In this document: positions 1 to 64,000 of the stretch, in pieces | How positions within the stretch are numbered: the first letter of the stretch is position 1 | How the letters are laid out: each line of letters opens with the position of its first letter | Assembly: GCA_907165135.1 (NCBI GenBank) | Contig: OU015570.1 | Location: 2,687,929 to 2,751,928, forward strand | DNA length: 64,000 bases | Direction of reading: 5' to 3' | Source: Oikopleura dioica | Taxonomy: Eukaryota; Animalia; Chordata | Made by a program: the position numbers and the translations under genes | Notes under the pieces: model-generated | Seen by the model: only the letters and a program-made list of their open reading frames with translations | The model's database searches: none | Told to the model about the DNA's origin: nothing

Positions 1-106
1 GGATATCGAGGCGATAGAACATCTCACCAGCGAAGAAAAAGTTACTTGTGCTCTACTTGTCGACGAATGCGGGAAGGTTTTCTGCGTCGAGGGCGACCCA
101 GTCGGG

Positions 107-1536
107 ATGTTCAAAGAATATGCGCGAAAACCTACGATTCCTGGCAGAACAGCAGCTCGCCGGCAACACCCGATCGCACAGCAGTTTCAAGCTTGCGTAG
201 ATGACGAGCTCTCGGGCATGCTTAAAGACACGATCATCCAAAGATGCTACGACAGCCGAGGATTTAACAGCCCGATTCTGGCTGTCCCAAAGAAGACGGG
301 GCAAGCAAGAGTCTGTTGCAATTTCAAGGACACACTCAATAAAATAATAACGGAAGTGGACAGAGAGGTGTGGACCCTACCGCGGCTGGAGCAAATATTC
401 GCTACTGTTGGGCCACAGACTAAGTACTTCTCTACAATCGATGTCAGTAAGGGATATTGGCACTGTCTCATTCATCCAGATGATCGGCACAAAACCGCGT
501 TCAAATGGCGCGGGAAATGCTACATGTTCCGACGGCTTCCATTTGGACTTCTCCATGCGGGAGATATCTTCTGCAAATTCCTGCAAAACGCCCTGGACCA
601 GGTCGAGAGATCGAGCCAGATAGTGTCATATGTTGATGATGTGCTGGTCTTCGACGACTCATTCGAAAAACACATGATGACGCTGCGCCAGGTATTTCAG
701 GCGCTGCTGCGCTCAGGAGTACGCCTCGGTGCAGCAAAATGTAAGTTTTTCTCGAAATCGACGGTATTTATGGGGAGAAAAATAATACCAGAGGGAATAT
801 CGCCAGACCCGAAGAACGTTGCCGATATACTGAAGATCGAGCCGCCAACAAATAGAAAGGAGCTACTGTCTTGCCTGGGCATGCTTGGATGGGTCTCAAC
901 TTGGATATCGGCAAATTTGTCCGAGAACATCGCGGAGTACTGCTTTTCAAACATCACGAGAGAAATGACTAAATTGACAAAAAAGGTAACTTCGAAATCA
1001 TTTACTTGGCCTCCAGAAGCACAAAAGCCTTCGAGGAAGCCAAAAGAAGACTGACTGAGCCGACGGTCATTGCATATCCAGACTTCAGCAAGCCGTTTAT
1101 CCTGGCTACTGATGCAAGCGAATTTTGCATCGGCGCAACTCTGCTGCAGAAACAAAAAGGCGTTATCAGAATGATTGGCGCAGCATCTCTCACTCTCTCA
1201 GATACACAGTCCCGGTGGGCGACTCTAGAACAAGAAGGCTTCGCAATTCTCTGGGGAATGGAGCGCTTCAGATACTATTTAGAAGGGTCGAAGCCGTTCA
1301 TCGTCCTTACAGATCATAAACCTTTCGTCAACATCGACCGGAAGGCGACAAAAAATCGAAAAATTCAAAGGTGGAGAGAGCGCATGAGTCTGTTTAATTT
1401 TGCAGTGCAATATCTGCCGGGTAAAAACACGATCGCGGACTTCCTCTCACGGCCTTACGGTAAAACCGCTTCGTCGCAGACAGTAGATGACAGCGCAGCG
1501 GGTGAGTTCTACACCCAGGAAGGGGCAGGGCTCTAA
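107..1536 (+). pseudogene. pol: pol: reverse transcriptase + RNase H, frameshifted near 1020
   Basis: NSPILAVPKK, IDVSKGYW, RLPFG and YVDD in ORF 107-1054; LATDAS, EQEG, TDHK and ADFLSR in overlapping ORF 1006-1536. Confidence 0.92.
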
Positions 1537-1859
1537 ATTTACGTTCCTTCATGGTCATGTGGCGGCGTTTTTCCAAAAGAAATGCTCCTTACAAAAAGCG
1601 AAGAAGCTCAAGATTGCTCTGCCTTCACCAGTTTTGTTTGCAACTCATCGAACCTGAATCTCCACGAAATGATCGTCATAACACGAGCCCAGGAAGAGGA
1701 TATATCTTTGAGCACGGTTCGTGAGTACATCAAAAGGAAGTAAAGCCGGAGAAGTGGATACTTAACTCCTGCGGCGAGCGAGATGCATTTTTGCGTCACC
1801 GGAAGCGATACAAATTTCACGAAGGCTCGAACGTACTTCTGGTGAATTTGGAAGGGAGA

Positions 1860-2876
1860 GACCGCATCGTTATTCCGAGCTCATTAAAAACCCGGTTCCT
1901 GAAAAATGTCATGAAGTCGCTCATTTTGGAGTGAAGAAAACAATGGAGCTTCTCGATTGGGCGTGATGGCCAGGAATGCATGAGGACGTCGTGGACTATT
2001 GTGCATCATGCACCGTATGTTTGAAGGTAAAAGGATCCGACACACAGCCAAATAAGCCCGGCTTACTGACAATTCCGCGTGGAAGCCGTCCGTTCGAAAT
2101 TATTATGTTGGACTATATCGAGTTCGAGCGCAGTCAATCAGGCAAGAAATATGTGATGACTCTACAATGCCAATTAACGCGATTCGTACAAGTTTATCCG
2201 TGGGCGACACTTCGCGGCGGAACTCGTTACAAATCTTTGCAAACTGCTCAATGTCAAGCAGATCCTTCACGTCCCTTATCGCCCAGAAGCTTCAGGTACG
2301 ATCGAGTGGCTCCACCGTACTCTAAAATCAGCCATTTGGGCAGTCGCCTACGATCAAGGAGCCGACTGGGAAGACGTTATCGCCCCAGTCGTGTTCGCAA
2401 TAAATAGTGTAAAAAATAGGGCGACAAATATGAGCGCTTTCGAAGCCGTATTTGGCAGAAAATCATCCCCGGTGGGAATTACTGTACCAAGCTCAACGCC
2501 GACTGCAGAAACGCCGCACGACTACGCCCGACAATGTGCTGAGACTCTGGTCCGTTCTACCAAAATGATTAAACTCGCGCAGGAGCAAGTAGACGAGCGC
2601 CAATAACGCGCCGAACCGGCCTTTCGAATCCCAGAGGAAATTGAAAAAGGGGAGAAAATTTACCTGAAACGCCCAGTCAGCGCACTTGCGAAAAGGGAGC
2701 ACACCGAGATGATTGGTCCCTTCAAGGTAATCGCCTCAGATGGGCACGTGCTGTGTATCGAGCAGGACGGAGTCAACCGATGGGTCCACCGACACCATGT
2801 CGTCCTCGCTAAACGGAGACGCCCTGACCTCACTGATGAAATGGACGACTACGACAGCTCCGACGACGAGCCCTAA
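1860..2876 (+). pseudogene. pol: pol: integrase (Zn-binding region, core, GPF tail), several frameshifts/stops
   Basis: HFGVKKT...CASC, PFEIIMLDYIEF, AFEAVFGR and IGPFKV segments in shifting frames. Confidence 0.85.
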
Positions 2877-3180
2877 CAGCCGACGATAACAAAGAAAAGC
2901 CCAAACCGCAAATTAAACTTCGAAGAGGCACGCGAGAAAGACGTCAGGTCATGCCCAATCAAGCTGGCTCTTCACTTTAAACGCCGAGGTAGTCCTTAGC
3001 ATTTCAAATTTTCATCCTTTCTTTTCGCATCTTTCTTCACCAATTCTATTCTACTCGTCTGCCACCGAAGCCTGGAAATAACATCATGCGCAGATCCTTA
3101 ATCGCCGAGGTAGCATTCTCACTTTCAAAAACTCATTTTTTTTCTCTTCGCGAACACGAAGCGCCAGCCTGTGCGATTTT

Positions 3181-3274
3181 CGTCCCTAACCTATGCGAAT
3201 TACGTCCCTGGCCTATGCGAATTTCGTCCCTGGCCTATGCGAATTACGTCCCTAGCCTATGCGAATTTCGTCCC
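3181..3274 (+). repeat. 22-bp tandem repeat (~4.3 copies) in the retroelement 3' UTR
   Basis: CGTCCCT(A/G)(A/G)CCTATGCGAATT(A/T) repeated head-to-tail. Confidence 0.95.
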
Positions 3275-3380
3275 GAGCCCTTGGACTGGTCGAGAAACCG
3301 CCTAAAGCTTTAATCGACGAGTAACGAACCGATCGCCATTTCGCCAAGAATAAAGTTCCGACCGAAAAATTGGGGGAACA

Positions 3381-3558
3381 TGTGGGACTGGACAGACTGT
3401 ACTTATTCGATCACCACTTTATTATGTAACTTCCGTGCCGCTAAACGTCAGCTCCTCGAGTAAGAGAGCCGGCATTCTCAACTTACCGACTTAACAATAA
3501 AGTCCCAGCTCAAAGTAACAAGAGTGTTATTTATTGTACGCAGTTCGCTGATCCCACA
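3381..3558 (+). repeat. 3' LTR (178 bp) preceded by polypurine tract
   Basis: Starts TGTGGGA and ends TCCCACA (inverted termini); AATAAA at 3496-3501; GGGGGAA just upstream. Confidence 0.8.
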
Positions 3559-3726
3559 GCCGTGAACAGATATGGCCATGTCTATGAAAATGTCAACTAT
3601 TGACAACAACTGAAAACTACCTGAGATTGAATCAATCCTAGGCAAATAACCATCGCTAAAACGAGGTACCGGGGGTTTTTCCGCGGAGGCTTTCTCCTTG
3701 ACGATGTACTTGCACATGTCTAAAAA

Positions 3727-4536
3727 CAGGGATGTAAATCACCCCACCCCAGCCACCCCACCCTAACACCACCCCGACATTTCGACTTCGCCGTGAGAAC
3801 CACCCCACCCCACCCTGTAAAATTCTAAGATGGCTTCGAACCACCCCACCCCACCTCACCCTCAGGGTGCATAAAAATGAAACTATTTTAATTTTATGAA
3901 CTTGGTCGAAAAAACCCTGTGTTTTGGCCTGAGTCAGGCACCTAAACCTGACTCAGAGTTGTTAATGTCGTACATTGCTACCACGGTTTCGAAAAACTGA
4001 TACTACCTACTACCATAACTAAAAAATGTAGTATGCGGTAAACAGTTTACTAACATTTAACACCAGGAAAATAACTAACAATTTAATTTTTTGAAGTCAA
4101 ACTAGATCCGTTGTATTCCAATTAGCATCTTTAAATATAGAAAAGAGACATAAATAATGCATAAAAAGTTAAAACGTCTCTTCTTGAGAAAAATTTGTGA
4201 AAAATTGCATATTTCCAATGTAGTATTACTACACACTTCTGAGAATGCTACTACATACTAACATTACTACCGTCCAATGCAGAGATATAAGTTAAATATC
4301 ATATAACTCACCCCACCCCAGCCACCCCACCCTAACACCACCCCGACATTTTGACTTCGCCGTAAGAGCCACCCCACCCCACCCTGAAAAATTCCGAGGT
4401 GGCTTCGAATCACCCCACCCCACCCTGAGAAAATTGAGGTGCTTCCGTGACCACCCCACTCCACCTCAAAAATATCATGGTGCTATGCAACCACCCCACC
4501 CTCGAGGTGGGGTGGTCAGGGTGATTTACAACCCTG
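3727..4536. mobile_element. hAT-like non-autonomous TIR element (810 bp)
   Basis: TIRs CAGGG(A/T)TGTAAATCACCC; flanks TCTAAAAA / TCTTAAAA (7 of 8 match); many CACCCCA subterminal motifs. Confidence 0.8.
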
Positions 4537-4569
4537 TCTTAAAAAGTAAACATAAGCCTTTATTCAATT

Positions 4570-6460
4570 TGTTTTGTATCCGTAAAGAGCATGGAACTCG
4601 TTGAGCAGATTCGCATATTTGATGGCAGTTTCAACTATAAAAAATTGTTATTGATTGATTTGGGCAAAGTTCAACCTTGACCCCGAGTGCGAATGAAAGC
4701 ATTGAGTGGACGAGGTGGAACAAAAGATCGTCGAACAAAAGCGGAGAGAGGTCGGCCGTAATTGGAGCGCGACGGGTAGGGAGTTGGTGAACGCGGCGCT
4801 GCTGGAGTTGTTGGCGCTGTTGAAACTGGCGCCTCTGGAACTGGCGCCTTTAACGCTGGCGTATCAGGCGATGGAGCGCCTCGGGACGGAGATGGAAGCT
4901 CTTGGAAATAAGGATCCTGCGTATCTTCCAATTTCAACATTTTTGGTGGCGAAACTAATCAAATCTATTCAAATTTCGTGTTTGTGTGTACCTGTAATTC
5001 CATCGTCTCGGACAGTATAGCCTAATTACCATTAATTGGGAAAAAATGTGAAATCAACCTTTTGTCGGAGTTGTTAACTCAATTGCAGGGGCAAGGCTGT
5101 TGTCGGTTCGTTGAGCAACGCTCAAAGTTGCTTTGAGGTGCCCGTATTTGACACTGAGTTGAACGCCGTCAAAATCTTTGACGGCTAAAAACTTAAATCG
5201 GCAAATTCCGTTTGACTAACCTTTGTAAATCTTTTTAGCGCTTTTTGTAACGCTCTTTTGCATAGTCTTCCGAAAAAACTTTTTGGGAGACTTTTTCGGA
5301 CAAAATCTTCGACGTTTGGCAACAACTCCCCCGGCAGAAGATCGTCGCCGTTTACCCGCTATTCATAATAAAATTTGATTTTTAATCGATCAAACCTTTG
5401 AAACTGGGCAGGGGTTGAACTAAATTAATATTTGAACCAAATGTATCACTTATTTTACCTTGAGAGTCGAGCTCCTTGAAAGTCTTGCCGATGCTCTTGA
5501 AAATCTTGAAATCGTCTGCCCGTGTCGTCGAGCCTTGACTAGTTTTCGACTAAAACCTAATTAACTATGATCTTTTCAACAAAATACCCATTGAGAAAAG
5601 CGCGTTTCCCAGTATCATTGCCCCCCACTCGATCGCTTGCATCAACATCGCAATTGTTGACATTAATCGCGCCAATGTCAGTATGCAAGCTTCGAGAAAG
5701 GCTGGACTCATCTCGGCAAACATCGTTCTCTGGTCTCTGTGATTCCGAGGTAAATCCTCCTCCTCCATGGGTCATTTCGAGTTATTCTAAATTTTTTAGT
5801 TAAAATACCCTAATCTTGGTGTCGTGAGCTAACAGTAATTAACTGTGAATAAAGTATCAAATGTCCATCAGTGAGTAAATAAAAATTTCAGTTCAAGATC
5901 AGGCGCAGCATGTAGTCCGATTAGGGAACGATCAAGTGTTTCACGCCGTGAAAACAGGTTTCTGATGTGGGCGGAAATTCACCTTCGGCAATCTTCAAAC
6001 GACGGCGCTAAAATAGCAATTAACCTTTGTTTGCATATTGATCTTACATAAGTTTCACACCATTTGGAAGATTTGAAAATTTCCGGCACATCAATCATCT
6101 GGCGTAGAACGAATTTGGTCAACTTGTCGTTTCTCTAACCATTGTTTGATTAAACCTCTTTGATATCTCACCTCAGATTCAAGTTTTATCATTCGGCGAT
6201 CGTGTCTCTCAATGGCGAGTCTCTGAAAATATTTTTTAAGTTTTATTTAACTTATTTGACTCACCAGTTGGTTTGCGCAAAATCCGAGTGGAAAATCGTC
6301 CCAGCAAAGTGGATTCACTATGATGCAAATATCGTCCACCAGACAAGAAGAGTTGTCATCGTCAACACTCTCGCATAATTTCAAAATCGGCATTTTTGAG
6401 TACTCCATCCACAAAGTAAAATCCTCTTCACAACTAGAACAGTTGGAGTTTCCACACAAA
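4570..6460 (-). CDS. one or two multi-exon orphan genes with short introns (models not fully resolved)
   Basis: Protein-like exons (CGNSNCSSCEEDF..., RLAIERHDRR..., DDFKIFKSIGKTFKELD, PALKAPVPEAP...) bounded by GT/AG and short AT-rich gaps; some joins contain stops. Confidence 0.4.
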
Positions 6461-6510
6461 CATAGTGTGAACTCAATTTTTCAATCTAAAAATTCCAAAT
6501 TATTTTTTTA

Positions 6511-6640
6511 ATAATTGATCGAATAATTCGAATAATTATTTTTTCGAATTATTCAATTGAATTATTTAAAATTCAGAGGCAAAGCAGGTAGTAGCAGTAC
6601 TTCGGATAATTATTTGAATTATTTGATTGAATAATTCAAA
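6511..6640. promoter_or_regulatory. cluster of AATTATTC/GAATAATT palindromic motifs 5' of a minus-strand gene
   Basis: Dense repeats of GAATAATT/AATTATT(C/T); similar arrays at 7770-7865, 8995-9045 and 10115-10150. Confidence 0.45.
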
Positions 6641-6729
6641 TATTCTGTGGCGAAGCGGAGCAGTAGCAAATTTTTTTCAATTGATCTCTTCTTATCTAAA
6701 TATAATCAATCCTTTTTTCTTGGATGTAA

Positions 6730-7759
6730 TCATACCTTCTTTTGAAATTGAATGATTATTTTGCGCCAATCATCATTTTCTTCCCCATCACTTTCTTTAG
6801 CACTTTCTTGACCGCTTTCTTGACCACTTCCATCCGATCCACTTTCTTGACCGCTTCCATCGCTCTCCTGACCGCTTCCATCACTCTCCTGGCCGCTTCC
6901 ACCGCTCCCCTGATCGCTTGCATCGCTCTCCTGGCCGCTTCCATCGCTCTCCTGCACTCCATCTTGCACATATTGATTCTCGAACTCATCTTAATCTTGT
7001 TAAATTGGCTTTCTAACGCATCATACCTTGCTCGAAAGAATCAGTCGAAGAGGAGGAGGAAGACATGAAACTCGAATAGTCGTAATCTTCTTCATCCCAT
7101 TCTTATAAAAATCAACAAGGAGTAATTTTCCAAAACTTACCGTATCGAAGAGATCGAGCATGACGAGCGAGATCAGGTTCAGTGCGGGGTGGTTGAAATG
7201 TATCACGGAGACAGTTCTGGAACATTGAATAAATCACAATTCCAGCGGCACCGAGCACGATTCCAATGAGAAGAGTGATCGAGTAGGTGCAGATGTTTGC
7301 ACACTTTAATATTTTTATTTTTTCTCTTATTGCTTTCTTACCTTGGGACCCTCACTTCGAACCTGGCAACGAATCTTGCCCTCCAAATTCTCACTGAGAA
7401 AGTTCGCCATCGCCTCAAGATCCTGATCGCTCAAATTTTCGGCCTCGTCCATGCTACGAATTATCTATCAAATTTGAAAAATTTTCTTACTTTTGAGACT
7501 TTTTGAATTTGGCCTTAAAAATTGGCGAGTTTTGAATACGGTCACTAACGGTCTGCCGCCCTCCTTCAAGCATATCTGAATCAAATTCTCTTAGTTTGAA
7601 AAACCGACTGTAATCAAAAATTATCAGGATTAACGCGAAACAGTGGCGCCGGGAAGGAATTCTCTGCTTTCCCACAACCTGCTGACCTTCCTCAACCAAT
7701 CCGAAACCTTGAACTTCTTTTACCAGTCGAACATACTTTCCAGAATTGAAATGAGTCAT
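6730..7759 (-). CDS. spliced gene: single-pass membrane protein with acidic Ser/Gly repeat tail
   Basis: Phase-compatible exons ...EGPK|CANICTYSITLLIGIVLGAAGIVIYSM...RY|EWDEEDYDY...EQ|DEFENQ...(GQESDGS)n; hydrophobic stretch of ~20 aa; 21-bp repeats at 6790-6960; first exons less certain. Confidence 0.6.
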
Positions 7760-7866
7760 TCCAAATTTCGAAATTTGTTTTTATTTTGATTTATTCGAAT
7801 TTTTCAATTTATTCAAATTTATTTGAATTATTCAAATTTTTTCGAATTATTCGATTTATTGAACAG

Positions 7867-8884
7867 TTAAAATGAAAAATAATCTTCAATTTCTTCGTCG
7901 GTCTTGACGAGTTTTCCACCGCAAATGGCAACGCTGACGCCACTTTCTCCAAAGATGCCAACACAGAACCTTCCGTCTTTCAAAGCCTGTGTTGAAGCCC
8001 TCATGTTATCCTCAACAAGTTCAACCCAGCCACGACCATGAGCCATGGCGAGATTGTATGTCGATTCGTTTCGATCGGCTGAATAAAATTAATTTCAATT
8101 TGAAAACCATGGACATACCGTGCAGTTGCAAACGCCACAAGTTGGCAATCTTGCTGCCAAACGGAAGCTTCTTGGATGCAAGAAGTCTTCCTCCCTTACT
8201 CACATACTGTAAATAAGTATGTTCGACAAACAATTGGCGACGAACGCAAGGCGAGAAGGGTGGTGGAGACTCGCCTTGAACAACGTCTTCGTAGTGATAG
8301 ACGCATTCAGGCGAAAATTGAGGAGGGGAAGTTCGTTGACCTCTGAGCGGTCGTGGCGAGTAAGCTGGTGGTGGCTCGTTTCCAACAGGATGAGCGGTGG
8401 CAACAAGCGTTCCGTTCTCCAATCGATCAGCGCCTTCCACGTCTACGGCTTCCTGGAAGACGACATCGGTATCCAACAACTCTATCTGCTGCTTCGGGAT
8501 AACGATGTCGAGAGGATCCTGCTCCCAGATTTCTTCTTCTTCTTGCGCAGAAGGAGTTGAGTACGACACCTCGTCGGAGAAATCGTCTTTGTCGTTCTCA
8601 CCTTATTTTATTAGAATTTTTAGATTTGTTGAACACAAACCTTCGTGATTGTCCGGGAACAGTGAGTCGTTGGCGACGGCACCTTATTCAAATAAGTTTT
8701 ATTTTTATTAAACTGACTTACCAGGCATATTGTTGTCCAAAAACAACGAGTCGTTGCTTTGAGCAGCAAAAGCACCTTGGACAAATCGGCTGTCGTCCGA
8801 AAACAGGGAATCCGTGTCCATTCGCGAGCACTCGGGCTGCACAATTATAAAAGATAGAAAAATTAATCATACCTTCTTGACCAT
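7867..8884 (-). CDS. spliced orphan gene: acidic protein with three DSLFxD repeats and a PPxY motif
   Basis: Exons MVKK|PECSRMDTDSLFSD...SNDSLFLD|GAVANDSLFPD|GENDK...PPPAY...LQLH|ADRNE...YFSF* join in frame over ~35-45 nt GT-AG introns; start uncertain. Confidence 0.6.
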
Positions 8885-9668
8885 TACGAAACAATTGGAT
8901 GTTGCGCTTACAGCGGCAAATCTCCTTCTGCTTGCTTATGCTCATTTGCATGCTTAAAAATACACGTTCTAGAAATTGTTTTGAAAATTTTAATTCTTTG
9001 AATTATTCAAATTATTCGAATTATTCAATCGAATATTATTGATTATTTATCCCTGCTCTCAGCATGAAATTTTTTAATCAATCAATCAATTGATTTGCTA
9101 TATAAGACCAAAAAATGTTAAATCGACACAAACAATGCCAGGTTAAAGAAGAGAATTGATAATTCGAACGCCTGCTGAATTTTTGCGGTTGGCACCTTTT
9201 ATACACGAGAACTATGACAGAATAATCTTTCTCAATCAAAAAGATCAGATGTCGTTCGACCTCGTCCAATGCATCAGCAGTCGATCATGCGAAAATCCGA
9301 TATGTCAAATACAACAAAAAGCTATGGAAGATGCTCATTTCAACGCTACTATCATCAAGACCTGGGGAGAACGCAGTCCAAGAAGCACCAACTTTTTCGT
9401 CGATGTCTTTGATTTTCTGCAATAATTTTACTCGTTTATTACTGTCAAAGATTGAAGAAAGTCATCATTGTAGCTGGCGCTGCAGAGTCGGATTGGGAAT
9501 GTATGATCTGTACTGAAATCTTATTGTCATTCTATAACTAATTCTTTTTTACTTTCGTGTTCTATTTTACCAACCTTTTTAACACTGTTTAACCAATTTT
9601 TCAAATTGAATCGAATATTATGGTCTTTCTGAAAAACCATAATAAATTTTTCTTTATGCCTTTTTATA

Positions 9669-10017
9669 CCGTCGTTTTCCATCTTAAGAGCGTTTTTCAG
9701 ATGACAAGGGTAGACCAAAACGCTCTTAAGTTGGAAAATTTACGATCAAACTAGGATGACAGTGGGAAAAAATGATGAATGAAAATGCATAAAAAGAATT
9801 TTTCCAAAACTCTAAAAATGCATCTGAGGTCATTTTTACCTATTTATGATAAAAAATTACGATCTTTGAATCAGAGGCTGTGATTTCACCTGAGAAAAAG
9901 CGTAGAAAACAATTTTTTCAATGATTTTTCAGGTTGAAATAAACGTTATTCTAATTATTAATTAAAAATTCCTAAAAACGCTCGAAAGTTGGGCGCTCTT
10001 AAGATGGAAAACCACGG
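9669..10017. mobile_element. Tc1/mariner-pogo type MITE (349 bp)
   Basis: 24-bp TIR CCGT(C/G)GTTTTCCATCTTAAGAGCG; TA on both sides. Confidence 0.85.
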
Positions 10018-10562
10018 TATTTCTGTGACCAATAAATGTCGAAAAATGAACACAAAGCTGTTGAAATCAGAAAGGAACTGGATGAATATTCAGCAGATAA
10101 ATATATATATATAATTGAATAATATAATTGAATTATTTGAATAATTTATCAATCAGATGTCAAATATTTATGGGATTGCGTAGGTTATATATGCGTAGGC
10201 GCATGTCCAAAATTGACCAATGAGAACCCTGGATTTGGGCGCCAAATTCAAATGGACCAATGAGAAAGCTTCACTTTGGATGTGCACCCGTACATACATT
10301 CACTACTAAATTATAGGGGTGCAGTGGTTTTTATAGTCGCCATCGCCAACGCTGGAAAAGAGAGGGGCGAGCTGTCTAGGTATGATGGAACGAAAGCCTT
10401 GGCGTTGGGCGCGTCACGGCTCACTGAGCATAATAACGTTGACCACGCGCGCTAGAATCCCATATTTCGAAGCGAAAACAGTAGGAAAACCACTACATAA
10501 ATACCATTTTTGCAAAATGTAATAAAGAAATTTTAATGATGTGAATCCCCTTAAATTATTAA

Positions 10563-10955
10563 CCCGTTAATAGGCGCGTGGCTTTCTCACGGCCACGCAG
10601 CCTTTGGAGAGCGATAAGATAATCGAAACTATATTTTTTATCCAAAATTTTTGTATTTTTTAAAAATTTCATCAATTCTCTGCCTACTAGTATCAATTTG
10701 AAAAAAATCGGCCTGAAATTCTGCTCAGGAGAAGCGAAAGAAAAATTTAAGTCAGCGACAAAAAGGGAAAGCGTAATACAAATCGCCCGCCTTTTCCCTT
10801 CTTTCCTTTTTTTTTTCAATCTCAGCGCCGAAAATGACGTAACTTTCGCCTACGCTTTAACCTGTTTGTGATTGAGTGAAATCATGGATCCGGCCATGCG
10901 ATTGGCTACTCGTTTCCTCGCGTGGCCGTGAGACGGCCACGCGCCTGTTAACGGG
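10563..10955. mobile_element. piggyBac-like MITE (393 bp)
   Basis: ~36-bp TIR CCCGTTAA(T/C)AGGCGCGTGGC..CTCACGGCCACGC; TTAA at both ends; extra CGGGTTAA unit on the right. Confidence 0.8.
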
Positions 10956-11332
10956 TTAACGGGTTAATCCCTATGAGCTCACCCATTGCTATGAGCATAG
11001 ATCAAGGGTGTAGCTTTGTTAAATGAATAAAATAAAGAAAACCCTTTATCCTGGTTTCACTGAAATCTGGTCCGCGCTTGGCCTAATTGAGCAAAATCCG
11101 TGACAAAAGCATTGAATCTGACTGTATAAAAAATAAATCGGTTATTGACGTCTACCCCCTTAAAAATTTTGGTCATTTTGAACAATATTGCTTGCTGAAT
11201 GCTTATTTTCGGCTCTTGCGCGCCGTTCAGCGGCTGTTCTTTTCATTGAGTTCAAAATCCAATCTGCCAAATTTTTGGAAATAAAATTTGTTTTCAAAAA
11301 GTAAAATACGGTCGGGACCGTGATTATAGCGG

Positions 11333-12489
11333 TCAGTATAAAAATATTGTTGATGAAATCCAGTAACTTGTATGAGCATTGTTCGAAATAGGCTCATTCT
11401 TATCATTTATCAAATTGTATTCGGTTGAAATATTCGTATTAATGTACGAAACTAAAGTATCTATTCCTGGCTCTATCAGTTTTGTAGTGGCGAGCCTTTC
11501 AGACTTGCCGAGAAAATTCAATTGGTAATTATCACAAACGATATGTAAATTATAAAATGATCTATGTATTTTCGTGATGCCGATATCTGTGATAGCTACG
11601 GCTTCAATTTGTTCTGGAAAATTGTTTGCCTCAAGTACAGTCATTACTGGCTTGTTAAAATGTGAAATAAACAGATTATCTTTGTTTGAAATATCAAATA
11701 GACAGGGTGATGGAAGGAATATTTTTTCGAAGCAAACCGGGTTGATCTGAGTCAAATCCGATGGAATTATAACAATTCATATAACATAATTCAAATTTTA
11801 ATCGTTGTACATACAAAAATATGTTCCAGAATTTTTTAAACAATTATCCAAGTCAAAAGAGTAGTTTTCAATTTTCCTATGATGGTCGGAACCTGAGCCT
11901 TACTGTAAATATATGTGTAATTAGATTTAATAAATGGGGTAGCTACTGTTGTTATTTTCTGTAAAGTTATAATTTTAGTGAGAAGAGGCATAAAAAAATT
12001 AATCCAAAAAGAAATTGTTATCGTATTATTTTTCTTGACTGCACTTATATAAATAAGTTTATGATTTTGTTCGTGTAAATATAGTTTGCATGCATTTAAA
12101 TCCTTATTTTCCTTCATGCACAACTTAACTAAAAGTCTCTACGCAATATTTCCTGGCGTTTTTTTAATTGAAAATATGATATCGGGAAATGTGTTCTCGA
12201 AAATAAGTGAATGTTTTGAAAATGATATTTTTGAACATATCCTCATTTATTTTCTTAGAAAGGGTGAACTCCTCCCTAATGAATTCGGATAATGTTACAG
12301 TGTTTCGACACAGTTTATCGCTAATTTCTGTGTGGTCATTTGAAATATCCGTGATCTTATTTTCAAGAGTAGAAATTTTTCCCGATAGACTTTGGTACGC
12401 GAAAAATCGCTCGACAAAGCCGATATCGCTAAGATGTTACTTATTATTCCACGTGGTTTTCTGGGCAAGTCCTCGATGATCCTGACCAA
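11333..12489 (-). pseudogene. env: env-like glycoprotein fragment (cleavage site, fusion peptide, heptad, TM-subunit ectodomain), frameshifted
   Basis: RKPR|GIISNILAISALS, heptad-like LENKITDISND..KLC, and ITLQKITTVATPF..YIYSKAQVP resembling the two other env ORFs in this window. Confidence 0.6.
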
Positions 12490-13158
12490 TTCGATATCAT
12501 AAATTTTGTAACCAAGACACGTGCGATAAAAGTAAGCGGGGCCCTTGCTGTTATCATCATCTCTTAGTTCAAAATTGAGGGAAATTTCTTTTCCTCTATA
12601 TGGTTGTCCGAGGTTAGGTACCCGCTGAAGTCAAAGTGGTCATTTTTGGCTACCTTTATTTCTCATTTTTTCACCCTCAATATGATTGATAACATCAAAG
12701 GCAACATTTTGACCGAGAAATAAGAGATTTTTTTAATATTTTATAAACTTTATATAGCCTATTTTGGCCGAGATGCCAAGTTTAAGGGGTTGTCACGTGG
12801 TAAAAATGGTTGAATTTCAAAAAACCTCTTGTCAATAGTAAGATCTAAGATAGATCTTTAATTCTAGCCATTTAGGCAATTTTTACTTCTTACAGGTGCT
12901 GAGGAGTATGAGCTCAAAGTAGGCCTAAGCGATTACTATACCCTTAAATTGACGGAGCGCATGCAAATGTCAACTAGTCTGAGAAGCGTGTTAAACACTA
13001 GTATAAGGATCTCGTCTATGATCGCCGGCATCTAAATTTAGGTGTTAATAAAAATACATGAAGAATTGTAAATAAAATTATTGTAAACGACGCGAGAAAG
13101 AAAATTTAAAGCAGACATGATATTAAATAAACGCAAAGTAGTTACACATATCTATGAA

Positions 13159-13728
13159 TTATTGAAATTCGTAATGACTTGTGTTTCCGTTTTTAGCTCG
13201 CAAAAATGAAATAAGCTCCTCTTTAATAGTAGGTTGAGGCGCAGCGCGTTTCTTTTTGATCGAAAGGGCCGCAAACTCTTTTGGTTTGTCTTCCTGTCGA
13301 AGGGGAATCGGTTTTGGTGGTTTACTATTGTTAATTACTGTAACTACCGAAGTTGTCCCTGAACCAAAAGAATGACAAGACGTTGCATCAATTGGCGAAG
13401 CGTCGCTAGCGATTGATCGAAGTGAAATGTAGGGTTTGGGAACCCTTAGCAAATTCTCAAGCTCATGATTTTTCCTTTTCCACAAGTTAAAAACCGGACA
13501 TGAATCTCTTGAGTACCAGTGGATGATTGGGACAGAATCATTGTCGCTTTCGAGAGACTGACAGAAAAAATTGTAGATAGCACGAAAAATAGTTGGACTC
13601 ATTTCAGAAGACGCATCATTAACAAGAAGATTTTTTGCAAGAAGAAGACGCAAGATGAAATCTTCTTCGTTCATGGATTTAAGGGTTTGAATAATCAAGT
13701 CATTTTTGACTTTGTTTGGGTTGTCCAT
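13159..13728 (-). CDS. ORF4 downstream of env, 189 aa, unknown function
   Basis: Intact ORF with ATG 9 nt after the env stop. Confidence 0.55.
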   Translation of the reverse strand: MDNPNKVKNDLIIQTLKSMNEEDFILRLLLAKNLLVNDASSEMSPTIFRAIYNFFCQSLESDNDSVPIIHWYSRDSCPVFNLWKRKNHELENLLRVPKPYISLRSIASDASPIDATSCHSFGSGTTSVVTVINNSKPPKPIPLRQEDKPKEFAALSIKKKRAAPQPTIKEELISFLRAKNGNTSHYEFQ

Positions 13729-13736
13729 TGAAATAA

Positions 13737-16700
13737 TTATACTGCGTCTTCTGCAATCACACTTTTAAACGAAGGAAAACGCAAATTGCGATTGAATCTG
13801 TTTTGGGGAATTTCTGGTGGTTGTCGTCTAGAGCTTCTTGGTTGAGAGATAATGACTTGCTGTGCCCTTCGGTTGTAATCTTCAATTTCATCACCTGATT
13901 GCAGGTAACGACGAAATCGGAATAAAGAAGGGCAGCAGCACTTGAAGCATTTCTTTGACAAAGTTGCGGAATATTTAAGTAATCCTCCGATTATAACGAG
14001 TAAAATAATTCCGACGATTACCCAAACAGCCATATTACTGAAAGGGCGAACGCTCGAAAGAGCGTTATCCACGGGACCATATCCCGTTTTTGCCTCAAAT
14101 TGAAATTCTTTCGAAATCGATTCAAGATCTGTCTTGTTGACCATTTTTGTTACATCAAGCGATCGAAGCGTGTTTTCGAAATGATGTGCATTGACTACGA
14201 ATGTCTTCGGATCGAAAGCCGAAAAATTTTGGTCGACGATTTCATTGATTTCGCGACTCTTCCCCCTGATAGAAAATTGGGCATTATTACATGAGACGGT
14301 CAACAAATGATCAATTCTGTTAAAGACCGTAATGTTTGATTTATTATCTATCGTTTGTGAACCCATTGAGGTCGTGGGGATAATGGAAGTTGATTTTGAA
14401 GATCGAGCAATTGGAGTATGAAAATAGCTAACAATCACAAAATTCTCATTATTGGCGAAAATGCAATCAAGATTTGAATGGATAATTTCATGTTCACACG
14501 CTTTCGCCTTTTCTTGGGACAAGAGCGATGCAGCACATGCGTCCATAACTCTGTTAAAAAGAGATCATCTTCACTGCAGAATGTGGACTTAATGAGCGTG
14601 TTAGTGCGACAATTATCAATGCTGAAAGCTTTGTTAACCCTGTTAGAAAAAGCAATTTGTTTTGGAGTGAGTAGTTTCATATAATAGTACTCTCCGTTTC
14701 TTGTCCCGATTGGAACTGGAAGACCAGTTATATCCAATGTTTGGGCAATCTCTTCCATTTTAGGGTTGTCAAACTTTAGTTCCAACAATATTGATAGTCG
14801 ATGCTCATGGTCCAACTGTGGGCGGTATCTTACGGCTCTAACGGGAGTAATCTCCATGAAGTCCCGGCAAGCTGACTCGTATTCTGGATTTAGCAGCCTT
14901 TAAGCGCCTATGACCGTTTCAATCGCTTTGTTGTTGGAAAATGAGGCTCTTGTCTTCAAATTCGCTATTTCCTGCATGATCGAATCCTTGAAATCTTGGG
15001 ACTCCCTGACTATGTCGTGAATGTCGTGAATGTCGCGAATGTCGTGAATGTCGCGAATGTCGTGAATGTCGTGGCGAAAAATGACCAAGTTGAAAACAAC
15101 TTTGTTCTAGAAATTGAGTATCGTCGTTATCGTGCAGAACAGTAGGAGGCGCGAAAATAGATGTGTTACCACTCCAATCAAGGAGTTTTCTACCAGAAAC
15201 TGCGCGGAGCGCTTCTTTATCCCATATTTATAAATCTTCTCTGTTAATAATTAGTTCAGAAAGGTTAATCGGTGGAAAAATTTTTTCCATAATCCGATGA
15301 AATTGTTGTTTTTTTCTAGAACATATTTTTTGCTTTTTTGCCACGACATTCACGACATTCGCGACATTCACGACATTCACGACATAGTCAGGGCGTGCCG
15401 AAATCTTTGAACTCATCGAAGATTTGTTCTTTAAGTATTTGATCGGAGATAGCGCTGCTGGTTTTGCATTCCTTTGCGAGAGCCGCATTCACATCTGCAT
15501 GTTCACGTTTGATTTGAACCTGGATTTTTGTAGCTCAGCGTTTTTGCGATCGCTCAACTTGGCCATAAGAAGCTCGTCATGAGCGATTTTGTTCTCAGTC
15601 TGCTTCCTATGGTGCAGCATTTCGACTTCGCTGGTTATACCGCCAATAACAGCTGTTGCTAGGCCAATTGCAAGAGCAACTGCTTGGCGTCTTTTTCGAC
15701 AGTGTTTTCCTTGACAAGTTGTCGAGTCATCTGTCGAGTATTCCGTATAATCGCTTGACGTGTAGCTCTCGTCGGAGTAGTCTGATGACTCATCCGAGTA
15801 AGTGCTATAGTATTCATATTTGTCAGGAAATGGAGTTACTTCCAAATTATCACCGAGAGCTGTGGTTGCTTCCAGATTGTCTCCAAGAGCAGAAGTCGCT
15901 TCCAGATTGTCTCCAAGAGCAGTAGTCGCTTCCAGATTATCGCCAAGAGCAGTAACGTAAGTTGTGGTTTCCACCTCGATTCTTGGGGCTCGAGTGGAAT
16001 CAATTACTTTACTAATCTTTTCCTGATGTCGAATTTTATCGGAGTGCTGTAACCGATGGAGACCGTTTACGCGAAAATTTGACCGAAAGGCTTTCCGGCG
16101 AGAGTTCGTGGAAGGGAATCCACCTGAATCATCCGTCGAGAAAAGACTTTCACGAAGTTCGATTTCTGCTTCTTCGATGGTTATGTTTTTGAACGCAACC
16201 ACCTGGAACAGTTTAAAGTTGAGGCACTCCGACGCAACATTTCGGGCCTGCTGGCCGAATTGCCATCTTTCATTTGTAATATCGTCGAAGTGAAGATCAA
16301 TGATGAAATTTTGCAGAGGTTTTGCATCATTTGGAACTTTAAATGAGCTGTTGGTTTGGAGCTGTTTTTCAACTGTTTCTTGAAGTGCTCCTTTGATATT
16401 GAATAAAGTGTACGAATGACGCGAATCTGGGATGTCAAGAGCTGTGAAGTTTTGTGAATAAATTTCTGATTCGCTTTCTTTCGCGGCAGTCGCGTCAAAC
16501 ATGATATAGAAGTTGACATGACTGACCGAGTCTTTCGAAAATTGAAAGATGACTTCATCTACGTCTTGGTCCGCGAAAATGGAAAATTTGAAGGTACTCC
16601 ATTTGGTGTCAAGCGCACAATTGTCTCCAAAGGACTCGAAGGTCTGCGAATTACCGTCGAGATTATTATCTAATTGCCCGACTTCCGATTTTGTCGGTCC

Positions 16701-17111
16701 GCCATTGTATGTGCCATAAACACTTGATAATGTCACTGGTTTATGAATAAGTGGTAGATTGAGTTTTCTGTGAATCTCGCTAAATTCGCCTGGATGTAAC
16801 AGGGAGACATTCGTTTTGAGATTTATCCAGTCGGCTATCAAAATATTGAGATAGTTTTCGGCTTGCAAATTCATGTCTTTTGCATCCTCATAACAAACGA
16901 ATGTCGCTCTGCTTACATTTGGCAAGTGGGGTGAAATTTCTATGTTGAGGGTTGTCTGCTGATCCGAATCAACATAGAACGTACTTTTAGTAGAGTTGAA
17001 TAAAAATATTCCTAGTTTTTGAAGATCTGCAGTGCTTGTGTCAGTGTTTCGTATAAAGAGCAGGAGAAATTGTAGTAGTAGTGATGTTCTAATGACGTTT
17101 GCGCAGGTCAT
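13737..17111 (-). pseudogene. env: env class-I-fusion-like glycoprotein, frameshifted and MITE-interrupted
   Basis: Signal peptide; RKRR (15698-15687) followed by QAVALAIGLATAVIGG; heptad region; TM AVWVIVGIILLVIIGGLL; KCFKCCC tail; reading continues across the 14998-15399 MITE. Confidence 0.85.
14998..15399. mobile_element. GG-terminal TIR MITE with 8-bp TSD (Merlin-like)
   Basis: TSD GAAATCTT at 14990-14997 and 15400-15407; TIR GG(G/C)AC(T/G)CCCTGACTATGTCG followed by 9-bp GAATGTCG(T/C) repeats. Confidence 0.88.
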
Positions 17112-18190
17112 ATCGAGGAGATTCGTCTTGACTTAGTGGGGAATAATCTATTTCGAAAGGTGTTATTGCTTTAGCGTCGATGGGAAATTCCGTGTTGTAG
17201 ATTTCTTTTGTATCTTCGTCAATAAAAATGTCTTCTTTTTTCAATAAATATTGTCGATCTTTTTCAGTTAAGTCAAGTTTTATCAAAAACTTGCCCGATC
17301 GATTTAGCTTGTTTTTATCGAAAATGTGTGAAATACCAAAGGTTATTCGTTTCCCAATCGTCTGGATCTCGAATGGTCCTCTGTTAAAGCATCCATGGCC
17401 AATCGCTGGCGTTGGATCTCGAATCATAACAAAATCACCCTTTTTCAGGGTCCCTTCCGTAGCATTTGATTCAAGGAAGAATCTTGATAGACTCTTTTCC
17501 GCTTGATCGGTATGCAAAGATTTTATATCTTGCATATGAGTCTCGTAGACTTCTAGATTATTCTCATCGTTATTCTCTTTTGGCATTTCCACACTTAAAT
17601 TCAAGAAGTTACTCGGAGGCGCTTTGTTGTACAAAACCTCAAGGGGAGTTCTGCCAAAGAGTCCACTGCTTGGGCGCATGTTGTAGACGTATGTCGCAAG
17701 CATAAATTTGTGGACGATGTTTGATTGTTTTGGGTCATATGATTCAAGAATTGTGCGAATCTCAGGATGTGAGCGTTCCACCCTGTTCGCTTGACGTTTT
17801 CGGGAAGAAATTCTGCTATGACTGACTGCTAATGATGTAAGAAGAGTCATGACTTCTTCTTGGAATTCAGGGCCACTGTCTAGAATCATTTGGCAATTCC
17901 CAATCGCGCCTGCTTCATAGATGAGTTCAGTGAGAGCGGGGCAGATATGGGGTGCTTTGAGTGACCTGACATGTCTTGCTGTTAGCCGACGGCTAAATCC
18001 GTCTAGGAATGTTAAAAAGTAAAATTTCTTTCCTTCGCAGACAAAGTGCATCGTGTCAGCATAAACAGCCGAGTATGGACGTAATGTCGGCTCGAGCTTC
18101 TGCTTGACGTCCGCAGTCTTGTAGCGACGGTGAATATGATTGCATCTGAGGCAACTTTTAACACATGCTTTGACATGTTTTCCTTTTGCT
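17089..18190 (-). pseudogene. pol: pol: integrase (CxxC, D-D-E core, GPF)
   Basis: CLRC upstream; YADTMHF..FLDGFSR, LDSGPEF, NRVERSH and RGPFEI. Confidence 0.9.
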
Positions 18191-18280
18191 TAAAAAGAAA
18201 ATGTTCATTCTTATTAAGGTGCTGGAGCAGGGGTTTTTCTCCGATGTGAAACAGAGCTTGATGAAAATAATTGAGTTATA

Positions 18281-19277
18281 TTATATTATAATCGAGTTCT
18301 CTTTGGTCCTCTTTGGACAAAGGATTGAGGGATGGAAAACAGTTTTGTGGTCAATTTCAAAGATTGGATGTCGTGACAGATTATCACAAAACTTAATGAT
18401 ATCACTCGTGTTAGGTAGGTAGATAACTCTAGCACGAGAAAATTCCATGACAGAGCTGTAAGCTCGTCGGGCTCTTGTCCCGCTGCTCGGTTTAAGACTT
18501 GGTTTGCAGTGGAGATCTTCAAGTGATTTATGGTCAACTATGAAGATGAGCCTAGCATCCTTTGAAAGAAGGTCTTTGAATGAGTTGATACCATGCATAA
18601 GGCCCACAAGTTCCCTTGCCCTTGCGGACAAGAATGTCTCGGGCTCTTCAAGAGCTTTTGACGAATATCCACAAACGCGAACGTTGCTGATTTTGTCATT
18701 TTCCAGCGTGAGGTTGCCAATAATTGCACCTGTCTGGAATTGACTTGTGTCCGAGGCGACGAAAATGTGTTCATTTTCCTGCTCATCTGAAGGATAAACG
18801 AGATGACACACACCAATTCCGTTCTTGATGTGTGATTTAAGAATTTCGATATTGTCCTTCATGACTTCGGTCAGTTTGAATTGTCGCCCTTGAGAGATTG
18901 CCTTTGTAATTGGGGAGAGAAGTGCGGATAGTTTTAGGATGAGTCAACAATAATAATTAAGACATCCATTAAAACTCATCGCTTGTTTGGCTGTTTCTGG
19001 ATTTTTCAAATTCAGAAGCGCCTCGACTTTGGCTTCTGGAGCTTTTATCCCTGACTCATCGATAACAAACCCGAGAAATTTCACGGATTTCTTAAAAAAT
19101 TCGCATTTCGCCAGGGAAACTACGACGTTGAAGTCCTTTATTCTCCTGAATATAGTTTCCAAAGTGCGAAGATGATTTCTTTCTGTCGAAACTACCAAAA
19201 AATCATCCTGATAATTAAAACAGAAGAAACTTTCCTCGTTACCTTCAATCTCGTACAAAATTTTATTTGCAAAAGCT
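18281..19277 (-). pseudogene. pol: pol: RT C-terminal part and RNase H; RT N-terminus replaced by unrelated insertions
   Basis: NYQDDFLVV, KCEFFKKSVKFLG; VASDTS, ARELVG, VDHKSL, CDNLSR. Confidence 0.9.
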
Positions 19278-20162
19278 TAAAGGTGGAGGTGTATGATTAG
19301 GGTTTCTCACGGGAAAATGGTATTTATCACTTTTTTCTGAAAATTTCATCGTTAGCTTAATTTGACCCGCTGATTCTAAAAATACAAAAATCAGAGGCGC
19401 CGGTCGACGTTTTGGTGGTGCAGCGCGCGCTGTCTTGGCGCACTTGGTGCAAGGGAGATTTTTCAGTGAAAATTTCCCAAAATAGTTTTCTATGGGATTT
19501 TGAACATGGTGAAACTAATGGTTATTTTTGTTAAATAACAATTATTATTATACAGCAGTATCTAACATTATATCCATTAACTATTTCATGGGATACAAGG
19601 TACTTCGGCTCTGATTTCTCTAGAAAAAAAGTAAGAATAGTCTGCTTTGACTTCTTTTTTAAATCTCTGGAAAAGTTCGGACTCCTTCTGCCGAAGGAAT
19701 ATGTTTTTTTTGTGAATCTTTAACATTTCTGCAAACCCATGTTCAGAAACTAATTGACAATTAGCATTTTTCGGCATTTTCGAGGGTAAGCCGCATTATT
19801 TACAATGAAATTATCATGTTTAAATCGGAAATCCCCCAATAATTGCATCGAACCACTTTATTTCGTCACCTTCTACAGAAAGGTTCGGACTGCTCTCCGG
19901 GGGAGTGAGTAAATATACGCGTTTTCAGGCCAGGCGCTGACCCCGTGCGCGACTCCAGCGCGCGCAATGCCAAAAAGTTCTAGTTAAATGCGGATTTCTG
20001 GGTGACCGGCTATTTTCGGCTATCCAAAAATTTTAGAGGTGAATTTTTTATGCTTGAGATTGATCATATTCAAAAATCGAGACTGTGTCTGAGTGTGTTC
20101 AGTGTTAAAGTGAGGATTTTTCACTAAAATTGCCATTTTTTAGCCTTTTTTTTCAAAGAAAA

Positions 20163-20952
20163 CTAAAAATTTGATAGCATATTATTTATCCTCATCCTCG
20201 ATTTAGTATTGTCCTTAATTTTCATATAAAACCCATCAGAAAAAGTGATAACGGCAATCGCGGTCAGAAGGCGTTCCGAGCCCCGCGCGCTCCCGTGAAA
20301 AACCCTATGTATGATCATTACGATTGCTGACCGACAATTGATCATGATTGCCGATTAAAGTCTATGTCTGTAGCGCCAAATTTCTTTCAATGAGCCCTTC
20401 GGACCCGATAAGATTTAACTCTAACGGCGCTTTATGTGTTTCGGTTCTAACTACTCGAATAAATTTGGTTTCATTTGGCCCAATAAAGCTAGTTTTTCTG
20501 GCCACTAGCGCAGACTTTTCCGTTCGTTTAACGACCTCTTCAACCTCCTCATTAATGCACTCAATTTTCCTTCGATTCAGAAGGAGGGGACTGTTTGTCG
20601 GTCCGTTGAGGTTCAATTTAAAACGTTTCAAGACGTTGTATCCGAGAACAGCGTTAAAATCGATTCGATTCTGTTTCGGAATGACCAACATCTCAACATC
20701 CGGAATAATTTTATTGTCAATTTTGATAGAACATGACAATTTCTCCGTTATACTACACATGCTGCTTCCGAGAGCGTTTGTGAGTGCAACCGAAGCCTTT
20801 GAAGTTTTAAAATTGGTTGGGACCATGTTCTTACGTATGAAGCTCGAACTGGCCCCAGTGTCCAATAACACATTTTTGACCTCATAAGTGAGAATGTGGT
20901 CGTTGTCGTACTGGACGATTACAATTTCAGAAACAGGCAGATCATGTCCCAT
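20163..20952 (-). pseudogene. pol: pol: aspartic protease region
   Basis: LLDTGASSSFI and VLGYNVL. Confidence 0.85.
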
Positions 20953-21089
20953 GGTTTTTTATGGGAATTCAAAATAACAAAACGTGAAAAATATTTACAG
21001 GAAAAATATTGGCAGAAGAAAAAATTTAAAAAAAAACGAAAGAAAGAAAAGGAACGCGAAAAGATCATGAATGATGATCATTTTACGGC

Positions 21090-22834
21090 TAAAAAACACT
21101 AGGGCACTCGTTGGCATAGTGGTGGTATGCGGTCATGTGGGTATTATATCCGCGTTCACTGTTCCCCCCGAACGTGGGTATTTATACCCACGTTCACTCT
21201 TTCTTCCGAACATGGGTATTCGATACTCACGTTCACACTTACTGGCGAACGTGGGTATTTTCCAGGCGTTTTGAGAACAGTTCTGTTCTAGAGCCTCATC
21301 TGTTTCGATGAAGGCGGGAAACACACCAATTACCGGACGTACAAAAAGGTTCATTTTACAGCTCTAACTTGAAAAATTTTGGAGAATCCTTCAAGACAGG
21401 CGCGGAGCGCATACTGTCTCCGACTTGAGAACCAGCTTCGGCCGCTGACCGGGCTGTCCTGCACTCTTAACACTGGACTTGTCTTTTTGAGGTTAAACGT
21501 TAAGTTTCTAGAGCAAGTTATTTTATATACCACCGTTCAAACAAAATTTCATTTATTGAACGTGGGTATTTATACCCGCATTCGGACATTTGAGCGAACG
21601 TGGGTATTAATACCCTCGTTCGAGAAATCACTGAACGCTGGTATAAATACCCTCATGACCGCTTACAACCGGCATAGTAGGCCTTACCCCCACATTTCTT
21701 ACAAACAACGTGAGCCTTAGATTTTTTGTTACCCTTATCGCCGTCTTTCTTTTTATTTCCGCCTTTTTCATCTTTTCCTTGATTTTTGTTTTTGTCCCCG
21801 TTGTTTTTGGTATCACTTTTTTATTATACCATTTTTTTCCCTTATTCCCTTTATTATTTCCTCCACTACCCTTTTTCTTGCCCGAATTATGACTTTGATT
21901 TTTACCGTAGGCATTCAGCGATTCCTTCTCGGAGTCTGCTGATTTGCCATTACCTTTTTTATGGGAAATCTGGTTCAGATCTGCTGGCGCTATAGCCTAT
22001 AGCCGTAGCATACAAATCGTCGAGGAGAGAGATCTGCTCATCTCTGGATCGATTGGCAGCCGTTCTAAACATAGCTTCCTTTGTCAGGTAATTCGGCAAT
22101 TTGCCTTTAAAAGCTTCCCATGCCAAGGCTTCGATGACCTCATTAGGCTTTTCTGAATGAGCTTCTTCAGTTAAGCTTCTGACCTGTTGAAAGAAAGACC
22201 TCATATCGGTCGGCTTTCCGAATTTAAGGTCATTAAGGTTTTTCAGGGCGACCGCTTTGTTTTTCCTATACCTCTTTTTCAGAAGGTCAAGGAATTTCTC
22301 GAAATTCCTCTGGTCTTTTTCGGGCAAATTAGCAAAATCAGTATTGAGAGAAATTTGGTCGGCAGCAGGTAACGCCTTTATTAAACTTTCGATCTCCAGA
22401 TTAAGATCGGTCACCCCTTGCCGTTCCAATTGATTAGTGGCAAGTTTTATCCAATTGAGGATGGGGAGTGATCTGTTATATTGGCAAATTGTCACCTTGG
22501 TTGGTTTTGACAATGAGAAAAAGTTCATATCATATAAGGTCGCTTTTTGGAGCGATTCTTCCTTATTTTTGCGCTCCTTCGCAAGAAGATCCTCTTCGAT
22601 CTTAATATCATCGAAATTAAATGCTTCCGAATTTTCCTCCATGTCTAGAAGGGCTTTAAAGCTCGGAGTTTTCTCGGCGAGTTTATGCGCGGTATCGAGA
22701 GTTTTGAAAGATTCCAATAAGGGTGAGTTGACGCTAACGATGGTTTGAAGGCCTTCTTCAGATAAACTATTGAAGCTGTAAATAAGGCGATTATAACCAA
22801 CGACTTGCTTCGAACAACTCTCCCAGAATTGCAA
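21090..22834 (-). pseudogene. gag: gag with Gly/Lys-rich region and a CCHC knuckle split by a MITE
   Basis: ORF 21959-22834 continues after a frameshift; removing 21121-21670 plus one TSD gives CKKCGGKAYYANEC (H to Y). Confidence 0.75.
21121..21670. mobile_element. GG-terminal TIR MITE with 8-bp TSD (Merlin-like), internal palindromes
   Basis: TSD GGCATAGT at 21113-21120 and 21671-21678; ~40-bp imperfect TIR; repeated GAACGTGGGTA...TACCCACGTTC hairpins. Confidence 0.85.
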
Positions 22835-23430
22835 GGGATAAAGATAATATCCTCCGTTCTCGCTTAGAATTTGGACGTGAACGTAATTAATGGGCTTTTG
22901 AGTATTTGATTAAGAAGCGTTGTTTTGTCAGAATTATTATCCTGTTTAAAAAGCAAAATAGTCCACGCTCGGAGGCAATTAATTTTAATGCTCGAATTTA
23001 CTCTAATAAAGTGACTTTTTGTTAAATCCAAATTATTAATTCCCATTCCTAAATGTCCATTGTAATCGTGCAGGTGATCGATGAAATTTCAAAGAATCAA
23101 CTGAATCCTTAGTTACCAAAAGAGGAAACCACTCAGACAACGATAGAGAAAAATAAATTTCTGACGCTTCAGCAAAATTCAAAACCGCTCCGACAAGCTA
23201 CGAAATTGCTCGTTAGGCGGCGCTTATTCGCAAAAGGGGCGCTGGATTTTGGGTAAATCGAAATCTCGCTAGACTGGTTTTCGCTCTCAAGCGGACCAAT
23301 CAGCGCGCTCCAACGCGCTCGCTGCCACTTTTCTCTCGCGCCGCTTGGCGGCGCGCTTCTCTAAAACCGGTTCTCAATATTAGAGCTACCGTTCGAATAA
23401 CTCGTTACAAAGAAAATAAACTCACTTTAA

Positions 23431-24111
23431 GGGATCCCCCGATTTTTCAAGTCTTTATGACGGGTGTCTATGCGGCATTTTAAGAATCCCCGTGTTCTGA
23501 GGATCATTTTGATATATTATATGTCCCCCTTACGATCATCTTTACCCAAAATTTTGACCCTCGAAAATCGTAAAAATGCATGTTATTTGTACTTAGCGTG
23601 AAAATCGCAATTATTTTTGACTTTTCGATGTCATCGAAAATAAACGTGTAAGGGGTCTTTCGAACGCTTACAGCGCACTGACTAAGAATCTGATAACCGC
23701 ATTCGGATTTACGGCCATATATCGGCGCTAGAGAGCAATTTTGAGCCAGAAAAGGGCCAAAATGGCATCAAAAAGTTTTTCTTAAGAAAAAATTTTTCTT
23801 ACTTGACCAAACGATTTCTCTGTACTAGAGATTGTAGATAAAGGATCAAGAAAGATAATAAAAATTGATTTAGGGCTCTATATAAGAGCAAAAAAAAACT
23901 AGTTCGACTTTGAAAAAGGCCCAAAACGGGGTTTTCGCGAGTATCTATGTATTCAGCCCGCTTTTTCGAGGTGTTTCCCCTTATGAAAATTTTTTCCTGT
24001 ACTAGAGTTTGTTCACTGAGAAACGGGCTTCAAAATGAGCTATCAACCATTTAAAAAGCTAAGCCCAGAAAAAGTAGTTCGACGTCAAAATTGGCGAAAT
24101 CGGGGGATCCC
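23431..24111. mobile_element. Kolobok-like MITE (681 bp)
   Basis: Perfect 15-bp TIR GGGATCCCCCGATTT; TTAA on both sides. Confidence 0.8.
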
Positions 24112-24429
24112 TTAAGCCTACCGGGGTACTGACTATTTTATTCTACCCTTCGGCTAACCAGAGCTTTGAGACCCGCGAAGGAGTTCTCCGTTTTTGGCTT
24201 GATTTTTAAACTTCGCTTCCAAAAACTTTTGGAAACGGATTTCGCGCTGGCCGTCCGCTGTTTGGGGAAATGGAATAGGTTCTAATTAGCTATTTAAAAT
24301 CACTCCGTGAATTTAATAGCTCTCCAATTAAGGGGGACACCTTTTATTTCTGAAAAAGCTCCTTGACAAAGGCAAGGAAAATAATAGTTTTTCAGAAAAT
24401 TTTTCGCCTTTTTTACGTTAATTTGATTG

Positions 24430-24730
24430 AAAAACTTACGGAGTCCATAGCAGGTGGCGGCGGCGGCTTGTTCTTCTTCTTCTTCGGGGGAGTTCTGTCT
24501 TCTTCACCAGTATAAAACTGGAAGATGCTCTGCCGAATTGCCTGCTTCTCTTGCTAATAAATACAAGTCCTCTTTTCAATAGAGACTTTATTATGAGACT
24601 GAGCAACTGCAGCCGAGCTGCTTCTATTTATAGTGCACGGAGCTATTCTGCGGTTAAGCCGTAAAGAGCGCGGGCTTACCGCGTAACAAGGGCCTCGCGG
24701 TCCCTAATTACTCAGAACTTCGCCGTCACA
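24430..24730 (-). mobile_element. probable 5' LTR + PBS + leader fragment of another gypsy element
   Basis: TGTGAC start, TATAAATAG, AATAAA, TGGTGAAGAAG, purine-rich leader, GTAAGT donor; no CA end or partner LTR seen. Confidence 0.4.
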
Positions 24731-24749
24731 ATATAGTCTATATCCTGTC

Positions 24750-24912
24750 TGTTTTTCGAATTCACTCGCTCTATGGACAGAAATAATGAAAAATCACCTA
24801 AAAATGTAAGATAGTGCAATGTATTTCCAGTCACAGTAAGTTCAACGAGGTCGATAAAATCTTTACTGAAGCAAGATAGTGATAGCTTGAGGGCCGCTAT
24901 ATCCTTAGGCAT
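24750..24912 (-). pseudogene. pol: integrase fragment related to the giant element's pol
   Basis: DFIDLVELTVTGNTLHYLTFLGDFSLFLSIERVNSK aligns with IFVDLIEISVSGKLLHYLSFLDDFSLMLSVERVNSK at ~38640-38750. Confidence 0.8.
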
Positions 24913-26708
24913 AACTAGGTATAACTAACCTTAGGTATAACTAGGGACTATCACGGGAGCGCGAGGGCCCAATTTTCGCTTTCCCAACTACCCGAAATAG
25001 CCATTCATTTTTCTTGATTTTTCCGACAATACCGATCAGATCTGGCAAATGCGGCGGTGAGGATGACGTGTCCTTGGATTTAACCAATGAGAGCCAGTCC
25101 TCGCTCGCTCGATCTGAGAGGGCTTCAGATCCAGATTTGCGGCCGCCGCAGCTACCAAATCTGATCGGTATATGTTTTCTTACCTGCTGATTTCAAATAT
25201 GATTGAAAAATTGGCAAAAAAATATTGAATATTATGAATAATATCGAATTTATCTTTCAAAGATCGAAAAAGTATAGAGCTCGTCTTGCCTCGTCATTCT
25301 TATTTCGATATGTTCTCTATGAGACCCTTCTCTTTAATCTCTCAAAAAATAAATTTACTTGGTTCTACCAGTCGGCCACAATCATCAGATAAGTAAGCAA
25401 AAGTGACGGCGCGCTAGTGCTTTACACGCTGCGCGGGGAGCCCGAAAAGCATTAGCGCGCGCCATAATCTCAGTGGGTGCTTGTTTTGACCCAGTACACG
25501 GAATCAGATGCAAACAATACCGGGTGATTAACACAAAAAAGTTCCCGGAAGTCCTAAGCTTCATGTTTGCAAAGAAATTTTCGAAAAATAATAAGCAAGT
25601 GACCCAGAAAACTCGGGTGAAAAATCGGTCAGCTTTAAGAGTAGTCTTAAGTTTGTCTTCCGCAGCATTTTCCGATCAAAAAGATTTTGGTATCATCAGA
25701 ATCAGCTGAAAAATCCATACTTATAAGGAAATTTTTATGAAAATCGAAGGGCAGTCGTTTTCCCGTGAAAGTCCCTAGGCATAACGCACAAAAAATCGAC
25801 TTTTTATCTAAAAGTCGTAGGAAGCTGATTTTCACGTATCATATAGATTTTTGTGCTCTGATAACATTTTAAATAAAAAAATTTCAAAATTTTCAAATTA
25901 AGTACTTTTGAAGTACCCCAAAGTTGCCAAAAAATTGATTTTTCGAGCAATCCAAGCTACGGGGTTCTAAGTATGCTCATTCGAAAGAGCGGAAAAAACT
26001 GAGTCAGAATCATCAATAAAAAGGGGTTCCTGGGTGGGTTCTCTGGATTCTAGGGATGAAAAACCCAAAAAATGATGACTCATCATTGATTCCGAAAACC
26101 GGTATTTCTGAAATATACATTGATTCACGCTAGACATATATACTTTTTACCAACTCTGGGCTCGACGTAAAAAATGTCGAGGATTTCGATCACGTGTTTC
26201 AAATTTTGTAGTAAATTCATCTTCGGGTCATTTGAGGTTATCAAAGTTCCAAACTAAAAATTTTAAACAGATTACCTAAAACCATAAAAAAGCTAAAAAT
26301 CTGGATAATATAAATTTTAACATCAGATGGAGGTGGGTTGGGTTGTAGACGTGACTGAGAATGATCAACTCAGATTTTTCAGCCTTTGTCAAGCCCCTTA
26401 AATTCAAAAATCAAGGGGCGGAGCTGAGACGGATGGGTACTTCCGGTCTAGAATTCTTGAATTTCCGGCGAAAATCAATATTCAAGAAGAAAAATCTGGG
26501 TCAAAACTTGAAATATTTTTTTCTCTGAAAATGAATTCTGACTAATTCGAGTATGCAGAATCCATTTTTGACAGTCAAATTTCGTCTATATAAGCCAAAA
26601 GAAGACCCAATTTTTTGCAAGGAAACCCTAGGTATGCCGGCGAAAGTCGAACTCGGAGTCCTTTTTCTTCTGCGAATTCTCTGACTGCTTTGAAGTTCAA
26701 GTTCAAAG

Positions 26709-26752
26709 TTTGAACTCTCCTCCATTATCCATGAGGATCTCTCTCGGTAAGT
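26709..26752 (-). pseudogene. pol: continuation of the target element's integrase across the giant insertion (also at 31986-32029)
   Basis: Joining across the TAAGT TSD gives ...WLRNPHLPREILMDNGGEFK. Confidence 0.9.
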
Positions 26753-26821
26753 TGTAAGGCCGAAAAGTCCTTACTAGTAGTGTAGCAAAACGGTGGTGAC
26801 CATTTCTGACCATTTCCGACC

Positions 26822-26944
26822 ACTTCCGGTCACTTCCGGTTCACTTCCGGTTCACTTACAAGTGTTTCCAATCACTTCCGGTCACTTCCGGTTCATTTCC
26901 GGTTCACTTCCGGTCACTTCCGGTCACTTCCGGTTCACTTCCGG
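26822..26944. promoter_or_regulatory. array of nine ACTTCCGG (ETS-type CCGGAAGT) sites in U3
   Basis: Counted directly; repeated in the other two LTR copies (several sites mutated in the 3' LTR). Confidence 0.6.
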
Positions 26945-27038
26945 TTGACCTCCAGTTGACCTCCAGCTCACTACTGAAAGGATAGATCCATTATAAAACA
27001 CCACAAGAGTAAGCCAAAGTGAGTGCTCACTGAGAACA

Positions 27039-27123
27039 GCGCCACCTGGCGTGGGCTCTCGCGCCCCACCTAGTGTCGGCTCTCGAGTGCCACCTAGTGG
27101 TGGCTCTTTGGCGCCACCTATGG
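27039..27123. promoter_or_regulatory. cluster of CTCF-consensus-like motifs in U3
   Basis: GTGCCACCTAGTGG (reverse complement CCACTAGGTGGCAC) plus variants GCGCCACCTGG and GCGCCACCTATGG. Confidence 0.55.
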
Positions 27124-28123
27124 TGAGCACAAAAGCCTTGGTTACTCTATATTTGGCCATAGTTACACCTTATGAGTCAATGACTCACTCCTGACGCATG
27201 GATTACATCATCTGAAGATACTCCTCGAAGCTTCTAGCGACAATGAATCACAATGACGAACTATGACATCATCTTGGAGAATCTACACGAATATTCCATT
27301 GCTGTTCTAAGAAGCCTCAAGATTATTCTATCCCTGTTCTAAGAAGCTTCTTGAACATTCTTATTTTCCCTTTCTGACTATATAAGCGCTGTGTCTTTCT
27401 GAATAAAATCACTTCTTAACTGAAACCCAAAAAACAACTTTACTCTCTTTTATCCAGCAACAACAACAGCAACAACAACAGCAACAACAACAGCAGCAGC
27501 AACAACACCAGCAGCAGCAACGACAACGGCCGCTGAGCAATCAGTGGTAACAAGTACTCTCACGGGTACTTGCGAACTCAGGTCTACGCTTTAGTAGAGC
27601 TGTTTAGAGTCTTGAATCTTGTAGTCGTAGTGTATTGTCTATTTAGTCGTACACGCATAGACCCAAGTATAAAAAACCAGAGAAGGAATTTGACTAGCGT
27701 CAGGAGACCAGTAAAAGGGTACTTTGTGCCCCGTCATTGGTGACTGAAGTTATCGATTCCACGAGAATAGATCAGACACGGTAGCTAACACAATACTCGC
27801 GTAGTCGCCATTCTGGAGTGGCTACGTCAAGGTCTGCGCTGATCTATATCGGACTCCGTAAGAATCTTTTTTGATTCGGTTCTCGGCGTAAGGGTTTTTT
27901 ACCTAGCGGGGAATAAAAAGATCCGTCTACGGCATATAGACGAAAAACTACCCGAACGCAGCCTAGCGTATAGGCGATTTCCCGTGGCAACGTCCACATT
28001 CCCCAGTAATACCCGGATAGGGTTTAGATAACGCATTAGCATTTGCATTAGCAGTAGCATTAACAAGTAGTCGTTCATTTTTGAGGAAGAAACAACCAAA
28101 TCTTCATACTTAAAAAGGTAAGC

Positions 28124-29925
28124 ATGACACTTGATAGTACTTTAACCAAGGAATCCGGCTTTGATGATTTCTTTTCTCAAATCGGAGACTTCGATTCAAA
28201 TGATTTCTCAATTATATATCTTCACGCAAAGAAACCGATAAGAGCTTCGGTAGTAAAGGAAGTAACTTTAGACAGTAATCTCCTTTACAGAAGGTCGGCT
28301 AAAGAGGAAGAGGCCTTAGCAGCCATAAACAGAATAGGTGAAGTTTTTCCAGCAGTGATTCTTGAAGTTGCCAATAGTAAAGAGAAAACCATTAAATACC
28401 ATGTTGTCCCAGTTGGTAGCATTTTACCAAAAGGTAGTAAAACCAATATTTACTACTGGACTCCATTGTGCAACAAGATCACTAAGAATCGAGATAGTTT
28501 ACGAGAGGTTATTAATACAGTAAGAGCGGATGAAAGAATTCAATGTCGGAACTTTCCAAGCTCCGTTAATAAAAGGATTAATGATGTGATACAATCGAAA
28601 ACAAATATGTTCCTTGTCGAAGATAGGAAAATTCGAAAAGAACTTCCCAAAGCAGTAAATGATGAGGATACTTTTTCGATTGCAGAGACAGTTGATTCTG
28701 ATTGCTCTCAGTCGCAGATGAATGAACATGAGGAAGCTTCGAACATAAAACTTGAGCAAGAGTATCACGACGATCAATTTTCCGATGTTAGCTCGGTTAA
28801 GGATCAGCATTTTCAGCAAGAGTCTGGTTTTAATCAGGACCATCAGAGTCAAGATAATACACCGAATGATTCGAAAGAACATTCCCAGGAAGAGAAAACA
28901 TCTGATCCAAAACAACCTCGAGTTGAAGTTCACCACATAAATACGCTCTCTTCAAACCATAAAATAAAACTCTCAATGTTCAAGGAAACTGATAATTGCG
29001 AAGCATGGGTAAGAAAATGTGAATTTATCATCAACTTGGGAGGGGTAAAAAATGCATTCAAGAAGATAAGTCACATGTGTAGCCACCTCCCAGAGCCCAT
29101 TCAAGAAACAGTTATCCTTGAGCTTGCTGAACTTGAGGAAAACCAGATCACCATCCAAGAATTCATCAAAACTCTGAACAAAGCTTGCAGAAAGAATGAA
29201 TTCCAGTATGAAACCCTCTTTACCAAACTCAAATACAATGAGGAAGAGCATTTGAATTTGAGAAACTTCTACTACCGAGTAAAACAGCTGGTAAAGCAGA
29301 CCATCGGTGAAGGATGTGATAAAATGGTTGAGAAAGTGGCTTTTAAAGAATTTTTGAACAAATTGCCGCAGAAAATCCAAAAATCGGAATTCCTCCTTGA
29401 ATACCGAAAGGAAAAAACAAATCTCATGGACATTGTTGATAAATGCGAAGAACTGTATGAAAAATTTCGAAAAGGTGACTATACTGAAGTCAATGGTATG
29501 TCACACCACAAAAGGGGCTCGAAAAAGCCAAGTCAAAAGTTTTCGAGAGGTTTCAAAAACCATCGAAACCTTCCCTGAATAATTTCGAAAAGAAACTCAC
29601 CTGCTACTTTTGTGGCAAACAAGGTCATCGAAAATCTGAGTGCCGAGCACTCAAGGCAGAGAAAAGGAAATACAGTCCTACCCAGACATAGAAAAAGACA
29701 GTAGAGTGTCATAACTGCGGTAAAATCGGTCATTACGCTTCGGAATGCCGATCCAAGCGTACTTTTAACCCAAAATACAAAAAACCAGGATTTAAGAAAC
29801 CTGAATACTCAAAAACCAACAAAAGCATGGAGTGCTACAATTGTGGCAAGAAAGGTCACAGAGCATCTCAATGCTGGGCGAAAAAACGAGACAGTAGAGG
29901 GTCTTCTAAACCCACTAGAAAATTA
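28124..29925 (+). pseudogene. gag: gag, duplicated copy, frameshifted at ~29560
   Basis: Identical to 33979-35784 except one A missing in the run before the first CCHC. Confidence 0.9.
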
Positions 29926-30572
29926 TGAATCCAGTGATAACCATCAAACTCAAACAGTATGACCCTAACGGGCACATACGAATCCTTACCCTTCCATTTT
30001 GCCTTCTTGATTCGGGTGCATCTTCTTCATATATAACGAGAGATATACTGCCTCCTGAAATGAATATCAAAAAGCTTGAAAATCCACAATATGTGAGCAA
30101 TGCATTTGGAAAGAGAATTTCATCTATTGAAGAAATTCTTATAGCTAACCTTGCAATCGAAGAAGACGATATTGAAATTTCAAAAGTCAAGTTTCATCTT
30201 GTAACAAAAAAGATGAAATACAAAGCTATTATCGGAATGAACATCATTTCCCACTTTAAAGTTGACTTCCGAAATGATGAAATAAAATTGCTCAATAATC
30301 TCTTGAGTAACGGAAGCAAAAACGAGGTATCAACTATCTTGTTTGAATCAGAAGAAAACTCGGTTGAGTATGATGTGTTATCCAACGAATATATAAGTGT
30401 TTCACCTCACAGTAATAGAACACTGTATGTTCGACTTTTTGGCAAAAAATGGCCATCTGACAAAATGACATTTTTTCCCGATGAAAGATTCACCGAAAAT
30501 GATATTTTTGTCCATGAATACAAAATTTTTTCAAACTTCCGAATAGTTGAGATACAAAACAGATCTCACTCT
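29925..30572 (+). pseudogene. pol: truncated pol (protease only), ends at the duplication junction
   Basis: LLDSGASSSYI; identity to 35781-36428 stops at 30572. Confidence 0.92.
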
Positions 30573-32029
30573 AGAATAATTAATTACATTAATTTAAGAG
30601 TGAGAATAATATTCTCACTCTTAGAATAAATTTACTTGGTTCTACCAGTCGGCCACAATCATCAGATAAGTAAGCAAAAGTGACGGCGCGCTAGTGCTTT
30701 ACACGCTGCGCGGGGAGCCCGAAAAGCATTAGCGCGCGCCATAATCTCAGTGGGTGCTTGTTTTGACCCAGTACACGGAATCAGATGCAAACAATACCGG
30801 GTGATTAACACAAAAAAGTTCCCGGAAGTCCTAAGCTTCATGTTTGCAAAGAAATTTTCGAAAAATAATAAGCAAGTGACCCAGAAAACTCGGGTGAAAA
30901 ATCGGTCAGCTTTAAGAGTAGTCTTAAGTTTGTCTTCCGCAGCATTTTCCGATCAAAAAGATTTTGGTATCATCAGAATCAGCTGAAAAATCCATACTTA
31001 TAAGGAAATTTTTATGAAAATCGAAGGGCAGTCGTTTTCCCGTGAAAGTCCCTAGGCATAACGCACAAAAAATCGACTTTTTATCTAAAAGTCGTAGGAA
31101 GCTGATTTTCACGTATCATATAGATTTTTGTGCTCTGATAACATTTTAAATAAAAAAATTTCAAAATTTTCAAATTAAGTACTTTTGAAGTACCCCAAAG
31201 TTGCCAAAAAATTGATTTTTCGAGCAATCCAAGCTACGGGGTTCTAAGTATGCTCATTCGAAAGAGCGGAAAAAACTGAGTCAGAATCATCAATAAAAAG
31301 GGGTTCCTGGGTGGGTTCTCTGGATTCTAGGGATGAAAAACCCAAAAAATGATGACTCATCATTGATTCCGAAAACCGGTATTTCTGAAATATACATTGA
31401 TTCACGCTAGACATATATACTTTTTACCAACTCTGGGCTCGACGTAAAAAATGTCGAGGATTTCGATCACGTGTTTCAAATTTTGTAGTAAATTCATCTT
31501 CGGGTCATTTGAGGTTATCAAAGTTCCAAACTAAAAATTTTAAACAGATTACCTAAAACCATAAAAAAGCTAAAAATCTGGATAATATAAATTTTAACAT
31601 CAGATGGAGGTGGGTTGGGTTGTAGACGTGACTGAGAATGATCAACTCAGATTTTTCAGCCTTTGTCAAGCCCCTTAAATTCAAAAATCAAGGGGCGGAG
31701 CTGAGACGGATGGGTACTTCCGGTCTAGAATTCTTGAATTTCCGGCGAAAATCAATATTCAAGAAGAAAAATCTGGGTCAAAACTTGAAATATTTTTTTC
31801 TCTGAAAATGAATTCTGACTAATTCGAGTATGCAGAATCCATTTTTGACAGTCAAATTTCGTCTATATAAGCCAAAAGAAGACCCAATTTTTTGCAAGGA
31901 AACCCTAGGTATGCCGGCGAAAGTCGAACTCGGAGTCCTTTTTCTTCTGCGAATTCTCTGACTGCTTTGAAGTTCAAGTTCAAAGTTTGAACTCTCCTCC
32001 ATTATCCATGAGGATCTCTCTCGGTAAGT

Positions 32030-33591
32030 TGTAAGGCCGAAAAGTCCTTACTAGTAGTGTAGCAAAACGGTGGTGACCATTTCTGACCATTTCCGACCAC
32101 TTCCGGTCACTTCCGGTTCACTTCCGGTTCACTTACAAGTGTTTCCAATCACTTCCGGTCACTTCCGGTTCATTTCCGGTTCACTTCCGGTCACTTCCGG
32201 TCACTTCCGGTTCACTTCCGGTTGACCTCCAGTTGACCTCCAGCTCACTACTGAAAGGATAGATCCATTATAAAACACCACAAGAGTAAGCCAAAGTGAG
32301 TGCTAGGGTTCCGCACGATCGGAGGACTCAAATTTCAAAAACCAAATTAAACTATAACAAATTTTTAAGTTTTGAATGGGATAGAGGTTTTCGACTATGG
32401 CGAAGAAAATGACGATACTTATATTCTGATAACTCTATAAATTCGCCGATTTATCTCGGTTTTTCCGGTATATTTCTGTCGCCCATGTTCAGTCGCCCTC
32501 CCATTGAAAAGAACACCAAAAAATAGTAGTTTTTGTTTTTAAATGAAATTATAACTCAGCGAACTTTTTGTGGGCTGATCAATTAAAGTTTTCATAAGCA
32601 TTAACATTTTCATTTCCCGCGCGCTGATTGGTCGAATTTCTGACTGTGTTGTTCAGATGGAAGAATCTTCAGTCTAGAAAAAGTGCCTTGCGCAGCTGAC
32701 CAATCAGAGCGCATATGCTAATTAAACTTTGTGTTTTTAAATAGCTTTAAAATGAAAGAAGAAATGGCTTTTAGGAGAAACTAGGATCAGAAATGGATTC
32801 TACTAGTCACTTTTAGTAGAATTTAAAAATTTTGGTAAATTTAAAGTCTCTGTCCCAATCGTGCGGAACCCTAGTGAGTGCTCACTGAGAACAGCGCCAC
32901 CTGGCGTGGGCTCTCGCGCCCCACCTAGTGTCGGCTCTCGAGTGCCACCTAGTGGTGGCTCTTTGGCGCCACCTATGGTGAGCACAAAAGCCTTGGTTAC
33001 TCTATATTTGGCCATAGTTACACCTTATGAGTCAATGACTCACTCCTGACGCATGGATTACATCATCTGAAGATACTCCTCGAAGCTTCTAGCGACAATG
33101 AATCACAATGACGAACTATGACATCATCTTGGAGAATCTACACGAATATTCCATTGCTGTTCTAAGAAGCCTCAAGATTATTCTATCCCTGTTCTAAGAA
33201 GCTTCTTGAACATTCTTATTTTCCCTTTCTGACTATATAAGCGCTGTGTCTTTCTGAATAAAATCACTTCTTAACTGAAACCCAAAAAACAACTTTACTC
33301 TCTTTTATCCAGCAACAACAACAGCAACAACAACAGCAACAACAACAGCAGCAGCAACAACACCAGCAGCAGCAACGACAACGGCCGCTGAGCAATCAGT
33401 GGTAACAAGTACTCTCACGGGTACTTGCGAACTCAGGTCTACGCTTTAGTAGAGCTGTTTAGAGTCTTGAATCTTGTAGTCGTAGTGTATTGTCTATTTA
33501 GTCGTACACGCATAGACCCAAGTATAAAAAACCAGAGAAGGAATTTGACTAGCGTCAGGAGACCAGTAAAAGGGTACTTTGTGCCCCGTCA
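32030..33591 (+). repeat. 5' LTR carrying a hAT MITE
   Basis: 984 bp LTR + 570 bp insertion + 8 bp TSD; PBS at 33592-33604. Confidence 0.97.
32304..32873. mobile_element. hAT-like MITE (570 bp)
   Basis: 16-bp perfect TIR TAGGGTTCCGCACGAT; 8-bp TSD GTGAGTGC; absent from the two other LTR copies. Confidence 0.95.
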
Positions 33592-33978
33592 TTGGTGACT
33601 GAAGTTATCGATTCCACGAGAATAGATCAGACACGGTAGCTAACACAATACTCGCGTAGTCGCCATTCTGGAGTGGCTACGTCAAGGTCTGCGCTGATCT
33701 ATATCGGACTCCGTAAGAATCTTTTTTGATTCGGTTCTCGGCGTAAGGGTTTTTTACCTAGCGGGGAATAAAAAGATCCGTCTACGGCATATAGACGAAA
33801 AACTACCCGAACGCAGCCTAGCGTATAGGCGATTTCCCGTGGCAACGTCCACATTCCCCAGTAATACCCGGATAGGGTTTAGATAACGCATTAGCATTTG
33901 CATTAGCAGTAGCATTAACAAGTAGTCGTTCATTTTTGAGGAAGAAACAACCAAATCTTCATACTTAAAAAGGTAAGC

Positions 33979-35784
33979 ATGACACTTGATAGTACTTTAA
34001 CCAAGGAATCCGGCTTTGATGATTTCTTTTCTCAAATCGGAGACTTCGATTCAAATGATTTCTCAATTATATATCTTCACGCAAAGAAACCGATAAGAGC
34101 TTCGGTAGTAAAGGAAGTAACTTTAGACAGTAATCTCCTTTACAGAAGGTCGGCTAAAGAGGAAGAGGCCTTAGCAGCCATAAACAGAATAGGTGAAGTT
34201 TTTCCAGCAGTGATTCTTGAAGTTGCCAATAGTAAAGAGAAAACCATTAAATACCATGTTGTCCCAGTTGGTAGCATTTTACCAAAAGGTAGTAAAACCA
34301 ATATTTACTACTGGACTCCATTGTGCAACAAGATCACTAAGAATCGAGATAGTTTACGAGAGGTTATTAATACAGTAAGAGCGGATGAAAGAATTCAATG
34401 TCGGAACTTTCCAAGCTCCGTTAATAAAAGGATTAATGATGTGATACAATCGAAAACAAATATGTTCCTTGTCGAAGATAGGAAAATTCGAAAAGAACTT
34501 CCCAAAGCAGTAAATGATGAGGATACTTTTTCGATTGCAGAGACAGTTGATTCTGATTGCTCTCAGTCGCAGATGAATGAACATGAGGAAGCTTCGAACA
34601 TAAAACTTGAGCAAGAGTATCACGACGATCAATTTTCCGATGTTAGCTCGGTTAAGGATCAGCATTTTCAGCAAGAGTCTGGTTTTAATCAGGACCATCA
34701 GAGTCAAGATAATACACCGAATGATTCGAAAGAACATTCCCAGGAAGAGAAAACATCTGATCCAAAACAACCTCGAGTTGAAGTTCACCACATAAATACG
34801 CTCTCTTCAAACCATAAAATAAAACTCTCAATGTTCAAGGAAACTGATAATTGCGAAGCATGGGTAAGAAAATGTGAATTTATCATCAACTTGGGAGGGG
34901 TAAAAAATGCATTCAAGAAGATAAGTCACATGTGTAGCCACCTCCCAGAGCCCATTCAAGAAACAGTTATCCTTGAGCTTGCTGAACTTGAGGAAAACCA
35001 GATCACCATCCAAGAATTCATCAAAACTCTGAACAAAGCTTGCAGAAAGAATGAATTCCAGTATGAAACCCTCTTTACCAAACTCAAATACAATGAGGAA
35101 GAGCATTTGAATTTGAGAAACTTCTACTACCGAGTAAAACAGCTGGTAAAGCAGACCATCGGTGAAGGATGTGATAAAATGGTTGAGAAAGTGGCTTTTA
35201 AAGAATTTTTGAACAAATTGCCGCAGAAAATCCAAAAATCGGAATTCCTCCTTGAATACCGAAAGGAAAAAACAAATCTCATGGACATTGTTGATAAATG
35301 CGAAGAACTGTATGAAAAATTTCGAAAAGGTGACTATACTGAAGTCAATGGTATGTCACACCACAAAAGGGGCTCGAAAAAGCCAAGTCAAAAGTTTTCG
35401 AGAGGTTTCAAAAAACCATCGAAACCTTCCCTGAATAATTTCGAAAAGAAACTCACCTGCTACTTTTGTGGCAAACAAGGTCATCGAAAATCTGAGTGCC
35501 GAGCACTCAAGGCAGAGAAAAGGAAATACAGTCCTACCCAGACATAGAAAAAGACAGTAGAGTGTCATAACTGCGGTAAAATCGGTCATTACGCTTCGGA
35601 ATGCCGATCCAAGCGTACTTTTAACCCAAAATACAAAAAACCAGGATTTAAGAAACCTGAATACTCAAAAACCAACAAAAGCATGGAGTGCTACAATTGT
35701 GGCAAGAAAGGTCACAGAGCATCTCAATGCTGGGCGAAAAAACGAGACAGTAGAGGGTCTTCTAAACCCACTAGAAAATTATGA
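33979..35784 (+). CDS. gag: Gag with three CCHC zinc knuckles; in-frame TAG at 35545-35547 after the first
   Basis: CYFCGKQGHRKSEC, then in the same frame CHNCGKIGHYASEC and CYNCGKKGHRASQC up to TGA 35782-35784. Confidence 0.9.
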
Positions 35785-38700
35785 ATCCAGTGATAACCAT
35801 CAAACTCAAACAGTATGACCCTAACGGGCACATACGAATCCTTACCCTTCCATTTTGCCTTCTTGATTCGGGTGCATCTTCTTCATATATAACGAGAGAT
35901 ATACTGCCTCCTGAAATGAATATCAAAAAGCTTGAAAATCCACAATATGTGAGCAATGCATTTGGAAAGAGAATTTCATCTATTGAAGAAATTCTTATAG
36001 CTAACCTTGCAATCGAAGAAGACGATATTGAAATTTCAAAAGTCAAGTTTCATCTTGTTACAAAAAAGATGAAATACAAAGCTATTATCGGAATGAACAT
36101 CATTTCCCACTTTAAAGTTGACTTCCGAAATGATGAAATAAAATTGCTCAATAATCTCTTGAGTAACGGAAGCAAAAACGAGGTATCAACTATCTTGTTT
36201 GAATCAGAAGAAAACTCGGTTGAGTATGATGTGTTATCCAACGAATATATAAGTGTTTCACCTCACAGTAATAGAAAACTGTATGTTCGACTTTTTGGCA
36301 AAAAATGGCCATCTGACAAAATGACATTTTTTCCCGATGAAAGATTCACCGAAAATGATATTTTTGTCCATGAATACAAAATTTTTTCAAACTTCCGAAT
36401 AGTTGAGATACAAAACAGATCTCACTCTGTTGTTGTTATCGACAAGAATGTTAAAGTCGGTTGCATTCGGGAAAAATTCTTCCATCACAATCTTAATTTC
36501 CTCCTCACCGAAAAAGAGCTTGAACCTTATGAAAAGGTGACTCATCAAAAGGAGTTGAGGCTCTGGCGGGAGCGGAGGAATCTCTTGGTTAAACATTACC
36601 CTCTGGATAAAGAAATTGAGGCACTCGCCGCACAGGCACCAAAGCAATATCAAAAAGAGCTTAGATTTATTCTTTTTAAGCACGAATGGACATTTTCAAG
36701 GGGAGTCAGTGATGCTGGCTTATCCCAAAATTACTTGACTGAATTGAAATTAAAAGACTCAGATGCTCCAGTTTATACAAGACCGTATAAATTGGATATA
36801 AGCATGCAAGAAAAAGTCGAGAAAAAGCTTGACGAGCTTAAGACTTCTGGAATTATTGAACCATGCTGTTCTGCATGGAACAGCCCTGTCATATTCGTCA
36901 AAAAGAAAGATGACAGCATAAGAGTTGTGAATAACTACTCAGCCTGTGGCGACAAGAGTGTCAATAGCAGACTGATCATTCCGAAATACCCTTCTCTTCC
37001 AATTCGATCAGTTCTTGCGAAAGTCAGCTCAGCGATCACGACATTGAAGGAAAGATTTCCTCACGACAAGATCTACTTTATCGGTCTCGACGTTCGAAAT
37101 GCTTTTTATAGCATTGCAATTAGAGAAAAGTCGAGGGATATCACTAGCTTCCTCTTTGGAGGAGAGCAATTCCGATATCAGAGAATGAGCCAGGGACTCT
37201 CATCGTCCCCCGCAACCTTCCAGTATTTCATCAATAAAGTCATGGCTGGAACGGAAGGAATGAGCAAGGACTACTTTCTCATCAATTATCTCGACGATTT
37301 CTTTGTTATCGTTCCTGAGCGCTTTCACAACAAATGTGTCGACAATTTACTACAACGAATGTCTGACCAAAACCTCGTAGTAGCGCTTCAAAAAAGCGAA
37401 TTTTACAAAACCGAGTGTAAATTCCTCGGATTTCTAATAACTGAGTCAGGAATCAAGGCTGACCAGATGAAGGTTCAAGCGCTTCTTGAATTGGACTTTC
37501 CCAAAAATTTAAAGGAAGCACAGAGATTTCAAGGGGCACTCAACTACTACAGTAGGTTGATTCCAAACATGTCAGCATGTCTAGCGCCGCTTGCCTCTGA
37601 AATTGGCAAAGGAAAAGCATACACGCTGAACGATGAAATAATAAACGGAATCAAACAGCTGAGAGATGAGATCCGGAAAGGTGTATCCATTGATCACTTG
37701 AAATATCCAACAGGCGAAGACGGCTCGTACCTGTTTATCGCTGCCGATACATCTTTGACGAGAACAGGATCAATCATCGGTAATCTTCGAAAAAACGAAG
37801 ATACTATTTCGAATATAACAATCGCTGGATATGCAAGCAAAGCTCTTGACAAACAAGAAGTCCTATTGTCATCAAGAGCTAGAGAATTAATAGGCCTTGG
37901 ACACGCACTCAAGGCATTCGAAGAACTCATTCCTAAAGATAGGAAATTTCTACTTCTCTGCGACCACAAAAATCTCGAAGGAGCTAAGCATTCCACTAAG
38001 TTAAAAACAAGTGGTAATAGCAGAGTAAGACTTGCATTTTCGAGATTGCTCGAATATCCTTTAGCGACTGTCCACTACCTTCCTGGAGAGCATCCCGTTA
38101 TTGGAGTTGCTGATGCTCTCTCAAGATTGCCAGTGTTGGAAATTGGAAAGATAAACAGTAAAATATTTGAGCCTTCAAATATTACAAATGAAAAAATGAC
38201 ACTGAATACGACACAAATATTTAGTCAACAAAAACCAATCGTCGACATTAAAATGATCATCGAGCATCAAAAACGATCAGACAAATTTTCGAAAATTCGG
38301 AAAAAATTGGTCGACAAACAGTGCGTCAAAATTGAGAATATTACTTACCAGTTACATAACGATATACTGTATCGAACAGTAAAAAATGGTAAGCTCCTCG
38401 CAATTGTTCCAAAAACGCTTTCAAAGGAGCTAATTGGCTTTTACCATGTAGCCACAGCTCATTCCGGAAAAGCACCTATTGAGGAAAAACTCAAAGATGA
38501 GCCTTTATGGCTAGAGAACAAAACGGAAGCAATCAGTCAAGCCATTGATGGTTGTATTTTCTGTTGCCTTATTCAACCGTCAAGGTTCAAGTCAAAGTCA
38601 GATATTGTGGCTCTTAAGCCAAGTCAAGCCTGTTACCAAAAAATATTTGTTGATTTAATCGAAATCTCAGTTTCAGGAAAACTTCTGCATTATCTATCAT

Positions 38701-39644
38701 TTTTGGACGACTTTTCGTTAATGTTATCAGTAGAACGAGTAAATTCAAAGGCAAAGCAGGATGTCGTTCCAAAAATAATTTTACTTTTAACAGAATTCGG
38801 TTGTCAAGGAAAAGCACTTATGGTTTCGGATAATGGCGGAGAATTCGTTAGCGATTGTCTCGCAGAAGCTGTTGAGTATTTACAAGTTGATCGATCATTT
38901 ATTGCACCATACAACTCAAGAGCAAATAGAGTTGAGCGGGCTCATAGAGACCTCAGATCATTTATAAGAACAGCAAATCTTAAATTTAAAGATGCTGATT
39001 TTATCGTTAAGATGAGTGCGAACTTATACAATCACCGCCAAAAAGAAGGTCTGAAGGGACTGACCCCAGCTCAAGTGGCAAGAAATATTGACCCACCAGT
39101 CCATTATGGGTCATTGAAACTCTTTGAAAATACAGGAAATTTCAAAGATATTCATGAGTACATGAAGCTTTTAGAAGAATTTCATGTTGAACTTGCCAGA
39201 CACAAGCGAGAAAAATATCTAGTTAAAGAAAGACGAATCAATGAACTCAAGAAAAATGATATTTGTGTTATCCGAAATCCAAACGACAAATTAGTTGGTC
39301 ATCGGAAGGACAATCTTGGCCCATACAGAGTTCTAGAAAAACGAGGCGACTCTGCTTACTATCTTGAACACATTCTCCTCGGGTCGAGAATCCTAAGAAA
39401 TAGACGGCTTATCATAAAGTTAAACTTGAATGAAAAAGAAGTTGAAATGCTTGAATCGAAGAAAAATCTTATGTTCAACAGTAACAATGAGATTTTGACC
39501 CAAAAAGAGAATGGAAAAATCGCCCGGTCACCTCTTGACCTCGAAAAATTTAAACAGAAACTTAAGTCAGAACGAGAAGAAGACATCACCGAAAAAGAAA
39601 AACCAAAATACTTCTTGAGAAGCCGCAATAAACAGAAAAAATGA
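35781..39644 (+). CDS. pol: Pol (protease, RT, RNase H, integrase), intact 1287 aa
   Basis: DSGA; WNSPV, LDVRNAF, QGLSSSP, YLDD; ADTS, CDHK, ADALSR; H-x3-H...CIFC; DLIE, DNGGEF, ERAH, GPYRV. Confidence 0.97.
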   Translation: MNPVITIKLKQYDPNGHIRILTLPFCLLDSGASSSYITRDILPPEMNIKKLENPQYVSNAFGKRISSIEEILIANLAIEEDDIEISKVKFHLVTKKMKYKAIIGMNIISHFKVDFRNDEIKLLNNLLSNGSKNEVSTILFESEENSVEYDVLSNEYISVSPHSNRKLYVRLFGKKWPSDKMTFFPDERFTENDIFVHEYKIFSNFRIVEIQNRSHSVVVIDKNVKVGCIREKFFHHNLNFLLTEKELEPYEKVTHQKELRLWRERRNLLVKHYPLDKEIEALAAQAPKQYQKELRFILFKHEWTFSRGVSDAGLSQNYLTELKLKDSDAPVYTRPYKLDISMQEKVEKKLDELKTSGIIEPCCSAWNSPVIFVKKKDDSIRVVNNYSACGDKSVNSRLIIPKYPSLPIRSVLAKVSSAITTLKERFPHDKIYFIGLDVRNAFYSIAIREKSRDITSFLFGGEQFRYQRMSQGLSSSPATFQYFINKVMAGTEGMSKDYFLINYLDDFFVIVPERFHNKCVDNLLQRMSDQNLVVALQKSEFYKTECKFLGFLITESGIKADQMKVQALLELDFPKNLKEAQRFQGALNYYSRLIPNMSACLAPLASEIGKGKAYTLNDEIINGIKQLRDEIRKGVSIDHLKYPTGEDGSYLFIAADTSLTRTGSIIGNLRKNEDTISNITIAGYASKALDKQEVLLSSRARELIGLGHALKAFEELIPKDRKFLLLCDHKNLEGAKHSTKLKTSGNSRVRLAFSRLLEYPLATVHYLPGEHPVIGVADALSRLPVLEIGKINSKIFEPSNITNEKMTLNTTQIFSQQKPIVDIKMIIEHQKRSDKFSKIRKKLVDKQCVKIENITYQLHNDILYRTVKNGKLLAIVPKTLSKELIGFYHVATAHSGKAPIEEKLKDEPLWLENKTEAISQAIDGCIFCCLIQPSRFKSKSDIVALKPSQACYQKIFVDLIEISVSGKLLHYLSFLDDFSLMLSVERVNSKAKQDVVPKIILLLTEFGCQGKALMVSDNGGEFVSDCLAEAVEYLQVDRSFIAPYNSRANRVERAHRDLRSFIRTANLKFKDADFIVKMSANLYNHRQKEGLKGLTPAQVARNIDPPVHYGSLKLFENTGNFKDIHEYMKLLEEFHVELARHKREKYLVKERRINELKKNDICVIRNPNDKLVGHRKDNLGPYRVLEKRGDSAYYLEHILLGSRILRNRRLIIKLNLNEKEVEMLESKKNLMFNSNNEILTQKENGKIARSPLDLEKFKQKLKSEREEDITEKEKPKYFLRSRNKQKK

Positions 39645-41259
39645 AGATATACGCAGTTATCATTTTAACCGCCATAAGTACGATATTCGACGGCGAAATA
39701 TTGAGCAAACACCGATTTTCCATTAAAAATGGAAAGAAAAACTTGATCAAGATGATAAGCTACCCTCAGAAACTTGAGTGGGAAAAGTCAAATTGCTCAG
39801 ATGAATTTCAACGACAGATCATGGATTACGAGAAAAATACGGAAGATAACATGATGAGTTGGTTGTATAACAACTCCATTCCGGTGCACTACACTGGAGA
39901 ACTCAGCCGCGAGAAAAAATCACAAAATATTATTGTTGAAATGAATGATAAAATCTGTCATCAAAATTGTTCGAGTCTTTTCAATAAAAATGTTTGCAAA
40001 CAAAAATATTCGTACAGTGTTGAATTCAATGGAAAGGCTCAGGGAATATTTATAAATATTCAAAAAGCAAAGGATACTGAAATTAAACTTACTGTTTTTA
40101 CTGACGTCAAACGCAAAGCTTCGCTTGTAGCTGAATACGAGTTCGATCTTCAATACCATCTGTATCTTGGTTTTAAACGAATAAAAAAGTTTGATATTGA
40201 GTTTGAAACGAAGAGAATAGATGTCATGAGCGAAGGCCAAGCTCAGGACATTCCTGTTTGCTTCAAAATATTGAGCATTACACCGCTCTACAATTCTGTC
40301 AGCGCTAACTTAGCGCAAGCAGAACTAAAAAACTCAATTAAAGCTTTCACGGATTATAACTCAGCTTCAAGAAATAAGACTGTAGAAATGTTGAGCTCAA
40401 CGTGCGCACATAATTCGGGCTCCATGGACACATTCTTGCAGAAGCAACATAGTATCTTTTTGCATCAATTTATAGAGAATCACAGTAATCTCAGTCTCGC
40501 GTCAAAATCATTTAAAGATGTTATCATAAAAAAGCTCAACACATTGTGTTCGGATAATAAAGACGAAAAAATCGCATGCGAAAAATTTAATAAAAAAATG
40601 AATTTCGAGATCAAAGATTTAAGGGTATACAAGACGATAAATGACATCAGATCCGAATATTATATACAGTATTCAGAACCGAAAATTGAGAGAATAGACA
40701 CAATTATGAAATTATACCCTAAAATTATACCTTTTCGTCATCATCAAGGACTATTCTTATTTCAGAAAGTTAGGCTCCCCAGTATAATCGCAAATAAAGA
40801 TGAGAATATTATTGAGTTCGAAAAATGTGAAAAATTGGAAAATAGGCACACCATGGTAAACATGGCACCACAGAAATAAAATGTTTAACCTGGTTGATAA
40901 AAAATGCAGAAGAAACGAGAAATGACTGTTATACAACTGTCATTAAAAATCAGCCATGTATTGAGTACGATAGAATCGGAGCACTCTCAAAAATATGTTT
41001 TCAAGGATTTGAAAATGATAAAAAATTGATCGAGAAAAATATGAGCTCATCTTCAGTAGAAAATAAAATTACCACAAAATATTTACTGATAAGAATACTC
41101 TGTATATTTGCAACACTCTTTGGTATTTTTATTATTGTCAAAATGAGAATTCGATTCAAAAAGGTCTTCACAAGAATATTTTACGTGAAAAAACGTAGCG
41201 AAATCAACAAAAAATCATCTAAAAAGGATCTTTGGGAGACTATCTCAATCAAAATATAA
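39641..41259 (+). CDS. env: Env-like glycoprotein with one frameshift near 40855
   Basis: Signal peptide, N-glycosylation sequons, Cys pattern shared with the other env ORFs; frame 2 (KHGTTEIKC...) leads to TM LLIRILCIFATLFGIFIIV. Confidence 0.8.
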
Positions 41260-41306
41260 TTTTCCGATGACTTATTTATAACATAGATACTGAATTTCAC
41301 AATCCG

Positions 41307-41711
41307 ATGAATCAACAATTAGAATATGAACTACCGTTTAATCTTAATTTAAATTGCAATTCAAAAGCGAACTCCTTTAACGATGATCACGCGGACAAAA
41401 GTCAAAACTTTAGAGCGTTTATAAAAATCGTTAGCAATCCAGCATATCTGACAGCCTTTTTGGCTGCCGCGTTTTTGTTAGGCAGTATTTTTACATACTG
41501 TATTTTCCGAAATAAAATTCGACGAGTAAAAAAGAACTACAAGAAAGAAATCAATTTCATTCATGAAAACAACAGGCAAGAGCGTGTAAATGCGAACAAC
41601 ACATATCATCCCTCTCCAATAATTATGCCAATCGCATTTCCAGCATCGCCAGAAAATGATCGTCGATTTTTGCCTACAGTGCCTTATTCCGACACTATTT
41701 CGGAAATATAA
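41307..41711 (+). CDS. 134-aa single-pass membrane protein, unknown
   Basis: Intact ORF just after env; TM AYLTAFLAAAFLLGSIFTYCIF followed by a basic stop-transfer segment. Confidence 0.6.
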   Translation: MNQQLEYELPFNLNLNCNSKANSFNDDHADKSQNFRAFIKIVSNPAYLTAFLAAAFLLGSIFTYCIFRNKIRRVKKNYKKEINFIHENNRQERVNANNTYHPSPIIMPIAFPASPENDRRFLPTVPYSDTISEI

Positions 41712-43285
41712 CCTAGTAATTTTTTTTTAAAAAGGCAGAGACATTGACACGTGACAAGAAAGATTTTGAGTAGAGCAATCTTCAAAATCTCACGTGAAAA
41801 TTTGAACCTTGAATAGATCTTTCATTTTAGCTATCGCGACTTATTCTAACAATTCCAGGGAAAAAGTTATTCAAGTGAGAAAATCGACCTTTTCTGACTA
41901 GATACCCTTAATTAATTTTTCCTGTAGACATTGACGGGCAATTTCTCTACGAATAACTTTGCGAAATGTTAAAATTTTTACTTTTCTGAAAAATTAGGAC
42001 ACTTCTTTACCTAGCGCCTATTTTGGAAAATAGATTTGCTAGGAATACTGGCTCTAAAATCGGCAAAAGAAAGCGCAACTCCTCACAAATAGCGTTATTT
42101 TTCACGTTTAACGTTCAAGCGTGTAGTGTTAGAAAGCGCGCGGCGCCTTTAATCTATGTGGATCATATAAATCTCTCATTCACAAAAAGGATCATTTAAT
42201 TTCAGAGCGCGATTTTTCGCCGCACGAAAACCAAAAACCCAATGAATTCTCTAATGCAACTTTTGGCCGGTTCGCTTATCAGCACCACTTTGACCAGTAG
42301 TCATCAAAAGGGAAAATATTTGCTCAAGACGCGTTTGAATAATTTGTGCATATGTTTTGGAGAATAACGTCGCAAATGAAGAACACAGGGCGTTTGCGGT
42401 TATATCTTAAATGAAACCGATCGCTGAACGGCCTGTTATTTAAAAATCAACGAAGAGAACTTAAAATTACACGTTTTATTCTTTTTGTTAAAACCAATCT
42501 GCTTCGCGACTTTCCAGCACAAGAATCTTCCCACTTTCATTCAAATGCAAAAACAGACTTGTTTTTTTTTCGTTTTTGTAAAGGTCCATCTTCACTTTTT
42601 CTTATCACTGTCATTTTACAGTAAAAGATCAACATTTTTTCTGGAAGAAGGGGAGAAGATATTTTCTCGCTTAAAAATAGCGAAAATTAAAATTCTTGAA
42701 CGAATTTACTGAGTTTTCGCTGAAAATTTTTCAAACAAACAGCAAGAAGATTTAATTTTGAATTTGAAGCGGAACTTGCAACTGTTCTTTTTACGCTTCA
42801 GTGATTTTACGTAACGCCTTCTCACCAATAAAGAGATCATTACTGTCATTTAACTGGCTCTTTGGCAAAAGGATTCAGTCAATCCGATTTCAACTATTAC
42901 CGTTGCGATTTCACTCGCGAGGCGGTGCGCTAAAAATTCAGGCGCACTTGCGCTTGGGCCTGCGGTGTGGTTATTACCCGGAATGACGTAACATTCTCGA
43001 AGCAGGGGAAAAATTGACCAGAGGCTCGGCCTTGTGGGGGCGCTAAGGAGCAGCGCGCTCTAAGAAGAGCAAAAACCTTCCTTTGCTAATTAGAAACTCT
43101 TCTTTAATATAATTATAAAAGTAATTAAGACATTTTCTTTTGCAGTTTTTTCTGCATATTCTTGCTGGCTCAACTGATATGTCTTTTAACATCTTATTAT
43201 AAACAAAATAATCGAGTGGTCTCCGTTTGCCAATTTGGTCGCTGTTTCCCCAAGTTGGGTAAAAGGCGATGTGAATTGATTAAGA

Positions 43286-44762
43286 TTCTCCACAGTCAGT
43301 CCCGGCTTCATCAACTTTAATCCCAGCTTCAACAACTTTGATCCTAGCTTTTCAGACGTCAATCCTGGTGACTCGAACGTCCATTGTGGCATCTCCAGCG
43401 TCGATTTCGGCTTCTTTATGCCGATCCTAGCGTCACAAACTAAAATCCTAATTCTAATAATTAAACATTTTGGGAAACGGTCGGACTCATTACCAATTGG
43501 TAACCCATAACCAATTTCTCAGACCTCAGTCTCGGCTTCTCAGTTGCAAATCATGCTTCTTGAATGTCAATCATGGTTGAAAAAGCCCAGATAGAAATCG
43601 ATGATCCCAGGAATAAGATCAGGGTTCGAAATTTTCAAAAATCTCAGCTCCAAGCTCCCACCAGAGTTCAGCCGTCTCAGCCCCGATTCTTGATTTTTAA
43701 TTTAAGGGGCTTGACGGCCCTTCGGGCCGTCTCAGCCCCGATTCTTGATTTTTAATTTAAGGGGCTTGACGGCCCTTCGGGCCGTCTCAGCCCCGATTCT
43801 TGATTTTTATTTAAGGGGCTTGACGGCCCTTCGGGCCGTCTCAGCCCCGATTCTTGATTTTTTAATTTAAGGGGCTTGACGGCCCTTCGGGCCGTCTCAG
43901 CCCCGATTCTTGATTTTTTAATTTAAGGGGCTTGACGGCCCTTCGGGCCGTCTCAGCCCCGATTCTTGATTTTTTAATTTAAGGGGCTTGACAATGGCTG
44001 GGAACTCTGTGGTGATCAATCTCTGTTAAGTCCCCAACCCCACCCACACCCATCGTTTATAAAATTCGAATTATCCCAGTTTTAAAAAGACTTATGGTCT
44101 TTTTTTATTTTTATTTTTAAGAGCTTCCTACGGTTTTGGCCAAAATGGGTCTCGCACGGACACTGTTGAACCTAAAATTATTTTATTAAAATGAGATTTT
44201 GGGTTGGAATAATTAGAATTGTAAAAAAATGCCCATTTTTGGTGCATTTCCATGAAAACGGTCCTTTATAAACGCGATTTTGACTGCAGTTTTCTCGCCA
44301 AATCTTTTTTTTGTGCTTCTCGTCGCTGGAATTTTCAACCCTTTTCTTTTTTCTGCTCCCGCATTTCCCAAAATCCCGCATTTCTCGAATCCTGGATCTG
44401 TTAAAATCCTGAGTTTCTCAAATAGCCAATTCAGGATTCTGCCGATTCTGGATTTTCCAATGTCGATCCCGGGTTCTTTGACGTCAACCCCGACTTTTCA
44501 GCGTCAATCCCAGCTTCATCAGTTTCAATCTCGGCTTTTCCAACGTCAATTTTATTGATTATTATTCAAGAAGCAATAAAAGAAAATTTTAAAGCCGGGA
44601 CTGGCATCTGAGAAGCTAGGATTGAAGAAAGTGACGCCCGGATCGGATCTTAAGAAGCCGGGATTGACGCTTGAGCGACCAGGATTGACGTCTGTAAAGC
44701 TAGGATCGAAGTTGTTGAAGCAAAGATTAAAGTGGGTGAAGCCGGGATTGAGTGTGGAAAAG
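43286..44762. mobile_element. foldback-like element with arms built from 21-bp repeats
   Basis: 43286-43380 is the inverted, highly similar counterpart of 44673-44762; more 21-bp units at 44460-44670. Confidence 0.55.
43671..43992. repeat. 54-56 bp tandem array with five GC hairpins
   Basis: Unit contains GGGGCT-T-GACGGCCC-TTC-GGGCCGTC-TC-AGCCCC. Confidence 0.95.
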
Positions 44763-45505
44763 CCAATAAAATTAAGTTTAATAATCGATTAATTTATTTA
44801 AACTACATTATATGTACCTATATTATTATTATGATACTATATTATTAAAAGATTATTATAAAATAACCGCCTTTTAAAGAAAAAATAAGTTTTCAATTCA
44901 TTAATCCTGTCAAAAACCGTTTATTTTAATTAACCTTCATTCTTGATTTTATTTCCGAGTGAGGGCGCTTATTTCACGCCGCGCTCTGATTGGTGCGCGC
45001 TCGTGAAAGCTCTGATCTGCGGGGAGTGTGGTAGGTGTTGTACGTCTCAAAAATACACGCCTCGCGCTAAATCTCGATCTGATGGGGCTTCAGATCGAGA
45101 TTTTTCACCGCCGCAAAAGTGAGAGCGCAACGGTACTAATTGAAAACTATACCCAATAAACTAAGAGCTTTGCGATTTTTTCTTCATTAATCAATACAAA
45201 ATTGAGAGTTTGCGACTGTATTAGAAATATACAGTAAGAAAGATGGTCCTAAAAGTCAAGTTTTTCTAACAACTTGAAAAAGAAAAGAAAGAGAAGAAAA
45301 CGATCGGCAAAAGTCGAAGCGCGGCGAAAAAGAACTGTCTTTTATGATTTCAAAATACTTTCAAAGAGTTTCAAACTAGTTATTTTGAAATTTTCCTGAG
45401 AGCACCAAACTTGCCGAAGATATCGTAGAGTTCTTCAGAGTTCTGGCTAAAAATATTGATTAGTTTTATGGAAAATTTATTAGAATTTTAAGTAAAATTA
45501 CCAGC

Positions 45506-46889
45506 TCAAAGGGGCAAATGTTCGAAGTCCTGAGGAGGAAGACAGACAGCTCGGCAGTAGGGACATTCGAAAAATGCGGATGCTCATTGAGCCACAAGAG
45601 GCAGCAATGGCGGCTTTTTCAGATTTTTTAAAAAAAGAAAGAAAGAAATTTTTAATAATTTTGAAAATTTTTAAAATCTGTGCCAGATGAAGTGGCCGTT
45701 CTGGCACTCCACACTGCAGGCGGGACAGACGCCCCGCTCAGCGCCTTGCGGCAACACATTCGCACAGATGTCGCACTGAATTTTTAAAAGAAATAACACT
45801 GTAACAAGCAATTACAGTTAATATCATATGTGGTCATTCTTCGGGGTAAAGAAAACTGTTTCTCCCTAAACCTACTCTTAACCCGACTTACATCGAATGC
45901 TACATCTTGTCGCTATTCGAGCTGCTGCAGCGGCTGGAGCTCCACCGGATCAGCAGGATCATCTGGGTTGAGATCGGCGACTTCTTGATCGACGGCTTCA
46001 ATCACGGGCGCAGGGAAGTCGAAGATAGGCTCAGCCTTTGACGAGTTATTTTTTGAAAGTGAGAAAAATTATAAAATTTTCTTGTTATTTTTAAACTCGT
46101 TCCTGGAGTTCATCCGCTTGGACTATCTCCAGAGGCGGTGGCAGATCCTGAAACACAGGCGCACCATGAACTGGCGCACCTTGAGCCTGAATCGGAGCTG
46201 GAGCTTGAGCTGGAGCTAGAGCTTGAGCTGGAGCGGGAGCATGAAGAATTGCAGGTGGAGGACCCGGCATCGCAGGGACGCCTTGAGCTTGTTGCGGAGG
46301 TGAGCGTCGAGCGCGCTGAGCAGCTGGCCCTTGGTGCTCATCGGCCACGGAAGCCTCGCGTCGGCGTCGTCTTCCTCGTCGACTTGGTCCTGGCGCATTT
46401 CGGTCCTCGTCGGAAGAACTCGCAAGCTCCTCGCGTCGAATAACTCTTCGACGGGCCCTGATCGGCGGCAATATGCGGAATTGCCACTGAAATTTAATTT
46501 TTGATAACCTGTTTTGCAGGATAATTTATGCCATTTTAAATGGATTGAATAAAATAAGCAAAATATAACAATTTTTAATAATAAACTACTCGCTAAAAGT
46601 TGAAAATGTCAAAATGAAATAGCGGTAATTATTTTATGCTTAAACCTTGCGACAAGATAGACGATTCGAAAAAGGACTAGTGAGTTTTATTGAGCTAGTT
46701 TTATGAAAATCTTTGAAAATATTCTTCTGAAAATATTCAAGAACTTACTTCGTACCGCCACCCGCAGTGCCGGCAGTGATGAAGGTAGGAGTAAGGACTG
46801 AGAGATGTACGTGGCCCTTGGCCGTCTTCTCTACCCGGACAGTCAAGATTCCGGCACCGCGGGCGGCGGAAGTCAGCGACGTTGAACAT
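45506..46889 (-). pseudogene. 5-exon gene: N-terminal Cys/His Zn motif, disordered linker, C-terminal C3HC4 RING (about 291 aa)
   Basis: Exons 46889-46749, 46486-46097, 46035-45892, 45775-45684 and 45613-45506 join in frame; CDIC...CQNGHFICRHC...W...CPYC; one TAG and one 1-nt loss; last intron GC-AG. Confidence 0.75.
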
Positions 46890-47299
46890 TTGAAAAATCG
46901 TAATTTTGGCAAAAGCGTGTTTTCTGACGATTTTTGAAAGGCTGAGTGAGAGCTTGAGAGTCGAAAATCGAGAATTTCGTTCAAAACGATAACGAATTTG
47001 GCCATTTCTATTGTCCGCCAAGAATGATTCGACGATATCTACTGATACAGGCTCAAAAACAACCCGTGCAAAATTGTTACATCAGAATTATCAATCATAT
47101 TTGCCAGATTGGCGAGCATTTCATGAAATCAAGGAAGAAAACCAACCAGTACTCCGGTACTTTGCAAAAGAATCCATTGCCAGTTCATCCCTTTTCTCCA
47201 TGATTCCAAAAATCAGAAAATTTTCTGACTAAAATAAGCGAAAAACTAACATTTTGCAGATTTATTTTAATCAAAAATACAGTTACAGTAACTACAGTT

Positions 47300-48400
47300 T
47301 TGAGGCGACAGAAAAGCCTTGATGAAAATCAACAATTTCGAGAATTTTAATCTCGAGAAAAAGTACTATTGTTTATTCTTTTTGAATTTTTATTGTTGAA
47401 AATCTAAGTCAGGAAGGATTGGTGATAAGACTTTCGATGTGATAAAAAATCACTCCAAAGTAAGCTTCGAATTTTATCAGGAAAGCCTAATTTCCTACTT
47501 GTCAAGCTTGGTCGTTTTTCAAAGAAAATCGAGAGTTCTAAAAAACTAGGCTTCTAAGCGTCGATTAAGACCTTCATCTCTTCACGCACCGAAAATAACC
47601 CGAGAATCACTAATTCGAATTCTTTTCGTAATTCTCGAGATTATTTTTTGCTTAGATGCAAGTCAATTTTTACATTTTTCTTTGAAGCTTCGCTTTTCGA
47701 TTTTTTGATAGTAAGAATCTGTAACTTGCTCTTCAATTTCTCTCAATAATTTTATGAGAGGAATTCCAGTAATGCGTTCGATATTTTGAAGACCAGAAAA
47801 GTCGAAGTTGTCGGAATCTCTCTTTAGTAAAAGAGTGTACTGTCTATGACTGTGTATTCCTTGCGCTTAGCGATCGTAGTTTGGATGATTTTTTGAACTG
47901 TTAAATTATCAATTTCAGTTCAATTTCTGCTGAAAAATCATTAGTAAGAAGTTTTTCTGTTAAAAAATTGACTGTACAAATTTTTGCAATTTCGAGCAGC
48001 CAAATTTCAAACATGCTCAAGATCAAATCAGAATGTCATAAAACACAATCGGCGAACGTTAAGAAATCCCATTTGTGAAAGCAAGGGTAATGTAAAATAC
48101 AGAAAGCACTGTATCAAGAGCGGATACAACCTGCGGTTTACCTTTATCACGTTTCCCTAAAATCATTTCAATTTGGTTCGCTCATGAATTTTAGTGAGGG
48201 TCTGAAAACGCTATTTTTAAGCAAACTCTTCTCCTTAATTTAAGATAGTGATACCCTTATCCCTTCAAGCGCAATTGCTTGATAACTGTTCCGTGAAATA
48301 TGGAACTGGTTAGATTTCATTGTCGTCGTCTTTGTTTTCAAAAGCAGTTTTCTCTTTACTTTTTATTTGAAACAAGATAACTGTATTACAGTTGATTACT
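47300..48400 (-). pseudogene. decayed ORF of unknown identity
   Basis: Long protein-like stretches (GLQNIERITGIPLIKLLREIEEQ, FELVILGLFSVREEMKVLID) broken by stops. Confidence 0.3.
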
Positions 48401-48865
48401 GACTCTTTTCTTAAAAGAGGGGGAGAGAAAATAAAGGAAAATCAAAATTTTTCCTTTAAGGGTATGGTACGCGCGGAGGCCCAAAGCAGAGGCGATCTCC
48501 TCCTACCCTATCAATGCTGGGAAGGCGTACAACAGCTCAAAATAAAGTTCTATCCGAGATCTTTTGATTTACACGAGCTTTTTCTGAAATACAAACAAAA
48601 AGTCACGTGCCGGTGGCTCAAAATTGTCGTCTCAAAGTAATTTCTTTTCTACTCTTGCGGAAGATATTTGATGAAAAATCAATTGGCTTGAGCAATAAAC
48701 TAAAAATAGCTAGCAAAAAGAATTTATCAATGATGCGCTAAATTCACTTTAGGCACTAGAATTGGCGATTTTCCGTGGAGATATTGAAATCCTGATTTTG
48801 CTCCGCGAAAGTCATTCTCATCTACTCTATTTTTATACAGTAATATTCAATACTGTATCTCGAAA

Positions 48866-49492
48866 ATGAACAAAGAAAATCATAAAACTGACTGCAGTAA
48901 AACGCTGCCAGTAAACATTGAAGCCGCAATAAATTTATTTTGTTGCAACTGCTTTTCTATGAAAATTGATTCTCATTATTATGCGAATCTGACGGATCAA
49001 ACAAGGCAATTTGAAGTCCTTTTGATTGAAATCAACGAAAAGTTTCAATTGAAAAACAGCGAAAGGCTGAAAGAAATGAAAGAATTTATTGATGAAAACG
49101 TTATTAAAAATTCTAATCCTCACCTTTCGACCAGAGAATGGTACTTACTCAATTACGAAATAAACGCCGGAAAATTGGCATTTCTTCCAACTTATCGTAA
49201 AATGTTTAATTTGATTCTGTTAGCAGAGGCTGTTCTGAAATCATCAGAAACACGTATTTCTTCACAAGCTCGAAGAAGACTCAGAGCAAAAATTCAAAAA
49301 ATCACACATCGAAGCATTTTAAAATATTATGGTCGTTATATAGAAGCGAATGGATATTCAAGAGGGCTCGAAAATTTCAAAATGACGATTTATGAGCAAA
49401 AGAATGCCCCTAAAAATAGTTCTTTGGAACTATCATTTTTTCTGTGTCTGACTTTTGGAGTTGGATTTCTTCTATTGAATTTGCTAAAATAA
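48866..49492 (+). CDS. 208-aa tail-anchored protein, possible Bcl-2-fold
   Basis: Intact ORF; C-terminal hydrophobic segment 188-207; EINAGKLAF and YIEANGY loosely recall BH1/BH2. Confidence 0.55.
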   Translation: MNKENHKTDCSKTLPVNIEAAINLFCCNCFSMKIDSHYYANLTDQTRQFEVLLIEINEKFQLKNSERLKEMKEFIDENVIKNSNPHLSTREWYLLNYEINAGKLAFLPTYRKMFNLILLAEAVLKSSETRISSQARRRLRAKIQKITHRSILKYYGRYIEANGYSRGLENFKMTIYEQKNAPKNSSLELSFFLCLTFGVGFLLLNLLK

Positions 49493-49493
49493 G

Positions 49494-49710
49494 TCAGTAG
49501 AGGGCGCTTTTGCTATTTAAGGATTCAGTTCCTAGCATAAATTGACAAGTGAAAATTGGTAGTGAGATGCTGCTCTCACTGGGGAGCGCCACCTGGTATC
49601 GGCTCTCGCGCCCCACCTAGTGTCGGCTCTCGAGCGCCACCTAGTGGACACTCAGGAATGGCTCTCTAGTGACATCTAGTGGTGGCTCTTTGGCGCCACC
49701 TATGGTGAGT
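49494..49710. promoter_or_regulatory. internal copy of the LTR CTCF-like array plus one oppositely oriented site
   Basis: 49575-49710 is homologous to U3 (51520-51670); GCGCCACCTAGTGG present; TCAGTAGAGGGCGC at 49494-49507. Confidence 0.6.
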
Positions 49711-49975
49711 CGAAAATTTTTTTAAGAACGCGAATTTAAATTCGGCGCAATAATGACTGTTGATTGCTCATTGTTCTTTCGGAAAATCGAGAAAATTACA
49801 TGTACATTCTGGAATAAATGACGAATAAGAGTCATTTAATGAGTAATAGCTCGAATCTTCCAGGAATCAACATTTCTACTGTCACGAAGGTTCTGGAAGG
49901 CTTCAGAAATTCTATATGACTCACCAGCCGAGTATATAAGGCCGACCTGAAGGCAGATCAGCATCAGACATAAAA

Positions 49976-51118
49976 ATGAACAACCAAAAAACCAATTTTT
50001 CCACTTTTTCCAACACCAACGACCAACAACCACCAGAGACTCTCTCCAACGACCAACAACCACCAGAGATTTTCTCCGGCAACCAACAACCACCAGAAGA
50101 CGTCTCCGACTCTAACGATGATCTCTACATCGATGAAGAGGAAGACACCTCGCTCCTCGACTACAACCCACCATCCGTCGGCAGCGACAATGTTTTCCTC
50201 CCAGACGAAGATGTCGACGAGGCCATGTCAACATCCGGCCCTCTAGACCCACCAAACAGTCCGGTCGTCGAGGAACCAACCAGCCCAGAAGCTGAACCGA
50301 CCGTTTCGGTTGACGTTCTCCCGAAACAAGAGGAATCCTCCGGCCAAAAAGCCGAAAAGGCTGTCAAGAAAGAAGATCATGACCGTCCCGGTCCAAGCGT
50401 CCGTCCTTGCTGCGGATCGAGTCGCATGTTAGTGCTTCGACAAACTGAAGGCAACCAAAACCGACAAGTTCGATTCCTGCGCGATGGACGACGCTGGTCC
50501 CAACAAATTCGATACAATCCAAATCAACCACAGCAGTGGCGACATGATGAAGGCCAATCCAACATGTGGCACAACCGAGTTGTCGTCCACGACTCGTTCA
50601 ACGAGCGCCGTAATCAGTGGCTCCGACTTGAGAAACTTCAACCACACCATCGACTTCCGAAAGTTGGAGAGCCCAGAGATATCCCAGAATTTGTAAAACG
50701 ATTGCCTGAGGACATGAAGCACACGCTCATTGCTGCCATCCACAAGGCCGACATGCGAGAGATTCGACGACTACTGATCGTGATCGGTAGCCGGAAGATG
50801 GCACTTACCAACAACTTGTGCAAGCGACTCTCCAACCTGATGCTTCTTGGCATCTACAAAGGTTTCCAACCACTCCGCGTGAACCAGATGGTTCCCATCG
50901 AGATCTTCCCGAGATTCTCGCGCAGCTCTTTGGCCTGCATCAACCTTGTGGATCCAGCCAGGCTGATGATCTACCTTGGCTACCCCAGCCTTGGGTACAA
51001 GCTGAACAACAATGCCTGCGGCGAAACCTTGTGGCGACGAATCCAACCAAAGCACCGAGTCGCCGTATACCGCGACTCATTTGCCTTTGGTGCCGCTTTG
51101 TGCAAGCGACTGCAATAG
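49976..51118 (+). CDS. 380-aa orphan protein (acidic/repeat N-terminus, globular-looking C-terminus)
   Basis: Intact ORF; TATATAA at 49933-49939; NDQQPPE repeats; ends ~100 nt before the PPT. Confidence 0.75.
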   Translation: MNNQKTNFSTFSNTNDQQPPETLSNDQQPPEIFSGNQQPPEDVSDSNDDLYIDEEEDTSLLDYNPPSVGSDNVFLPDEDVDEAMSTSGPLDPPNSPVVEEPTSPEAEPTVSVDVLPKQEESSGQKAEKAVKKEDHDRPGPSVRPCCGSSRMLVLRQTEGNQNRQVRFLRDGRRWSQQIRYNPNQPQQWRHDEGQSNMWHNRVVVHDSFNERRNQWLRLEKLQPHHRLPKVGEPRDIPEFVKRLPEDMKHTLIAAIHKADMREIRRLLIVIGSRKMALTNNLCKRLSNLMLLGIYKGFQPLRVNQMVPIEIFPRFSRSSLACINLVDPARLMIYLGYPSLGYKLNNNACGETLWRRIQPKHRVAVYRDSFAFGAALCKRLQ

Positions 51119-51237
51119 ATGAGAAACTCTCTTTTGCAACAATTTCTCCGCACATGTCCACATATAAGAAGTATTCAGAACTGACCAGCCATTTTGCTCC
51201 CCCAACAAATACCACCTTTCCGTTGGGGGGGAGGAGA

Positions 51238-52280
51238 TGTAAGGCCGAAAAGTCCTTACTAGTAGTGTAGCAAAACGGTGGTGACCATTTCTGACCATTT
51301 CCGACCACTTCCGGTCACTTCCGCTTCACCTCCGGTTCACTTACAAGTGTTTCCAATCACTTCCGGTCACTTCCAGTTCATTTCCAGTTCACTTCCGGTC
51401 ATTTCCGGTCACTTCCGGTTCACTTCCGGTTGACCTCCAGTTGACCTCCAGCTCACTACTGAAAGGATAGATCCATTATAAAACACCACAAGAGTAAGCC
51501 AAAGTGAGTGCTCACTGAGAACAGCGCCACCTGGCGTGGGCTCTCGCGCCCCACCTAGTGTCGGCTCTCGAGCGGCACCTAGTGGTAGCTCTCGGGCGCC
51601 ACCTAGTGGTCGCTCAGGATCAGCTCTCTAGTGCCCTCTAGTGGTGGCTCTTTGGCGCCACCTATGGTGAGCACAAAAGCCTTGGTTACTCTATACTTGG
51701 CCATAGTTACACCTTATGAGTCAATGACTCACTCCTGACGCATGGATTACATCATCTGAAGATACTCCTCGAAGCTTCTAGCGACAATGAATCACAATGA
51801 CGAACTATGACATCATCTTGGAGAATCTACACGAATATTCCATTGCTGTTCTAAGAAGCCTCAAGATTATTCTATTCCTGTTCTAAGAAGCTTCTTGAAC
51901 ATTCTTATTTTCCCTTTCTGACTATATAAGCGCTGTGTCTTTCTGAATAAAATCACTTCTTAACTGAAACCCAAAAAACAACTTTACTCTCTTTTATCCA
52001 GCAACAACAACAGCAACAACAACAGCAACAACAACAGCAGCAGCAACAACACCAGCAGCAGCAACGACAACGGCCGCTGAGCAATCAGTGGTAACAAGTA
52101 CTCTCACGGGTACTTGCGAACTCAGGTCTACGCTTTAGTAGAGCTGTTTATAGTCTTGAATCTTGTAGTCGTAGTGTATTGTCTATTTAGTCGTACACGC
52201 ATAGACCCAAGTATAAAAAACCAGAGCAGGAATTTGACTAGCGTCAGGAGACCAGTAAAAGGGTACTTTGTGCCCCGTCA
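51238..52280 (+). repeat. 3' LTR (1043 bp)
   Basis: PPT immediately upstream; ~9 substitutions and 59 extra bp (extra CTCF-like units) relative to the 5' LTR; TAAGT follows. Confidence 0.97.
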
Positions 52281-53690
52281 TAAGTGAGGATTACGGAGCC
52301 ATTCCGATCGGAGCGCATCGAGGACTCCTTCTGGTTTCTTTGACCGTAATGCGGAGGCCTTCGTTCTATTGCTAAAGAGGTCGGTTGAGACACAAATAAA
52401 TCTTTTGTAGTTGTCGGTTATCTGCAGAGATCAAATAAGGTCTATCGAATGACTCTCGAATGGCTGGAGTGGTGCGGTCACATGTCCAAGTGGAGCATTG
52501 AGTGCATTCGTTGTCGGCTTCATCAGCTGGCATTTTCGAAACGATCGAATGTAGTTAGTCACAGTTGCTTTAAAGTTTGGATAGAAGTTCTTTTCCTCGA
52601 TACTTTTTAGCGTCTTAAAGATCCCAGGGTGGCCCGATCTGTCGTTATACTCCTCCATTATTTCTCGGTGAGTCGAAACGGGTGGAATTGCTTTGAATCC
52701 GTTTTTGTCTATGCCGGTGAAGAAGGCTCCGGTGACGCTTAAGTTCTTTGGTGTCTGAGTCCGTGTCCCCTGGTCAGCGATCGGTCTTCTGAAACTTGAT
52801 CACATCTCGAAGAATTTCGTCTGATTCTCGAAGGAATAGAAAGTCGCGGGGCTTCACCATGTTGATCGTTGGTTTTTGAAGCTCGTTGATTTGGCGAGAA
52901 AGACAGTCGGAGATTTTCATTTCCTCTGACGGTTTCATGATTGTTTCAAAGTCAAATTTGCTTATCTCGGCAAGCCATTTTGCAATTTTTAGCTTTCGAC
53001 TCATTATTTTGTGCGCCCAATTAATGCATGAATTATCTGTGAACCAGATAAACTTTCGACCGAGAAGATAGTGGCTCCACTTTTCCATTGCTCGCTTGCC
53101 GGCCAAAAGCTCCTTCTCGCTGATCGTATAGTTCCGCTGTGCGTCATCAAATTTTTGTGACAGGTAGGCGACTTTGCAGAATTTCTCATTCTTCGTTTTT
53201 CTGTAGAGAAGAACTGCTCCAAGTTCGCTGGCGTCTGTCTCGATCGCGAATTCGCCAACATTTGGATTAGGGATTTTTACGCTTTTGAGCCCGTTGAGTA
53301 CTTTTTCCGCTTCTTCAGTCCGTTTGAATTCCTTACTCATTGCCTTATTAATTGGAGCAGCCTTTGACGCGAAGTGCGGAATGAAGTTTCGATGGTAGTT
53401 GAGCAGTCCGAAAATGCTCGCGGCTTCTGTTTTCGTAGTTGGTTGGCGCAGGTCACGAACTGCTTTTGTTTTGTCACAGAACTTGATTCGTCGTTTCAGG
53501 AATTCTGTCCTGGCAGCTCTTATCTTAAGGTTGTTCTGGCGGAGGATAGACAGGACTTTTTCGATGATTTCTAAGTTCTTTTCAAATTATTGCGAATGAA
53601 GACATAAATAATCCAAATAGATTGCAAGTTCGCTGCTTAGTATGTCAGCGAATATCTTGGCCATCATCTTGAAATACCGCTAGCGCATTT
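52281..53690 (-). pseudogene. pol: degenerate pol (RT end, RNase H, integrase N-half) of the element used as insertion target
   Basis: IYLDYY, LNYHRNF, IETDAS, EKELLA, TDNSC, SDCLSR, GHPGIFKT, PFESHSIDLI. Confidence 0.9.
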
Positions 53691-53727
53691 TTTCCACCCA
53701 TTGACATAGCTGTCCAGGTGAACTGAC

Positions 53728-54707
53728 GGTATGGCATCATTATAAAGAAGGCTTCATTATAAAGAGGCTTCATTATAAAAAAAGCATCATTATAAACGGC
53801 TTTATAATGAAGCCTTCTTTATAATGAAGCCTTTTTTATAATGATGCTAGTTTATTAATAATGATGCCAAAAATATTGTAAGCGTAAAAACATCAAAACG
53901 AGAGGGTAAATAACAGTAAAAAATTCTGAGATCGCGGACAAAAATTTTTTTGAGAATGGTTTTCTGAGAAAATTTTTGCCGAAAAGAAGCATCAAAAGCC
54001 CTTATATTTGAATTAAATATTGTCAATTCTTCATTAATAATGAATCATTATGAACAGGAGAGTTGAACTCATAACTTTTTGATACGAGATTCATTTCTAG
54101 CATTGGAAAATAGCCTTACAAGCAGAGTTGCAAGTTTTGCTATATTTCTGCTGAGCGGGCCTTTTTCAGAAGTCATTGTCAATGACTCATTGAGCAGAGC
54201 TGAGCTGAGCTGATCTTCTTCAAAGGTCAATATGTTGAGATCAGCTGGGCTCATCATTTTTAAAGGTCATTGAGCTGGGCTAAGCAGACATTTTACCAAG
54301 GGGACAGACCCCGTTATATAAAAATATTTCTGTCTCAAAACTTTCCTCGGGTCTCCTTCTTGTTTAAAAAACAGTTTTAAGAAACTCCCATAAGGCCTAA
54401 TGGAGGGCCGATTTTTGTGTGGCAGCCCTAGTAATACACAGCTACAGTCATTATCTTTTAAAGCCTCTGAGTTTCAGTCAAAAATTTCAGTCAATAAATC
54501 AGAGGTCGAAGAAGAGTTTACTTAATTAACTCTAGTATTTTCACATTTTTACGCTTACAATTTTTGGCATCATTATAAATAAACTAGCATCATTATAAAA
54601 AAGGCTTCATTATAAAGAAGGCTTCATTATAAAGCCGTTTATAATGATGCTTTTTTTATAATGACGCCTTCTTTATAATGAAGCCTTCTTTATAATGATG
54701 CCATACC
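53728..54707. mobile_element. GG-terminal long-TIR element (~170-bp arms with ~17-bp subrepeats), no TSD found
   Basis: GGTATGGCATCATTATAAAGAAGGCTTCATTATAAAG inverted at both ends. Confidence 0.75.
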
Positions 54708-55323
54708 TAGTAATGATAATGCATGCGGGGGACCAACAGTTAATACGAGTTATCAAGGCTTAAAGAAAAAGTATAGTGGTGTTTATCAATGCACATTTGC
54801 TCCGCGCTGCGCGCCATTCTCATTCACTGTCCGCGAAGCTCTATTTCACGCGCCGTGAAAGCGCTCGCCGCGCTCCGTGAAAGCTCAAGCCACATTCCTC
54901 AGACTGCTCAGCCGCACTTCACAGAATATCTCACCACCCACCATAGAACACTCCACCACGTCTTACAAAACACTATATAAGAAACATTTCTCTGTTCACA
55001 CACACACACACTAAAATCAACTACCAACAAAACTTACTTTACTCTTTTATATCCTGCTCCCGAATACAAATAAACAAGTCTCAACAAACCCAATTTATGT
55101 ACTTTGATAAACACGTACATATTTTGGTGACTGAAGAAAACGGAACGCCCACAACGAAACCCAGCTAGAACCAGAAGAAAGAACGAGAAGAAAGAACCAG
55201 AAGAAAGAACCAGAAGAAAGAATAAAAAAAAGAGCGATTTTATCCTGACCTTCTGCAGACCGCCGCTTCCAAGAACAGACTCACGTCAGTACAGGTAACC
55301 CAATAGGCTAAACTTTTGATATC

Positions 55324-56200
55324 ATGGGGGAACTTTATTATAAATTGGTAGTTGATCTGACTGCTAAAGAGCTTATGCTTATTTATGACAAACACCCGGA
55401 TAAGAAATACCCGCTCCCTATTCCCCGATTTGACAAGTCAGGGTGTGTCCTGAATCTGCTCAATATTCAGCCAGACTTGTTTGACCAATTAGATAGAAAA
55501 TACTTTTTTTCGAAAGGTAGACCAAAGAATTGAATTTGACCCAGATTTCGATGTTAATAATATCCAAGAAGCTTTTCAAAAAACAGCTCGTGCAGATCAT
55601 AAAATTGATATCGATAAAATAAATGAAATAATTGAAATGGATAACCTGAACTCAATTCTCGCTCGAATTGATGAGTCTGAAAAGGTAGAACCGAAGTTCC
55701 GACCACCACCCCTGATTCCCAGCCATCTGGATCTGCCCCTAGAAACGATCCTAGAAATGCTTCTCGAAAAGAACCTACTCAACAGCAAAAAGAATCATCG
55801 CCCGATTAACCTAAATTTGGACAAGTAAAAATGAAGACTCCCAAATTCGACTCGCAGCTCCCTGTAGAAAACTGGATCGTCAACATGGAACTTTTCGGTA
55901 AATGTTCAAAGATCACAGACGCGGATCTGATCAGTGTCGCCTTGTCTCAAATTCTGATGGAAGAAAGTGGAACCTTCTTGATTGAAGCCATTACCGAAGA
56001 AGAAAAGAAGAACTGGGAAAGCTTTAAAACGAAATTAGTGCAAGTTCTTGGCAAGGACAAGGAACACTTCAAACATCTCTACACATCGTTTCAACGAGGC
56101 CAGGAAACCCAACAAATGGCCGTTACCAAGCTTCAAGCATATTTCAAAAAGGGTTATGGAAAACTCGTGCTCAATGCAGCAGACGAGTCAATCATTTGCG
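55324..56200 (+). pseudogene. gag: gag fragments
   Basis: MKTPKFDSQLPVENWIVNMELF capsid-like start; sequence jumps into the integrase at ~56200. Confidence 0.65.
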
Positions 56201-57317
56201 ATTCGCCCAACTCCCTTTTGAAAAAGTGCACTGTGATATTGTGGACTACAGATGGCCCGACTAAGCTGGAAAACGATATCTCCTCACTGTCGTCGATAGT
56301 TTAAGTGGCTACCTTGATGGAGAGCCCTTATCAAACAAGTCCGACAATCTAGTGGCAAATGCTCTTCTGCGAATTATTCTGCGAAATGTAATTTCCCAAA
56401 ACTGTATTTCTGATAATGGAAAAGAATTCGGTCCAAAAATATCAGCGATCCTCGACAGATTTGAAATACGTCGCAGTACTACTAGCGCTTATTACAGTAA
56501 GTCAAATGGAAAGTGCGAACGAATTCATCGTGAAATCCATCAAAAGCTCAAAAACCAACTCGCAACAAATCGCACTTGGTCCAGCTATTGGCCACTTGTA
56601 CAGTACTTCCTAAACAATACTCCAAAAGGCTCTTTGGATGGCCTTTCAAGCAATGAAGTTGTCTTTTGCCGCCAATTCCATATACCGTACTCGCTCAAAG
56701 AACCCATTGCAGAAAATGCTCAGACGTTCATAAAAGGGTTAAATTCGTATTTCAAGAAGTTGCACCCTGCATTGCTCAATTTTCAAGTCCAGCGATACCA
56801 ATCACTTCTGAAACGTGACAAAAACAACTGTCCTGTGCTTCCGATTGGAACATCCGTTCTTTGTTGGAAACCAGACAATTACTCTGGAAAACTCGGAATA
56901 TCATGGTCTGGACCCTTCAAGATCCACAGAAGACTCTCCAAGGACAGCTACATTGTCAAGTGCCCGCTCACAAGAAAAGAATATCGAAGAAATATCAGTT
57001 TGATCAGACCGCTCAAAATAAAAACTGATAACGACAAAACGAAAATGATCTGCAACGATGAGAATCCAAATAATTTCAGCTCAAAAGAAAAAAGTGCTCC
57101 AATTCAAGTTCCTGTTCTTGATCAAAAACCAGCTCAAGTTCCTGCTCCTAAACAAGCTCAACATTGTCGATCAGATCCGACCGATGACCCAGTTCAAGTT
57201 CGCAATCCTCGCTCAGATAAGCTCCCAACTACGGTCAAGGATCAACTACTGGCGAATCAAAACACAAAAGAGGATTCAGTATGGAGGGATCGTCTTCGCT
57301 CAAGACAAAACAAGTAA
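56200..57317 (+). pseudogene. pol: integrase core and C-terminus
   Basis: PFEKVHCDIV, SDNGKEF, SNGKCERIHR, WSGPFKI. Confidence 0.88.
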
Positions 57318-57318
57318 A

Positions 57319-58411
57319 ATGGGCCGCTCATCTCATTTTATCAAGCTCAAATTAATTCCAATACATGAGTATAAAAGCCCTGCTCTCATAAGATATATCG
57401 CCGCTCAAAATAAATTTCACAACTTCAACGATATGATGCACACTAGAAAAGAGTCAAATTCCGCTCAATCGATGCTGAAGTTCAATGCAGGCCTCTGTGG
57501 ACTTCCGACCGTATAAAATTGATTATGTACAAGTAACTGGGCCCCTCTACTTGGACCGCTTCTCTTAACCTTGCGCCGGATTTCTCCAGATATTGGCAAT
57601 GTGTGCAGTTGCCAATTCACAAATATTCGAATGTTCGATCTAAAAGGCATTTTCCAGCTCAAATGGCATAATGCAAATCTCCTTTTTCTAAAAGGGGGAA
57701 GAGAAGAATAAAAACTGCTCGTTTGCTCAAAGATAGTCAACTTCTCAGCTCACTCGACTTTTCTGAAAAATCTAAAGCTCGATATCAGAATCGAAAAGCC
57801 TAATCGATAAAAGGATTCATTCAAAAAAAAAAGAAGACATCTCAGCGCGCTGCAATGCTCATAAATCTCCGCGCCTGGACAAAAGAAAGCTATTCAAAAC
57901 AGCTCCCCGATACTCATCAGCCGATAAAATTAACATGTACCGATCGTAGCATGTATTCCAAACTCCTCAATCAGAATGTGACTCTATTCCGAACTCGAAA
58001 AGAGAAAAATCATCTCACCAAATTGAAATCGAATTCTTCATGATAAAAGAGATACTTCCAGCATGCCGACCACACTCACTAGCGATATCTTTCTACTCCA
58101 AAAACGAGTGACACAAAAGGACGTTTTCAACAATTTGCATTAAATTATGTTATTGGCATCCGAATTCCGCTCTACGAAATCGAATGCGAAAAAACGAAAA
58201 TTATCCGAAATTTCCTTGAAAATGTTGAGTTCTCGATCCAAGAGCGCGAGGACTGGTTCGAAATACTCCAAAAAAAACAACTCGATCTTAAAGTAACCGG
58301 CGCTGACCTAAAATCCTTGCTCCTCTATTCGTGCAAGTGCTTGCTCTACACAGCGAAATCAGCCTCAAAAGAAACTCGCAAGAAAATCTTGGATACATAT
58401 GAAGAAAAATT
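57319..58411 (+). pseudogene. decayed third ORF after pol, no signal peptide seen
   Basis: ATG 1 nt after the pol stop; protein-like segments in shifting frames. Confidence 0.4.
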
Positions 58412-58856
58412 GGGAGACACTGAATTGTGCCGCCCTGCGCCGCCTTGCGCCGCCCTGTGCCGCCCAGCCTCACCGGGTTTGAAGATATTTGGTCTTTCAA
58501 AGGCCATAATTTAAGCTTTTTATGTCAACTTAGTTATTCTCACTTATTTATATTGTCAAACAGTTAAAATAAGTAAAACCTATAATTCAGGGTGCCAGTA
58601 GCGTTGTTCTCAATCAAATTCAGATCTTGCATAAAATCACTAACATATTGAGCACGCGACGGGCCAAAGGCCCTAACGCGTGCATTTTCTGGTAGAGAAC
58701 TCATTGGGTTTGCGGGGCCCAACTCTCGCTCTTGTTCAGAACTCTTACCTAGGTCATGGTTTGGTCGAATGAGAGTCGATTGGTTCCGGATCAGGTGACG
58801 CTGGGCGGCGCAGGGCGGCGCAAGGCGGCGCAGGGCGGCACAATTCAGTACCCCCC
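58412..58856. mobile_element. GG-terminal TIR MITE with 8-bp TSD (Merlin-like)
   Basis: TSD GAAAAATT on both sides; ~60-bp TIR with GCGCCGCCCT subrepeats. Confidence 0.88.
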
Positions 58857-59745
58857 GAAAAATTTGCTAAAAACGTGGCTGCTGGAAAGAGCTCAATTGT
58901 AAACAGAGCAGTGAGATACAACTTATTGCTTCACAAGTTTACCTTATCCTCACTGATCTTTTGGAATTCCTCGGTCTCTTGGAAAACACTGCTCAACCTC
59001 AACAAGAAGAACAGTTCGTTGATAACCAGAATGAGAATGCTCCTCAGTCCGATCAACAAATTGAGTTCGTCGACGTTCCCAACTTTGATACAGTTACCTC
59101 GTATGGACAAAACATCATTGATCAGCTTATAAACTCAGGAAATCCCCCTGCGAGTAACGATCATTTATAAAAGAGGGAGGAATATATAGTGGTGTTTATC
59201 AATTCACATTTGCTCCGCGCTGCGCGCCATTCTCATTCACTGTCCACGAAGCTCTATTACACGCGCCGTGAAAGCGCTCGCCGCGCTCCGTGAAAGCTCA
59301 AGCCACATTCCTCAGACTGCTCAGCCACACTTCACAGAATATCTCACCACCCACCATAGAACACTCCACCACGTCTTACAAAACACTATATAAGAAACAT
59401 TTCTCTGTTCACACACACACACACTAAAATCAACTACCAACAAAACTTACTTTACTCTTTTGTATCCTGCTCCCGAATACAAATAAACCAGTCTCAACAA
59501 ACCCAATTTATGTACTTTGATAAACACGTACAAAAGACACTAGAAAATTTATCAATAGTCATGATTTTTAATCGAATTATAAGCCATTTCGTCTGCTTCA
59601 AATACTCTGCCCTCAAAAATTTACCCCGATTCTCGAGATTTGATCTGACGATGTTAACATCAAAAAGAAATTATCAACGCTATTAAGCACGCTGCGGGCC
59701 TGCGGCCCTTGCGCGCAAAATCTGGTAGAGAACTCATTTTGCAGG

Positions 59746-60271
59746 GGTTGAATCTTCCAACCTTTCGGGATCCCCAATGTTTCGGGATTTCCCGAAACAT
59801 TCGCAGTAAAAATGGGCCTTTTTGTCTTCTAACCTTTCGGGGATGATTTTTGAATGATTTCTGTCCGAGAAAATATCTAAAGCAAAATAGTTACGTCTAA
59901 GTACATCTTTATTGAAGCAAATGAAGGCACGAAGGAAAAAAATAATTTACACGAATAATTGGATTTATAACTCATGAAGTTCTCTATAAGACAGGCGCGG
60001 AGCGCACACATTCTCTTTGACTGCAAATTCACAATTGAAACAAAGTATGGCCTTCTTAGACCATCGAATTTGACGAAGGCAGCTAGAGTTATCTTTTTGA
60101 TAAGTAAAATGCCCGAATTCGGCATTTATACCCTTTTTTTATAACCGAAATTCCCGAATGATTCGGGCGATCCCGAAAGGTTCGGGAATTCCCGAAAGAT
60201 TCGGGAGTATTCCCGAAAGATTCGGGAAATCCCGAAACATTCGAGATCCCGAAAGGTTGGAAGTGACGACC
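59746..60271. mobile_element. GG-terminal TIR MITE with 9-bp TSD (Merlin- or MULE-like)
   Basis: TSD TTTTGCAGG at 59737-59745 and 60272-60280; ~50-bp TIR with TTCGGGA...TCCCGAA repeats. Confidence 0.85.
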
Positions 60272-60463
60272 TTTTGCAGGAGGCCAACTTTCTCTACTCT
60301 CGCGCCTCCATCTCTGAAAGATGTTGTTTTTCAAAGCTAAGGAATGTTGCCCTTGTTGCCATTTTCAGGTTTTGGAGACTTGAAGCTGTTTTTTTCGATA
60401 ATTCTGTTGCCCTTGTTGCCCTTGTTGCCCATGTTGCCATTTTCAGGTTTTTCGGGTCAGAAA

Positions 60464-60900
60464 GAGCGATGGCGTGCGAGAACGAGTTAAAGGGTCACGT
60501 GATTAGAAAAGCGAGGGCGCGCGAAAAAGGGTCATGTTGTTAGATAGAAAGAAGGCGCGCAAGAAAGAAGTAAGGGTCTGAAGGGGTCAGATAGAGCGAT
60601 GGCGTGCGAGAACGGGTGAAAGAGTTAAGGGTGTCAAGGGTTCAAAAAGAGCGACGGCGTGCGAGAACGAGTTAAAGGATCACGTGATTAGAAAAGCGAG
60701 GGCGCGCGAAGAAGGATCACGTGGTGAGATAGAGAGAAGGCGAACAAGAAAGAAGTGAGGGTCTGAAGGGGTCAGATAGAGCGACGGCGTGCGAGAACGG
60801 GTTAAAGGGTAACGTGATTGGAAAAGCGAGGGCGCGCAAAAAAGGATCACGTTGTTAGATAGAAAGAAGGCGTGCGAGAAAGGGTCAAGGGTGTCAAGTT
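60464..60900 (+). repeat. purine-rich higher-order tandem repeat (~130-bp unit made of ~30-bp subunits)
   Basis: GAGCGA(T/C)GGCGTGCGAGAACG and GAAAAGCGAGGGCGCGC recur 3-4 times. Confidence 0.8.
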
Positions 60901-61119
60901 GATTGAATAAAAGAAAAGTCCATGGAATTGGTTTAGGGTGTCAGGAGAAAAAAATAAGCTTGGTGTTGAAAGTTGATCGCAAATTCTTTAGGGTATCACT
61001 CTCGAAGAATATTAAAAATAAGAAAAATCCTAGTTGGTTAAGGGTGTCAAGCTTAAAAAAAACGGAGGGGGTTGAAAGTGGCACGAAACCAGAAGGAAGA
61101 CCTCTTTTGACAACTCCAT

Positions 61120-61949
61120 GGATATTTTTCAAAATGTGACTAGCGTCGTTTGTCCAGTTGTATGCAGATTTTGGAAGAATTTCTTCTACTTCTTTTGGCC
61201 CAGAAAGATATTTGAATGAAGCTTTATTCACAGATGCATCGCAGTCTGCGCATATAATGATCATCTTTTCTGGAAGATTCTGATGAATTCTGAGAATGAC
61301 TGTCTCAAACAAATAATTGATTCCGTAGATTTCAAGCCAAGACGCAGGAGTTCCTTTTGGTGCAAGCATTTTTCTAGCATTGTCGATTGATTTTTGAGTT
61401 GCTTCTTTTGTTTTCTTGAAAACAGCGCGGCCGAGAACATATGGGTGTCCATCCATGAGTCCAATAACAGATACGAAACAAGCCTGTGCATTATTACGCA
61501 AGAGGCCTCGGTCGTTGTACGCTCCGAAAAAATTCTTTTTGAATTTTCGCAGCTGAACTTTTTTGACCATCAGCACAGGGAGTCATTTCTCTTCACCAAC
61601 TGATTTTGCCGAGTAGCCAATTCCACCATTGTATCTTGTAAATTGAGATTCAGTTATACCAGCCATTGTCCTAGCGAAAATAACTGATCTATAGAACTCT
61701 TCGCCACAAGTCCAGAATTCGTGAGAGAAATCACAGTTTGAGCAGCTCAGTTTGTAGTGTTGGCGCATGTAGTCCAAAGATAAAAACATTCAGTTTCTCT
61801 ACATTTTCTGCAAGCAGAACATTCACAAGAGCAAGAAGTATGCTCTGGCAAGTGTACATGTATGATTCTCTCGACATTTCTTCCTTGATTTCTCTCGCTT
61901 TTTTCGCATTTTTCTCGTGAGCTTTACTTCTTGCCGATTTTCTCGGCAT
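61120..61949 (-). pseudogene. Kolobok-like DDE transposase relic, frameshifted and 3'-truncated
   Basis: MPRKSARSK start, CSNC, GAYNDRG..AC.VSVIG, ICADCDAS, DASHILKN: order and spacing recall Kolobok/Mutator-like transposases. Confidence 0.5.
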
Positions 61950-62879
61950 TTTGAATGAATTCATGATTGTAATTTTCAAATTATAAAAAGGAAACAAAGA
62001 TTAGCAAACTTACTTGGGTATTTAGCAGTTAGACTGAACCAAAATGAGTCGCTACTGTATTTGCAGAAGGATTGTAATTAGCGCGCTAATCGGTTTGTGA
62101 TTGTTTAGGCTTATATCTGCACAAAATTGACGGAAATGCTCAAGTTCTATTGATTTCTGTGCAAATTGAATATCAAGATAGAGATATACAGCGCAGATTT
62201 TCCAAAATAAATGAAAGAAGAGAAAGAGGGAGGCGAAAAATCGCGTTGCGCGCACGCGAGAATAAATTATCGGTCATTCCGAGTTCATCGAGCACAAATT
62301 TCTTAGTTTTCCCTATAACTATTAAAGCTTTTAAAAAGCTCTTTTCAACGATACGAATTTCATCGACTTCCTTTAAAAAACCTCGGAAGAGATAGACGAA
62401 GAAGAAAAACTCTTGAGATTAAATTGCAGCTAAACTAGATCAGCGAGGAAGAATTAATAAACACGACTAGACTGCTTGAAAAATTTAAGAGTGATCATAA
62501 AAATGAAATTTTTGAGTACGATTATTCTATCAGATTTGTGAGTCCGGGAAAAAGTGCTGAAAGCGCGCGCGTGAGGATCCTACTCTACCCTTAAGCAAAA
62601 TATTGATATTATAATTCAAAAGAGACATTACAGTATATCTACAAGAAAAAATCGTATCTTCTGATCGTCACGCATAGCCTATTATAGGCTATAAGGAAGC
62701 ACCTCATGGCGCTCGTCGGCGTAAAACCATCTACCTCTGCACAACATCTGTATACACAAAAGTAACTTACCTTGGGGTTAGAAAACCCAACCTAGCCTAA
62801 AGAGAGCTCACTCTTGAGAACTGTGCATGACGCGGAATAAACTTATATGCTTCTAAGCTTTTTATATACAATTGTAGTA

Positions 62880-63278
62880 CAGTTTTTTATGGAATTTTTG
62901 GACATCAAATTTTTGGACATTTTTGCTTTTTTATGGGGTTTTCTTGGGACACTTTTCAAAAGTGCCCGTATCAAATTTTTGGACATTTTCTGCGCCGTAT
63001 TTTTAAATTTTCTGTTATTTTTGCCAGATATGAAGTTTTTTCATATTAAAATCTTACTTTTTCTTTGAGAAAGATAAGATTGAAGGTTGATCTCGTACCC
63101 CTAAAACATTTTTTGTCTTTAGAAGAAGGATTAAACAAAGAATGATGGAGATTTTTCTCAAAAAAAATTTTTTAAGCGATTTGGATGGGATATTTTTTTT
63201 GGCCGCGTGTATCAAATTTATGGACATTTTCGCGAAAATCTTGGGACAAAAAATGTCCAAAAATTCCATAATTAACTG
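62880..63278. mobile_element. Tc1/mariner-type MITE (399 bp)
   Basis: TIR CAGTT..TTATGGAATTTTTGGACAT; TA on both sides; internal TTGGACAT repeats. Confidence 0.8.
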
Positions 63279-64000
63279 TATGTTATATTTGAGAGCAAAG
63301 TCAAACTACAACATTTGGTGTCAGAAGTTTAAAGAAACCCAGCGCCAGTTCAATACACCAATGCAAGTTAGCGAAAACGATTGACTACAATTACATCATT
63401 TGGTATAAAAACGAAGCCACACGCCAACCAGATGCCGCCTTTCTAGAACAACTCCCTTGTGCGCCGATTTTACGACAGTTGCAAAGCGTGCAACCAAGTA
63501 TTTCTTTCTTCCTCCCACTTCTGCATTAAATATGCAGACTGCCTATTGTTGCCAGTCAGGCGGAAACCATGTCGAAAATCAGCATCGAGGATTTAGTGTG
63601 AACAAGTCGGGGTTGAGAGAGGGCCAAAAATGAGAAAAATTGAAGAAAAAGGAAGAAGAAATATTTTTTTTAAAGAATACGAAAAAAGAGACAAGTGATC
63701 TTCAGAGTAAGCAGAGCTTACCCCTTAAAGATAAGTAAAGAAAAAATATATGAAGGCGCTATTTACATGAAGACGTATATGAGCAAAGTATATAATCAAT
63801 AATTAATGAGAATAATTAATTATAAGTGAGTTGAATAAATAATAAATACTTAATGAGAATAATACACGAGAATAAATAATAAGAATTTTTTAATTATTAA
63901 TAAATATATATACTCAATTATATTATAATTAATCCGATTGTTATAATATGGTAGGATATTTGACTCGAATATTTTGTTCAGGAAGGTGAAAGATAATGAA

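What the first reader, a model, noticed from the sequence alone, without database searches (positions are those of the whole stretch)
45506..46889. Intron-containing Zn-finger + RING E3-ligase-like gene inside the retroelement, antisense to pol
Seen: five exons join in frame (introns 262, 61, 116 and 70 nt, the last GC-AG) and give CRNLDC...HHCRHC, a long disordered linker and a C3HC4 RING. Inference: introns in antisense orientation would survive reverse transcription of the sense genome, so this could be stable cargo. Known: viral RING ligases (herpes ICP0, baculovirus IE2/PE38/IAP) counter host defence. This copy has one nonsense codon and one 1-nt loss in a T run.
Basis: partly seen in the sequence, partly recalled or inferred. 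Interest (0 to 1): 0.8.

Follow-up and report, generated by a model that had tools for sequence, protein, structure and literature searches.

The report
Spliced RING gene inside tunicate retrotransposon
A 20-kb retrovirus-like jumping gene, likely of the plankton tunicate Oikopleura, holds a backwards-facing, now broken gene with a predicted five-exon layout that likely encoded a ubiquitin-tagging RING protein and is likely old cargo of the element, although only this one copy was found.

Summary
A five-exon gene model lies on the minus strand at 46889-45506 (introns 262, 61, 116 nt GT-AG; 70 nt GC-AG). A GC segmentation blind to splice sites recovers all five exons. The gene lies between env and the 3' LTR of one 20.25-kb gypsy element (LTRs 1.1% apart, 5-bp target duplication) whose closest named Pol is from Oikopleura dioica. 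The C-terminus has all eight RING-HC ligands, but scores weakly on a RING profile (11 bits; 0 of 3000 shuffles reach it) and has an extra CxxC. The nonsense codon is real in three DNA runs; the T-run frameshift is untested; env is broken too. 'Stable cargo' is not shown: the gene is single-copy, no homologue was found, and the RNA test was uninformative. Indirect support: the three sense ORFs of the 10-kb 3' region have no introns, one has a homologue probably on a diverged sister element, and no close host parent appeared. Best reading: decayed element-borne accessory E3 (0.55); rival: hitch-hiking host DNA (0.3). Extra ORFs, antisense ORFs and ubiquitin-related domains are known in LTR elements; my searches found no four-intron antisense RING gene.

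The parts
45506..46889 (-). Five-exon gene model, about 291 codons: N-terminal Cys4 motif, Arg/Pro/acidic linker, C-terminal RING-HC-like domain; broken in this copy
46749..46889 (-). Exon 1 (ATG; C-x4-C...C-x2-C, possible zinc ribbon)
   Evidence: no hits; pLDDT 57 model
46097..46486 (-). Exon 2, low-complexity linker (Arg-rich stretch, Pro/Ala/Gln repeats)
   Evidence: only a sub-cutoff low-complexity Pfam match
45892..46035 (-). Exon 3, acidic linker, with in-frame TAG at 45915-45913
   Evidence: identical in contigs of X2, X3, X4
45684..45775 (-). Exon 4: RING ligands 1-4 plus an extra CxxC; followed by a GC donor
45506..45613 (-). Exon 5: RING ligands 5-8, Trp, CPxCR, stop; frame break at the T5 run 45573-45569
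   Evidence: T run not covered by any laid contig
45477..45482 (-). AATAAA, candidate poly(A) signal of the antisense gene
32030..33591 (+). 5' LTR (TG..CA) with a 578-nt insertion; preceded by TAAGT, followed by a PBS-like TGG site
33979..35547 (+). gag with CCHC knuckle
35781..39644 (+). pol (PR-RT-RNase H-IN), one open frame
39641..41259 (+). env-like gene (N-terminal and C-terminal hydrophobic stretches), broken by a frame break near 40850-40880 that is also in short-read contigs
41307..41711 (+). Intronless 134-aa ORF with one hydrophobic segment
42672..45289 (.). High-copy repeats nested in the element: a 78%-complementary inverted pair (43286-43414 / 44633-44761) and a 56-bp tandem array (43671-43992)
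48866..49492 (+). Intronless 208-aa ORF (ORF-Y), no family
49586..49940 (+). Internal promoter-like block: 124-nt copy of an LTR segment (14% diverged), heat-shock-like element, TGACTCA, TATATAA
   Evidence: motif names recalled
49976..51118 (+). Intronless 380-aa ORF (ORF-X); 40% identical over 177 aa to an O. dioica protein
51238..52280 (+). 3' LTR (TG..CA), preceded by a polypurine tract, followed by TAAGT
25348..30572 (+). Tandem duplicate of flank + 5' LTR (26753-27736) + gag + start of pol
   Evidence: gag at about twice the depth in X2 and X3, not in low-depth X4

Best explanation
This is a broken, backwards-facing five-exon gene model inside a 20-kb env-bearing gypsy element, likely an Oikopleura Tor element, and it is likely a decayed accessory gene of the element's lineage that would have encoded a RING-type ubiquitin ligase. 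Shown: the exon-intron anatomy, the position between env and the 3' LTR of one integration, the nonsense codon, single copy number, and no laid paralogue at 85% or more. Inferred: an ancestor took up a spliced gene in reverse orientation. The sense genomic RNA does not present its splice sites, so the four introns are copied along, while sense ORFs of the region have none. The gene would be transcribed from its own minus-strand promoter in the provirus and end at the AATAAA. Predicted function: the RING binds an E2, the N-terminal Cys4 motif or the linker binds a host protein, and the Arg-rich stretch may send it to the nucleus, so that a host silencing or defence factor is ubiquitylated. This copy has lost both env and RING integrity.
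For: One integration: LTRs differ at 11 of 984 sites and TAAGT flanks both ends. Orientation asymmetry: 3 of 3 sense ORFs of 134 aa or more in the 3' region are intronless, while the antisense gene has four introns; O. dioica median exon length is about 150-160 nt (PMC8008620, passage). The 3' region looks like family property at least in part: the ORF-X homologue P0081 and the sister Pol P0004 (67% identical) both have a longest contig of 12,283 nt, probably the same contig (inferred from length only). Other sister Pols lie on contigs of 10.4-12.6 kb, more than the 7.3 kb of gag-pol-env here. No close parent gene: depth over 46004-46955 in X2 and X3 is the locus's own contig alone at 85% likeness, and exon 1 and exon 4 searches found nothing. 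No long inverted-repeat pair brackets the gene: best matches were 20 nt or less, E 0.08 or more. RING: eight ligands with consensus spacing plus Ile228, Trp263, Pro274, Arg277 (consensus recalled). It scores 11.1 bits on a profile of 59 viral RINGs, reached by 0 of 3000 shuffles and 2 of 3000 shuffles that keep Cys/His in place. Precedent: ubiquitin-related domains in Burro elements (PMC6431247).
Against: No second copy and no sister carrying it: depth 33.7 and 42.1 in X2 and X3 equals env (35.4, 43.8). X2 has 1.3-1.4 times more depth on mid-pol and ORF-X, and X4 1.5-1.8 times more on env and ORF-X, but not on the RING gene. This could mean partial extra copies that lack it, or coverage noise. 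The TAG is real in X2, X3 and X4, and env is broken too, so selection on the gene cannot be shown. The region holds high-copy repeats, as host DNA would. Exon GC (about 0.6) is far from gag/pol (about 0.38), although ORF-X is also GC-rich. The RING score is far below true members (45-64 bits, 15 leave-one-out tests) and no single exon hits a Pfam RING model. The homologue searches used 30-47 aa pieces and are weak, and the read-laying filter leaves records out, so a diverged host parent is not excluded.
Confidence: 0.55

Rival explanations
1. Passenger host DNA: a piece of genomic DNA of several kb, with old repeats and one orphan host RING gene, entered this one element or its immediate ancestor by a single capture or repair event. 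It has no role for the element and is decaying.
For: Single copy. Nested high-copy repeats at 42672-45289 and 48384-48621, with laid relatives 5-12% diverged (table 8). Host-like exon GC and short AT-rich introns. Gene broken. Excess depth on other parts of the element but not on the gene in X2 and X4.
Against: No parent at 85% or more was laid in X2-X4, though a recent capture should leave one (filter caveat). No annotated O. dioica protein shares three 5-mers with exon 1, whereas Pol and ORF-X do find O. dioica proteins. Neighbouring sense ORFs are intronless.
Confidence: 0.3
2. The gene is cargo of a second mobile element (Helitron- or MULE-like) nested in the retrotransposon after it integrated.
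For: The element holds nested repeats and a 578-nt insertion in one LTR. DNA transposons capture intron-containing genes (recalled; listing of PMC4021074).
Against: No long inverted repeats bracket the gene and no transposase-sized ORF lies in the 3' region. The gene is single-copy. Helitron ends were not tested.
Confidence: 0.1
3. Independent of origin: the Cys/His cluster is not an active E3 RING but another zinc-binding module, for example a three-zinc variant or an inactive RING that acts as an adaptor.
For: Extra ligand-type residues C242, C245, H258, C260, H267, H269, C280. Weak profile score. No Pfam RING hit on single exons.
Against: All eight positions fit the RING-HC spacing. The non-ligand residues also fit better than 2998 of 3000 Cys/His-fixed shuffles. 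The same C-x-N-G-H spacing occurs in a viral protein that matches Pfam RING models below cutoff (L123).
Confidence: 0.2

Closest known systems
Tor elements of Oikopleura dioica (Henriet et al. 2015, PMC4402516; parts 1 and 3 of 6 and passages read; supplement not readable)
   Same: gag-pol-env gypsy layout, near-identical LTRs, 4-5-bp TSD, low copy number per individual, internal promoters. Closest named Pol is O. dioica, 43% identical.
   Different: The text read reports no ORFs beyond env ('additional ORF' 0 and 'RING' 0 occurrences). This element has a 10-kb region after env with three sense ORFs and a spliced antisense gene. Subgroup not assigned: no pol-env gap (unlike Tor4b), no N-[LV]-G motif in the first env frame.
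Burro/GYPSM1 giant gypsy elements of planarians (PMC6431247, passages)
   Same: Large env-bearing animal gypsy elements with ubiquitination/apoptosis-related domains (AIR1 RING-Zn-finger motif, MATH, BIR, SUMO-like), proposed to tamper with host systems.
   Different: In the passages read, those domains sit in the polyprotein or an upstream accessory ORF, and no antisense or intron-bearing gene is described. Burro has thousands of copies; this gene has one.
Antisense 3' additional ORFs of plant Tat/Retand, Grande and RIRE2, and fungal Boty (PMC7264820 part 1 of 3; PMC11963269 passages)
   Same: Long pol-to-3'LTR region with antisense genes and tandem arrays; no host parent known.
   Different: There they are present and conserved in most copies, which is not shown here. 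They encode TRP28/Smc-type domains, not RING. The word 'intron' does not occur in the Retand paper's text.
HTLV-1 HBZ and related spliced antisense genes of deltaretroviruses (PMC10186651, passages)
   Same: A spliced antisense protein gene that persists in a reverse-transcribed genome.
   Different: Driven from the 3' LTR and encodes a bZIP regulator. Here the gene starts 4.3 kb inside the element, has four short host-type introns and a RING.
Viral RING E3s: herpes ICP0, baculovirus IE2/PE38/IAP (recalled)
   Same: Proposed working principle: a parasite-encoded RING that ubiquitylates host factors.
   Different: No homology found; DNA viruses; no BIR hit on any exon; ICP0, IE2 and PE38 carry the RING near the N-terminus (recalled).

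Membership tests
RING-HC (C3HC4) | Eight ligands C-x2-C-x(9-39)-C-x(1-3)-H-x(2-3)-C-x2-C-x(4-48)-C-x2-C (consensus recalled) | tested here: met
   C226, C229, C249, H253, C256, C259, C273, C276 when read with X at both breaks
RING-HC (C3HC4) | E2-contact residues: Ile/Leu in the first CxxC, Trp in the central helix, Pro and Arg at the last CxxC (recalled) | tested here: met
   Ile228, Trp263, Pro274, Arg277
RING-HC (C3HC4) | Profile score at the level of true members | tested here: inconclusive
   11.1 bits (33.9 without bias correction); 0 of 3000 and 2 of 3000 shuffles reach it; members score 45-64. Two profile members checked are Pfam RINGs. Pfam was run on single exons only, with no RING hit.
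RING-HC (C3HC4) | Cross-brace fold and E2-dependent ubiquitin transfer | not testable with these tools
   The domain is split over two exons and a frame break; it was not folded
Ty3/gypsy LTR retrotransposon, Tor type | Two LTRs (TG..CA), TSD, PBS and PPT | tested here: met
   the priming tRNA was not identified
Ty3/gypsy LTR retrotransposon, Tor type | gag CCHC; PR-RT-RH-IN order; third env-like ORF | tested here: met
   env is assigned by position and hydrophobic ends only, with no Pfam support
Ty3/gypsy LTR retrotransposon, Tor type | Pol groups with a named Tor subgroup | tested here: inconclusive
   Nearest named Pol is O. dioica; the quick tree has no subgroup-labelled references
Conserved additional ORF of an LTR family (stable cargo) | Present in most copies or in sister families | tested here: inconclusive
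   Only one copy seen; no homologue; sister contigs could not be read
Conserved additional ORF of an LTR family (stable cargo) | Intact frame, purifying selection, expression | tested here: not met
   Intact frame not met in this copy (TAG in X2, X3, X4). Selection and expression could not be tested.
ICP0 / IE2 / PE38 / IAP viral E3 families | Sequence homology or BIR domains | tested here: not met
   No such hit on single exons; short queries, weak test

The most novel reading that the evidence does not exclude
A Tor subfamily are complex, retrovirus-like elements of a chordate with a 10-kb accessory region. They inherit a four-intron, antisense RING E3 gene through reverse transcription and use it to destroy a host silencing or defence protein. 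Reverse orientation would then be a route by which a retroelement keeps a complete intron-bearing gene.
Probability: 0.3. Interest if true: 0.75.

Novelty: new variant of a known kind. Interest (0 to 1): 0.5.

Why it matters
Retroelements normally lose the introns of genes they carry. A multi-intron antisense gene kept across a family would show that they can carry whole host-type genes, and a RING ligase would give Tor elements a testable counter-defence in a small chordate with a single Piwi (PMC4402516, passage). Even without the RING claim, the 10-kb accessory region with an LTR-like internal promoter and a family-level ORF is not in the Tor text I read. If the gene is only a passenger, the finding is an ordinary decayed capture.

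Tried and rejected
No whole genome is held for this window, so host loci and sister insertions could not be searched. No RNA holder was listed. RNA run X9 (about 59% read) gave 42 reads on 44100-51230 and 219 on 33600-43650, all partial; those on gag-pol were all under 90% alike. That run is not shown to hold this element, so it says nothing on splicing or expression. The T-run could not be checked: no laid contig covers 45528-45596. Exon 1 against 5.8 billion proteins (84 aa and longer only): none. Exon 4 against 1.84 billion representatives: 0 hits. Exon 2 in metagenome contigs: 1 locus from 596 pattern matches, L001, a GC-rich bacterial contig with no similarity to the window, rejected. Pol and the Pol alignment in viral contigs: none of 14 and none of 34 candidates. 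PDB sequence search: 3 chance-level hits for exon 4, 0 for exon 1. The Atlas did not answer for the exons and gave no usable hit for the ORF-X homologue. The exon 1 model had pLDDT 57 and was not searched further. No paralogue of the exons elsewhere in the window. L122 and L124 were dropped: the motif lies in a stop-ridden frame. Rejected: chance ORF joining; two separate insertions with host DNA between them (matching TSD); the TAG as an assembly error. A 33-nt GC-rich mini-intron ending at the TAG is possible on paper but unlikely. Earlier-finding look-ups by place, sequence and specific words were empty. Paper searches that found no report of such a gene. The library lacks most subscription papers, including the original Tor and Burro papers, and the Tor supplement could not be read.

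Full report
Observation. Exons are about 52-63% GC and introns 16-34%. A GC-only segmentation finds all ten borders within 10 nt without seeing splice sites, so the structure is not chance joining. The intron 2 donor is weak and may be off by a few codons. [quoted passage not shown] An AATAAA follows the stop by 24 nt. Splicing itself was not observed.

Breaks. The frame break at the T5 run is untested, because no laid contig covers 45528-45596. Two indirect hints allow an assembly slip. Runs X1-X3 hold 0.96-0.97 of the 154 words, one variant site removes about 3, and X2 shows no difference in 45848-47000. Also, the duplicate gag has a break that the X2 contig over the matching site lacks. The env break near 40850-40880 is in X2 and X3 contigs without gaps, so this copy is decaying in any case.

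The protein. Read with X at both breaks it has 291 residues: a C-x4-C-x21-C-x2-C motif, a low-complexity linker with an Arg-rich stretch, and a C-terminal cluster. The cluster fits RING-HC spacing (C226, C229, C249, H253, C256, C259, C273, C276) with Ile228, Trp263, Pro274 and Arg277 at E2-contact positions (consensus recalled). I built a profile from 59 non-redundant domains out of 118 of 120 viral loci that showed the full pattern; the two members checked are Pfam RINGs. The domain scores 11.1 bits, reached by 0 of 3000 shuffles and 2 of 3000 shuffles that keep Cys/His fixed, while 15 leave-one-out members score 45-64. It is therefore RING-like beyond chance but divergent, with an extra CxxC in loop 1. 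Single exons give no Pfam RING hit; Pfam was not run on the spliced product. The N-terminal motif has no support from Pfam, PDB, the protein database or folding.

The element. LTRs at 32030-33591 and 51238-52280 begin TG, end CA, differ at 11 of 984 sites and are flanked by TAAGT on both sides, with a PBS-like site and a polypurine tract. Inside are gag (CCHC), an open pol (PR-RT-RH-IN), an env-like gene and a 10-kb 3' region. The closest named Pol is from Oikopleura dioica (43%), and seven unnamed relatives reach 74-84% over the region searched. This fits the Tor elements: env-bearing, low-copy, often hemizygous, with internal promoters (PMC4402516, parts 1 and 3 of 6). The organism is inferred from these names only. 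The 3' region holds three intronless sense ORFs (134, 208, 380 aa), high-copy repeats, a 56-bp array and the antisense gene.

Cargo or passenger. Depth over the gene (33.7 in X2, 42.1 in X3) equals env (35.4, 43.8) and ORF-Y (32.6, 42.9), while the duplicated gag is at 90.9 and 86.8. Gene and element are thus one copy, and no relative at 85% or more was laid on exons 1 and 2, though the tool's filter leaves records out. X2 and X4 show 1.3-1.8 times more depth on parts of pol, env or ORF-X but not on the gene, which counts mildly against. No homologue was found for exon 1, exon 2 or exon 4; these short queries are weak. In favour of old cargo: the sense ORFs have no introns and the antisense gene has four, and no close parent gene is seen, whereas a recent capture should leave one. 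ORF-X has an O. dioica homologue (40% over 177 aa), and its cluster member P0081 shares the contig length 12,283 with the sister Pol P0004, probably one contig. Other sister Pols lie on 10.4-12.6 kb contigs, so long 3' regions are probably a family trait. Whether they hold the RING gene could not be read. No long inverted repeats bracket the gene.

Mechanism. Shown: anatomy, position, orientation, copy number, nonsense codon. Inferred: uptake of a spliced gene in reverse orientation, intron retention because the sense genomic RNA does not present the splice sites, and expression from an own minus-strand promoter. Predicted: an E3 with a C-terminal RING and an N-terminal substrate-binding part acting on a host silencing or defence factor. 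I give the accessory-gene reading 0.55, passenger host DNA 0.3 and a nested DNA element 0.1; independently, 0.2 that the cluster is not an active RING.

Known and new. Antisense ORFs between pol and the 3' LTR are known in plant and fungal gypsy elements (PMC7264820, part 1 of 3; PMC11963269, passages). Enzymatic extra ORFs are known in rotifer elements (PMC5408684, passages). Ubiquitin-related domains, including a RING-Zn-finger motif, are known in planarian Burro (PMC6431247, passages), and spliced antisense genes in deltaretroviruses (PMC10186651, passages). PMC13524379 (passages) has no occurrence of RING or antisense. Unchecked notes of this scan report RING accessory genes in other gypsy elements, two of them from flatworms; they are leads, not support, but they suggest RING cargo recurs. 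My searches found no multi-intron antisense RING gene in an LTR element and no accessory region in Tor. The Tor supplement, which lists the 32 elements, could not be read and may bear on this.

Verdict. A real, broken, single-copy spliced RING-like gene inside a young, unusually long Tor-like element: a new variant of a known kind, interest 0.5. It would rise to about 0.75 if sister elements prove to carry intact copies.

Noticed in passing
window 49586-51118 (+): ORF-X has its own promoter-like block (partial LTR copy, heat-shock-like element, TGACTCA, TATATAA) that mirrors motifs in the LTR. A 40% identical O. dioica protein exists, probably on a sister element. It looks like a family-level accessory gene of unknown function.
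   Followed up: partly
window 25348-30572: Tandem duplication of flank, 5' LTR, gag and the start of pol; gag depth about doubled in X2 and X3. The duplicate gag has a frame break that the single X2 contig over the matching site does not show, which suggests homopolymer slips in this assembly.
   Followed up: partly
window 13159-22909 (-): A second env-bearing gypsy element, frameshifted, with a furin-type site followed by a hydrophobic stretch and a 201-codon frame after env. No LTR pair was found by the repeat search.
   Followed up: no
window 47666-47866 (-): A 67-codon open stretch upstream of the RING gene; 4 reads of run X9 match about 40 nt of it. It may be the remains of another antisense exon. 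No convincing Pfam hit.
   Followed up: partly
window 43671-43992 and 26296-26432: A 56-bp tandem array inside the element whose unit and flank also occur, inverted and 79% identical, in the DNA outside the element.
   Followed up: no
window 32305-32872: An insertion in one copy of the 5' LTR (578 nt by alignment), absent from the otherwise identical duplicate, so later than the duplication.
   Followed up: no
window 41307-41711 and 48866-49492 (+): Two intronless orphan ORFs with hydrophobic segments; a joint in X2 and X4 at 41401-41588 hints at a relative of the first.
   Followed up: partly
window 697-1536, 52774-57317: Further gypsy RT/RNase H, gag and integrase fragments; much of the window is retroelement-derived.
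   Followed up: no
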